A stretch of DNA of 63,611 bases, filler included, from Dimargaris cristalligena (lineage: Eukaryota), in assembly GCA_003614675.1 (NCBI GenBank). It is 6 parts of 6 records of this genome, joined end to end, with 100 filler letters (N's around TTAATTAATTAA, not from the genome) between each part and the next. Parts side by side here need not be neighbours in the genome. Positions count along the whole stretch, not along the records: positions 31,908 to 42,426 come from ML003174.1; 5 more parts are not named here. One strand, 5' to 3'. Numbering within the stretch: position 1 is the stretch's first letter; each line of letters opens with the position of its first letter. The position numbers and the translations under genes were made by a program. Under the pieces are notes generated by a model. It did no database searches and was not told the DNA's origin. It worked only from the letters and a program-made list of their open reading frames with translations. Positions 1 through 63,611 of this stretch are shown one piece after another.

Positions 1-1861
1 CCTGTCATCCAACACGCCAACACTTTCGTACCCCACAACTATCCCCACATACCATCATGCAGATTTCTCAGTCTCAGCGCGACGTACCTCCCACTGGTGA
101 CCCATACACCGATTATAGCTACTCGGATAGCTTCGGTAATGCCCCACCCCGTGAATTCATCAATTACCCTTACTAGATCAAAATCGGTGACGCCAATGTA
201 TATCCATATTGGGAGTATATCACCCTGTGCGGGATACCTCACCATGTTTCCACCACTGATGCCGAACCGAAGAGACCTGGCTCACGTCAGAACTTCATCA
301 TTACCCGCCGCTCCGCATGACTAGGTAAGCCCCTACCTAGATGATGGTTACTACCAGTAGTACGATTGACTGAAAACCTGCTTTAGAAAAATGGCCTTGG
401 TCCTGCCGCGTGATCTCGCCCTCAAGCCAATCCCTAAATAGCCCGATTCCGGGCTGTGGGGGCGGGGTTACCAATCGGGGCGGGCAGGAGGTGGTCTCAC
501 TGAGGCCAGGTCCACTATTTCGAATGCAATCATTCCGCTTTACCTTCGGAGGAAATGGTATAAATGGGGTCGACTACTATCATCGGCTGTACTCCCTCCC
601 CCTGCCCCTTCCTTGGGAGGGAAACCTATCGCCACCCCACCCGGCCAAGGGGGTACCGGCTGATTCCATTCAGCTTCCTTGAAGTTATACAGAACATCGG
701 CTTGTCCGACTATTCAGGCTTCCTGCCGCCATCCACAATGGTGATAATTGGCTCATACTTTTGTTGTACGACTATTGCTGACTATATTTTCTCCACAGGT
801 CCAATAAGTGATTGGGTTATTCACGGTCAAAATTAGACACTCTCCTCCCTTTCCCTCCTTCCACCAACCCACACACACATATACACCCACTCAGACACCC
901 ACTCAGACATCCACACCCTTTTCCTCATTGCGCAGCCCTTTGGGGCCGCCGCTGTACTTTAAACAACCCCTGTCTATGTTTCATTCATATGTTTAGGGCC
1001 GTGGCATTATCCTTCCCGGCCAATTCACTCTCAACACAGTTGCTCAGGGAAGTATGCAACTTTTTTTTCTTCGTTATCCAACTTCGCGGCAATAGTATAA
1101 TATGTATTGCTATCCCCATCGCACCCGCCCATTACTAAACTTTTCTTAGTAAGGGAGGTGCTTCTTGCCCCAGAGCCGATGATGCGAATTACCCAGGTGG
1201 TACTGGATTTATCTCCCTTGGGGGTTCTCACCCTTTTCACTGTATTTACATGACGACTTCCCTTACTTGGTCTAAACTGGCATTGGACTCACCGCTGCTC
1301 TTGTTCGACTCACTCACTTTTCCAACAAAAAAACACACACATCTCAGTTGTCATTATTTTTTTATTAGAGGATTTGGTCAATCTGCATGATCAATAGATT
1401 CCAAAAGTTTTTAGAGGGGTTGAATCAAATTTTAGAGTACTTTGATTTGGCCCACCCTTACTATTATTATTCTGTTCATTTTAGAATACTAAAACACCAT
1501 TCATGTAACTGAATTCCAGGGTAGCCGCCTCGTTAGGTACATTTTGCCAATGGAGTTTAGGGTTTTAGTTTTATCTATAGTATAGAAAAGGTCCTCAGGA
1601 CCAATGGGGTAAAAATAAATGGACTAATTTTAGATGATTTGGAAAGCATAGTTCCACCCAAACATAATAACGAACATTTTGATGGTAAGCATCGCTCAGG
1701 GGGTACTAGTGGCTATAGTCAGGTGCGTAGGCACATTTGAAACACCGCCCTGGGATCGACCTGATAATCCTACGGTCCGACCGTGAATATATATATATAA
1801 TAAAAATAAAAATAAAAAGGGGGAGGGGCCGTGGAAGTATATACATCAAGAAAACCCGCGT

Positions 1862-2773
1862 TCAAGTGGCGTGGGAGAGACCCGAACATAAGGCCAGTCC
1901 GGATAGCAACCCCACCCAGGTCCAGGAAACGGACCGGTTGGACGATCCAGCTGCGCCCGAGTACCGCGGCTGATTATAATAGTCGGTGGTTGATTTCGGT
2001 TCCTCGGAGGCGCTAGGCGAGCTCTGCGCGTCGGTCCGACAGACGCACAAACCGCCCTTGTCACACGTCGAATGGCTCAGGGTCACCCCGCAGAGTTCGC
2101 GGCACTTCTTTTGGAAGTCGTAACAGGCCTGGTAGTCCAAGACCCCGGTGGGGTCCGGTAGTGCGGTGGCCACCACGGTGGTGTGGGTAATGATAGTCTC
2201 GGACGAGGTATTGCCATTCGCCGCCGCATCGGCGGGAGTGGTGCTGGGGCCCGTCACGGTGTTGGTAGCCATCGTCAAGGTTATGGACCGAGTCACCTGG
2301 GCTCCCCCCACTGCTGGATTGGGTGCGGGGTCCCGACCATCAATGGGTGTCGGGGGAGCGGCCACAACAACGGGCGGGACATCGGGTGCGACCCCGGGAA
2401 TACTATTCGGAGTGGAAGGACTTTTGGGAGCCGCGCCGCCGTTGCTTGCGGGTGTATTGCCGGGACTGGCATTCGGCTGAGCCGCCGCCCCCGCGATGGG
2501 TGCCGCGGGTGGTACCGGTGGGGCAGGTGCGCCCACCGCCGTCGGTGGTTGGTCAGGCACAGGGGGTGGGGTGGAGGGGGGTAACACACCCGCTAGATTC
2601 GCGGCCGGAAGGCCTAAAACGCCCACGGCACCACCACCATCTCGGGCATCCCCACCGGGAGGACCATGTTGACGCGATTTCTCGCCCACTGAATTACATG
2701 TAAGGTAGAATAGAAAAAAGCTTACACCCACCAGTAATCGTTGGACCCACCAGCAGTGGTAGCGCAAATGCAT
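1862..2773 (-). CDS. Putative secreted, GPI-anchored Pro/Ala/Thr-rich surface protein with a 6-Cys defensin-like (CS-alpha-beta) module
   Basis: 303-aa intronless ORF. It has an N-terminal hydrophobic segment (LLVGVSFFLFYLTC), a long P/A/T-rich stalk and C-x6-C-x3-C-x8-C-x5-C-x-C at 2039-2125. The C-terminus is small residues (SGAAGSS) followed by a hydrophobic tail (VSWTWVGLLSGLALCS). Confidence 0.7.
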   Translation of the reverse strand: MHLRYHCWWVQRLLVGVSFFLFYLTCNSVGEKSRQHGPPGGDARDGGGAVGVLGLPAANLAGVLPPSTPPPVPDQPPTAVGAPAPPVPPAAPIAGAAAQPNASPGNTPASNGGAAPKSPSTPNSIPGVAPDVPPVVVAAPPTPIDGRDPAPNPAVGGAQVTRSITLTMATNTVTGPSTTPADAAANGNTSSETIITHTTVVATALPDPTGVLDYQACYDFQKKCRELCGVTLSHSTCDKGGLCVCRTDAQSSPSASEEPKSTTDYYNQPRYSGAAGSSNRSVSWTWVGLLSGLALCSGLSHAT

Positions 2774-5326
2774 GGCGTGCAGTGAAGAGTAAGGGTGAGA
2801 GAGGGGAAGGGTAAGTTGGGGGAGGGAAAGGAGGGTTCAGCAGTAAAGGGCTATACTATAATTAGAAACGCAATGGGCGGCTACAGTCAATCCAGTCTTA
2901 CTACAATATTAATGGCCTGCATAGGCGGGTCGCCTAGACTTTAAGAACCAAGAGGTTCAAGATTGGAGAGACGATGGACAGCAGTAAAAAATAATGACGT
3001 TTGGTGTCAATAAGCAACCAGAGATGGCCCGGCTAAACGACACAATCGCGATAGTGCAGTGTCTTGCTGCAAATTACTTAAAATAGAACCCAACAAATAT
3101 ATATATATATAAATATATAACACAGCGTCCCAGGCGGAATAAAGATGGAGAGTACCGAAGCAGAGCAAGCGGCGGATAGACAATGGGCATCCAAAAGATA
3201 CTGGCCCCTCGTTTGAATCCTCGGCATACTCAAACACGTAACCCCCCAGCCGGGGTTTCAAAATGTAAAAATAAAATAAACCTGAGATTAAAAGGTCGGA
3301 GTTCAGAGCGCTTGAACGGTCTCGTTTGACAGTCAGTTTCATTTAGCGACCCGTAGGTTTTGATTAAAAGACGCACAATCTACATTGCCGAAAATGAATA
3401 TATACAAAAACTGCAACTATGGCTATTGGACCCGGACCATACATGGCCCCCTAGATCCACTCTCTAATAGAAGTAGAATTCTATTAAACAGCCGGGGAGT
3501 GTGCGGAGTGGAGGACCCCCGCGTATTATTCAACATAATGGCCAACTCAACTGTAGTGTGTAAATGACATCCCCCCACGCCAGGGGATGGCGTAGTTGCC
3601 TTGGCCTTGCCTATTCGCCATCCTATTATACACATTGTCCTCCTCCCGCCTCACCGTCCCTACCCTTTTACCCTTGCTTATTACTCACCTGCACACAGTT
3701 TCTTTGTTTTAGGTGCATGGGTCCTTAAGCAATATCACAGTAGATACACTTGAAGTACAGAAACCACATTCAATGTGTTTCACATGAGCTGGATAAGATG
3801 TCTCTTCTGATTCAAAAAATCCAGCCCCAACGATCGCGGTTTATTAAAGACTCTCGTTCACACCGGTGTCGATGGCATGGCAAAAGCGGGAGTAAGTGGC
3901 AACTATAGTTTCCCCTTCTGCTCATAGCACGGACTCAGTTAGAAATGAAAAGGACCCTTTAATCACCATTTTACTCTCGCTCCAAAAGCTTACTTCGGGA
4001 TGATCCCGAGGGGAAGCCCACTCCACATTTGAAACTAGAACACTACTTGATTTTACGATTGTATATCGGCTAGGGATACAACACCCTGTGACGCATTACT
4101 ATTAAAAATAATCCCTCCCCCCCATCCAAACCCACTCTAAATCGGAATCCCCCCTAGCCCACCCCTCTATACTATACAGGCTATGCAATGGGCACATCGC
4201 CTGGCATAACCAAGCAGTGCCGATGGGAAGGAAAAGGGAGGGGGGACACAGGCTGCAGAAGGCTGGTTATTCTTGTGCAGATTTATTTGGTAATTTTGAT
4301 TTACGAGGGGTCTCTCGCGGCAATAAGGGCAGCAGTAATGAAGGGAAATTACCATCAGGCTACAATCGACTCTTAAATTAGCCAATGCAGGGGAGGCGGG
4401 GCTAACGGTTACCGATGCAGCGATTCCGAGAAAAGGGAGGGGGCACAGCAATACGCGAACACACACCGCCAGGGTATTATAGGCTTTATTATATCCTAGC
4501 TGACCCTTTCCTTTAGTCATAGTGTTCGACTGATTGGCCCCGGGATTGATTAGCAACGAGGCATTGATTCTAGTGGCAGTACTAGATGAGTGCTACTTCC
4601 ACATGGTACCTCGCTACCTATCGGATTTACAGCCCCCGTAACCAGATCTCAAATATTTATTCCGCATTAGACCCCCCTTAAATGACAAAGTGAATATTGA
4701 CTGGTCTATACAATAAGTTATCGTAGAAATTAGTCGATCGCTATCCCGGCACAGTGTAGGTGCCAATGCTTTTATTAAGAACGTTAACGCCCGACCCCCA
4801 AAAATGCCAATATTAATAAAGGTTGAGTTGCGGGGGGGGGGGGCAAGAAGGGTGATAATAGTGTGGCTGGAGGCAAACTTACGAACAGAACCCAAGAGAA
4901 CAGGGGGTTAATTACTGCCCACTACATGGTAGGAATAAAAAAAGAGGGGGGGGGGTGTAGATGGAGTTGGAATGTGTAAGGGGAAGGGGGAGTGTCAGAT
5001 TGTTTTACTTTCAAGGGGGGAAGGGTGGCGAAGGGGTGAGACCATTATAGCTAAAGGATGCGTGGAACACAGACCATGCGTTCGCATTGGAATACACAAG
5101 GGATCGGTAGGCCAGCTGTATAATTGTACATCAATCCAGCCTACCTAACTGAAAAACACTTGAGCCATGGCCATCTCCTGTTTTGGGTCAATTAGTCCAA
5201 ATACACCAGCTAATCTCTGTGGTGAAGTATATCGGTGAAATACACCCCCTCCCCCTTATCCACACCTTTTCATGTTGACTAACCAGGAGAAGGAAAGGAA
5301 AACAGCACACACAGCCCAGTTGGCCC

Positions 5327-8300
5327 TTAATCCAAAAACACGTTATTAATAAATAGGCCGCTCACCTGGCGCAAACAGTCGTCAACGGACAACAGGTTAG
5401 ATCCGGGCTTATCTATAACCACATAGTATTCGCATTCCTGGTTACGGACCCCCGCCACCCACCCATTCTTTAGGGTGCAAACGGCCCCTTCGCGCAGTTC
5501 CCCCTGCTGGCGTTCAAACTGTTCGTGCAGCTGGCGGATATGTTGGTGGAGCGTGGCATTAATGGCCCGGCCGGGCGTATGCTCGGCCAGGGGTCCCCTA
5601 AAGGGGTTCATCCAGGACGCGTGCAGGGCGAGGTTCACGTAGTTCATGTGCACGAAACGGAACCCCCGCAGCCCCAGGCCGGTGATAAGCATTTGGACGT
5701 CATGCCAGTGGGTGGTCACTGCGGTGCTCAGGCTGGGGGCATGCTCAGCTACTAGTTTTTTGATATCCTCGTTCATCGTCGCTGGACTGGTGGGCGTGGG
5801 CCGATGATCCCCATTCTCAGACCCAACTTCTAACCCCTCGGAGTCGGCGGTCGGTTCGGGGGACTGATCGGCCGACTGCTGGGCAGCCTGTTCGGGGAGT
5901 AATACGCACACCAAAAAACATCGGTCGTACTACATATATACATATTTGATTTCCACATGATAACAAGTACGCCACCAAAGGTAAGGCCCCGGAAGAAATG
6001 ACGCAGAAAAAGGATAGAGGCAGGGTAATTAACAAATTACGTTTGGTTTCATCCCCATACCCAATATACGAGACTCGACTGCGTGGGCCATGCGTAACCA
6101 TTTTTAGAACATAGCACAGTATAGGTCGCCCAACAAATTACACACAGGGTACTTACAGTTAGTAGAACACAGCGGTGGGCTTGGCCGGCGTCTCCTAGGT
6201 ACAGCACCTCACCCGGTGCCTCCTTTTTGCGACTACGGGACCGCCGTAAATGATGGGGGGCCCGTTTGGTTCGCTCTGGCGGCGCAGTCTTGGGCCGAAA
6301 CGCATCTTCGGATAGTGGTCGGATAAATTTAATGCGCCTCTCCTCATCTAGCCCAGCGGACTCTGAGGATAGTGAGAGCTCGTGCTCTGGAGGTGCGTCA
6401 CTCGCTATAGGGCCGGATAATGACGACAAGCTATGTCGCTTACTTTTGTTTGACCCGAAAGGGTTCAAGGTATACCACGATGAACCGCCCTAATAGAATG
6501 GGATGGTAGCATTACAGTCAAGAATTTAAATGGTGCGGAGGGATTAATTAGGCTAGCCCGGGAGTAAACGCAGTAAATTATATAGCCAATAGACAATAGC
6601 CGATCCCCTACTCTTAAAAATTTTGCCCGAGTATCGGAGCGACTCTATTACAATGAATTTAAGGTCATTGTGTGGACTAGAAATAGGGTAGTTGACTCAC
6701 CGGTGGCTTAATATCATTCACCGATTCCAAGGCAGTCTGGCCATAGGTGGCAGCTAGATACCAATACAGCGTGTAAACGTCGTCGGCTTCCAAACCGGTG
6801 GACCAAACCAACTGCCTCCGCCACAGCACCATCATGGTCCCGGCGGCAGGACATGTCTGCGCCTCAACATCGCTGAAGAGAGCCTGGAACTTGCTAAATG
6901 TTGACTTCGGGAGCATCTGGGAGGGAATACCTGGAAATAAGACCGCCATTCGGGGATTCAAATAAATACAATCATACCAAGAGCAAGCACGCATCAATGA
7001 CATATTCATCGGTTTATACCAGCTATTTCGTACTGTCGGAATATGTCTAATTTGACGTAACCCCCGAATCTATTCTAGAATGGCCTATCTGATCCGATTG
7101 TTAATAATATGATGTACCAAAACGTGCCAGTTGTTATGGGACGTACCTCGAAGCGTTTGAAAGAGTGAAAAATCACGAAAGTTCCATTGCCATACCAAGT
7201 CGCCGTAATAGTCTTCCAACTGACGCCGAAGTAGCCGAACACCCAAGTGGGGCGGGGTGATATTCAGAGTGGCCGAAAAGCTATTATACAAGAGCTTGGC
7301 ACCAGAAGAAGATAATGTAAAACCAATATAAAAATAGGTCAATAAAAGGGATCCTATACATCTTAGTAACAATAGCCAAAGGGGAGGCGCCTATTGTGCC
7401 AGACCTGCGGGAATTACACACAATGCACCCATATACCACACCATTAAGGGCACCAGCTTATTGACTTACACAATAAGTCTGGTAGGATTGGATAACGAGA
7501 GTTGCCAGCTCATCGTCGCTAACTTCCTTCTCATTGTATACGTAGTTCTGCTCGGGTCCATCTACGGTATAGCCTAGATTTACACCCTAAGTTGTTGGAT
7601 ATGGTAATATCATAATAATCGACAGGTGTAAATGAGCTTATTGCATATATATTAGGGGCTGGGAATAGCGATGCAGAAACCGGGTCGGAAATGGGTGGAT
7701 TTAACATACGGCCACTTGCAGTGCCATAATAAGTAATGGCTTACCAGGGATACCCAAATATTCGGCTCCGGTCGATAAACCAGAATCCGGGTTTTATGGG
7801 CGTGGATACTATACCAGGTCTCGTCCGACGAAAACGTCCTAGAGAGCGAGAAACCAGCCACAAAATGATAGGTGATGGTTTACAGAGAAATAAGTAACAT
7901 ACTTATATGAGTAGTCTTGAACAGTGACGATGGTCCGGAAAATGGGCATTAAGCTGGGATCAATACCCATAGGCTAGCCAAAATAGCCATTGATGAAAAA
8001 CACCAACATGTTCAATCTGCTATGTCCGAAAATACCCGGGGTATTCGGTCCAATATACTACCAAAATATCGCCGTCATAGAGATGCGCTGCAATCCAATT
8101 ATCCACAGGGATGACTTACGAGGCACATGTGGCTAGACCCTGGATGAGGCCGATTTGCCGGATTTTCGCATCCAGCGGAATGGTGGCCGCCGAGGCGGTT
8201 TGAGTGGTGGAGAAGGGTTCGGTAGCGAAGGGGAAGTGCAGGTACTGGTCGTCGGGAGCAGCAGTGGACACCGACATGGAGAGCCGTGGGGATGAGCCCA

Positions 8301-8835
8301 CGATGGGCGGACTGGTTGGCACCGCCGAGGCAACCGATGGCGAATGGGACGCTGTGCCAAAGGAGTACTTGACGCCATTCCAGAGGTATTCCCCCCAGCC
8401 GGGTTTCTGACCGCTGCTGGACAATCGACCGCCGCCCGGTTGATTGGGGGAGGTCGAAAGCGATAGGGAGGGGGACTCGGTGGAGGGCGGAAGCGGCGAA
8501 TGGGGAATGGCCAAGGGGGCTGCTGCTGCTGTAGCGTCGCCACTGGAGTAGGCCCGGCCGCTGCTAGCGAACGGCTGAGTTGGGGTGTTCGGCGCCACTG
8601 TGACGGGAATGGTCGTGGTGGTGGGGGTGGGCGGAGCCGAAGTAGAAGTGACTATAGGTGAATCCCCCCCATCCGCACGGGGCGGACTTTTGCCGGACTG
8701 CGGATGGTTCGACGAGGCGACATAATACAATAACTGTTCATGGGCGGTGTCTTCGTCGGGACCGAGTGCGGGGTTAAACACTGTGAAAAAGGCCAGGGAA
8801 GGGTCATGGCGAACGGTTTTTGATTCGTTACCCAT
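5327..8835 (-). CDS. CCZ1: Vacuolar fusion protein Ccz1 (Mon1-Ccz1 GEF subunit, longin domains), multi-exon
   Basis: N-terminal PSLAFFTVFNPALGPDEDTAHEQLLYY and KIRQIGLIQGL. An in-frame GTAAGT..TAG intron (8119-7839) joins to STFSSDETWYSIHAHKTRILVYRPEPNIW. Further exons include YDCIYLNP, and the C-terminus reads NGWVAGVRNQECEYYVVIDKPGSNLLSVDD. Internal exon boundaries are only partly resolved. Confidence 0.85.
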
Positions 8836-9379
8836 GGGGAAACACCGTTGGTCAATACTGCAAAGTGGGGCGGGGGAGGGGACAATGGGACTAGAGATGC
8901 CCGAAGAGACGGGGGGAAGTAAGAAGGTTGAGGTACTGAACGGAATGTGTAAAGGGAACGAGAGGGCTATTGTGGGTAATGCATGGACTAACCAGCCACA
9001 AATATATGAAATGTTGAACAGCAAACCCACAGTTGTGGGTATATGTGGGTATTTAAAAATAGGCCTTGCGTAGTAATTGAACTCATAAATAAAACAGTAG
9101 CGGCCTCGAGCATCAATTTAACAGATAGCCTAACTAGATCGGCGTACTATACATGTGACCCTATAATAGACGGAGCACTGGAATTGGTATGCGATGTCAA
9201 GTTTAGCACCTATGCTAGAGCTTACCCCTAATAATAAGGCGGTTCTATTAAAGTGCCGACGGGATTATGATGCCTTGGGCCTGACACAATACCTAATGGG
9301 ATTCGGGGCGTGTATAAGGATATGCTGGGGATGGCCGATATCGAAAGCCTTGATTCAACAGATTCCTAGTTAATAACAT

Positions 9380-9521
9380 GGGTGGGAGACTTCACTTGTG
9401 TGTAGAATGAGAACACCGCTTGCGGAGACTGATAGTATTAGTTAAAAATAAATATACAACATGTATTCACATTTCCATAACATTTATAACCTTGCACAGT
9501 TGAGTTGAACTTCGCCCATGC
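9380..9521. mobile_element. Degenerate copy of ~140-bp MITE family
   Basis: Ends TGGGAGACTTCA... and ...TGAACTTCGCCCAT. Internal TAGTTAAAAATA..CATTTCCATA matches the copy at 58736-58867. Confidence 0.55.
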
Positions 9522-10544
9522 GAATGTATTGGAAATGGTATGAACACAGACAGCGTGGCATCCATTAGTAGCCGCCGACTCATCGCCAGCTGGTCCTTTA
9601 AACGAACAATATACCCGTACTTGGGTAGACTGGTTATGTGTGGTAAACCAGTTCAGGTGTTAGATAAAACTGTTGTGCCAAAGGCGTCCGAAAAAGGAAA
9701 TAAATTAAATCGCAGGTAGAAAATATAGATAAGTACAGGTTTATTAATATAGTCACAGGTAGTTTCCAGTACAACCCTGGTTATGTTGATTGCTCAAAAA
9801 GAATAGAAAAATCGGAGTTAGGAGAGGAATTACCGTTCACCCAGTGGGGAGCGGCCAGATTATATGTATCCATTATTACTGATTATTACTACTGTGACCA
9901 CATAGCTCCTCAATGAAAGATCATTGTGTCACCGAGGCATGTGGTCAGAAAGTCTGCCACTCTGATAGAATATAAAGAATCGAAAAAATATACTGAAAAC
10001 AATGATTTGATTCCTAGAGGAATTGAAAAGCTCTTGGAGGCCGTCCTCTTTCGGAGGGAAGGTCTGAGACCAAAGAAAGTTAAATTTATGGATTAATAGG
10101 GTTACTAAGGGCATGCTAGTCCAGCCACAATAAATAATCAAACTGCAATCAATTAGATGGTTAAACGGCTAGTTAATAGTCAATATCATAGGGCTTGACC
10201 CAAACTTTTCTGTTGTGATATAGCCAAACAGCTATAGTAGTATTGAGCATTGCCCTATTTATTTTTACCCTTTTTATTGAAACCACCGTCCATATTTAGG
10301 TGATTAGTCAAGGAATTGGCGCTGCTAGCCTAAGTATTCCCTTTTTATAGTTGTTATTGTTATACAACGTCTATATATTTATTGTTGATTGGATAATTTT
10401 CCCGAGTATTACATTTATACCCTTGCTGTACTCTTTCAACGAGTACCAGCCATTCCTTTAACCTATTATAAGTTCGTTTATACCTTTTCTACCCTTGTTT
10501 TTGTTATACCAACGAGTATAACCATTTTTATTCATCCAATGATC

Positions 10545-10644
10545 NNNNNNNNNNNNNNNNNNNNNNNNNNNNNNNNNNNNNNNNNNNNTTAATTAATTAA
10601 NNNNNNNNNNNNNNNNNNNNNNNNNNNNNNNNNNNNNNNNNNNN
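10545..10644. other. Artificial contig linker (N44-TTAATTAATTAA-N44)
   Basis: Identical 100-bp all-frame-stop spacer recurring every ~10.6 kb. Confidence 0.97.
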
Positions 10645-10668
10645 ATATGGAAGAGCACACCGAACCGA

Positions 10669-12009
10669 TTACTTCTGGCGGTAACTCAGTTCCACAGCGA
10701 ACCCAACGGCAATCTTCGCAAACTCGAGGCAATGGTTGAACTTAATGGTCGACACCGTGTCGCGGGTGGTATGAATGTTCGGGTTCGCCTCGAGGTCATC
10801 ATCCTCGAAGGGCATGACCGAACGGTAGCCGGCCTTGTTCCACGACGCGTGGTCGGAACAGGCGTAGCCGCATTTCATATCACTCGGCTGGAGGCGGGTG
10901 TACGAGGTGACCAGCTGCCGGAGGAGTTGGGTGAGCTGGGGGTCGGTGAAGTCTGTGACGATGCCAACCTTCTCGGACTTGCCAATGTAGCCGGTCATGT
11001 CCATCTGCATCATGCCCACGATACGCCGGCCGGCCTGGCGGTAAGCCTTGGCGACGGCCTGGGAACCAAGGAGGCCGGCCTCTTCACCGGAGTACCAGTG
11101 GAATTCCACGGGCACGTCGGGGTCGAAATCACCGTGGGTGAGGAGGCCGCGGAAGGCTTCCATGACCGTCACGGTACCACTGCCATCGTCGTCCGCGCCG
11201 GGGGCCCGGCCGAACCAGGGAAGCATGGCGTTGACCGAGTCCTGATGGGCGGAAATAATGACCGTTTCGTCGCTCAGGGGCTTTGTCTTGGATTCAATCC
11301 GGGCGATGATGCTTTTTTGCGACCAGGCGTGGGCGAAATAGTCCACGGTGACCTTCAGGGTATCCGAGGCGGCCGCGGCCTGGGCCAAATGACTGATTTG
11401 GCCGTAGAGCCACTCGCTCGACTGGCGACCGTAGTCGGATTTGTAATACCGGGTGGGGAAACTGGTGAGGGTTTCCAGGGTCTTCTTCATAAGTTCCGTG
11501 TTGAGCGAGTCAGCGATGGGCTGGACGATGGCCTGGTTGGTCAGCTGGGAAGGCAGCGGGGACTGGGCCAGGGCGGAAATGGGGCTCATGGGCTGCTCCA
11601 GCTCCAGGGCCTCGGTGATGTCCATGAACTTGATACCGTTGCGCATCAGGACTTCGACCTCGAGCGGCTTCATCCAGCGAGCCGGGCGGGCCTCGCTGGT
11701 CCGGATAAGACGGAGGCCCTTAGTGAGACCCTCGCTGTGGGTAAGAATACCGAAGGGGGAGTGGGCGGTGGTTTCTTCACCTACTACTTCTTCGTCGAAC
11801 GAAGAGAAGCCGTTTTGGCCCTGTTGTTCGAACGAAACCTCGCTACCGGTGAAGCCAGGGACCCATGGTAGAGCGGCTACTTTGCGGTCGGTGGAACTGT
11901 AGCTGCCGAGAGTCACGCGGTCAGTGGTGGTCTCGAAGGTCAATTGACGGAAAGCCACGGCGGAGGAGGCTACGAGCGAGAGAGCGGCCAGTCGGAAAAG
12001 ACCCTGCAT
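10669..12009 (-). CDS. Secreted leucine aminopeptidase, peptidase M28 family (LAP1-like)
   Basis: Signal peptide, then motifs AHQDSVN, APGADDDGSG, EFHWYSGEEAGLLGS, QMDMTGY, CGYACSDHASW and NPNIHT. 446 aa, intronless. Confidence 0.95.
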   Translation of the reverse strand: MQGLFRLAALSLVASSAVAFRQLTFETTTDRVTLGSYSSTDRKVAALPWVPGFTGSEVSFEQQGQNGFSSFDEEVVGEETTAHSPFGILTHSEGLTKGLRLIRTSEARPARWMKPLEVEVLMRNGIKFMDITEALELEQPMSPISALAQSPLPSQLTNQAIVQPIADSLNTELMKKTLETLTSFPTRYYKSDYGRQSSEWLYGQISHLAQAAAASDTLKVTVDYFAHAWSQKSIIARIESKTKPLSDETVIISAHQDSVNAMLPWFGRAPGADDDGSGTVTVMEAFRGLLTHGDFDPDVPVEFHWYSGEEAGLLGSQAVAKAYRQAGRRIVGMMQMDMTGYIGKSEKVGIVTDFTDPQLTQLLRQLVTSYTRLQPSDMKCGYACSDHASWNKAGYRSVMPFEDDDLEANPNIHTTRDTVSTIKFNHCLEFAKIAVGFAVELSYRQK

Positions 12010-12954
12010 GGCTGAGAATGGGAAGGTGGGTGGAAATTGGTTAAGTGATGGGGTGGGTTGGGTATTGAGAGAGGGTGATGATAAAGACTAGGGGAGTAAA
12101 CTTTGGCGGAACTTGAGATGAGGCAATGAAATAATAGAATAGTTATATGGGTATGTCGAATGAAGACAGTGGGCGAAACGAAGGGGTGGAAGGATGTGTG
12201 GTGTATCTTGGCTAACGGAGCCACGAGAACTGGCTGGGCTTATAAAGCAGGTGAAAGGCAGGCTGTTGAGTGGACTACGCATGTGAGGCTGTGGGGAGGG
12301 GAGACGAAGCATAGACTGAAGGGGGAGAGGGCCATATATGCGCATAAATGGATGATGATTGGTTTAAATCGGCATACTGGCATAACGGCAGCGGCAGCGC
12401 ATTTACTGACGGGGAAAATAGATGGGGAAAGGGGGGGATTGGGATTACCTTCCGACTCACTCTCTTCAACAAACCACCCGACCTTTCGAAGACGCGAATC
12501 CTTTCTTAGTCTATCTCACCCACTCCATTCTCCTCTTACGCAGCACCACCATACCCTGGCTCCGCTGCCTTGCGTTTGCCCCTTCTTCACCGTCCCATAC
12601 AGCCCAATGGGCGAGGCGTGATCATGTGCCCAGGTGGGCTGACGCTTCCCCACACTGGGCCGTACCATTTATTATTCCATGCCCTTAATACCGAAATTCA
12701 GCTGACCATGAAACTCTCGTCTCTGACTCACTGCTACCAATGGTATCATCGATGACCGTTATCAATTCCCAAATCCAATAATCAACAGGGTTTATAGAGT
12801 CAACCAAACGGCCGAAAAGAGCGTAAGCGTAAAAGAGAAATCGACGTAAAAATAAAAAGGTAAGGACAGTGAGTTTTAGCAGCTTGGACTAAAAACCATT
12901 CTAATCAAGGCATGTACCGGGTTACAGCCACATAGCTGGGCATATTCTCCGTAT

Positions 12955-14470
12955 TCAATAATTCAGTAGTTTGGGAAGGCGACCAAGAACAAATTCCACC
13001 ATTTTGGTGCTGAACCACAGGCTATCGTTATTGTCGGTGATGGTTTCAAGACACTTCGCCACTACCTTGGGGGGGATAATGCCCGCCTCCTCGCGTACTT
13101 TGGCGACCATAGCAATGGCGTCATTCGTATACTCCGGATGCCCCTGTATCGTCAGAATCTGGTTTCCCTTGACCATGCCGTGGTTGCTACACATACTAGT
13201 GGACCCGAGCACGGAGAAGCCTTCGGGACACCCAGTGACAATGTCCTGAAAAATAACCCGTTGTTACAGTGGCCAATAGATTACAATGATGAATTTGGTA
13301 TAATGAAGGGCGGGTTAGTGAACGCATAGGGTCTGTGCATGTGGCTCGCATTAGTTGGTATGCGCAACCGTAGATATGCTATAGGATTAGGATAGATGTT
13401 GTAGTTTTCTACTACAATGCACTGCCAATCATACGCCAGCTAGAGCACTCCGACATGAGAGAGAGAAAGAGAGAGATCTCAGTGATCAGATCGATAGCGA
13501 TGCCTGGTGGGGAACTAAGGTAATTCGGCCCACTAAATAATAAGCGTGAATACAAGCAAGTGCGCCTGGGCCATTGTCAATAAGGGAATTTACTTACCCG
13601 GTGAAGTTGCAGGAGTTTCTAAAGGTGACGAGCATGGGTTCAATTATAACATGGAAGGGTAGCAGCCCCAATTAAAAAAGACCAGATATGGCGGCAGGGT
13701 AAGTGTATTGCTACTATATTCCGCTGGTGGTACTGCGTGACCGTGGTTCCCAGTGTGAAATACCATCACCAGCCACCGCAGTCACATATTCCATAGAATA
13801 CATGCACCAAAGGCCCAGTGTCTCTAGTAAATCTCCAAAGCTGAGTCATCAAGCCCAGGAGTGTGTCATAAAAGTATTACAGGCTCATATCTCTCAAGGA
13901 AATTACACTAGCATCTGCCCACCTAGGTCCTTCTTTAAAGTGACCAGCGCATTTCCCTTGGTCTATACGGCCCTTATTTAGGGACCCATGACTTACCATA
14001 GTGGACCGGTTCTGACCCAGCAATTCGCGGCCTAATTCGGAGAGGCGAATGTCGTAATTACCCAGTTCCCAACCCAACGAATTGGCCTTAACGGGTGTAC
14101 CAAAGGCCCGGGCGATAATTTGGTGACCAAAACAGATACCCAGCCACTTAGTTTGCGGATAATGGGTGGTGGTGGCCTGAACGTAGCTGACCAGGCGGTT
14201 TATCCAAGGAATGTTTTCGTAGGAACTGGCCTTGGACCCGGTGATAAGAAGGGCGTGGTAGGCCGAAGGGTCCTCGGGATAGTTTCCCGGGCCCTCCGGA
14301 CCTACGTCAAAGGCCTCCGTCTCAACGTGGACGGGTGGATACAGCGACTGGCCGGCGAGCTGGAGACAGCGGGTGAACATGCATTGGTAGTCCCCATGCC
14401 GCTTGACCACTTCGGCTATAGGGGAATCCGTAATGAGCAGGGCAATGCGTAGAGTAGAACCAACCGTCAT
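12955..14470 (-). CDS. Class I glutamine amidotransferase-like protein (YLR126C-like); exons 14470-13997, 13618-13598, 13245-12955
   Basis: LLITGS, nucleophile elbow LGICFGHQ, GWELG, spliced QLHRDIV and QGHPEY catalytic His-Glu. GTAAGT donors and YAG acceptors are all phase 0. Confidence 0.92.
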
Positions 14471-16814
14471 GGTGCAATGGGGGAGTAGAAGTAAATATAG
14501 TAGGGAGGGGAGAGAGTAAACTTGACTGGTCGGAAATTATTTCCAAAATAGGGGTGCGACGAAGGCGGTAAGTAGCGAAAGTTGGGCATGCAAAAAGTAT
14601 AGTATAATAGTCCAAGGCTGAGGTGCGACATACGAAGCTTTTATATATATAAAGAAACGAAGAAGGAAAGGTAAACACGACGAAGCCAAAACGACGACAA
14701 GCCCTACTACTCTATGTAGGCAGGGGGAGAGAAGTCACACCATGACGACGTTGGGATTGGCGGGCTCCTTGTTTGACCAGCTTACCTATCTTGTAAGCGA
14801 CTGGCCCAGCCCGATAAGATCAGCAAACCACAAATGGGAGGTCAGTGATTTAATCAAAGCACGCACTGTATCATCTGCCACCAGGTATAGAGCCCACTGT
14901 CCAGTATGTTGTATTCCCCGTTAGGTTGAACTGTATTCGTAAGTCCAGGCTTGCGTGCCATCATTGCAATGAGGTGTTTTCCATTACCGAGGGAGAAGTC
15001 ATCCCGATGACTATAACCAAGCAACCCTCACGACAATCCAGGGGGGCTGGAATGGGGGGCATCATTGGATTTTGGCCGGTAATTGATGCAAGGCCGCTTT
15101 TACAATTCAAAAGATTTAACTGTATCTATAGTTCGGTAGGCATTTCCAAGTAGGCGAACATTTGAAGACCTTTGTGTTAAATAATAGCGACCTCTCACGA
15201 ATTTTCGGTTGGAATACCAAATATATAACTTATATACCTCCACCATTAAACCAGTTTCGAATGAAAGCCAGGTATTACCCTTTAAAGGTGGACTGGCCTA
15301 ACTGGTATCACGGAGTCACCCAGTTATACCTCAAAGGCTGTGTCCTCGAAACATGGTGGACTGTCCGTATTCTGAAAGGGGCGGCCAAGTCGATTCCGAT
15401 TCTTCAGCATCAAGGACTACATAGGAGAAATCGGCCTACTACAGTTTGGTTGCAAGTTATGATTTAGTCCACGATATAAATGCTGATGTCATGCCTGTAT
15501 GAGACCCAGTAAACTAGTGCAGTTAGTTGGGTATTGGGCCCACAAGTTAATGTACATTGGGCGATAAATTCGCCATTCAAAGCCCAACTATTGAGCTATT
15601 TCTAGGGGCATGAGGGCTGGGTGCGTTGGAGGCTGCTGTTTCAAAATAAAACGACCCCATGACCAGCTCTTGATTTAACTAGTCGTCATCTTACAGACTA
15701 TAGCTAAACGGCGACAAATTAGTGTAAGTCCATAGCCAGGCTGCATTAATTCCCATGAGACAAATTAAGTATCGGGTATACAAGGAATCCTGGAGACTTT
15801 AGTCAAACTACCGGTATAGATACCATCTACTTCAGGAATTTCAGTATGTAATGCCACTAACACTTGTATGAAGACTGGTTTTACAATCCCTTGTTTAACA
15901 AACTGGACAGTCAAAGTTCGTTGGCGGAGAGGCTTGAGAGAGAGAGAGGGTTGCATAAAATGAATGAGTATGAGACCGTTCCCTAGTTCTTAGTCCTGTA
16001 CATGTTGAGCGGACTAGAGCACCCAGAATTGATCAAGAAACCCCCAATGTTGGGTCTACAACTAGGGCATAACTGCTCTCAAGTAAGCAACACCCCGGTA
16101 AAGGAGAGAACCTAACAATACTACCAGGACCAACCTTGCTATGACTGCACCAAACCCACCATCAAGCGTTAACACCCAGGTCCATAATAATAATGTGCTT
16201 AATGGCATCTCCATATTGAACGAGGGTGAAGGCCCTCCGCATAGATAATAGGAGTGCTTACTCCCATTCCTTCTCTATCAGCACCTTTAATCCTCCAATA
16301 TTTAAGTAAGATCCGGTTTGCCACATTAGGGTCCCGTAGATGACTGTGATTCTACCTGTTCGCTATAGTTGCACACACTCCTATGCTCACGATTTGCCAT
16401 TCCCAGTTGCACTAATAAGATGCTTTTTTGACCATTTGGCCTACTTATATGACTGGATAAACAAGTGTAATGTGCGTATAGGGGAAATTCAACTTAGCTG
16501 TAAATCATTGTGGTAGGAGCATGGCTAGGTGTGCTAAATACACCTATTTTGTTATTTAGTAATTCCTATTGCCAGCCTTGGTTGTCTAACTAATTACTCC
16601 AAACTAGTGGGTCACCACTGCTCCTTTGATACGCCATTAATTGAGTATATATCCCTGACGTTACCAGCCAGGTCGCCACTAGATTGGAGATTTCACTTTT
16701 GAAAAGTATGTCCCATCGAGTATATTATAAGTATCCCGTTGCTGATCAGCTCTGCTGGTGTATTCAGGTATTCTATATCCCCTCATTGAAACCCCTTAAA
16801 ATGATCCTTGCTAA

Positions 16815-16925
16815 CTACACTATTCTACAAAACTAAATACCTAGAGGTATCAGCCATCCTCTAGCTGCTTTCTTCCCTTCTATACAGTTTCATCGATCCT
16901 ACTTTGGCATTCCCAACATCCACCA
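16815..16925 (+). repeat. Dispersed ~110-bp repeat, copy 1 of 3
   Basis: Core CCTAGAGGTA...CCTCTAGCTGCTTTCTTCCCTT is shared with 18721-18830 and 29071-29180. Confidence 0.7.
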
Positions 16926-18720
16926 ACCAGGATGTAGTATTGTCCAAGGAAGGAAAAGTAATATAATAGGTACCCAAGTGCGGTGTACAAACTAGGGGGG
17001 GGCATATATGCTTGTGTCGCTCAATGTGCTATACATATTGATGTAGTAATATTGAACAGCTGCGTGGCCTAGATGAGTATACATGGGGAAGGATGAGCCC
17101 AAGAGTGGCACCTAAGGATGACAATGGCGGCACAAGGTAGTTGGGAATATATCTCACTGTAGAACAAGTAAACCCCTCTTTATGTCCACACACCTACATT
17201 TTTTGAAGTATATCGTTCCCCCTATTCCCCCAACTGTTCTATAGTTAAACACATATATTATCTTTACATCATTTTTTATTTTCGATGCATAGTGGTTGAG
17301 GTTATGGAACGTCTTCGTTGCATTAACCGTATTTAACGGTTCTACAACCAGCTTGTAGGAATGCAAGGGGGGGGGGGCATCGCACCACCAGCATTGTCAT
17401 TGCGGTTTTTCGGTTAGCAAACATTGACTCGACAATTTGGTGTAATATTTTCGACTTGACCTAAGAAAGATAGGCTCGCCAACTCGGCGGCAATGGCCGA
17501 CTATTTTGTTTCTGTCAACAAAATGAATCCTTTGATATTTATGGCCAGCAAAATGTAAAGCAAATTTAAAAACCAGGTATCTCTCTTATCTCTATGTAGC
17601 CAAATTCCAATGGATTGGTTACCTAAAAGAAAAACGGGCCAGTTCGATCATAACTGATGATAATATTGGGTAAGGACTATTCCGAAAGGCCGAGCTGGAC
17701 CAAGTATTGGGGGACCACCACGTCGACTATGACTAGGTGGTGCTTAGAGAGCCCCAGTTTATTAAAGTAAAATATGCCACTAAAATACCTATAGAATCTA
17801 TACTCCCCATATACCTGAACCTCGGCTATTATTTTAGGATACCCTATCGCGATTACTATTCTTAGATAATATGCGGAAGGGATGCCCAGGCCATTGACGA
17901 CTATCTTGAAACTATTCATGGCCGAAACACCATAGATGTGTGAGCCGGGAAATGCCGCTGTGAGAGGCTGCCCCAATTATGGTTTGCCTCGCCACTACGA
18001 GATACGGCCACATTTAATGTCCATATATGATACCTCAGCCTTGATGTGGCGGTGTCCTTGTAGTACAGTGTGACCGATTATTAATTTCCTCGTCTGTTGA
18101 AAAAATTAACGGCCACATACATCCCTTGTTTCCTTTCGGTGCCTTGGCAATGGCCCAATTGGTTGGAGTGGCCTTTGTTTATTCGGCAGTTGAAGGTTGC
18201 CAAACTTGCCTATTTTAACCTCACCCTGGGTGGGCTGCGCAGGGTTATAAAAAGACGCCAACTTGCTCACTTCTATTTTTCACCCAGTCTTATGGTTTTA
18301 TCCCATATTTACAGCTTCATCCAGTTAATGCGTATTTGCTCTTTCACTTGATGAATACATAAATATATATAGGCCCATTTTATTCCACTACTTTCTTTGT
18401 CATTAGAATATAGTATCACTTATTTTCTATAATTTTTTATTCTTCATTTCTCTTCCATTTAAAATATTGCCCCAGTCCCCACTTTGCTTACCATAAGAAA
18501 CCTCATTTTATTCTTGAGTGCTGCACTGGCACACCTTAGTGTACCTGTGTTGGCTTAGCCTGTTTTTAAAAAATTCAACCAACTACTGGTGGAGCTCCAT
18601 GGCTTATTGAAGAATATATTCCTATGTGTTCTTTATTCTATCCTATTTTTACCCAATTATGTTAGTTTATTCTGCTATCATGAGATCATTTATGCTAGCC
18701 ACTTATATTTCACCCCACAG

Positions 18721-18830
18721 AAATTACAGTTCAATAAAACTAACTACCTAGAGGTACCTATTGTCCTCTAGCTGCTTTCTTCCCTTACTTCCAGTTTTAT
18801 TTCCTTTACAACCTTAGTATTCCAACATGG
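18721..18830 (+). repeat. Dispersed ~110-bp repeat, copy 2 of 3
   Basis: CAATAAAACTAACTACCTAGAGGTA..CCTCTAGCTGCTTTCTTCCCTTACTTCCAGTTTTATT. Confidence 0.7.
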
Positions 18831-19014
18831 CTTACTGGTACAAAATCTCCCACTATCTGGTCAAATAGCCACTACTAATGTCAACCATGAATTGAGGGCC
18901 ACAGTTTTGAGCCAAGCCCAGGGTATAAATACAAATGTAAAAGAACAATTTCACTATATAGTATATATTGTTTTCCAAGCCTTGCAAACTCTCAGCTAGT
19001 CAAACCTCCTAATC

Positions 19015-20290
19015 ATCTGTCTATAGGCCATCCTCATTATTATTGTGGCCCTTCCAGAATATGGTATACAAGTCAGCAGAAACCATGCACCCAATACTAA
19101 CCTCTGTGACCATATCTATGCCACTATCAACCTATTGAACCCATGCTTTTTTCATTCAATTAGGCCAAAACCCTTCTTTTGGCTGATCCCCTCAGTTACT
19201 ACAGTTCAAACATCAGTACTAGTGAGGCATATAAGAAATTGCTGGACTTTAGCCCCCTCATTGGCAACCTTATTCAATCAATTGTCATCCAATCCATCTA
19301 TGTGAGCCTCACTGCCCTTTGCTTTGATAAGTTGGGCTATCTGTACCCAGGTACAGGCAGCCAGTTCCATTCCAGACCTTCATTTGCTACCCTTGTAACT
19401 GCTATCCAGGCTTTCAAGCCAGAGCTTGAATGGCTAAACAAAAACACCCAAGCTCTGAGGGCCATCAAAAGCTCTGTGGAAAGGTTTGATGCATTTTTCC
19501 CCATTCTGGGCAAGATCCAAACCAATGATTCCAAAAACTTGGCTCCCATTATAAAGTACCTGTATAGTGATACATTCATTAAGGCCATGTGTCACTAGTC
19601 AGAACATTGGGTGCCATTGAGCTACGTCAACTTTCTGACCATTCTTACATTCACCAACACACCCAGGATTATTGTTCAGTCTGATACTGTCCAAATGGCT
19701 GACATAATTAGTAGACTTGTGCTGGATATTATAAGATGACATCTGATTAGCACATTGAGTCAAGCAGTGGGGATTCTCATGGTGCAAACCAACAACCCTC
19801 AACCGACCATGGATACTAGTAGAGTGATTAATCTAATGAATGTAGAAGATGCCCAAAATATGGTGGGGATGGATTTCATCCCCAATACTACTAGGCCTGG
19901 GCATCTAGAAGGCGATGGGGGGTGGATGCCGAGCTGCCCCCCAGGCCGGTTTCTGCTCCATCAATGCTGAATATGGTTATACTTGTTGCAGAAATCCAAC
20001 AAAGACAACATCTTGTCCAAGCCCTTTCAGATGCTAGGTATATGAGTCAGCCCCATGATATTCTGGGCTACTGTGCCGTTGATGCTGGTATTATTAACCA
20101 CACTCTTCTCCCAAGAAATTGGCCCACCCCTAATGTGGAATGTCTCACCCATCAGCTGTGAGTGCCAGAGAGTGAAATTTCCCAATTTTTCCAAAGTGCT
20201 TTCCCCAGTAATGACCACCCTATTTTCCTGGATACCAGTGGTGATGCTTCAGTTTAATTCTACCTGTTTCATGTGGAAGCCACTGAATTA
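19015..20290 (+). pseudogene. Decayed gene for a probable secreted protein of unknown family
   Basis: TATAAAT at ~18924. A broken signal-like start (L*AILIIIVALP) is followed by a chain of protein-like ORF pieces (19045-19305, 19179-19598, 19755-19970, 19922-20161) separated by stops and frameshifts in CpG-poor DNA. Confidence 0.45.
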
Positions 20291-21184
20291 AGTATTCCCA
20301 AGGACCTTTCACCCAATCCCATTTAATTTGGGTTTATGTTTCCTATGGATTTAGCAACTAGGTTGCCAGTTGATGGTGAGGCACCACCACAATCCTAACT
20401 TTATAGTATCTATTATCTGTTGGGGTTAGCCTATCCCTATCTAATAGTATGTAAATTTTATTTACAATTTATTTGAACCTTAAAGTGTCTATATTCTTAT
20501 TTAGTTATTAGATAGAAAATATCTCAAAATCACTTCTGCTCTTCTAATAAAAACAAGATTAACACATATTCCATAATGCCAGTTGTTAGTTAGTATTTAG
20601 TCTTAAAAATATTTCAAAATGGGAGTAGTTCAATAAGGCTATATAATGAAAAATGCATTAAATCAGGAAAATACAATAGGCAAAAAATACATTACCTACC
20701 TACTTTCTCATAGACTTATCATTAAAACCTTTATGCAGTTAGGTTAATTATCACCCATATTATTGAAAAATATATCCTAGTAGGTATATTATTAGCATCA
20801 TGTTTCTGATTATTAAACTATCTAATCCACCTTAATCCAGATAGCTTAGACACATAACCCTATTAGGCCTTATCATACTATATTAGCTTTCCCATGTATT
20901 GGCCCTCCTAATCCAACTTAACCCAGACTTAACAGTCATCTATCCTTATTAGGCCTTCTAGTACCATATTAACCCTCCCATAATCACCCTGGTACTATGG
21001 GATTATCATCTATTATATAACCCTTGTAAAGAACTAAAAACAAATCCTTGAAAACTGAACTTTATTTGAAAAAATAAATGATAAGAAGGGAAAGATAATG
21101 ATAGACTTGCTGTTCCAAGAGGTCGCAGTAAGGGGGAGTATTTATACTCAAAAGGGGAAGCCTAAATGAAAAGATAGATGAATA

Positions 21185-21284
21185 NNNNNNNNNNNNNNNN
21201 NNNNNNNNNNNNNNNNNNNNNNNNNNNNTTAATTAATTAANNNNNNNNNNNNNNNNNNNNNNNNNNNNNNNNNNNNNNNNNNNN
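21185..21284. other. Artificial contig linker
   Basis: N44-TTAATTAATTAA-N44. Confidence 0.97.
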
Positions 21285-21348
21285 CATTATTGTCTTTTCT
21301 ACTCTGATAGTCCGCGATTAGTCCTTCGACAACCCCTTCTCCTTCATC

Positions 21349-24300
21349 ATGTCCAACGCGGATTTCTCCGATGACCTGCCCAATGACGACCTTCCCCAGC
21401 CCCCGCCGCGCAAAGTAGCCGGTAAACGCCCCGTGTCGTACTCCTCCTACCCACCCCCACCACGTAGTCATTCGTCGGCCTCCGGTTCCGAGGAAGGCAG
21501 TGGCAGTGACGTCGATTCCGAGGAAGAGGAGGATGACGACGACGAGGCCGCTGTCTCCGAAATGCGACAATCCGGTTTCATCGTGGATGATGAGGACGAG
21601 GACGAAGAGGACGATTTGAACCATCGATCGCGCCATCATAAAAAACGCCATCACCGGGAGCGTTCCCCGCCGCGGGATCAATCGCATTCACCCGTCCGCC
21701 CACGCGCCACCACTGACCGATCCCGGTCGGCCTCCCCCCGGTCCGACGAAGGGAGCGAGCCCAGTGACCGGGAACGCGACGGCGGCCGGCACCGGCATAA
21801 AAAGAGACGCAAAAAGGGCTACACTTCCGAGGAGGAACAGCTGGATGATGAAGACCTAGCCCTTATGGAGGAAAACCTGGGCTACTCTTCCCATGCCCGG
21901 CCCGCCGAAAACAAGTTGCGGCGCCTCCAACGGGGCCGGGGATCCGCAGCCGCGCACCGGGAACCCCGCGAACGGGAGGAGGATCTCAGTCGTATGTTTG
22001 ATGAAGAGGAGGATGTCCCCCGGGACTCCGGACGGGCCCGGGGGTACGGATCGGATGAGGATCGCGTGGGGGGGCACTCAGCCTACCGCCGCTCGAGTGC
22101 GGGTCGGTCTAATTACCACCACGATGAGATGGAAGATTTTATCGCCAACGAGGACGAGGATGAAGACGATGGCTACGGCCGGGGCCGCTCCGTGGGTCAT
22201 GGTGATAGGGAAGAGATTGTATTCGATGACGAGAATGACCTGGATCAAGATGAACTACCGGCTGGACTCGATGACGAAGCGGTTGGGGATTACCGCCGGA
22301 CCGTGAGTAGCAAATCACGGGCTGCCATGGCGTCGATGATCCCTGACTCCATAGGCCAAGGTCTCGACCCGGAGACCTGGCAAAACCTCTTCGAAGTGTT
22401 CGGTGACGGAACCGAGTACGACTTTGCCCTGGAAGTTGCCCCTCCTGCCGCACCCGGCCGACGGGGTGCCCGCGCGGTCGGTGGTCTGCACGATGGCGAC
22501 GACGGATACGGCGGGGATATGGGCGACGGCGATTTTCCGGAGGTTCAACTCAAGGATATCTTCGAACCCGCTGAACTGGAACATAAACTCATGACCGATC
22601 GGGACAATATCATCCGGGCCCGGGATATTCCCGAGCGCATGCAAATCCAAATGGAGGTCCTAACCCCCTATTCGGCCTCTACCAACGATGATTACGATGA
22701 TGAGGGCACCGACTCCGCGCGACGGGGTGCCAAGTTCTCTATGTCGCGGCAGTTAACCGATCAGGAGGTAGAGGAGCAAACTGAATGGGTTCTGCAGCAC
22801 CTGCGTCAGCCCCAGCACGAACACCAACTTATGGAATATACGGCCGCCGTGATTAATGTATGTCGCTTTATTGGCCAGGACTTCCTGGAAGTCCCCTTTA
22901 TTGCCGCCAATCGCCAGGACTACCTCATGTACACCCACCAGGCCATGTCCGACTCCCTGGCCGACGGTCAAGACTCACGACAGGCCATTCTCAACCGCGA
23001 TGACCTGTGGTCGCTCTTTGACCTGGATATTAAATTCCGGACCTTTGTGGAACGTAAGCACGAGGTGGCCGAATTGGTCCGCAAACTGGAGCGGATGGTC
23101 CCCACCACCCAGACCCCCGAGTCGGATACCTACCCCCTGAGCTATATTCACCGTATCCTGGAGCAGATCCAGTCCGTCGAGGAGGTACATGATCTAGTCG
23201 AGTATTTGCATTTGATTTACGGTGGTCACTTTTCCCGGCTTAGGCTTCGTAACGGGAACCCGTCGACTCGGGGACTTGACAACGACTTGGAGGACTTGTC
23301 GTTAGGGCGGGCGGAGAATGGCCCCTCGGGTCTCAAACGGCCCCAGAAGCACGTTCTCTACGAAAAGACCCGCCGGTCACCCGTGGCCGCTTTCGCTGCC
23401 CGGGCCGCGATGTCCTCACAGCACTTTGCCACGAACTACTGTGAGCAAAATATGCAATACTTCCCCGAAAGTCCCTCGGAGGGCATCGAGGAATTGGCCG
23501 CCAAGTTTATTTCGTCGGAGTTTGGTTCCACTATCACGGTTTCCAAGGCCGCCAAGGCTATGCTGGCCCTGGAAATCGCCTACGATCCACTGATCCGTAG
23601 GCAGGTCCGGATGGTCGCCCAGTACTGCACGGTGGTCTCGGTGGAGCCCACGCGGAAGGGCGAGTTCGCCATCGACAACCTGCACCCCTACTACCCATTT
23701 AAATTTCTGCGCCAAAAGCCGGTTGCGGAATTGACCGAGTCGGGGCAGTTTCTGTCTATTCTCAAAGGTGAACAGGACGGCCTATTGTCTGTCCACATTG
23801 GGTTCCCCCCGTCGTCCAATATCCTCGATGCCATGATCAAGTTCTACGAAAGTACCTATGTCAGCGAAACGGCCCAGAAATGGAACGCCTTCCGTCGGGA
23901 GATTCTGCAAATGGCCTACAAGGAATACCTACTGCCCCTGGTGGAGAAGTACTCCCGCGAATGGCTCCGCTCCAAGGCCGAGGAATGGGCCGGGCGTCAA
24001 GTGCAGGCCGCGCTGGAGCGCAAGCTTAATGTTAAACCTTGCTTGCCTTACCGGATGAAGGAAGGGCAGTGCCCCCGGGTGCTCTCGCTCACGTCGGTGG
24101 AGGGGAAAAACGCCCGGGACTGCCCGGTCATGTGGGCCATGCTGGACAGCAAGGGCCAACTCGTGGAATCGGGCGTGATTGCCGACCTCCGCGACCCCGA
24201 CAACGCCAAATTGCTCATGGGCCTGCTGGAGAAGCGCCAGCCCGATGTGGTGGGTATCGCGGGGTCCAATTTAGCGACTAAACGGATGTTCGAAGATGTG

Positions 24301-26400
24301 TCCCGGCTCGTCGAAGAATACCAGGTCCGGGTGGATGACGAAATCCGCGTAACCTGGGTGGACGACGAAGTGGCTCGGCTCTACCGGGACTCCCCCGAAG
24401 CCCACGAAGCCTTTTCCCAGCTTCTACCGGCCCAGCGCTATTGTGTTTCCATAGGCCGGGTCTTACAGAATGCCCTGGCGGAATACGCCGGGGTCGGGAA
24501 AGCCGTTCGATCCATTTGCCACCATCCGTTACAGCCCCTCCTATCCGAAGACGTGGCGGCCCGCTACATAGAACGGGCTTTCGTTAATATCACCAACGAC
24601 GTAGGCGTGGACGTCAACCTAGCCCTCCAATTCCCCCACCACGCCTCGGCGCTCCAATATGTAGCTGGGTTGGGTCCGCGTAAGGTGACCAGTTTCCTGA
24701 AACGGTTGGAGGCCACCTCGGGCAGTCGTCTAGACTCCCGAGCCGGCCTGATCCTTAACCAGGTGGTGACCCGAGTCATCTTTATGAACTGTGCCAGTTT
24801 CCTGCGGGTCGTACCACCGGAGTACGATGTACTGGATGATACCCGTATCCACCCCGAGGATTACGAACTGGCCCGTAAAATGGCCACGGATGCGCTGGAA
24901 GTTGAAGTGGAAGGCGATCCCGATGACGACAACCCCTCCCTGCACGTCGAGGAGCTTATGCGGAGTGACCCGGAGAAGCTGAACGAACTGCTATTGGAAG
25001 ACTACGCCCAGGAACTGGAGAAACAACTCAAGCAGCCGAAACTGGAGGTCCTCCGGGGCATCAAGCGGGAACTGCAGCACCCCTTCGCCGACCACCGGGC
25101 CGAATGGACGGCCCCTACCGTGGACCGGGTGTTCACTATGCTGACTGGCGAAACCGATCTCACCCTCTGGCCTAACCAGGTGGTGGTGGCGGTGGTCCAG
25201 CGCGTACGGGAACGGTTCGCCATGTGTAAATTGGACTCGGACCTCGATGGGTTCCTACCCATCAGCCGAGTGATGGACGAACGGATCGACCAAATTTCGG
25301 ACTACCTCGTGGAGGGACAGGCCCTGCCCTGTGTCGTCGTGCAGGTTCACAAGGACAAATGTTCGGCGGACCTTTCGACCCGCGATTCCGACCTGGCCCA
25401 GGCCCGCCAATGGAACCGCGAATTCCGACCCGAACTGGATCGCTACTTCGATCGGGAAGCCGAGCGGCAACTCCTGGGTCAACAGGAACGCGAGGAGCGG
25501 CGCCGCACTATGGGCCCCAACGGAGGGGGCTCCGGTCGTCCCAACCGAATGATTAACCATCCGCTATTTAAGCCTATGCGTTCCCGAGAAGCCGAGGCCT
25601 ATTTGGACAATCGTCCGATCGGTGATGTGGTTATCCGACCCTCCTCCCGGGGCAATGATCATATTGCCATCACCTGGAAAGTGTGCGACGGGGTGTACCA
25701 ACATGTCGACGTTAAAGAGGAGGATAAAGAGTCCGACGCTGCGGTGGGCCGTCGCCTACGGGTGAGTCGGGAGGATTGGTACTCGGACCTGGATGAATTG
25801 CTGGCCTCCCACATTGAGCCCATGGCCAAACGGGTTGAACAAATGCTCGAGCACCCCAAATACGAACCCAAAACCTTGGACGAAGTCAGCCTCACGCTCC
25901 GGTCGTCCTGTAATTCTAAACAAAAGGGGGATTACGCGTTCATTCTGTGTGCCTCCCGTCCGGGTTGGTTCGAACTGGTGTTCATGTCGTCTCCCCAGGC
26001 GCCGGTAAAATCCTGGAAGGTCCAGGTGTGCCCGAATTCGTACAAACTCGGGGAGACCGCCTACACCAGTGTCGGGGAACTTATCAATGGATTCAAACGT
26101 ATGCAAATGAACTTGAGTCGGGCCGGTGGGGGATCGGGACCGTCGGGTAGTAGTCACCACAGTTCCTCACGGCCGGCGAGTGGCAGTGGTAGTAGCTACC
26201 ATCGCTCGTCGTCCAGTTCCTACCATCCCCAGTCGTCTTCCAGTCGGCCCAGTGGATCGTCTTCATCAGCATCGTCCCACCGGGACACGGACCGGTATGG
26301 TTCGTCGTCATCGTCATCCGATCGGTACCGCAACCAGTGGGACCGTGAGCCTACCCGCCATTCCGTTGGTCGTTCGTCATCATCATCCGGTTGGAATTAA
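21349..26400 (+). CDS. SPT6: Transcription elongation factor / histone chaperone Spt6
   Basis: 1683-aa intronless ORF. Acidic N-terminus, LKDIFEPAEL..MTDRDNIIRARDIPERMQ, YqgF-like domain and HhH (GLGPRK), LDDTRIHPEDYELARKMATDALE, S1 domain, tandem SH2 (VIRPSSRGNDHIAITWKV), Ser-rich tail. Confidence 0.98.
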   Translation: MSNADFSDDLPNDDLPQPPPRKVAGKRPVSYSSYPPPPRSHSSASGSEEGSGSDVDSEEEEDDDDEAAVSEMRQSGFIVDDEDEDEEDDLNHRSRHHKKRHHRERSPPRDQSHSPVRPRATTDRSRSASPRSDEGSEPSDRERDGGRHRHKKRRKKGYTSEEEQLDDEDLALMEENLGYSSHARPAENKLRRLQRGRGSAAAHREPREREEDLSRMFDEEEDVPRDSGRARGYGSDEDRVGGHSAYRRSSAGRSNYHHDEMEDFIANEDEDEDDGYGRGRSVGHGDREEIVFDDENDLDQDELPAGLDDEAVGDYRRTVSSKSRAAMASMIPDSIGQGLDPETWQNLFEVFGDGTEYDFALEVAPPAAPGRRGARAVGGLHDGDDGYGGDMGDGDFPEVQLKDIFEPAELEHKLMTDRDNIIRARDIPERMQIQMEVLTPYSASTNDDYDDEGTDSARRGAKFSMSRQLTDQEVEEQTEWVLQHLRQPQHEHQLMEYTAAVINVCRFIGQDFLEVPFIAANRQDYLMYTHQAMSDSLADGQDSRQAILNRDDLWSLFDLDIKFRTFVERKHEVAELVRKLERMVPTTQTPESDTYPLSYIHRILEQIQSVEEVHDLVEYLHLIYGGHFSRLRLRNGNPSTRGLDNDLEDLSLGRAENGPSGLKRPQKHVLYEKTRRSPVAAFAARAAMSSQHFATNYCEQNMQYFPESPSEGIEELAAKFISSEFGSTITVSKAAKAMLALEIAYDPLIRRQVRMVAQYCTVVSVEPTRKGEFAIDNLHPYYPFKFLRQKPVAELTESGQFLSILKGEQDGLLSVHIGFPPSSNILDAMIKFYESTYVSETAQKWNAFRREILQMAYKEYLLPLVEKYSREWLRSKAEEWAGRQVQAALERKLNVKPCLPYRMKEGQCPRVLSLTSVEGKNARDCPVMWAMLDSKGQLVESGVIADLRDPDNAKLLMGLLEKRQPDVVGIAGSNLATKRMFEDVSRLVEEYQVRVDDEIRVTWVDDEVARLYRDSPEAHEAFSQLLPAQRYCVSIGRVLQNALAEYAGVGKAVRSICHHPLQPLLSEDVAARYIERAFVNITNDVGVDVNLALQFPHHASALQYVAGLGPRKVTSFLKRLEATSGSRLDSRAGLILNQVVTRVIFMNCASFLRVVPPEYDVLDDTRIHPEDYELARKMATDALEVEVEGDPDDDNPSLHVEELMRSDPEKLNELLLEDYAQELEKQLKQPKLEVLRGIKRELQHPFADHRAEWTAPTVDRVFTMLTGETDLTLWPNQVVVAVVQRVRERFAMCKLDSDLDGFLPISRVMDERIDQISDYLVEGQALPCVVVQVHKDKCSADLSTRDSDLAQARQWNREFRPELDRYFDREAERQLLGQQEREERRRTMGPNGGGSGRPNRMINHPLFKPMRSREAEAYLDNRPIGDVVIRPSSRGNDHIAITWKVCDGVYQHVDVKEEDKESDAAVGRRLRVSREDWYSDLDELLASHIEPMAKRVEQMLEHPKYEPKTLDEVSLTLRSSCNSKQKGDYAFILCASRPGWFELVFMSSPQAPVKSWKVQVCPNSYKLGETAYTSVGELINGFKRMQMNLSRAGGGSGPSGSSHHSSSRPASGSGSSYHRSSSSSYHPQSSSSRPSGSSSSASSHRDTDRYGSSSSSSDRYRNQWDREPTRHSVGRSSSSSGWN

Positions 26401-26728
26401 CGGGATGTAATGACTCTTTCAGCTTGTACTTAGTTTAATTTTTGAGATAGTTTTTTTTTTCTTTTCCTTTTTATTTCCATGTGATCATTGCTTTTCCTAT
26501 TATTGGCTATGGACCTGCCGTACACAGTGCACGCCCCATTACGGTTTGCGTCTTAATTATGGTAGGTACTTTTTAAACCCCTAAAGTAAAGACCCGCTTA
26601 TTTATATCATCGGGATACTGGTTTTTTACACGGTCCACTGACCTGGATGGCGAAATGTTGAAAACCCCTATCTTTGATCCAAATTTTGTGCAATGCCTCT
26701 TGGTGATGACTGCGGCCTTGGTATTTTC

Positions 26729-26806
26729 ATATGGGTGAACTTCAGCCCAGCTGTATAAGATTTTACATGATTCGTATATGTGAGAATATGTGGGTGAAAT
26801 CATTAT
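26729..26806. mobile_element. Left part of a MITE copy, interrupted by the mariner
   Basis: ATATGGGTGAACTTCAGCCCAGCTGTATAAG matches the left end of the copies at 32649 and 60153. It ends at the TA flanking the mariner TIR. Confidence 0.7.
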
Positions 26807-26808
26807 TA

Positions 26809-28118
26809 CACGGTCTGACCCAAAAGTTTTATCAATAGTACTCTGAAATGAAAACGGTTTAAGATATTTATATTTTTTTCTGTTTATTTAAAATAAGATC
26901 CTTTTTCATTAGTACACCACTGGAGTCACCTAAACAATGAGTGGAAGTAGCTTAGAAATCCATCCTTCAAGATGCCCTTTAGGGTATTGGTCATAGTGTC
27001 TTAGATGTCCTGTATGGAGCCATAATACTCCCCTTTCATAACCAGCTTAAGTTTTGGGAATAGCCAGAAGTTAGCTGGGGCTAGATCAGGTGAATACAGT
27101 GGGTAGTCAAGTACTACCACACCTCTTTTAGCTAAATATGCCCAGATAATTTTGCACTTGTTTACAGGTGCATTATTATGGAGGAGACTCCGGGATCCTT
27201 ACTTCTTGTACTCTGGCCTTATATAATTAATCCTTACTAGTAGGTGTATCAAGACTCCCAGGTAGTACTGACCAGTGACTATTTGGCCTTAGGGATTGAA
27301 TTCCTGGTGGATAATCCCCTTGGAGTTGAAGAAACCAGCAGGTAAATCTTGATTTGGCTTAGCTAAAGGTGTGATTTCTTCTGTCTTAGATCTTCAGTAC
27401 CTACCCACTCAGAGCTATTCCATTTTGTTAATAGCTCATATTGGAAGCACTAAGTCTCATTACCAGTAATAATAATTCTGGCAAAGTTTCAGTCATTTTT
27501 ACACATTTTTCTGTATGTCCAGGCTGTAGTCCACTCTGAATATCATTTAGTTATTAGTTAGCTAGTGGGGGACAGACTAGGTGCAGGACTTTTTTAGATA
27601 TAAATCCTCAACCAGAATCCTGTTAATAGTAGACCTAGGTATTCCAGTCATACCCTTAAGTAATTGGGTGGTCATCTGCCAGTCAGTTTTCAGGATATTA
27701 GTAACTATTTAGATGTATTGCATACTATACCCTTCCTTTAGGTGTCCTGAATAGGGGTTGTCCTTGATCTCTTCCTGACCTTCTTTAAAGCTTGCAAACT
27801 AATAGAAAATAGTCCTAAGAATCACAGCACCATCCCCATGGATATTTTGGATTATCTCCAGGGTCTAATTAGTACTTTTTCCAGGCTTATAACAGAGCCT
27901 AATGTTCAATTGAGTTTCAAATATTGAATGCATGAAGAGGTAGGAAAAATCAACTTAGGAAAAATAGTGTAGTAAAAAAACTGATAATGCTAGAGCTTAC
28001 AAATTTTCCCACACAATATAGTTTTTATTTACCTATTTAAAATTATTTCACATTAAAAGATGGTACATGTGAAATCAATTTTACAGCCCCAGTGACAAAA
28101 ATTTTGGGTCAGGCCATA
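26809..28118 (-). mobile_element. Full-length but inactivated mariner (DD34D) DNA transposon, 1310 bp, TA target duplication
   Basis: Left TIR is CACGGTCTGACCCAAAAGTTTTATCA; the right TIR (reverse complement) is TATGGCCTGACCCAAAATTTTTGTCA. TA lies at 26807-26808 and 28119-28120. The minus-strand pseudo-ORF from ATG 27933 has an HTH region, VPH*LT, IITGNET*CFQY, LLHNNAP and YSPDLAPANFWLFPKLK, with 34 residues between D2 and D3. Confidence 0.93.
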
Positions 28119-29070
28119 TATCATGGCTGGTATCCTTAGTTTTTTTTTTTTGAGAGGTACACTGGATAAATCACAATATGATTAGTGTGTATTGGTAGAG
28201 ACACCTTACTTGAGTAAGGTAAAAGAGCAGTCTCATGGTGGGCCATGCTGAATAAATAAATTGGTGATTTAATTACAATAATGATAGGCAGATAAAACAC
28301 TTATATAAACCAATAATAATAAATATATCTTCCATTATCAAATAGGTTGAAGCTCTTAGATATAACCACTTGTGAGAAATTAGCTGATTCACTGGGGTAG
28401 GTGATGGTAAATAATGTCCTGATGGGTATAACAATGTATTGCTGCAAAGTGCATAATTTGTGGAAGTCTATTATTTATCAAATTTATCACATATGATCAT
28501 TTCTGGAATTATTCATATTGTGCTAACCAAGGCATTGTCATCGGCCCAGTGAAAAATATAATCATCATCTTGGAAACTGTGAGTGGAAAGCAGAGGCTGT
28601 CAATGACAAAGGACCACCATTGGTGACTGTGTAAACACCTCCTAAAATGATACAACAGGTTCTTATATCTGGCACATGTAAACCCACCAATTTTTTTCCC
28701 TAATTGGCAAGGAGTGCAACCGAATCCCCAAGAAAAATTTTGGGCATGGCCTTAAGAACAAATCTGGGTCCATTATGACTATTTGCTCTCAAGTATTATA
28801 AGAAATTATTCTAAAAACTGTTTTCAAATGTATTTCTTTAAAGTAATCATTGGCCTATCCCTAGGGGAAGGAACCCATGCAGGGGAAGTTGCAGGTAGCT
28901 AGGCATTATTGGGACTTTAATTATTGATTTAACTTTATTAATCTATGCAGTTTTATTAATGAACAATTTAATCCTCATTAAAAATCTCCATGTCCTGATC
29001 ATCTCACCACCACTCTGTCTTCCCAAAAGAGACAATATCTGTACTCCCGGAACCCTGGGTCCTAGTACTA

Positions 29071-29180
29071 TACTACTTTTCAATAAAATTGACTGCTTAG
29101 GAGCACCCACCACCCTCTAGCTGCTATCTTCCTTTGCTTCCAGTTTTATTACTTTACCATTCCGTTCCAATACTAGCCAC
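29071..29180 (+). repeat. Dispersed ~110-bp repeat, copy 3 of 3
   Basis: TTCAATAAAATTGACTGCTTAG..CCCTCTAGCTGCTATCTTCCTTTGCTTCCAGTTTTATT. Confidence 0.65.
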
Positions 29181-29606
29181 CGATGACCTGACTAGGAGCC
29201 ATCCTTTCAATAACCCAGTCAACAATTTTTAACAACCCTGACATAACCCTATCTAGCTAACCATCATCGTCTCATGAGCGAGGAGCAGGTTTATCACAAG
29301 GAATGTCACCCCCCAAAGGTTCATAAAACCCTGTTCACCAGTCGCCTACTTAAATATATCATCAGATTAGTATTGGCCATACAAAAGGCCATCAGCTCGA
29401 CTCCTTCATCCCTTTAATTTACTGGTACTTCTAATACTACCCAATAATGTCAGACTTCATTTTCCTCTTTATTAAAAAAACCCTTACTATTCACCTTTTA
29501 AATAAGCGAAACCGATACACCACCACAACCATATACCCCATTACGTTTATTTAAGTAATGATAATAAATGATACGTATTTATGCCAAATTATTGAAAATG
29601 GATATA

Positions 29607-29978
29607 CTAGTTATCCATAATGATACCCACTAGTTTTTGTAGCGCTTCAGGAGTATATGGCTCATTCATGACGTTCTTGTGATTTAGATAATAGTGTATT
29701 TTGTTGCGGGCCACGCACGCCACACGCGGCAATCGATAATGAACTTTAAAGACCCAATTTTGGCCTTCTAAATACTCGTCTGGGCAATCGCCACGATATA
29801 CGCAAATGAACCATCTCTCATTGCCCCTATCCGTCTCTTTCTTCGCAACTGTAAGAACAATGCGGAACGCCGGTGTTGTATATTTATGCCAATTAGTCGA
29901 TTTAATTCGATCAAGCGGAATACCGGCGTTTCCTAAAGCGGCTATAATCGAATCGGAGCGGACTGTGTATTCTTCCAT
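29607..29978 (-). CDS. Hypothetical 123-aa protein, atypical (foreign-like) codon usage
   Basis: AAAATGG start context, globular-looking sequence (MEEYTVRSDSIIAALGNAGIPLDRI...). No family recognised. Confidence 0.4.
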   Translation of the reverse strand: MEEYTVRSDSIIAALGNAGIPLDRIKSTNWHKYTTPAFRIVLTVAKKETDRGNERWFICVYRGDCPDEYLEGQNWVFKVHYRLPRVACVARNKIHYYLNHKNVMNEPYTPEALQKLVGIIMDN

Positions 29979-30560
29979 TTTCGCGGCTTTGTTGGTAATG
30001 CTGATGGTTACCCTCCAGCACCTAGTGGAAAATGGAATGGTAAATACAATGTATCTGCGGTGGTTAGTACAGTGTATTCCTTGGTTAACAAGTCTATATA
30101 CTGCGTATTTGTTTGTAAATCGCAAGAGCGGCTTATAGTTGGTGACATAGCTAGAAATATCATGCCTGACTACACCATCTACCATTTGGGATCGGAAGGT
30201 ACCGTATCAACGGAGCCATTAATGCCCACTGAGTATAAAGGGGATCTCGAATATTATACCGCCATAAATAACCCAATCATAGACTATCTGGCTATTGGCG
30301 AAGTCCCATTTGAAACACTAATATGCACCAAAAATGCTTATAGCTACGATATATACAATGATAATACACCGGAATTAGTACCATGGCTGTCTTTACCTGC
30401 TGCTGTGAACAAGCTTGCTGATTATATCGGTACTGTAGAGCCAGGGGCGCAGTTCTCGGGTGGTCAATTTGGCGATTATACGGGATACAATGACCTTTCG
30501 ATGACTTTAAGCGAAGTTGACTGGTGGCGGGGTTGGTGTTACAAATACGCCAAAACATAA
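29937..30560 (+). CDS. Hypothetical protein (open frame ~207 codons; first ATG at 30162), possibly 5'-truncated
   Basis: Stop-free frame rich in Y/D/W/G (…GQFGDYTGYNDLSMTLSEVDWWRGWCYKY). A/T-ending codons are unlike host genes. Confidence 0.4.
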   Translation, partial: SGYNRIGADCVFFHFRGFVGNADGYPPAPSGKWNGKYNVSAVVSTVYSLVNKSIYCVFVCKSQERLIVGDIARNIMPDYTIYHLGSEGTVSTEPLMPTEYKGDLEYYTAINNPIIDYLAIGEVPFETLICTKNAYSYDIYNDNTPELVPWLSLPAAVNKLADYIGTVEPGAQFSGGQFGDYTGYNDLSMTLSEVDWWRGWCYKYAKT

Positions 30561-31437
30561 AATAACTGCGTGTTAAACTGATGTTTTGTGGGGGACGAAT
30601 TCCCAGTTATTTATAGTAAACTATTTTAAATGGGTTGTCAGCAGGTTGGATTGTTCGAGCAACTAGGCGTATACAGAGACTGAGTGAATTTAGAAGTATC
30701 AGCCCTCCCACCATTGCGCCGCAGTCAAGGATGAGTTGTGTCGGGTGGTGGTATCATAGAAGTGCCACAGCCAATACTCAGTTTTATAACCAAGTATTAC
30801 GGGTTTCTGCACAGCATGGTCAATGGACGAGGTGGCATTTGTACTGTTTAATAACATTAAGTGGAACTCCAACCATGGACCCCAGCTCCTCTCCACAGCT
30901 ACGGAGTCGGGAATCTGTGTAAAAACACCACTCTACATATTGACAAGCACCCTTGTCCTCTGTATAGCCATGCATAAGAATACCTTGGTGGCTTCCTAAG
31001 CCGGATATGACTAAGGAGGTCGCTGACCGTTACCGCAGTACCTCACAACGGACATCGTCAGTGGTCGCTATCCACCGTTTTTACACACGTAGCTTGTGGC
31101 GAAACTATGGCAATCTTTTTACTGGGTCATTTCCCGGTTTGAATCGGCGGGTTTCCTCTCCCAATGTATTAATCATTGATAGGGCCTTGTTTTCTATAAA
31201 ACAAAAGGCGGGCTTATTATATGACCTTCCTTCCTGCACCATATGGTACCCGTCTTACGTCCCCACCAGCCTAAAGCAATAAGGATATCCACCCTCAGAA
31301 CTTGTTCCTCCTACTCGGCAAAAATTAGTTGTATTGTGAGAAAAGAACCGACCAAATTGGCGATAGGCCACTACCAAAGGGTGGCCACGCCCCTCGTTCG
31401 CACCTGTGAGCTTAGTAACTTGAAGCCAAAGTCCAGC

Positions 31438-31806
31438 CGGGGTGACCCAAATTGATTCCATCTCATGCACGGCTACAGCAGTCACACCTTCAAGCTGGTC
31501 GACAACCACTGCAAGTTTCATTTCTTCAAGTGGCACTTGAGCACCAACCAGAGTGTCAAGAACCTGGCCCCTCAGCGGGCCGCCCAGCTCGAGGGTGAGA
31601 ACCCCGACTATGCCACCCAGGACCTATTCAATGCCATCGCTGACAATAACTTCCCCAGATGGGCCGCTTACATTCAGGTCATGGAGCCCGAATATACCAA
31701 GAAATCCCGCTACGACATCTTTGACATCACCATGGTGTGGTCCCAAAAGGAATACCCCCTGATGGAAGTGGGCAAGTTTACTCTCAACCGCAACCCCGAG
31801 AACTAA
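31438..31806 (+). pseudogene. Monofunctional heme catalase fragment (pseudogene)
   Basis: RGDPN*FHLMHGYSSHTFKLV..KWH..NPDYATQDLFNAI..YIQVM..DIFDITMVWSQKEYPLMEVGKFTLNRNPEN*. TGA sits at a conserved Gly and TAA at the conserved Tyr of NPENYF. No upstream catalase sequence is visible, and the contig ends here. Confidence 0.88.
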
Positions 31807-31807
31807 T

Positions 31808-31907
31808 NNNNNNNNNNNNNNNNNNNNNNNNNNNNNNNNNNNNNNNNNNNNTTAATTAATTAANNNNNNNNNNNNNNNNNNNNNNNNNNNNNNNNNNNNN
31901 NNNNNNN
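31808..31907. other. Artificial contig linker
   Basis: N44-TTAATTAATTAA-N44. Confidence 0.97.
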
Positions 31908-32648
31908 GCTAGTAGCCCGCTTGGCCATGCCCAATGCCCCGCCTACCATTAGAAGCCTATCCCCAAGACTCTTAATGGACTAAGAGTGGTTAATTTGGGT
32001 GACATTCAATATTAGGATAATGTCCCCCTCACAGGCTGGAGGTGTATAACTGGCACCTGGACAAGTGTGACCAGAATGCCAAGTGGTGCAGACAAAAGGG
32101 CGCCCATTCACCAAAGTACCCCCCCCTTCCCTCCAGTGAATTTCCCCCCGGGTAGCCACTTGAAGATTTTTTATGCTACTACTAAAAGCTGCTGTGATTG
32201 GCAAGCAAATGTATTTGAGCAAAAGGGTATTGTACTACATTACCCTATGGTCAGCTCCAGTTAACGAGAAATGGCCAACTGGTATGCCAACTATTTACGA
32301 TGTGGTAGCTATACCTCTTCCACCTCCTTGGTATATAGTTGAACAGCCCAGAGATGTCTGTGTAGAATATGCGACACGGATGGAGGAGCCAGTGGATACA
32401 GGGGTGGTGGATGGTCTTAGGCTATTCACTCGACCACATGGAGATTAGCCTTCACTGTCATACAAACTGGGTCTGTATCTCCTTTGGCCTAAGTCCGCAA
32501 TATATGATACAGTGCCCATATGACACATACAAGTCACTATCCTAACTTACCAATGGCTTAGCTATACCCGAAATAAAGTTAGCACTATATCTGGGCAAAT
32601 TACTACTACGGGATACGTATGTCAAAATGGTTGTGAATAGTCAAAAGT

Positions 32649-32792
32649 ATATGGGTGAAGTTCAGCTTGGTTGTATAAGGTTTTAACCGATATGTGTATG
32701 GGAAAATTGGTGGGATGTTTATTTTCAACCAGTAGTACCTGCCTCATCAAATGGATTTTTCGTTATACAGCTTGGATGAACTTCTCCCATAT
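32649..32792. mobile_element. MITE-like element, 144 bp, ~30-bp imperfect terminal inverted repeats
   Basis: Left end ATATGGGTGAAGTTCAGCTTGGTTGTATAA; right end (reverse complement) ATATGGGAGAAGTTCATCCAAGCTGTATAA. Homologous copies occur on other contigs. Confidence 0.8.
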
Positions 32793-33384
32793 GTGTATAT
32801 GTTTATGGGGGGGGGTATGTTAGAGATCAGCAGGTATATTGGGGGGCTTGGGTCTTGGGGTAAACTAATATCCACTTGGTCTATATTTCCACTAACTCCA
32901 AATCCCCATGCCGTCTGACTATGCAGGCGGTGGGAAGGAGAGGGAGCTGAGGAGGTTGTACGAATGATCTACCATTGTCCTTAGGTAATGGGATACTCCG
33001 AACCATTATCTAGGAAAAGGTATCTGTTACTCATGACCAACGCCGGTGGGTACTCCAGGGTTTTATGCATATCTCTATAATGTATTTTTAGGTGCTATTG
33101 ATTTGCCGATCAAAACAATTCTCAAATAGAGCATCTACCCTGAAATTCCTTTGAGTTTAGGATCAATAAAGAGAGCGTAATGAGACCGCGAAAAACCAGG
33201 TGTGGCCGCCAACCTAGCTATGCACTAGCTCGGAGGTAGGAAAGGCGCCACCATTATTTTGTATCACATACTAACACCAATAGTAGCAATGTCTCGTCTG
33301 GGATGATCCGACTTGCCTGTAAAAGCATCGTCAGCAGGTAGTCGATGAAATATCATCGCCGATTTACTCAGTACCTGGCTGGCC

Positions 33385-33792
33385 ATGCTCGTTACCTTCG
33401 TGGCTGTAGCCTTGATCAATAACTCCACCGCTTTGCCCCTACCTTCGACCGGTCCTACTTCGATTTCCATGGACGGTTCATTGCCGACTCTTCAAAAACG
33501 AGAGCCCCTCTTTGGAGCACTTACAATGATTGGTAGGGTGGCCAAAGCCGAGTTTAGCTTCGCCAAAAAAGTGGTATCTGGTGGCAGTAGCGGCGGCGAA
33601 AAAAATAATTGCGCTCCCCCCACCCCTTCTACCCGCCAACTGATATATATATTATGTTCACAAGCTAATGCTTCCTGGGCGTTTCCTTTAGCAATCGTCA
33701 TTTCTTTCTCACTCGATATTTTTCTATTTCTATTTTTGTTATTTCTATGTTTCGTACATCATTGCCTTCCTCCTTTCACTTTATTCTCCTAG
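33385..33792 (+). CDS. Small secreted prepro-peptide (signal - pro - KR-EP - cationic amphipathic peptide); 3' end uncertain
   Basis: MLVTFVAVALINNSTA|LPLP...LQKR|EP|LFGALTMIGRVAKAEFSFAKKVVSGG. The frame past ~33610 looks like T-rich 3'UTR. Confidence 0.55.
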   Translation: MLVTFVAVALINNSTALPLPSTGPTSISMDGSLPTLQKREPLFGALTMIGRVAKAEFSFAKKVVSGGSSGGEKNNCAPPTPSTRQLIYILCSQANASWAFPLAIVISFSLDIFLFLFLLFLCFVHHCLPPFTLFS

Positions 33793-34485
33793 GGTGATCA
33801 CACACGGTAGTTTGCATTTTATCTCTAGAATACATTGACTGCGCGGCTCTGTCACTTCGTTAACACTATTTCTATTAAAGGCATTACAATCTAACTCAAA
33901 CCCCATTAGCGATGGGCAGGGTATTTTTCATGCGACCTAATGTACTGTATTTACGATTACAAGTGGCGAGAGAAGTTGGCGGGAGGGCGCTTCGTAGTGC
34001 ATGTGCCCCAACCTGGGTGCATGTCCTACCTGTAGGTATACACGAACAACCTTAGCGGCACATTCATAGAAATGGGAGACCCCCACTCACCTATAAACGG
34101 TATTTCTACGAATATTCGATAAGCAAAAAAAAATAGGGAAAGAGGGGGGGAGTCCCTACGTTTTGCCGGAAATGCACAACTCTGTATAAGCGGATAATTC
34201 GCCCACCCAGGCCGATGTCATTCCGTGACATTTTTTGATTTTTTAGTGGCTAGTTCCAGCCTATGTAAGGTATATTCTAATGTACGACACCACCGGGTTA
34301 TATAAAGTCTAGCCACCCGCCCCCCTTCGTTCTACATTGTTGCGTCTCTTGTTTGAACCAACAGTGGTTTTCCCAATTCTCGCTATTATTGAACTATTTG
34401 TTTTTAACCACTCTATATTTACAGTCGAGTTTAGGTGGTATTTTGATTCTCACTGCTAACTTCAGAATTCACCCTTCGGAACACC

Positions 34486-35691
34486 ATGTACCTCCCCCAA
34501 ATCGGCATTATCGGGGTAATGGTCATAAGCCATATAGCATGTAGTCCATCGGACCAGCCCCCCAATCGCAACCCAAACCAAGCCAGGCCGACTGAAGAAA
34601 TTCCGTGGCTGTATCAAATGCACCTTGACTGTATCGCCCCCGATAGCCACTGCCCAACTACTTCGACCAGCCATTTTCCTTTAGCTCAAGCTAGCCGCTA
34701 CTTCGAGTATGGTGCGAGTAACCCAAGCTCCAACCCACCGTTGAATACTAGGTCTATTGACCCGGTTCCTTATCCATGGCCCGTACCTGGTGTTCCATTA
34801 GTCCCCTCCTCCCTGGAACCGATCCCACCCCGCTCCCTATCCAGGGCCACTAGCCATTATACGCCTGCTGGGGTAGTAAGGGATAGCCGGCCACCTAACA
34901 ACGGCCTAGCCGGTAGAGACGACCCCTTATCCCACAGGGCTCCTATCCAACCTCAAAGGGTCAATACCGGGTCGGGCCAAGGCGCCACCAGGTTAACACG
35001 GAACCCAGTTGGCCCTTTTTTCCCAATCGATCCAACCGTTCCCTCCTCCTCCTTCGTCTTATCCCCCCCCTCGTCCTCCTCTGAAGCCGCATCCTCCTCC
35101 GCCCTGTCCACCACTATACCAGTCCAACCAAGCCCCTACCACTGTCAATTATGCTCCCGCCCATTCTACCGGGAAGAAATCTTCCGTCGTCACATGGATG
35201 AGCACCAGTACGGGTTACTGACTCACCACTGTCCACACTGTAATGGCCAGTATTCCGACCCGGGTCAACTCAAGCAGCACCTTAAAACCCATCGCATGCT
35301 GACGTGCCCCGAGTGTTCCAAGGAGTTCAGGCTAAAATCGGGTTTTGCCATTCATCGATCACGCCAGGCCTGCCGGAAGGTCAAAACCTGTGCTTTTTGT
35401 GGGGAAACTTTCCGTACCACCGTGGGCCTGAATCGCCATCGGACCCAATGTGCCCTGAGCCCCGAAACCAACAATTGGTGTCCTAACTGCGACCAAGATT
35501 TCCCAACTAAGCTGAGTTTGGAAACCCACCTCTACCGGAGTACTGATACACAACAATCCAACGCGTGTGGTCTCTGCAATGCCCGGCTGGACAATCCCTG
35601 TTTACAGGCCATCCACTTGGGCAACTGCCCGTGGCTTCAAGAAGCTAGACAGGAGTTATATTTAACTGGGGGGTTTCGAAAACAACAATAA
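34486..35691 (+). CDS. Signal-peptide-bearing protein with a Pro/Ser-rich linker and six C2H2/C2HC zinc fingers
   Basis: N-terminus MYLPQIGIIGVMVISHIACS|P. Fingers: CQLC..HMDEH, CPHC..HLKTH, CPEC..H..C, CAFC..H..C, CPNC..H, CGLC..H..C (35137-35628). TATATAAAG at ~34299. Confidence 0.85.
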   Translation: MYLPQIGIIGVMVISHIACSPSDQPPNRNPNQARPTEEIPWLYQMHLDCIAPDSHCPTTSTSHFPLAQASRYFEYGASNPSSNPPLNTRSIDPVPYPWPVPGVPLVPSSLEPIPPRSLSRATSHYTPAGVVRDSRPPNNGLAGRDDPLSHRAPIQPQRVNTGSGQGATRLTRNPVGPFFPIDPTVPSSSFVLSPPSSSSEAASSSALSTTIPVQPSPYHCQLCSRPFYREEIFRRHMDEHQYGLLTHHCPHCNGQYSDPGQLKQHLKTHRMLTCPECSKEFRLKSGFAIHRSRQACRKVKTCAFCGETFRTTVGLNRHRTQCALSPETNNWCPNCDQDFPTKLSLETHLYRSTDTQQSNACGLCNARLDNPCLQAIHLGNCPWLQEARQELYLTGGFRKQQ

Positions 35692-38600
35692 TAATAACTA
35701 TAGAGTGGCTCATAATAGAAAATTGGCAATTATAGTAGTAAGAGAGATGCGCCATTAAACTTTGCAAAATACTTAATGTATGACTAAAGTTAACGTATGA
35801 CATAAACTATTATTTAATTAGAAGTGCGTAAATGCTGTGTTGACTGGGTTCATCACTCTTAATCCATCAAGAGTTCCAGGAATGGGATTCTAGCACTAGC
35901 CGAGAGGGGCGCGGGGTCAGTGTGCGAGCATCAGCGGCAGGGTACTCGGATCCTAACTAATGATTTGACCGAACTTAAAGCCACAATATACTAGAACCTG
36001 ATAACCCTATCAGTACAGGTTGGAGCAGTGACAGCCCGTTGGTAAATGTAGATCTCTGGGAAAAACTCGCACTCAGCAAGGACGATTCTAGCCTGGACTT
36101 CAGGCAGGGACAACTGGACAACTGGGTATAATGCAGGGGCCCCTCTAGTACGTAGTGGATAGGGCACGACAAATGGGCTTGGGTCTAATGCCAATGCGGA
36201 TCAGATAATACCCGGGACCGGGGAAAAACTAATGCTAAACCTGAATAGGGTATGACTACTTGTCTTAATGGAGAGAATACCTGTCAGGTATTTATTTAAA
36301 TAGTAACTAATAGCAATGCGCATAAACATAGCGACCAACTGATACCACTATGGTACTAGAATACTCCAACGGGCAGTTATAAATAATGGATATAATTTAC
36401 TAGAGGAATATGCAAAATAGTGAAGGTCACGAATAATTGCAACTAGGGGGATACCAATGTTGGGAATGCACCCCAACTTTCTATAATTAAGACGTGTTCT
36501 TAATAGAATAATGGATTTTAAATTATGGACCCAGACTACTGAAACATCAGTCTGGGAGGGAAGGGCAAATATTGACCTCTGGTGGTGGCGTTCACATTTT
36601 CCAAAACTAAAGTAGTTTGGCTAGGGTACGCTTTAAAGGTTTAAGCAGACCCAACCACAAAGCCAGTATAGTTGATGATGTGGCCAACACCTGTTCCATC
36701 ATTCCACAGCAACTACTGTGGACCATCACATAACTAACAGAAAGACCTCATTAAAAAAACACATCCTCAATTGATATTACACGGCTCTCTTGTCTATAGT
36801 TGACTAACTACGACTTCCCAAAACCCCTTTCATCACATAATATGTGCATTGGTCGAATAATGATTTATTATCAAAGTGGTTTAGTGTCTCAATCCTTCCG
36901 GTCCCGACATTAATAGTACACTGGGAATATATTATTTGGAAGCCCCAAAGAAAAACAAAGTGCCCTCAACCCCTACACTCTTACCTACAAAGGACATCTG
37001 GATATAGAGAGCTAATGCTACAACAGCTCCGGCTGCATAAAGAAGTAGTATTCAGTTGGCAAAGAAAAATAGTAAGAAAGGTTCCGAAGGAGAACCAAGA
37101 GGAAAATTCCTCTTCGAAGAAGAACTACTGCCGTACAATTCTCTTCCCGGTCTTTACTATCGCCTTTTTGACCCCCGGGCGAAACTTTGAGCCTTTTCGG
37201 TGATTTTTTGCGTCTTGGTCTTGGGAATGTTTTTACTGGCTGGACCACCCAGCATTAGGCCCAATTTTTTGTCCACTACAAACTTAGCAGATTTGTATAA
37301 TTGATAGCGGTGAGTTAGGTGGGGAACTGATGGTCCCGTTAGGTCAGATGCACAGGGCCAACACTGTCCTAGAACAAGAGTGGCGGCTGGAGCAATAAAA
37401 TGGCTTTAATTCGAACAACATGATAATATTGGGAAGTGGCAAACCGACTAGGTTAAATGGTGAAACAGGTTAATGATGCGGATGTCAAAGTAGCTCAATT
37501 GGGGGATGCTTGAAAAATGAATAATGTCGTATTAAAAACACCAGTAATGGATATGGGATGGTAAATGAGAAATGGTAGTTAGAGGCTAAACGGATGCTTG
37601 CTGAGGAATGATGGGAGAGCAGATGGGAGGGCTTTTATAATACTAAAAAAGGTGTGTTAGTTAGGTCTGCATACGTAGGGGAGCGGACAGCTGGCTAAAG
37701 GTTCCCTACAAGCCTATCGGCCCCCAAGACCCTAAGATAGGCCAGTATCCAAGAAATTCCTTCTTCAACGCTGGCAATGCCGATATCACAGCCATCGAGG
37801 GCCCTGATTAATTTACAAATAATCGGCCAGATTGTCCGACGGCACTGGGCAGCAGTTATTATGAGATACCTAATAAACAAATCTCGCCGTGTAACAATCC
37901 CGACCGCAAACCCGCCTTTCCCATTGCCTTTGTCTCGTTGATCCATCCATTACCAGATGTTCATTTAATTTACCTGTTGGAGATTAAGTCACATGGCCAG
38001 TGTAGCGATAGATGGGCAGCGATACGCGGCGGCGACATTATCATTATGTTATACCAAACCGAATTGTCGATCATTTTGTCAAGGCGCCTGTGAGGATAGT
38101 CGTTGGCCAAAGACTGGGGCTGGATCCAAGAAGAGGCGATTGCCAGATATTCTCTTCTGTCCCAGAGCAATGTCGTTCATGGAGTAGTCTACTACGAAAC
38201 TAAAAATAGAACTTCTATGTATCCCTTCAAATGAATTTGATAGTGGTCCCCGACTCCGCTACAGTAAGTTAAATGCGTACATTGCCCATCGTCTACACCG
38301 GGGATGTAGGGACCCGATCCAATATAAATGCGGTACTTTTTAGCCGATGCTTTAGCTACTCAGATATATTCCGCCATCAATGGCTAAAACACTTGAAACT
38401 ACCCCTGCACTATTATTCCCCATCCCCCCGTATCCACAGATTAACTCCTTCCCTTGAGATATAGGTGATGGATCGCCAAGTGCAATAGCCACAATAAGCC
38501 TCATAACAAACTCCATAGCCGACTCCCCCCCTCCAGCATAGCATAGATTGCCTAAGTTAGGGGTCTTTGCCTGCCACCGATCACCCTCCCTGGATGTAGC

Positions 38601-40000
38601 GATCCCACATGTATGAAATTAATAAAGAGATTCCCCTTATACCAAAAGGCGGTACGAGTAGCCGTATAGCCCCCAATCTAATGTGCCATTCAATCGAAAA
38701 AACTATACCCAGTATTGAAGACCCTGTTTCAGTGTGCGAATGTACGGACGGTATAGATGGTTTAAATAATATGGGCGGTGGGGTCTACAAGGCTATAGCC
38801 AAAGGAATACGGTAAACACTGTAGGGGTGTAGGGACTGGTACTGTAATGCAAGTGATTTAATATCTGTACAATAGCTATTAGCTAATACCAGAGGGTTAA
38901 GAGGAGCGACAAAGGACTGTCCGTGGTTAACGGAAACGTTTTAGTTAACTAGTATAGAGAATGGAACTCAAGTGTAGAAAGTACCCAAAAAGGTGCTGTT
39001 TTTAATGACCAAAGGGGCCGAGTATGGACGACGCGTAACTATGAAAAATGAAGCGGCAGCCCAAAAAACATTTCTGCCGAAACTACGGCCAAGGGTCATA
39101 CATCAGCGGAGATGGTGATTTGACAGGGGGTGTAAAGAAGAAGCCTCACTAACCCCTCAATTTACACCATGCGTCCCTATTTTATAGAATTACCCTTTGA
39201 ATTTTAGAATACCTTGTAGGCTAATAAACACTTTATATTATTTAATAGCCTTATTACCATTCTTCTCACTTTTTACAGCCAACTTTTTTCTGGTTGGAGC
39301 GACTCGTCCAAACAGGCTTATAATAAAATGGTTTAATTCGATATGGCATTAGTGCCTCCATTAATTGGATCTCAGCGCAGTTTAGAGAATTCAATGGGGT
39401 ACGAAAATGAGTAGCATGGTAAATTGATGTTTCCATTATAAGGGGTTATGCTACCATTTAGGCAAAAATAATAGATATACCTAAATGCCGCTTGAGAGGT
39501 TTGTTATAAGCAAAAATATTGGCGAAAGACCCTATAGAAAACAAAATAGTATAGTCGGGGCGGTGTTACATGGTATATTGATTTCCCGCCAGAGTAGTTT
39601 TTGGCTGGTCATGGCATGAATTTCAGTTTATTATAGTTTTTCGACAAGGTGTTTCTACATCTCAGAGAATGTATCGCCGCAACCCAAGGATTCGGCTAAA
39701 TGCTGTAGTCCCAGACTTGTAATAAACACACATCCCAAAAAAAAAATTGAAAAATATGACTGTGCTGAATCTAGACTAAATAGAGAATATGTGGACGTCC
39801 GTGCCCCCCCCCCACTTCATAATGCTTGGGAAAATAATAGTAGATTGTATCAAAACTAGGCTGAGGTTAAAATTATAAGGGATGGGTGATTGTCGAACTC
39901 CGTGGGGGAGGGGAGGCGAATTACCAATCCCATTTCCTTTTTTTCCTAGTCAGGCCGTGTGCTAGGTAAAATGATGAGTCGACCAAGGGAAACCCAATCA

Positions 40001-40891
40001 CTAATTGCCGATTTCCTCGGCGTTTTGGAAGTTCTTTTCCGAAGTAGCGGACTGCATACGACGAATGGCTTCCCGTTCGGTAATGATCGCGTCACTCTTC
40101 TTGAGCTGCTTCTCCTCCAAACGCAGGTTCATTTCCACATCGGAGGCGAACCGTTGGGCTCCGAAATGGTAGGCCTGGTCCTGGGCGATTTGGAGTTCCA
40201 GGTCCTCCCGGGCCCGGATCCGGTAAAACACCTCAAGCACCCGGGCGTACGCCTCCTGTTCGGTCAAGCTGCGCTTGGTCATGAGGTAGTGCTGGTGCTG
40301 GATAACATGTTCACCCGTGACCGTACCGGGGTAGCGGGGATCCTGCAGTTGGCTCCAGTCGGTCCGGTTACCGCCGCCAGGGGCATTGGCATTAGTTTCG
40401 CGCATGGTCTTAGGACGCAGCAGTTCGTGCGGGTGGTCCCGGAAGAACCGACGGCGAAGTTGGTCCTCGGGGAAGACAATGCGCGGTGGCTTAGGGGGTT
40501 TAGTTTTGAGGTGGTGGTGACGAACCGAACGCGGCTTTTGATCGGGGCGAATGAAAAAGGAGGCTGGCTTCAGCTGGGGCTGGGTGGAAGTCGACGAAGA
40601 AGAAGAAGTATTGGTGGAGGAGGAACCCTCCCCGGCCGCCGAAGCCGGACCCTTCGCATGGGACCCGCCCACGGCCGCGGCTTCCTTCATTCTCTCGGAA
40701 TGCGATTTGGTAATGGGCTCAAAGGCCAAACGGCCGGCGGTAGCGAACGCCGATGGATCGCGGACAATAGTAGGACCGGGGGGCACTTTGGTAAGGACTG
40801 GGAACCAGAGGGGGATCTCAGACCGGATTTTACCGCGCACCATGTCGAGGGCCTGCTGCCGAACACGGGTGGCGAGCTTTCTGGGCCGCAT
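40001..40891 (-). CDS. RSM25: Mitochondrial small-subunit ribosomal protein mS23 (Rsm25)
   Basis: Basic N-terminus, PLWFPVLTKVPP, PPRIVFPEDQLRRRFFRDHPHELLRPK, DWSQLQ..TGEHVIQ, EAYARVLEVFYRIR, AYHFGAQRF. Confidence 0.92.
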   Translation of the reverse strand: MRPRKLATRVRQQALDMVRGKIRSEIPLWFPVLTKVPPGPTIVRDPSAFATAGRLAFEPITKSHSERMKEAAAVGGSHAKGPASAAGEGSSSTNTSSSSSTSTQPQLKPASFFIRPDQKPRSVRHHHLKTKPPKPPRIVFPEDQLRRRFFRDHPHELLRPKTMRETNANAPGGGNRTDWSQLQDPRYPGTVTGEHVIQHQHYLMTKRSLTEQEAYARVLEVFYRIRAREDLELQIAQDQAYHFGAQRFASDVEMNLRLEEKQLKKSDAIITEREAIRRMQSATSEKNFQNAEEIGN

Positions 40892-41884
40892 TGTTGTCTG
40901 CTTTGATCAGTGGGAACGAGTAGGGGAGGGTGGATAATCAAATAGGAAGGAACGGATTCTAATGCAAGTAGGCAATAGAATGCGAGTGGGTGAGACTGAT
41001 TGATGGGTAAGGGAACGAATCAGTGAGATGGTAAAGTGAATCAACCCTATCGGTATACCATTTCTTAGGATGGGGTGGCAATGGAGAGATCAGCAGGCTA
41101 AGCACACAAAACCACTCTGGTTGAATCTCAGTTGCTATAGTCAGCCACGAAGTTGGCTTTTTAGCGTACATATCCCCCCACCACCATCCTCTGCTGGAAT
41201 AACGGCCAAAGGAGCTGTTGGTTGGCGCCATCATAATGGTATGTAAGACTTCTTTTGTCCATCCCATTTATTATATTAGCGGCATTGCCTCGCATCTTTA
41301 TCAGAAGGGGTGGATTTATAATTAATAATAAATTACCTTTGATGAAATAGCGACATCCAACTATTTTTATATTCATGGTTGTAAGCAACATCTCAAGCTT
41401 GATGTATTTTCTTATGTGTATTACATATTTATTGGCTTAAAGGGCAGTTGTACTAATGACTTTGTTAATGGTATCATACTAATACTAATTTCCGGCTGGT
41501 CTATCAGATACTGCTCTAACTCTGGATCAGGCGAAACAAACACATACAAGCCAAAGAAGCGGCCACCTAGTTACCTGACCATAATCCCCGGGACCCTTAC
41601 AATCCCAAAATTCTACCAAAACGATCCACACAATGGTGTGCCTAAACAAATTTACATAGTATCCCTCCAACATAGCCTCGTGTGCTAAATTACTGGGTCA
41701 TAAGAGGGGTATTGAAATTCCCAGTAAGTCTGGAACGCTGGACTACATAATCAATGCCCCTCTGCCTTACAACCTGTATCTGGGAATTGTGGAGTGGGGG
41801 GGGGGAGTCATATATGGTGTAGTTTACAGCCGCCAATGGCTGTTCTTAGCTGCTATATTTTTGCCTACTTTAATTGGCCACGGG

Positions 41885-42022
41885 NNNNNNNNNNNNNNNN
41901 NNNNNNNNNNNNNNNNNNNNNNNNNNNNNNNNNNNNNNNNNNNNNNNNNNNNNNNNNNNNNNNNNNNNNNNNNNNNNNNNNNNNNNNNNNNNNNNNNNNN
42001 NNNNNNNNNNNNNNNNNNNNNN
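41885..42022. other. Internal scaffold gap (N run without linker)
   Basis: N run lacking TTAATTAATTAA. Confidence 0.9.
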
Positions 42023-42426
42023 AATTGGCCTTCGGAAATCCGGTACACAGGGAGATTGGGGCGCCGAAAGAGAGAGTTAGTACTAAAATGGCGTACAGTC
42101 GGTTATGAAATTGCCTGTCCCTGTTGAAATACAATAATCATATGCCTTGCATTCTGGCTGGTTACTTATATTCGGAGCACATTTTATACATTTTAAGTCC
42201 TTTGGAAAACTGTATATTATGGGCCTGACTCCCGTCGACAATTATCACTACACATACTAGGCTATTCCCCAGTGGCCTTCGTCAAATTTGGCTGTTCCTG
42301 TTAGCAATGTAATTTCCCCGAATTCGGATTAAAAGCGGCGAATTCTGGGACATTATACCATTACCAGAACAACATGATGATGCCCTAGCGGAGGTTAACA
42401 GTGTATTAGGTATGCAGTCTTCCCGT

Positions 42427-42526
42427 NNNNNNNNNNNNNNNNNNNNNNNNNNNNNNNNNNNNNNNNNNNNTTAATTAATTAANNNNNNNNNNNNNNNNNN
42501 NNNNNNNNNNNNNNNNNNNNNNNNNN
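42427..42526. other. Artificial contig linker
   Basis: N44-TTAATTAATTAA-N44. Confidence 0.97.
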
Positions 42527-45350
42527 CTGATATACAGAGTTTAACATAAAGTTAGTGTACATTATTGCGGAATCAGGACGGACTTGGGCGGGGGGGGAGG
42601 TTGCATGCGCCGGGCGAATATAATAATAGCGGACCTACCTAGAATTAGGCACTAAGGATGAGGTTAGCGACTGGCTAAAGGGGTATATAGTGTCTGGCCC
42701 AAGGCTGTCTTGGATTGGCCGCCGAAACACGAAGGGAAAGGCGGCCGAGGTTGATCCCGCCGGACCCACTGAAAGGGCAAATCGAGGCGTGGTTAACAAA
42801 GAAGTTACGGTTTTGGCAGGTTGGGTCGATTTTCTCGAGTATCCGCCAGGTGCAGTCCAGCGGTAGCCGGGGTAGTTTTGGGGTTAGTTGAGGGAGCGGC
42901 GAAGGCGCGTGGGAGACCAGGACGGCTATAAATGGCACTCGGATGATCACGCCTTTCCCAGATTCCGCTTCCGTGGTTTCCATCGAAACGGGTAACGATG
43001 GAGCCAACAGCATGTGTAGTGAAGGCCACCAGTTTTCTAGTATCCGTGCGATTACGGCCAAGTCCCGGGATTCTTGATCCAGGTAAATTAAAAGGGGGTT
43101 AAGGTGAACCCACCGGCACCTGTTTTCAGCTACCGACAGTGGCAATCGACACCTGTAGTACTTGGGGACCTACATGGCGACGCATGCCACGAAAGGGTGG
43201 CAATAGGCTTGATGACCCTTTCAAGATTGGTTAAAAGTAACCGAAACATTACTGTGGGTGGTTCGCAATGGGGGGGACATATTCGACGTCATGGTGCAGT
43301 AGAAATCCAAGCCTTGCTGCACTCGGTGGGACCCTTACCGGTCTTAGGAGGGAAGCACTGGAAGGGGCGGGACCCGACACCCGCGGTAAAACTATAATCA
43401 GAACCCGTATGGACAATGTGCCAAGTGTATACGAAGTGCCGAAAACACGGCTATTGGCGATGTCTGGGGTTCGGGTAGCTGGGGGGGGTGGAATGCTGGG
43501 TGTGCTGAATATTGGGAAAGGTTGCAGCTGGTGTCGGCTGTCTGGCCAATTTTACTGAACCCGTTGGATCGTGTCGCCGCCCGCACTAGGCCTGGACAAC
43601 CGATGGGGGGATTTGGGCAGCAATCTTGGACATTATTTCCTTCAGGTTAGAATGATAAGCAGACCATACGGCAAGCCCACTTGGTGCATGCTGGTTAGGA
43701 GGGCCCTGTGTCACATTTGACCGGGGAATATTCCCAGACCGGAAACAGTTAAGCTTTTACCTGCACGGCCTGAGGTGAAACATATGGGGAAAGGGCAGCT
43801 CGACTGTATAAGATTTGGGATGAAATGAAAACGGGAAGATGGTTGCGGGGGGCCTTTTTATCCAGTACGACCCGCCTCCAGAGTAACCAGGCCTTTTGGA
43901 GACACGGTCGGGGACTTTACCTACCCTCATTTTAAGGGCGCAGTCCAAGGTTTCCCCACCACGAGAATAACGGGGTCCAAGAGCTCCTCAGTAATGGAGG
44001 GAATGGTCTGGGGCTAACCCTCACTCAAAGGTCTGTTCCGATCGACCTTCTGATAAGTCAGCCTGAGGAGATTGGCCTAGGGTATTTGAAGGGAAATTAC
44101 GGAGAACCCAGTGTCGATCAACGAACGGGTGGAACGGGCAACAAAAGGGGGCTGCTGGCTGAGCGGCAATCAACACCCCCCCCCCATGTCACTGCTACTG
44201 GGGGGGATAGTCCCCAATTGCATGAGGCTCGCTAAGGCCACATCTAATACTGCTGTTCGGTTAGCCAACTGAATTGCCATGAGGCTGGTAGAGGAAGGGA
44301 TTTTACTAACCCTCCCCCCGCCCTTGGCCGCCTAATTGAGCCAGTTGGTAAAGTAGGATTCAGGCCCATCTATTCATTGAATTCAAAGGTGGAATTATTG
44401 GTCAATATCAGAAAAAACGATGTCACCGACAGACTGGTTTATATGGCATTAGGCGGGAAAGATTGTTATTATTGAATCAAACACTGGGTAGGACAGGCCC
44501 AAAGGCGGTGCAGCGTTGGAGTCGGAGCACACCAGTGAGCACCCCGGGCAGCGTGCCACAAGCCGTTTCATTGGCGTGGCGATTGGCTAATCATCGGCCA
44601 GCCCCCCGATTCCGGCCCATCACACCCCTCTTCTTTGGATGGACGAGGAGGGGAATAGCAGCCGGTTTAATCATTATAATACAGCAGCATCATCCCCTAT
44701 AATCCCCATGGGCCACAGCTGGCAAAACCCCCGGCATGTTTCAGGGGTTTGCCGTCCCTGTTTTTCATGTTGGGACCTCCTCCTTTGTGAAAAGCGCCCT
44801 CTTTTCGGCGGTCGGGATACCCATTAATCTTTGGCCCTCACGCCGAAAGGTGCTGGCCGCTGCGTGCTCCGTAAATCACAATCCCATTGGCTACTGGTCC
44901 AGGTGGCTCTCCCTACATTTGGCGGTTATAAGTCTAGGTGGCAAGGGCGGTTTTTTTCCTAGCCCATATCCCGTCTTCGGTTCGGAATGGTTTGGCCAGA
45001 GTGTACTATCGCCTAAATCAGTCACCCCGTTTGGTCTACCCCGAGTTCCTCGGCTGCAGACCTAACTCGACGAGGGTTCGGCAGATATTTTTATATAGAT
45101 GCATATCACACCATAAATATATATCCATGTTTTTATATGTATATATATATACCCCATTCCCCCTCCCTCCCAGAGTGTTTGCCGACTCGTATCGATTTTG
45201 CCGGTTTCGCCTGCCATTACCCCTGGCCACTGTGCCGCTCTATATAATATGCTTTGGCCCAACCCTTTAACTCTCTCATACCCCCCATTCACCAATATCC
45301 TGCCCCTCTAATTTAATTACCAGGACTTTTCCCCCACGTCGTCCCGCGCC

Positions 45351-48300
45351 ATGAAAATTATCCCCGCCACGCCCACTGAATACGAGTCGGAGACTCAGTT
45401 CTCCGACCCTGGGGACAGCCCCCACTCGCCCGCTCCGGGAACCGCGGTTGCTGAAACCATACCCGTGGAGCTAGTGCGCACTCTCACCATCGAGTACCGC
45501 ACCCTATCGGTCCAGCTCCAAGAGGGCATCAACTTGGACAATCCCCAGGCGCCCCTCATTAATTTCCACAAGATCGACCTCCCCGAATTGGCCAATTTAC
45601 TCTGCACCTCCGTGGACCGGGGGCTGGAGACCGAGGTAGCCCACAAGCGCCTGGACCGCGACGGCCAGAACCTCATTACCCCGCCCAAGTCCAACTACGC
45701 CCTCAAATTGGCCGGCTACTGCGTCGGCGGCTTCGGTATTCTGCTCTGGGTGGGCTGTATTATCTGCATCATTGCCTGGCGTCCCCTAGGGGACCCCCCG
45801 GACCCGACCAACCTCGGCTTGGGCGTGCTCCTTTTCATTGTCATGTTGCTCCAGACGGCCTTCAATGCCCACCAGGACTGGACCTCCGCCCGCGTAATGA
45901 AATCCATCAACAATATGCTCCCCGCCAACTGCGAGGTCCTGCGCGACGGTCTGCTCCAGACCATCCCAACCTGCGACTTGGTGGTGGGCGACCGTATCCA
46001 GATGAACTATGGCAACAAAGTCCCCGCGGATTTGCGGATCATGGAGTGTTTCGACCTCAAGTTTGACCGCTCGGTGCTCACTGGCGAAAACGACCATATC
46101 CCGGCCGCCGTCGATGCCACCAATGATAATTACCTGGAGACCCGTAACATTGCCCTCATGGGCACGCTAATCACCAACGGCAACGGCGTCGGCCTGGTCG
46201 TCGCCACCGGTGATGGTACCATCATGGGCAAGATTAGCAAGCTCACCACCCAAGCCACCAAAGTCAAGTCGACCCTTCAGGTGGAGATTCAGCGCTTCGT
46301 GGCCCTCATTGCCGGCCTAGCCTTCACCACCGCTGCTGCCCTACTCATTGTATGGGGCACCTGGCTCCGCACCACCTACCCCACCTTCATTAGCACGTCC
46401 GCCGCCCTCATTAATACCATCGCCGTGCTGGTGGCCTATGTCCCCGTGGGGCTGCCCATTGCCGTGACCTTGGCCCTCACCCTGGTGGCCCGTAAAATGG
46501 CCCAGCAGAAGGTACTGGTCAAGGACCTCATGACCGTGGAAACCCTGGGCTCCGTCAATGTCATCGCGTCCGACAAGACGGGCACTCTGACCCAGAATCG
46601 CATGTTTGTGAATGACGCGTGCGCCGGGTCCCGCGTCTGGTCCGCTGCCGACGACCGCCGCTGGTTCCCCGAGGCCACCCCCAGTTTCGCCCAGCTCGTG
46701 GCCGCCGCCCGGCTTTGCAACGGCGCCCTATTCGACCCCCAGACCCTCCATTTGCCCATCTCTGAGCGCACCATTGCCGGGGACCCCACCGACAGCGCCA
46801 TGCTGCGGTTTAGTGCCAGCTTCACCCTCAGCGAGCCCCGCATCCATGAGGCGTTCCATCAACTGCGTAAGATCCCCTTTAATTCCAAAAACCAGTGGAT
46901 GATGACCGTGGTCCAGCCCCAGAACAGCCAGTTGAAGTCCAGCCCCGTTCCTTCGGACCGCTCTCTTCCCCTGACCACAGTCCTCCCCGACGAGGACGGG
47001 AAATCCTCCCGCTCCATACCGTTTGATTCCCCGCTGGCCGAGTCCTTTGTTGAGGCTGACATATTTGGGACCAGCGGGCCGGTCCTGTTGATCAAAGGGG
47101 CCCCCGATATCCTGATTCCCAAGACCAAGTGGTACCTCAACGACAACGGATCCCTGCGGCCCTTTGACGACCAATTGCGGAGGTCCATTTGCCAACAGCA
47201 GGAAACCTGGAGCTCGAGCGGCCAGCGGGTGCTTATGCTGTGTAAGCGTCAGCTCCGCTCGGTGGATGAGCTGCCCACCGACTCGGATGATTTGGATGCC
47301 CTGGCCGGCCTGGCCCACTCCCTGTGTGTCATTGGCCTGGTCGGGATCATGGACCCCCCACGCCCCGAGATTCGGTCCGTCGTGGAGACCTGCCACCGCG
47401 CGGGGATGCGGGTTCTGATGGTTACCGGGGATTTTGCCCTGACGGCGGCGGCCATTGCCAAGCAGGTGGGTATCTTCACCAACTCCCGTATTGACACGGT
47501 GGCGGATTTGCGGGCCCTGACCGTATCCACCCGCGACTCGACCGATGGGTCGGAAACCCGGGAAGAAAAGCCGGGCGACGAAGATGACGCTCCCCACCAG
47601 GACTGCCCCGAGTATCTGCCCTTGAATGTGGCTGTCCTGCACAAGCACGACCAGTCCAAGCCCGACCGCCACCGGGACGACTCCCCATCCCCGGCTTATA
47701 AGGGACCGGACAACCTGTGCCAATTCAGCGGGTCCCTTTTGCTTTCGGGATCAGAGCTATCCGGCCTGACCAACGACCAGTGGACCCAAGTGACCCAGTA
47801 CCGGGAAATCGTGTTTGCTCGCACGACCCCCGAGCAAAAACTCCAGATTGTGCAAAAGTTCCAGGCCAACGGCGCCATCGTGGCGGTTACGGGGGACGGG
47901 GTGAACGACGCGCCCGCCCTCAAGAACGCCAACATTGGGATTGCCATGGGAGGGGGCAGTGATGTGGCCATGGAGGCCGCCCATATGGTTTTGCTCGACA
48001 ACAATTTCTCCTCCATTCTGGTGGCCATTGAAAACGGCCGACTGGTCTTTGATAACCTTAAAAAATGCATCCTCTATCTGCTGCCGGCCGGTAGTTTCGC
48101 TGAACTTATTCCGATCCTGGTCAATGTGTTCCTGGGGGTACCCCTGCCACTCAGTGCCTTTTTGATGATTTGCATTTGTGTGCTGACTGATCTACCGCCG
48201 TCCATTTCCCTCATGTACGAAGGGCCCGAGCGCGACCTCCTGACCCGTGCACCCCGGGTGCCCAACCGCGACCGTCTGGTCAATGCTAAGCTTATCCTGC

Positions 48301-48842
48301 ACGCCTACGGCTTTGCTGGTATTCTGGAAACCTTCTTCGGGCACTGCATGTACTTCCTCTACATGTCCCACTACGGCGGTTTCGGTCTGTCCGATCTCTT
48401 TCTAGCGTACGATCGGTGGACCGACGGTTACAAGGGATATACCCAGAAGGAGCTCGATGACTTTAATTTTACGGGCCAGTCGATTATGTTCGTGTCGCTG
48501 GTCATGTGCCAGTGCTTCGGGAACCTATTGTCCATCCGGACCCGTTATCTGTCGCTGTTCCAGCACCCCCCAATTAGCTGGCCCCCGTTTTCCGGCCACG
48601 ATCTCGGCGCTCGGAGGCCGGGCCATAACCCGGTCATTTTTATCAGCTGGGCCATTAGCATTGGCCTCTGCTTGATTATCATTTACGTACCGTTTGTGAA
48701 TAACGTGTTCAATACCCGGCCCATTCCCGTGGCCTTTTTCTTTATGCCCATTGCGTACGCCTTGGGCATGCTGACCCTCGACGAGTTGCGCAAATGGATG
48801 GTGCGTCGCAAGGATCCCTTTTTTACCCGGATGGCCTGGTAG
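45351..48842 (+). CDS. Type II P-type cation-transporting ATPase (fungal Na+/K+- or H+/K+-ATPase-like)
   Basis: IEYRTLS, GNKVPAD, LTGEN, SDKTGTLTQN, KGAPD, DPPR, MVTGD, FARTTPEQK, TGDGVNDAPALK, YLLPAGSFAE and C-terminal AW*. 1163 aa, intronless. Confidence 0.96.
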   Translation: MKIIPATPTEYESETQFSDPGDSPHSPAPGTAVAETIPVELVRTLTIEYRTLSVQLQEGINLDNPQAPLINFHKIDLPELANLLCTSVDRGLETEVAHKRLDRDGQNLITPPKSNYALKLAGYCVGGFGILLWVGCIICIIAWRPLGDPPDPTNLGLGVLLFIVMLLQTAFNAHQDWTSARVMKSINNMLPANCEVLRDGLLQTIPTCDLVVGDRIQMNYGNKVPADLRIMECFDLKFDRSVLTGENDHIPAAVDATNDNYLETRNIALMGTLITNGNGVGLVVATGDGTIMGKISKLTTQATKVKSTLQVEIQRFVALIAGLAFTTAAALLIVWGTWLRTTYPTFISTSAALINTIAVLVAYVPVGLPIAVTLALTLVARKMAQQKVLVKDLMTVETLGSVNVIASDKTGTLTQNRMFVNDACAGSRVWSAADDRRWFPEATPSFAQLVAAARLCNGALFDPQTLHLPISERTIAGDPTDSAMLRFSASFTLSEPRIHEAFHQLRKIPFNSKNQWMMTVVQPQNSQLKSSPVPSDRSLPLTTVLPDEDGKSSRSIPFDSPLAESFVEADIFGTSGPVLLIKGAPDILIPKTKWYLNDNGSLRPFDDQLRRSICQQQETWSSSGQRVLMLCKRQLRSVDELPTDSDDLDALAGLAHSLCVIGLVGIMDPPRPEIRSVVETCHRAGMRVLMVTGDFALTAAAIAKQVGIFTNSRIDTVADLRALTVSTRDSTDGSETREEKPGDEDDAPHQDCPEYLPLNVAVLHKHDQSKPDRHRDDSPSPAYKGPDNLCQFSGSLLLSGSELSGLTNDQWTQVTQYREIVFARTTPEQKLQIVQKFQANGAIVAVTGDGVNDAPALKNANIGIAMGGGSDVAMEAAHMVLLDNNFSSILVAIENGRLVFDNLKKCILYLLPAGSFAELIPILVNVFLGVPLPLSAFLMICICVLTDLPPSISLMYEGPERDLLTRAPRVPNRDRLVNAKLILHAYGFAGILETFFGHCMYFLYMSHYGGFGLSDLFLAYDRWTDGYKGYTQKELDDFNFTGQSIMFVSLVMCQCFGNLLSIRTRYLSLFQHPPISWPPFSGHDLGARRPGHNPVIFISWAISIGLCLIIIYVPFVNNVFNTRPIPVAFFFMPIAYALGMLTLDELRKWMVRRKDPFFTRMAW

Positions 48843-51062
48843 CCACCCCACATGGGCCTTACGGGTCGCTATTTATATTGATTCGGAGAGGGGCTGGGTG
48901 ACCCGTTTTTCGCGGGTTACGAAACTATACATTCTGCATGAAACACCCCAGCCCCTCCATCACAGTGTATCCCCTAAAATAAATGGGTAACCCCTGTTGC
49001 ATTATTAAATAGGAGCTATGGTAGATATCACTTACCCCCGCCCCTGAATAATAAATTATTTGGTTTATTACACCCACTGATTGGCCATACTAGTGTGAGT
49101 GGATTGTGCAAGGGGGCATTCAGCCAATGGAATCAGGCTGCCTTTTTACAACCGAGATGGCCGGTGCCATTTTTGAAAGGTATATTATCCCAGGGTGTTC
49201 GTACTGTTCCTTTCCATGTAGGGTGAAATGCAAGGACTGTGTTTTTAAGAACCAATCCACGGTGTGCTAACAAGCATCCCGTGGTGACTGGTAGTTAGTT
49301 ATTGGGGGTGATTCAGAGGGTTAATGTGTGTCGGACAGCTAGGCAAAACACGGACAACTCATGGATGGGGGGGATCTAGAGGTTGGTTACTGGTAAGGGA
49401 AAGTGCTCTTGTGAAGCGATCCATCTATATGATCTGATAGCAGTGCTGATCTGGAATGCTTAAAAATATATTGGGCAGCGTGGGTAGAGAGTATAAAACG
49501 ACAGGATGGATGGTGGATCATATTATACATATATTTCTAATGCATTATCTGGATGGGTATTTCGCGGCGATTTGATTGGCATATCCCAGATTTGGGCGAT
49601 GTTCAACCCAACAACCGCCTAGCAATGAACTAGGGGGCTTTGACCGGGTTTACTGGCTGAAAATGCACTATCCACTCAATTCGACAATGAACATTTCATT
49701 TGAAATCCTTAAAACCACAGCAGCAATCAACCGCGTTACCAAGGGGTATTGTGGGTGGGGGAATACAGTGGATTGAGGCATTGGTGGGGGGCTAGTTGAC
49801 CCCAAATGGATCTTTCGGATACGACCATGGTCAATTGATAAGTATAATGTCTGTCTGATCATATGCGCGGGGGTCCCTTTGCAATCCTGCTGCAGGGAGA
49901 CCCGATTGGCATGTATTAGCGTCCACCGGTATGTTCGCAGGCAACACGCTGGGTTAGGTATCCATAGCCCCGCTATTGGGGCTATACCAAGTGTTTAGTG
50001 AGGGTTGGCGACCACTCTCAACTGGGCCTTGGCGTATGGTACCGCGTTTTTAACGTGGAAGCCGGGATGATCAACTAATGGGGGGTGATATTTAGCGGCC
50101 ACTGTGGGATTATTAATGGTGATTGGAAATCCACTATTCCAGCTAAGCTATATATTATTTTTTCATATAATATTCAGCGGCAGCTCTTGGATCAACGGTC
50201 CTTGGCTACAGTTGGATCCTTTTCCAGGGAAATCCAACGCGCCATTGCAAAGGTCGGAGGGTGCATTCTTCTGGCAACTGGACTGATGTTTGGTGAAATC
50301 CACAATGAAGGGGAAGATGGTCCAAAGCGCCACAATGCGGTAAGCGGGAGACGGCTGGGGGGTAGTGGGGCACTATAAACTGGGTTTGCAACGAGGCACC
50401 TATTAGGAGCAGCCACGCCGCTTCCAGGAAGGACTACAGGGTGTTTTTTCGTCTCACAGGGGCACCCCCCCTCTCCACCACTCGAGTGTTTGGGACAAGA
50501 GAGGGTAAAGTGAGTACGAAACGGATCCGAATGGCGCAATATAGCCAGTTCGGCATGGCAGCCCCTTGCATGCAGAATTATTGGGGTGATGTGTCACTTC
50601 AATGGGGAACAATAGGCTTGCGAGACACCACCGCCAGATGAGGAGGAATCTTAGGGTTACCCGTAACGGGAACGCCGTTGATTCGTTAGTTGTGCAGTAA
50701 TCATATGTATGGCCATGGCCCCAATCACCACCAATTTTGTGATGGGCTTTTTGCATCCCGCTCTTTTACTGCCGGCGCCTGCTTTTTTTCCTGAATTACT
50801 ATGGGAACGCATATCCTCACCACTTGTATCAAATCACTGCATATACGTAGGGTGGTTTTCGCCGTTCGGTGGCCTCCTCTTTCACCTATAACTAACTAAT
50901 CCTTGCCTCTGGCTCTTGCCTGCCTATAGTTTGGCTCTTCTTTCTTTCTTCCCTTCTTTCTTTCCAGTTTGGCCTTGGTTTGTTCCATTCTTTCTATACA
51001 TTTCCGGTATTTCTTCGCTATTCCACCTGGGCCGCCGCTCATTGTGAAAAGCCCCAGAGACC

Positions 51063-53035
51063 ATGTCCTCAAACTCCAACGTCAGTAGCCCTCTGTGCTC
51101 CCACGGCTGGCTGGTAAGTGAAGTCCGGACTAGCCCGGTTCACTAAATAAAAGGTGGGTGGTACACCCTCTAACCCTAAGTTGTCGTGACCTGCGTCTCC
51201 CCGGTGCGGCGCGTCAACCCAGGGTTTCAGCTGGCAGGACCACTGGCCCAAAAGCACCCCGGTGGGAAGTACCGCCCCCTCCATTTCCTCAACCCTAACC
51301 AACTTTTCCAACCGGTTCCGGTGGAACTGGGCCCCGTGTCGTGCTTCCAGGTTATTGTATCCGCCAGGTCTCAGCTAACCCTAACCTCCACCGACTTTTA
51401 ATGCCCATGCCCTAATGTTTACCCATGTAGCCGATACAGGAGCCCGATGGAAATTTAAACCCGTGCTTTCGTGAAATGTAAGCCCTGCCGATATATGTTG
51501 TTAAGCTGCGGTTCACACTAGCGGTAATTTTACCCTCCCGCTTATAGGTGCCGCCACGTCACCTTCCCCTCCCACGCCCGTTTGGAGCAAATCACCGGGC
51601 AGTGGAATGGGTTTAATGCTTCGAGCACTCTCACCTGCCCAAGGGTACGCACTATAGAATGGCCCTCTACCCACCACCACCCCCGCCTGGGCGTATTCGG
51701 GCCGCGTTTCATCTATTGCGATTAAACCTGCAATTAACCTAGCCGGTTGAATATTACCAATGCATGCGATATTCCCCACCCCGGTCGGGTATATTTACAG
51801 AGGCATCGATACCCTAGTGCCACTCGTCGTTTTGACCGCGGCCACGGTTTGTGTGGGCTGGTCACGCCACCAGCGTCGGCGGAAAATGTCCGCCCAATAC
51901 CTCCCGCTCACCTCGGAGCCCCTGCCCGACACCGCGGACCCCCCGTCCTCCGAGCTCGACGACGAGGTCTATCAATGGCTGGCCAAGTCACCCGATGCCG
52001 ACGCCCCGGGCATCGTGGACTCCATCCGGGACGTCTCCCCTCGGTTCCACTGGATCAAAAAAACCAAAGCCTTTCTTATGTTCAAACTCACTTTTCTATA
52101 CGGGTCGCTGGCCTCGGAACTGTGGTCGGCCCCAGGTCCGGCGGATCCCTGGTCACTAGTCCGACCAGTCACTCATGCCCTGATTTGGGTAAGTACCGTA
52201 TACACTATCAATTGATCCATGGGCTCCGGCTAGTCATACATCCCGGCTGGAGCATCATCTCGTAGTGTTTGGGCGCCTTTAATTCAAACCACCCTGCATC
52301 ACCCGCGCCCACCTACCGGTGATTCCCTCGCTTATATTAACGCACCCTCTATTAAACGTATTGCTTCTCCCATTGATCCACTCCTTCGGGCCATGCAGGG
52401 TCTCATGCTGGTGACCTACCTCCCGGTAAATATCATGTTCATTGACCGCAAAAACCGGGCCGAGAAATACTACTGGGTCTACCTGAGCATCAGTCTCATC
52501 ACGGGCTTGGTGGCCCTCGTGGATACCTACGCTGAATTCGCCTTTGACCACACCTTTAGCTGGTCCTGGGATTACTTCTTCGCCCACCGCGAACGCTCCC
52601 TCTTCGTGGCTAGTCTGGTGTTCCTCACGGATCTGTGCGCCATGGGCATTCTCACCCGCCGGGGCCCCCGGTCCGTCACCGTCCAAGAAACCGACCAAAC
52701 CTCGGTGCGCCAGTCCCCCGAATATTCCGCCAGCCTGTATTCCGACTTGTCGTTTTCCTGGCTCAACTCCATCATCCGGGCCGGCTATACCCGGGTACTG
52801 GTATTTGCCGACCTGTGGCGACTCCCCAACGACATGATCGCCTATACCGCCTGGACCTCCTACCGCCGCGATGCCCGGCCCGGCCGCTCCCTCTTCGCCA
52901 ACCTACTGGTGAACCTCCGCCGCATTGCCCTCAGCCAGCTGCTGCTCTCGGGCTTCCGACATGCGATCCGCTTCGGCGGAATCTTCTTCATGAACCGCAT
53001 TCTGGAGTATATCCAATCCCCCGGCGAACGGCCCG
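51063..53035 (+). CDS. ABCC/MRP-type ABC transporter, 5' part (TMD0 + L0); exons 51063-51113, 51431-51477, 51801-52188, 52399->53035; truncated by contig end
   Basis: Spliced N-terminus CSHGWL|PIQEPDGNLNPCFREI|GIDTLVP followed by TM helices. Lasso motif SPEYSASLYSDLSFSWLNSIIRAGYTRVLVFADLWRLP. Splice sites are canonical and phase-compatible. Confidence 0.85.
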
Positions 53036-53135
53036 NNNNNNNNNNNNNNNNNNNNNNNNNNNNNNNNNNNNNNNNNNNNTTAATTAATTAANNNNNNNNN
53101 NNNNNNNNNNNNNNNNNNNNNNNNNNNNNNNNNNN
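53036..53135. other. Artificial contig linker
   Basis: N44-TTAATTAATTAA-N44. Confidence 0.97.
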
Positions 53136-54430
53136 TCAGGGGCAGGGGCAGGGGCTCATTCACTCGTCAGGGGCGTACTTCCGATAAGTGTGAAAAATAG
53201 ATAAAAAATAAAAGTAAGTAAAAAATGTGGTAAGTTCACTACATCCTCCTTGGGGCTTCTGTCCAGCATCAGTAAGAAATGGCTTCCCATGTACAGTCCC
53301 ACAGGTGGTGTAGTAGTCAGCTTGGAAGTGTAATGTTGGATTTTTGTATGTCATTTACAACTCTATATGGTACTTACCCTCCCCCCCCTAGAGAATTCCC
53401 CTCCTCAATTATAACCAGCAGCCTATACATCTACACCATTGGTATGTATATATATATATATATATATGTAATTAATTGTTATCATTCAGGCAATATCCCA
53501 CTCTGTATGTGTCCATTGTGGGAAGGTTACACAGTGCAAATACTTGGAACCTGCAGGGTTATACCAATGGTATCTCTTTTAAAGATGTTTACTATGCTTT
53601 TGGCCAATTTTCCTATTGGGGACATTGCCCCAACTGCCCCCCCCCCCAAAAAAAACCTCCAGAAACCAGAGTAAACTCGAACTAAATGTACTACCAGGGG
53701 TACTATTTACAGTAGGACACATACACCCAAATATTGTATAGGTGTCATGGATACTGGCTGCAGAATGCTGAAAAGGAGAAAGCAATGGGCTCATAGACAA
53801 ACCCAGGTGCAATTTGTTCAGTGGATCTTTTGCTGATTAGCTTGGCCAGGCTACACTAGTATACAATATTGCCATACATCTATAGTGGAGAGAAGGTGCT
53901 GGCACATACATGCAGAGTGTATAGCATTGTCTCTGGTTAGTTCTGGCTGACTCAATCGGCGTACCGGCCATTCCTAAAAGATCCCAAAAAAAGTGAACCC
54001 TCAGTCAGACTGTATGGCAGTCCAGCATGCCCTTCTCCCCCCTCATGCAATAGAGTTGGTGTGTGGGTTTGGTGCAATTTAAGCACACACAAATATTTTT
54101 ATATGACCCTCACTTTCCAATACCCATGGTTTTACCTGTGTAGCGCAACACCTAGTAAGAGGGTTAGCTGCTTCTACCAGCCCTGGCCCAATAATGGGGG
54201 GAGCCAGGATGGTCTGTACTATTATCCGTAGTTAGTACTATAGTCAGTTTGTCATTGGATATATAAATACCACCACAGTGCTCTCCCTCGGACATTAACC
54301 CACTCTCTCCCTTCTAACTACCATTGTCATCTAGCATGTCCGCCAGGTAATAACAATAGTATTAATATTGTTTCTTCACCAAGTCTTTTCCGACCGAACA
54401 AGTTCTTCCCCCCATATCCAAAAACCCAAA

Positions 54431-54763
54431 ATGTGTCTTCAACTATCCGCCTGCATTCAAGCCGTTCTCATTGTTGATACGGTAACCCTTTTCCTAGCCA
54501 TCTCTCACTATGGTACACAGGCCCTTCCCACCCCCGGGTCCCTAATGAGTACCACCACCGCTCACTTGAACGAATCCGGAGTCGAATCCACCCATGATTC
54601 GTTACCCGTAAACTCACAATCTACTAGTGGCGCGGATTTGACAGTACCTGTGGACCACTAGTTCGGCAAAATGTTTATCGGTAGAAGATGTGGAAGCTAC
54701 CTGGGTGCGAAGGAGCTTCGCTACCATAGGCAGTATGTCTGTTCAACAGGAATAATTGAATAG
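54431..54763 (+). pseudogene. Disrupted paralogue of the small secreted zinc-finger protein at 59484
   Basis: Signal peptide ..QA|LPT and HDSLPVN, then an in-frame TAG at 54659-54661, then FIGRRCGSYLGAKELRYHRQYVCS (first Cys replaced by Gly). TATATAAAT at ~54260. Confidence 0.65.
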
Positions 54764-57700
54764 GTGTAATGAATCCGCCTCATATTCGCGTTGTGGACGG
54801 GTGCCAGCATGGGTTATATATACTCTCCATAAATCAGTGCACGCGGGACGGGAGGGGTCCTATAACCTACAAGTAGCAAGGTTTCGCATGGAATATAACC
54901 AGAGCAACGTATCAGCCACTGTATGGATAGCCCATTTCTCCTAGTTCTGTAAAAAAAACCCCTTTGGGGCGATGTGACTGCGTTGAACTTATATTATATT
55001 TTACCTCCATCGCAGATATCCTTAAATAAACTATGCGTATCCAGTTAACCTGCCCTCTATTTACTCAACGTGTACATTACATTTTCTTCCCCCATTTATG
55101 GAAAATCGGTAGCTGTCTAATACTTGCCTTGGTTGCAACATGCCCTACCCAGCACCCAGACTATTCCTATGCCGTAAAATGACCGCGCTTCCTTTATACC
55201 CCACTAACCCACCTTTGAATAAGGGCTTTACCGGTGGGCGGGGATTGCAGCGGCTGGTTAGAGTGCGCCGGTCAAATAATTCCTGGGGAAAATACCAAAA
55301 AAACAACAACCAATATTGTTGGACTCGTATCTGTATCTTTAAACTACCCAAAATAAGATCGAAATTCATTCAATCGCGACAGCTCCGGCGAGTTCGACTG
55401 TTGTATGGAAACCCATCATTAGTATCATTAGTTGATTGATTAGAAAGTGTGATTGGTACCGCTAAAATGGATACAGTGGACAAAGTACGGGAGGGGGATA
55501 ATAATGTCACCATCATATCCATAACACACCCCTGGACCTTCCTATATTGGCGCTAAGTAGTAGCCGGATGGCGTTTAGTGACCGCAAGACCTCCGTATTG
55601 CGAACTGTTGACGAATTTATATACAAATCAAATGAATATGCCCATAAATACAGTGGGTATTGGATGAGTACAGTGAGCATCGTGGTCGTCGAACCACGTT
55701 CCCTTGGACTGGACCTAGCGTTTTTCCGCATTTGTTAGGGTAGTCATTTGAAGCCTTTTCCACAATTGACCCATACATTCTATCGAATAGCATTACACCG
55801 CCTGACCTACTGAGTTAATAGAAGAGGGTGACTAGACTCTCGTTTTACACTTCAAATGTTGGACCATTGCCCATCTTATTGATCAGAAAATCCTAATAGA
55901 GACCAAAACTTTTGGCTTATCGTAAACAGTTATATTTTTATTAAAAATATCGATGATATGGGCAATATTTCATATGAGCTACCTTCAGCTCGGCGGCTCA
56001 AATGGCATAATTAACTCCCTCCGTTCTCAGGACCAATCGACCAGCACACCATAGTAACTAGGTAATGGAAAAGAAACATGGCTAGGAGCAATGTGTTGGC
56101 TTATTCAACGTCATAGGGAGAAGTGAAATTTATGTTGTTGTATAACTATCCATCTTTTAAGTAAACTACCCGCATACGCAACTCCGGGGAATTGGGGTAG
56201 AGTCCAATCAGCAGTCAAGGCCGATAAATTCCTGGCGTAGGCAGGCCAGGTAATGTGCCGCGTTGATTAATAGGGCTACCTTAATCTCCCCTTCCCATCC
56301 CTTCTCTAACCTCTACTTCTATTCACACCATATATCCCCCGAGACTTGACCATTTCCCCGATATTCCAGTCCTATACCTTGTGATTAGTTCTACGTATCA
56401 TAGTTGGCCAGCTTTTCGCCCCTTCGAATAGCCGCCGCCCAGTTCAGTTGATCGGATTTCCCCCATGAGGGCCGCCTCTATTTGCCATTGTACCACACCA
56501 TTCTGAACACCTTGAACACTAATATCACCGTGGCACCCAGGGTTTCCCTCGCTGCTTTGCCCCATGAAGCTGGACTTTCCTCTTAATGGGGCAAAAATTG
56601 ATCCCATATCTCAGGGCACCCCATGTACGTCCGCCACGGCTCGCCAATACCCCCATACTGCCCATATCTTCCCCTGATCGACTCGTGCTTGCGACGGGCT
56701 AGTGACCCAGGCAACCCCTAGGAAAGGTTTTCCTACAATATCTAAAACTGGTGGCCAAGTGGAAATTAAATAAGCCAAGAAAGATAGAAGGGATTACGTG
56801 GAATGCTCTAGGCCCCACCAAAATTTATTAATGTCTAGATATAATTTGTAGTACTAATCTAAGTTGTGTTGGTAAGAAAATAAACTATTTAATAAGGCAT
56901 CAACTTGCCCCTATACACTCACGACCGGCCGTGAACAATAGGCGCGATTAAAAATGACATGTCTAGGTGGACTAAGTATCCTGTAGGCCATACAGTTATG
57001 CTTAGCCTAGAGTTATTCACCGACTGGTAGTTTAAACAGATAATATTAAATCGTATTTTGATATGTGTGGGTATTGGTAGGGACCAGTGTAATTTGGGCC
57101 AACCCGAAGCTACATTACAGACTATAGTAGATATAGTAGATATTATTAGGCAACGCATTATAAATATATGCTCACTGGAATCAAAATTAGAGAGAAATCA
57201 TTAGTGCGTCGCTAAAGATGTAATTAATGGCATAAGAACGGTTCAATCAATGAACTGGGAAATGAGAGGTGCTGGTAAAAATTGGAATAATCGATCGCTT
57301 TAATGTGAGCCGGAATCCACTTATTTGACCAACTGAAATAATAATGAGCTCCCATTCTTTCTGCAATTAACCATTTCCCAACTTTCGGCTTTAAAATTTT
57401 CCGATCGTTAGTTATATGGGATATCATATAATAAAAATGTATCTTGAATCTGCGGCTTGTGGTTAAGCCACCCGATCCAGGTATTTCAGTCGGTTTCTTA
57501 TCCAAAATAACTGTGAGATTGGCAAGGGTACCAATATGGATCAGTCGGGCCGAGCCCAGCATAATTGCATAGTATATTGGGAGGTCATTTTTTACCCCAC
57601 GAGGTGGGACCCTGAAATTGTGTCTTTAGGCACACAGGCGGGTCGAATATCCGCCCTGTTTGATAAAATTCACTTATAGGGCTTAAAGAACCCCTCCTTT

Positions 57701-58735
57701 AAATGGAGATATTCTGATTTCCTTGTTATTTAACCAGCACGTTACTCCTACTATATACGTGTATTTACTGCGATGCAGTGGTATTAACATGGGCTGCCCA
57801 TAAAAACCCGGACCCAAGATGCTTCACTCTGCAAGTCTGGGACTAAATCCCAGCTATCCAATACGATTTTTCCTAGCTGATATTCGTGTGTATGCATGCA
57901 GGCTATGCTTACTTGCTAGTCTGCTTTACCGATTTACCATGGCCGAAACTCAACCCAGTCGTTAGATCAGTTAACCTTTACCTAAACCGAACAATGCACT
58001 TAACTAACTCCCGTATTTTTCCCAATCTAAGTAGCGCTTCAAGCAGGAATGCTGCTATTGCCAGCCTATACGACACCTTAATCGCCTGCTCTCTACTTTA
58101 TTTTTTTTTCAGGGCTGTGGTTGGAAAATATCCTTGTTTAGAGACCCGGTGCCAATATTTCCTGTTAGTTTTGGCCTAAAACGACAATACAGCCACCCCC
58201 ATGATATAAGCGGGTGTGAATTATCCAACTTCCTTAAATTATAGACAGCTGCATTAGATTCATTGGCCAATATAGTGCGCTGTAATACCTAGCCGAATGG
58301 TGCGAAGTGGCCCTTATCCCCATACTAGACTAATATAGTAGCCGTGGTCGTAATGTAGCGGGGATGCTGTAACGCCTTTGACCACCTTCGACCCCACACC
58401 AGTGCATTCCCTGTTGCATAAGGGCCGTTTCGTCTGTGCCAGCAATGGTACTACCTCTGCACTTCCCTGACCTTCGTTGGCTATAGCAAATTGACTCAAA
58501 GGGGCACTGGACCAAGCACATTAAACGGGAATGCCAACAGTTCATGATGATTTTTTTTTTTCATTTGAGTAAGTATTGTATTCCATTTTGCAAACCCTTC
58601 TCCTGCGAACGTTGCACAGCACATGGCCGTGGTGATGGTCCTCTCTTGACATTTTTTTGAGGCGATACCCTGCAAATAAGGCGGGTATCATACATCAAAC
58701 ACCGAGCATGTGCTCAACTCACCCGTGCGGCCTGA

Positions 58736-58867
58736 ATATGGGAGAAGTTCATCCAAGCTGTATAACGAAAAATCCATTAGATTCGGCCAATATTACTAGT
58801 TAAAAATACATTTCCCATACACATATAATGTAAACCCTTATATAGCCGGGCTGAATTTCACCCATAT
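58736..58867. mobile_element. MITE copy (opposite orientation to 32649-32792)
   Basis: ATATGGGAGAAGTTCATCCAAGCTGTATAACGAAAAATCCA...TTATATAGCCGGGCTGAATTTCACCCATAT. Confidence 0.8.
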
Positions 58868-59483
58868 GCTACTTATCCCCCCCAATCCCCCTCACTAGGG
58901 TCAAAAATACAGGATATGTAAATATATAATTTGAAGCCCACCACATGTATGTAATCGAGACTATTGCTTTCGAAACGTTCCTGGACCCCACCCTTGACGT
59001 GCATCCCCCACCCCCTACCGTATGGCCATATCTACGGCCACACCTGTGTCACCCACTCCTATTCTAGGAGTCCTTTTGACCAGCGTAGGATTGGCCAATT
59101 CGTTTGGCCCAGGTGGAATAAGCCGCCATTGGCGTGGTCTCCGCTTAGGAGACGCACCTTCTGCCATGATGATAACTAGGGATGGAGGGGGGTCTCCTTA
59201 CCATTTTTATTATATAAAATAGCGACGAATTTCCCTCTCCCCCTATCCGCATAACCATTTTTAGTAACTTGAGCTCTATTTGGCATTCCTTCCCCTGCCC
59301 ACTGTTAATATTCGCACACTGAAACCATACCCGGCTGCTTATATACTATCTCTCCGGTAGTCTATTTTCTTCATTACCTCTATAGACAGAATCGGTTTAG
59401 CACTGAAGACTGAATCCCCCTCCCCACTATTGTATATAGGCTTTTTTAAAAAATATATATTGCATTTCGGTACCTAGTAAGAA

Positions 59484-59822
59484 ATGTGCACCCGTTCGCC
59501 CAACCTAACTCTGCTGTGTTTGGTGGCATGGCTGCTAATGACCTGCGTCAATTTCGTAGCACAGGCCCACCCTACTCTTCTCGACTCGACCCAATATAGT
59601 CATTCCGTGAACGAATGCTCTAGCGGTCATGGTTCCTTGCCTGTGAATTTCCGGACCATGGATGTTGACAATACTACCCCAATGACCAACGAATGTTTTC
59701 TATTTCGGGAGCCTAAACAGTATTGGTGTGCTTGGTGTCGTGGATTATTCACTATGAAGGAATTGCGCTGGCATCAAAATGGCCGCTGCCCTAAAATGGA
59801 AAATAATGGGGTTGCGGCGTAA
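59484..59822 (+). CDS. Small secreted protein with a single C-terminal C2HC zinc finger
   Basis: Strong signal peptide (LTLLCLVAWLLMTCVNFVAQA|HPT), HGSLPVN, YWCAWCRGLFTMKELRWHQNGRCP. TATATAAAAT at ~59211. Confidence 0.72.
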   Translation: MCTRSPNLTLLCLVAWLLMTCVNFVAQAHPTLLDSTQYSHSVNECSSGHGSLPVNFRTMDVDNTTPMTNECFLFREPKQYWCAWCRGLFTMKELRWHQNGRCPKMENNGVAA

Positions 59823-60152
59823 TCATTCTCTACCCCTAGGTTAAAATGAGATTCATTAATTATTATCATTTTCATCGGATATTACTTGAAGAGTTCCTTG
59901 GTTATTACTAGGTCTTCCTAATAAATTAGTGAGCTTGGGTACTGGGTTTATTTATATGCAATTTAGGGGGGGGGGCATTGGAAGAAGACGGGCATTTCGG
60001 AAGAGTGTCAATATTTCGGATATACTTTGACCTTACTGGGTTTTCTGAAACCGAGAATTTCATCCGGGCTATAGGAGCGGAGGCGATAGGGTAGAGCATT
60101 AACCCATCGTTGGCGTTAGTAATGCATCGATACTTGCAAAATGAAGATCTTA

Positions 60153-60296
60153 ATATGGATGAAATTCAGTCCAGCTATCAAAGGTTTTGCATGGCATCTA
60201 TTTGGGAAAATAGGCGGTTGATCTATTTTCAGCCAGCAATAGTTGCCTCATCCAACTGATTTTTCGTTATACAGCCTAGTTGAATCTCGCCCAAAT
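60153..60296. mobile_element. MITE copy
   Basis: ATATGGATGAAATTCAGTCCAGC...GCCTCATC..GATTTTTCGTTATACAGCCTAGTTGAATCTCGCCCAAAT; 144 bp, like the 32649 copy. Confidence 0.75.
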
Positions 60297-60920
60297 GGTA
60301 TTCATTAGAGATGAACGCGGAAGTTGGGAATGGGTAGGGTACAGTATCGATATGAATGATTACCTAGTGGTTGTCCCTTAATAGACTATAAAATAGGTAA
60401 AATACAAATGTAAGTAATGTAAATTAAAGCCTAGCCACTGCAAAGATGTAGTGCTCACTGACTTTGCTAAATAGCCATGTCTGTGGAATAGTCGCGTCGG
60501 CCAAACAATTTCAAACGATAACATCCAGGCCGGTGACTTCATTATCTACTGTGCATTGGTTTGGTTGGCTGGATTTGATAGTAAATAGGGTTCTATGGTT
60601 TCTTGTTGAGTCCATGGCGTTGTTAAAAAGAAGTGATGGACTGTAAGTTGGCACACCTAGGGGAGCGAGGTATATCGGGTGTGTTTTTTCATACCATTGA
60701 TAATAACCCTCAGCCATATTCCAGTTTACTGTGGCTAATAGCTTCCCATTCACCATATTGTCTCCTTTCTATTTACCATTAAGCCTGTCTACACTTCCGT
60801 CTTTTAACTCTGTATTGCTAACACCATCACCACACCCCCCCTTAGACGCTACTTATATCCCAAATGCGCTAGTCAACTATTTGGCATTTGCTTGCACCAC
60901 GATCACTGCTGACCAGTCCC

Positions 60921-62039
60921 ATGTCCGGCGAATTGGCCCCCGATTCGTTGATCGAATGCTTCGGCTGCGGCAAGAACATCTCGGACTTTGGTATCCACGA
61001 GCGAACCCGCCACGTTGAGCGCTGTCTGGGACTCGCGGATTCCAGTCCTCCGCCGTTGTTGGCTACGTCTTTCCCCACCCCTCTGTCTCGCAATAGCGAG
61101 GTTAACGATGTCCCGGATGGGGCGGACTTTAAACCGGCCGCCAAACGCACCCCTGCCGCGGCAGGCCAGCGTAGCAACTTGCATCATTTCTGGAACTCGC
61201 CCACCCCACCACGTCCCAGTGCGGCTAGTGGCAATACCAATGATCCATCGCCCGGCCGGGATGGTCAAACTCCGCCTGACCAGTCCCCGGAAAAGACCAT
61301 CGCCTTGGTAGCTCGGCCATACGGTAAGGTAGCTTCTTTGATACGCAGTGGCAGCCTGCCTCCGGCGTCAAAGCAATCGACCCAATCTAAACCCACCTGC
61401 CCTGGTCGTAGCCGAAATTCCAAGGAGAAGGACCCTGACCTGGACCTGGCATTGGCCCTTTCGGCATCATTGACACGACCATTGCCCTCGACAAAGTCCG
61501 CTTCTTCTAACGCACTTACCCGGTCCCGCTCGACCGGTTTAATGAACCGAACCAGGGGCAAAGGGAAGGTAGCTACTGTTTCCCAAACCCGGCTGAGTCG
61601 ACCAGGTCTCGAAGGGGAGAGCCAATTAGATGTGGCTGCCCACGGCGGAGACGGATCACCAGCGGCAGATGCAAAGGGAAAGCCGCCGCCCCAAATAACG
61701 GTTTGGCCGGTGACGGCGGCCCAGCAAATTGGCCAACAGAATCTCTGGATTCTTATCAATAGCCATAAAAAGCAAGCCGAAGGAACAGCCCCACCTCACC
61801 AAGATCCACTAGGCACCACCGCCTTGACTTCACGGGTGCGAGACCATTTGGACTGCCTACGAGGGAAACGAGCTGAGGCTCATGGTTGCCCCTGTGAGCG
61901 ACCCTCTTTATGGGAGCTTGCCAGCCGGTGTGATAGTCATTCTATGTTTAGATCACATCCTAGGCCTCCGATCCAGTGCCCCAACAACAATCTTCGGTGT
62001 CGCCTTGCCCACCCCTACCTCTGCTCATTTTTACTTTAA
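60921..62039 (+). CDS. UBZ4 zinc-finger protein, SLX4-like (first exon; gene probably continues downstream)
   Basis: CFGCGKNISDFGIHERTRHVERCL (UBZ4-type). DLDLALALSASL and PSLWELAS resemble the LxxAMALSRS and FLWEGS motifs of the metazoan SLX4 MLR region. Downstream exons are not resolved. Confidence 0.55.
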   Translation: MSGELAPDSLIECFGCGKNISDFGIHERTRHVERCLGLADSSPPPLLATSFPTPLSRNSEVNDVPDGADFKPAAKRTPAAAGQRSNLHHFWNSPTPPRPSAASGNTNDPSPGRDGQTPPDQSPEKTIALVARPYGKVASLIRSGSLPPASKQSTQSKPTCPGRSRNSKEKDPDLDLALALSASLTRPLPSTKSASSNALTRSRSTGLMNRTRGKGKVATVSQTRLSRPGLEGESQLDVAAHGGDGSPAADAKGKPPPQITVWPVTAAQQIGQQNLWILINSHKKQAEGTAPPHQDPLGTTALTSRVRDHLDCLRGKRAEAHGCPCERPSLWELASRCDSHSMFRSHPRPPIQCPNNNLRCRLAHPYLCSFLL

Positions 62040-63611
62040 GCAACGTCCGTCTGAAGCGAAATTTAGGCTGATTATCATTGCATCAATAGGCAGTTTGGTA
62101 CCCTAATGTCTTTATTTCACTACTCTTGTGTATATTTTTATAATGTGGGCTTTTTGCTGATGGTAAATTATTCTATCAAATTTCGGCAAACACTCCTAAC
62201 CTTTCCATTACCACCAACAACCCGCCTGTTACTCCCCAACTATGCATTTTTCTCTATAAAATTATAATCTAGATTTAAAATCTTTTTTGACTAGCTGGCC
62301 ATGGCCCGTCGTAGTAACATCCATATTTATTAGTATCAATTACCATAGTGATTTGCTAATTTAATTTACCGATGCTACTATTAAACCAGACCATACGGCT
62401 AGGCGAACGGCGACTCTGGCTTGAAGCCCACCACTATATGACTCACCTAAGGTCTATGCTGTCACCGGCTCATAACAGGTTGGTTTTTCCCCCTCACAGC
62501 AATGGATTGGCCAATAGCATACAACTGGACTTCAACTACATTAATTGCACCAGCCTAATTACTTTCTCCTCCTGTAAACCCTTGGTTGGTGCTCAACTGG
62601 CCTGGCCTATTGCTTTTCCAAACTGATATGAATACCACTTGCCTGAGCTTCCAATACGTAAAGTGTTTATTGAGGCTATGCCATACACACAGCTCCGCGC
62701 TGTTTGAGAAGGGGGATGAGTCTTTTATGAAGTTTGGCGCCCCTTCAGCCGGGCAACCTTAATTCGAAAGGCTGAGATGGGTGTAATTTAGATAGGCATG
62801 TTATTCGAAACAACCACCCCTTCATGCAGAAGAGCTGCGTGAGCTCACTGATGATTCATCTTTTTGAACTTTTACGTAGTAAACTAGTGCTATAAAAATC
62901 CATTCAAAGTGCGACCCCCTGGAATAAATCATCTGCAGTAATGCAACTCCTACTCTCGGTCCATTCAGCATTCCCTCTTCTCCAACCTCTTATTCTTACT
63001 GCTGTCGTTCTCTTTAACCTAATTAACTGACCTTAATTTATTCTCTCTTTGATTCGCTCTCGGTAATAATCCCCCATTGGCCCAGCCAGTCTACTGTTTC
63101 TCTACGGGATTCAGCTGCTATCAACCTACCAGCGCAATTCAATCAGCGTGCATTCCTAAAAATCTGCCCTTATTACTAGCCAATCCCTCCAGTTCCGGCA
63201 TTATCGGAATCACCCAGCCCTATAACCTTTGACATTCACGTTGCCAGTCGTTCCCCGGACCCGACCTAACTCCCAGTTCCTTTTTCGATATCCACCATGG
63301 TGGTAAGTTGCCGGCCTGCCAGGCCTCTCTCACTCTACCACTGGCCCAAGCCGAGTCTATACTGGGCCAAACACACTGTACTTGCCTTGTCCTACACGGC
63401 CAGCGTGTATTTGGCATTATCCGATTTTTTGAATTCCTGGGAAAGTCACGTAGTGCTCTAAAATCCAAAATTAAGCACAGGCTAGATTAAGTCACGGTAT
63501 TCCCACTTATGTCTTTCATTCTCTTTTCTATGCCATTATCCAACCAAAACCCCACCACCCCTCGGAGAACAACCCGACTTCCGGTCACCCCACTCCGGGT
63601 GGCAATCCGCC

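Follow-up and report, generated by a model that had tools for sequence, protein, structure and literature searches.

The zinc-finger locus of Dimargaris cristalligena described here is best read, with a probability of roughly one half, as one member of a Dimargaris-specific pair of genes, each for a putative secreted effector composed of a leader, a Kex2-type processing site and six zinc fingers, this member being interrupted by intervening DNA. For the gene family, small as it is, secretion of a DNA-binding effector is plausible; for the copy under study such an effector is a candidate only. The locus lies in a 63,611-nt stretch of DNA (hereafter the window) that consists of six ~10.5-kb segments joined by runs of N. 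The original prediction had taken a single open reading frame (ORF) of this window for a secreted, transcription factor-like effector of a haustorial or biotrophic parasite. The lifestyle was guessed correctly, as D. cristalligena belongs to the Dimargaritales, described as haustorial mycoparasites (PMC3734964; PMC10386755). The idea of a secreted finger protein gains family-level support from a paralog that carries a leader, an LQKR/EP site (the slash marks the candidate cleavage) and six fingers, but the leader originally cited, that of the ORF itself, is the weaker one.

The ORF was placed exactly: an ATG-to-stop frame of 401 codons (P0001) runs from 34486 to 35691 on the plus strand. It matches the Pfam families zf-C2H2_4 (PF13894; 44 bits, cut-off 27) and zf-C2H2 (PF00096; 43.6 bits, cut-off 25.2) over four stretches each, the corresponding scores of the paralog being 38.5 and 25.9 bits. 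The finger features are as follows:

35086–35691, plus strand: finger block, 201 codons and a stop, at 68% identity to the paralog and 100% to the database model P0002
35143–35205, plus strand: finger 1, C2H2, by motif spacing
35230–35292, plus strand: finger 2, C2H2, by motif spacing, and the best Pfam stretch (residues 247–269)
35305–35373, plus strand: finger 3, C2HC (H-x5-C), by motif spacing
35389–35451, plus strand: finger 4, C2HC (H-x3-C), by motif spacing
35479–35529, plus strand: finger 5, degenerate (C-x2-C-x12-H), by motif spacing and paralog alignment
35566–35628, plus strand: finger 6, C2HC (H-x3-C), by motif spacing

Five of the six predicted fingers thus keep the strict C-x2-C-x12-H-x3-5-[H/C] spacing (F1 and F2 as C2H2, F3, F4 and F6 as C2HC), and the remaining one (F5, CPNC...H) lacks a fourth ligand at the standard distance, as does F5 of the paralog. 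No stop interrupts the 201 codons of the block. Between the window and the paralog, 27 of 31 Cys/His positions are kept, the four changes falling at non-ligand positions, against 64% identity at all other positions; with every zinc ligand intact, the block has thus been under constraint. Further canonical fingers were found in none of the six frames of the whole window. The nearest solved structures by sequence are DNA-binding tandem arrays (Aart at E 7e-17, ZBTB17, ZNF568, ZBTB24, CTCF, PRDM9 and TFIIIA), and an AlphaFold model of the paralog, built on a four-row alignment, has six strand-strand-helix units at low confidence (mean pLDDT 48.8, pTM 0.27). From the Pfam scores, the motif spacing and the similarity to DNA-binding arrays, the mature part of the family proteins is predicted to contain a DNA-binding domain. 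Simple patterns for a classical basic nuclear localization signal (NLS; K[KR]x[KR], a run of at least three basic residues, or bipartite) match neither P0001 nor the paralog P0003; finger arrays themselves can mediate nuclear import.

The paralog is a 256-aa D. cristalligena protein with a strong signal-like leader, the LQKR/EP site and six fingers, modeled identically under two locus-tag series (P0003 and P0153, both of 256 aa and one residue apart); its accessions are RKP34313.1 and KAJ1980753.1. Word-indexed protein searches over lengths of 220–702 and 140–448 aa returned two D. cristalligena proteins as the only specific relatives, and no orthologs that would extend the family beyond two members were found in protein searches. 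With the paralog as query, HMMER gave 17,548 matches at E ≤ 0.001; among the 150 listed, P0002 alone is specific, the others being generic multi-finger proteins at 24–34% identity. A word-indexed search with the 65-aa leader matched only the query itself, a result of little power for so short a sequence. A family-level system had previously been argued from two further ORFs, at 54431 and 59484, which do lie on another contig than the locus, as stated. That argument is weak: the ORF at 54431 meets a stop before a finger remnant whose first Cys pair is lost, and the one at 59484 has the signal-like N-terminus claimed for it but just one non-canonical motif (C-x2-C-x11-H-x4-C) and no Pfam finger match.

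Homology to the paralog continues upstream of the ORF, in a leader block 1.1 kb before ATG 34486:

33345–33347, plus strand: ATG (followed by AAA) matching the MK start of the paralog but in another frame than the leader ORF, by sequence and alignment
33364–33550, plus strand: leader block, colinear with paralog residues 7–65, by tblastn of P0003 and P0153
33385–33432, plus strand: signal-peptide-like segment, 16 aa long and hydrophobic over a core of 10 residues, with STA/LP as candidate cleavage site, by Kyte-Doolittle hydrophobicity and paralog homology
33433–33501, plus strand: short pro-region ending in the dibasic LQKR/EP, its KR codons at 33496–33501, by sequence and paralog alignment

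The block aligns with P0003 and P0153 at 66% identity (tblastn, E 2e-20), with a single in-frame indel of three codons and neither stop nor frameshift over 62 codons, and is conserved about as well as the fingers (68%). Within it LPTLQKREP is identical in both copies, compared with the 66% for the leader overall, and LQKR occupies residues 36–39 of the ORF that starts at 33385 and 49–52 of P0003. Because the paralog and the window block both carry a leader and LQKR/EP, we take leader, KR site and six fingers as the ground plan of the family. By a crude heuristic (the best 10-aa Kyte-Doolittle mean together with small residues at -3/-1), the window leader reaches 3.04 and the paralog leader 2.98, whereas none of the 146 generic finger proteins that served as background attains 2.8 or more; the candidate cleavage sites, STA/LP in the window and SIA/LP in the paralog, both have small residues at -3/-1. 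In Kex2-processed fungal secreted pro-proteins a dibasic LxKR follows the signal peptide, and LQKR with its Glu-Pro would occupy a comparable place, 20–23 residues past the signal-like segment in both copies; the cargo here would be a zinc-finger array and not a peptide, toxin or enzyme, and cleavage is putative. The start of the window leader is altered, as a TGA at 33346–33348 stands in frame with it, so that the stop-to-stop frame begins at 33349, and a frameshift has cost it the charged MK start of the paralog; the alignment nevertheless reaches 33364, upstream of ATG 33385. The 22-residue hydrophobic core of the paralog could be a membrane anchor instead of a cleaved signal.

It is unlikely, in our judgment, that the leader is no working signal peptide at all, its hydrophobic N-terminus being a false positive or its start wrongly called, and that both family members act inside the cell on the parasite's own genes. 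Such a reading agrees with the missing NLS pattern in P0001 and P0003 and with experience in Magnaporthe oryzae, where the sources, as far as consulted, count 20 predicted-secreted proteins with DNA-binding domains and characterize only MoHTR1-3 (PMC7672089; PMC10189765). It sits poorly with a leader that is as conserved as the fingers, varies by an in-frame indel only, retains LPTLQKREP in full and surpasses the entire background in hydrophobicity.

The two conserved blocks account for the whole of the paralog, which maps to 33364–33549 and 35122–35658 with zero residues left over and with AAGCCG at both break points, the corresponding join in the paralog lying between VAEA and TSSS:

33545–33550, unstranded: AAGCCG, left copy of a direct repeat, at the end of colinearity, by sequence
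33551–35083, plus strand: intervening DNA, 1,533 bp between the repeats (1,539 bp with one copy), by paralog comparison
35084–35089, unstranded: AAGCCG, right copy of the repeat, containing the AG acceptor (35085–35086) of P0002, by sequence

Deleting the intervening DNA with one repeat copy yields a single open frame of 255 codons and the best match to the paralog (166 identical residues, BLOSUM62 score 881). The 6-bp repeat is weak as a statistic, some 0.6 such matches being expected between the two junction windows, and is equally compatible with an insertion in the window copy and a deletion in the paralog. No homolog of the intervening DNA was found, nor a second copy within the window, and it bears none of the mobile-element marks sought (terminal inverted repeats, long direct repeats or, by eye, a poly-A tail). 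Rfam gave no match at E ≤ 1 over 32000–37000, and hence no sign of an intron-hosted snoRNA or other RNA. Tandem Repeats Finder reports a T-rich microsatellite at 33717–33753 as the sole tandem repeat in 33300–35800, and a Ser-rich, pyrimidine-rich tract spans the right junction unbroken.

Everything on which the original prediction relied upstream of the fingers lies within this intervening DNA, i.e., the TATA box, ATG 34486, the hydrophobic segment and the P/S-rich 200 codons:

34299–34305, plus strand: TATATAA, lying 187 nt 5' of ATG 34486, by sequence
34486–35085, plus strand: P/S-rich 200 codons, open and in frame with the fingers, by stop counts and shuffles
34501–34539, plus strand: hydrophobic segment IGIIGVMVISHIA, residues 6–18, Kyte-Doolittle mean 2.67

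That prediction, of an intronless 401-aa ORF with its own TATA promoter and with residues 6–18 as the signal peptide of a secreted transcription factor-like effector, now appears very doubtful as a whole, even though several of its observations stand. The TATA box is present, the 180 nt preceding the ATG are free of other ATGs and an A occupies -3; the first 200 residues are as rich in Pro and Ser as described (36 and 27, respectively). These 200 codons contain no in-frame stop, the two other frames having 10 and 13, and stay stop-free in just 11 of 20,000 dinucleotide and 12 of 20,000 mononucleotide shuffles. Openness beyond chance is predicted neither by an intron nor by a random insert, and fits the rival view of the 401-aa ORF as an older, genuine gene. 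The signal-like segment is hydrophobic as stated, only 3 of the 146 generic finger proteins reaching 2.5 or more. The cleavage proposed for it, ACS/P, would have Pro, which is disfavored there, at +1; IAC/SP is a permissible site. However, IGIIGVMVISHIA has no charged n-region and holds His and two Gly in its core, it belongs to DNA that breaks colinearity with the paralog, and a better leader, conserved as coding DNA would be, stands upstream. Residues 1–200 are missing from the paralog and have no homolog in protein searches, no Pfam match and no usable match in a language-model atlas. A first version of the codon-usage score, with stops included, gave them an intermediate signal; with stops excluded their frame-0 advantage is gone (-0.15), on a weak model that assigns +0.06 to +0.24 to other lineage-specific genes and +0.73 to +0.83 to training genes, with a null maximum of 0.31. 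Protein collections lack an exact match to the 401-aa product. Since a homologous N-terminus sits at 33385–33550, "intronless" is not established; a different start or an upstream exon, named beforehand as grounds for abandoning the proposal, is what homology and the gene models, as distinct from transcripts, indicate.

The open 200 codons need no appeal to chance if the ancestor had two genes, one for a small secreted protein (33385–33792) and one for a nuclear 401-aa transcription factor, and the paralog is their fusion by microhomology-mediated deletion at AAGCCG. The promoter-like TATA and the ATG-free stretch before ATG 34486 would then be in their natural place, the 6-bp junction repeat would be the expected trace of such a deletion, and the Ser-rich, pyrimidine-rich tract would run continuously over the right junction as it does. 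We nonetheless regard this history as improbable. The 81 codons past the left junction (33550–33789) look non-coding, being T-rich, microsatellite-like and at control level in codon score, and their open frame departs only mildly from chance (119 of 5,000 shuffles); codon usage gives no signal in the 200 codons; and the exact 135-aa product is, like the 401-aa one, missing from protein collections. On such a history the window gene would be no effector, and the fusion paralog might be functional or not.

If instead the interruption is bridged by splicing, the signals for it are modest. Among in-frame GT-AG pairs, 25 have a CTRAY branch point, with introns of 879–1,467 nt and products of 279–475 aa, and all of them use weak donors; the candidate donors read GTTCAT and GTAGGG. 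One acceptor shares the phase of the 33533 donor and, joined to it (33532 to 34466), would give a 457-aa form that takes in the leader and everything downstream; a site of its kind is expected about once per kb by chance:

34456–34465, plus strand: branch-point-like CTAAC and, after it, a CAG acceptor, within the open frame and 20 nt before ATG 34486, by sequence

Paired with the 33533 donor, the acceptor at 35085–35086 would give an intron of 1,554 nt; this acceptor has no CTRAY motif and falls outside the 25 pairs. The four confident genes of the window are uninterrupted ORFs, the one modeled intron visible being of ~52 nt. The idea that a canonical intron originally occupied the exact junction was rejected, since GT-AG or GC-AG ends result in none of the seven registers that the repeat allows. 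P0002 can be drawn as a long-spliced model, with its AG acceptor at 35085–35086 and an intron of 1,611 nt (33475 joined to 35087), and would follow just as well from an allele that lacks the interruption and has a 72-nt intron. The genome may be non-haploid (PMC10386755). It appears to come from the Funannotate pipeline, which is described as ab initio prediction with SwissProt alignments. As evidence for a long intron P0002 was accordingly set aside: the same protein follows from the 72-nt-intron model, and it is apparently an ab initio product.

A further reading is decay of the window copy. The locus would on this account be a disrupted duplicate without functional product, with a frameshifted start and a 1.5-kb insertion, and the paralog alone would work. 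The out-of-frame ATG AAA at 33345 is what such decay would leave, no canonical GT-AG pair in the seven registers enumerated restores exact colinearity, and the locus-tag series of the window's own contigs gave no protein model for the locus in searches at 140–702 aa. Yet all 201 finger codons are free of stops, every ligand is kept at 68% identity to the paralog, the leader block retains its frame and its KR site, and the open 200 codons would go unexplained, so that we think decay quite unlikely.

We therefore return to the interrupted effector gene as the preferred reading. The family protein would be of ~255 aa, with a signal peptide, a short pro-region up to the Kex2-type LQKR/EP, a Ser-rich linker and six fingers; in the window copy the leader (33385–33550) and the finger block (35086–35691) are both intact, separated by 1,539 bp that include one copy of the 6-bp repeat. 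Once routed by its leader to the secretory pathway, the protein would lose the pro-region to a Kex2-like protease; the mature finger protein might then leave the haustoria, enter the mucoralean host and bind DNA there in the manner of the MoHTR proteins. From the window copy this could yield a secreted form of ~231–250 aa, with 1.55–1.6 kb spliced out, or the 401-aa ORF expressed from the TATA-bearing intervening DNA, alone or beside the spliced form. A bolder version, which we rate as a long shot, has a Kex2-processed, lineage-specific six-finger protein enter the nuclei of the fungal host and rewire transcription there, as a fungus-to-fungus counterpart of the MoHTR effectors of rice blast, with gain or loss of the 1.5 kb at the 6-bp repeat toggling between the secreted form and a 401-aa form that uses the internal promoter and has a new N-terminus.

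Among known systems, the original prediction drew on TAL effectors of Xanthomonas, and that analogy carries over in proposed logic only, a pathogen protein binding host DNA, because the 33–35-aa repeats of TAL effectors are absent from the locus (Tandem Repeats Finder, 33300–35800). TAL effectors have a different DNA-binding fold and leave by type III secretion, as opposed to the eukaryotic ER/Golgi route envisaged here, and share no homology with the family. Ordinary tandem C2H2 transcription factors resemble it in finger spacing, in the short-linker tandem array and in Pfam membership, but they are intracellular, 24–34% identical, and 0 of 146 have N-termini as hydrophobic as the family leader. 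The closest likeness in architecture is to MoHTR1, MoHTR2 and MoHTR3 of M. oryzae, secreted C2H2 nuclear effectors of a rice pathogen for which secretion, translocation and DNA binding were demonstrated experimentally (PMC7672089; PMC10189765). A secretion signal at the N-terminus (putative in our case) together with a C2H2 DNA-binding domain is the architecture by which the MoHTRs were picked. Effectors are typically shorter than 300 aa (PMC10189765), which holds for the 256-aa paralog and the 231–255-aa forms and is exceeded by the 401-aa ORF. Further shared traits are restriction to a lineage, with few or no orthologs, and a biotrophic or haustorial fungal parasite as producer. MoHTR1 and MoHTR2 are described as having a single finger domain with basic flanks, modeled on GAGA (PMC7672089; PMC10189765), whereas the Dimargaris family has six tandem fingers (three of them C2HC), a KR-terminated pro-region and no basic NLS pattern; its host would be a fungus and not a plant, and it is likened to the MoHTRs by architecture. 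A full-text search for papers that connect zinc-finger proteins with the secretomes of Dimargaris or Zoopagomycota found none, and the main texts of PMC9391592 and PMC13188720, as far as consulted, mention neither zinc fingers nor Dimargaris, while their supplements may list these proteins.

In the literature considered, secreted transcription factor-like effectors are experimentally established for one plant pathogen, and none was found for fungus-on-fungus parasitism. If not secreted, the locus would be a lineage-specific zinc-finger gene of messy structure. If secreted, the family would be a concrete and readily tested candidate means by which a zoopagomycete mycoparasite reprograms its host, and the interrupted copy a natural experiment on how a DNA-binding array gains or loses a signal peptide. 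Should the toggle at the 6-bp repeat prove true, it would offer a visible route by which secreted transcription factor effectors are born from ordinary regulators, or revert to them.

The original prediction described a secreted, transcription-factor-like effector with six zinc fingers on the fourth segment of the window (31908-41884), and the elements that it named are present in the sequence: the ORF is exact, five canonical finger motifs are accompanied by a degenerate one (F5), and residues 6-18 (IGIIGVMVISHIA) form the hydrophobic segment. The region rich in P/S (36 Pro and 27 Ser in residues 1-200) and the upstream TATA box can also be located.

34299: TATATAA, upstream of the ATG at 34486
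34486-35691 (+): 401-aa ORF, exact from ATG to stop
F1 and F2: C2H2 finger units of this ORF (pattern scan)
F3, F4 and F6: C2HC finger units (pattern scan)
F5: C-x2-C-x12-H, without the fourth ligand at standard spacing (pattern scan)

The C-terminal half of the ORF matches zf-C2H2_4 (44 bits; Pfam cut-off 27) and zf-C2H2 (43.6 bits; cut-off 25.2), each over four stretches, and the pattern scan finds strict C-x2-C-x12-H-x3-5-[H/C] spacing in five motifs. Among solved structures, those closest in sequence are tandem arrays that bind DNA, with Aart at the top (E 7e-17) followed by ZBTB17, ZNF568, ZBTB24, CTCF, PRDM9 and TFIIIA. No canonical finger occurs beyond this ORF in the six frames of the 63.6-kb window. 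Residues 1-200 returned no match in Pfam, a language-model atlas or protein searches.

Two D. cristalligena proteins are the only specific relatives in a 5.8-billion-protein index and the sole ones among the matches listed in a HMMER scan of 1.84 billion representatives, where the other 149 matches listed are generic multi-finger proteins (24-34% identity). P0002, a 231-aa database model of the window locus, has a finger block 100% identical to that of the window and a different N-terminus, encoded from 33385 on, 1.1 kb upstream of ATG 34486. P0003, a 256-aa paralogue with 68% identity over the fingers, maps onto the window as 33364-33549 plus 35122-35658 with no residue left unplaced; its strain variant P0153 differs at one residue and is modelled identically under a separate locus-tag series. 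Residues 1-200 of the ORF have no counterpart in the paralogue. The description of the gene as intronless is thus doubtful, since the P0002 N-terminus and the paralogue leader both match 1.1 kb upstream. The signal peptide initially proposed is also doubtful: it has no paralogue equivalent, and its best 10-residue Kyte-Doolittle mean, a crude score, is 2.67 versus 3.04 (window) and 2.98 (paralogue) in the family leaders. By the same measure, 3 of 146 generic finger proteins from the HMMER listing reach 2.5 and none reaches 2.8.

The upstream leader block of the window encodes a 16-residue signal-like segment with a candidate cleavage site STA/LP and, about 20 residues further on, LQKR/EP. The paralogue leader is longer: it opens with MK, has a hydrophobic core of 22 residues and a candidate cleavage site SIA/LP, and continues to LPTLQKREP; this last motif is identical in the two copies, whose leaders are 66% identical overall. 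Secreted fungal proteins that Kex2 processes typically have a dibasic LxKR after the signal peptide, and the hydrophobic segment and LQKR/EP are suggestive of a secretory leader. Over 62 codons the leader alignment contains one in-frame 3-codon indel, no stop and no frameshift. The paralogue's MK start has been lost in the window by a frameshift upstream of ATG 33385: an ATG AAA at 33345 matches it but is offset by one base from the frame of the leader ORF, an in-frame TGA lies at 33346, and the window leader is shortened and begins at 33385.

Colinearity with the paralogue breaks exactly at the two copies of a 6-bp direct repeat, AAGCCG (33545-33550 and 35084-35089). Excising one copy together with the DNA between (1,539 bp) produces a single open frame of 255 codons, which matches the paralogue best, at 166 identities and a BLOSUM62 score of 881, ahead of the spliced alternative (163 and 868) and P0002 (150 and 777). 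Judged from this arrangement, the window copy is structurally interrupted. An intron with GT-AG or GC-AG ends is not obtained in any of the seven registers that the repeat allows, hence the 1.5 kb is not an ancestral intron at that exact point. The junction fits equally well an insertion with target-site duplication in the window and a deletion by microhomology in the paralogue. Arithmetically, some 0.6 six-base matches would arise between the two junction windows, so that the repeat alone is statistically unremarkable, and its weight lies in its position at the break points rather than its mere presence. The DNA between the repeats occurs once in the window, lacks terminal repeats and has no Rfam match; its sole repeat feature is a T-rich microsatellite-like array (33717-33753, period 6 and 15), which translates as the very hydrophobic tail of a 135-aa ORF starting at 33385.

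The window consists of six segments of about 10.5 kb each, divided by N runs at 10545-10644, 21185-21284, 31808-31907, 41885-42022, 42427-42526 and 53036-53135, and features on different segments are therefore not physically linked. Its other features include:

10672-12087 (-): M28 peptidase; signal-like N-terminus with a Kyte-Doolittle mean of 2.05, on this crude score below every finger-gene leader
21322-26397 (+): SPT6, 1,692 aa, single uninterrupted ORF
40004-40906 (-): MRP-S25
45312-48839 (+): P-type cation ATPase, 1,176 aa, single uninterrupted ORF
60921-62103 (+): 372-aa P/S-rich ORF without a Pfam family, carrying CxxC...H...H...C at the extreme N-terminus; the 375-aa database model named for it drops a ~52-nt intron near 61893-61944 and has a different end

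SPT6 and the ATPase have GC3 of 0.69-0.77 and lie within islands of 55-61% GC, versus 37-50% in flanks and lineage-specific genes, and codon usage differs greatly between housekeeping and lineage-specific genes. Long stop-free frames antisense to the M28 peptidase (10597-11871, +) and MRP-S25 (39950-40906, +) have no Pfam matches; they are probably not genes but a side effect of high GC3.

Three readings are considered for the product of the interrupted copy. In the first, 1.55-1.6 kb would be spliced out, using in-phase donors G/GTTCAT at 33476 (that of P0002) or G/GTAGGG at 33533 and an acceptor with a long pyrimidine tract and AG at 35085-86; however, both donors are weak, the four confident window genes (SPT6, ATPase, M28 peptidase and MRP-S25) are uninterrupted ORFs, and the single modelled intron that can be inspected in the window is only ~52 nt. 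Nor is P0002 transcript evidence: we infer that it stems from a low-coverage study using Funannotate, whose available text describes ab initio predictors and SwissProt alignments and mentions no Dimargaris RNA (PMC9866270). Because the acceptor AAG/CC is duplicated, P0002 is equally compatible with an uninterrupted allele from which a 72-nt intron is removed, and therefore does not show that the other strain carries the interruption. The second reading, translation of the 401-aa ORF from a promoter within the intervening DNA, draws on the 200 codons before the fingers, which have no in-frame stop; the two remaining forward frames hold 10 and 13 stops, and the three reverse frames 7, 6 and 10. 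Stop-free shuffles numbered only 11 of 20,000 (dinucleotide) and 12 of 20,000 (mononucleotide). No ATG intervenes in the 180 nt from the TATA box to ATG 34486, which has A at -3. Against this, the codon-usage signal of these codons disappears once stops are excluded, in a test of little power for lineage-specific genes here, and the exact 401-aa sequence is absent from the protein collections searched. As a further option, donor 33533 joined to a CTAAC...CAG acceptor at 34464-65 is in frame and would encode a 457-aa protein; chance alone would produce roughly one acceptor of this type per kb. The third reading is that the window copy makes nothing functional. Cys or His stands at 31 positions in one copy or both; 27 of these are conserved and all four changes are non-ligand, versus 64% identity at the remaining finger-block positions. 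The window finger block has accordingly been under purifying selection during most of its history since the duplication, which argues against an old pseudogene.

Two small ORFs on another segment had been offered as independent signal-plus-finger genes.

54431-54745 (+): ORF 29% identical to the following one, ~5 kb away in tandem
59484-59822 (+): 112-aa ORF, signal-like N-terminus (Kyte-Doolittle 2.85), candidate site AQA/HP

The good signal-like N-terminus of ORF 59484 holds up; its finger does not, being a single terminal C-x2-C-x11-H-x4-C motif of non-canonical spacing with no Pfam finger even at E<=5, and the frame of ORF 54431 stops ahead of a finger remnant in which the first Cys pair is lost. 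The protein collection contains no exact match to either ORF. These ORFs are a small tandem signal-bearing pair unrelated to the six-finger family and do not establish the family-level system proposed.

TAL effectors, the analogy first suggested, are not the closest precedent, there being no TAL-type repeats and both fold and secretion route being different. The closest precedent is the MoHTR set of secreted C2H2 nuclear effectors of Magnaporthe oryzae, a species for which 20 predicted-secreted proteins bearing DNA-binding domains were identified, half of them C2H2 (PMC7672089; PMC10189765); MoHTR3 is described as small, secreted and of C2H2 type, its signal peptide and NLS being accompanied by one finger at the C-terminus (PMC10189765). 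Compared by description rather than sequence, the Dimargaris family shares the candidate-defining architecture of signal-like leader plus fingers, whereas it differs in its six tandem fingers (three C2HC), its KR pro-region, its lack of a basic NLS pattern and its fungal rather than plant host. Literature searches, which extended to term searches in the body text of PMC9391592 and PMC13188720, turned up no paper that connects zinc-finger proteins with the secretomes of Dimargaris or of zoopagomycetes. The guess at a haustorial parasite was apt: Dimargaritales are described as haustorial mycoparasites of mostly Mucoromycota hosts (PMC3734964; PMC10386755). As a whole, the observation is partly confirmed and its interpretation partly supported, in that signal-plus-finger architecture is found in a family from such a parasite, although the leader that provides it is not the one first proposed but a better one. 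The Dimargaris six-finger gene may be regarded as a secreted C2H2 effector candidate.
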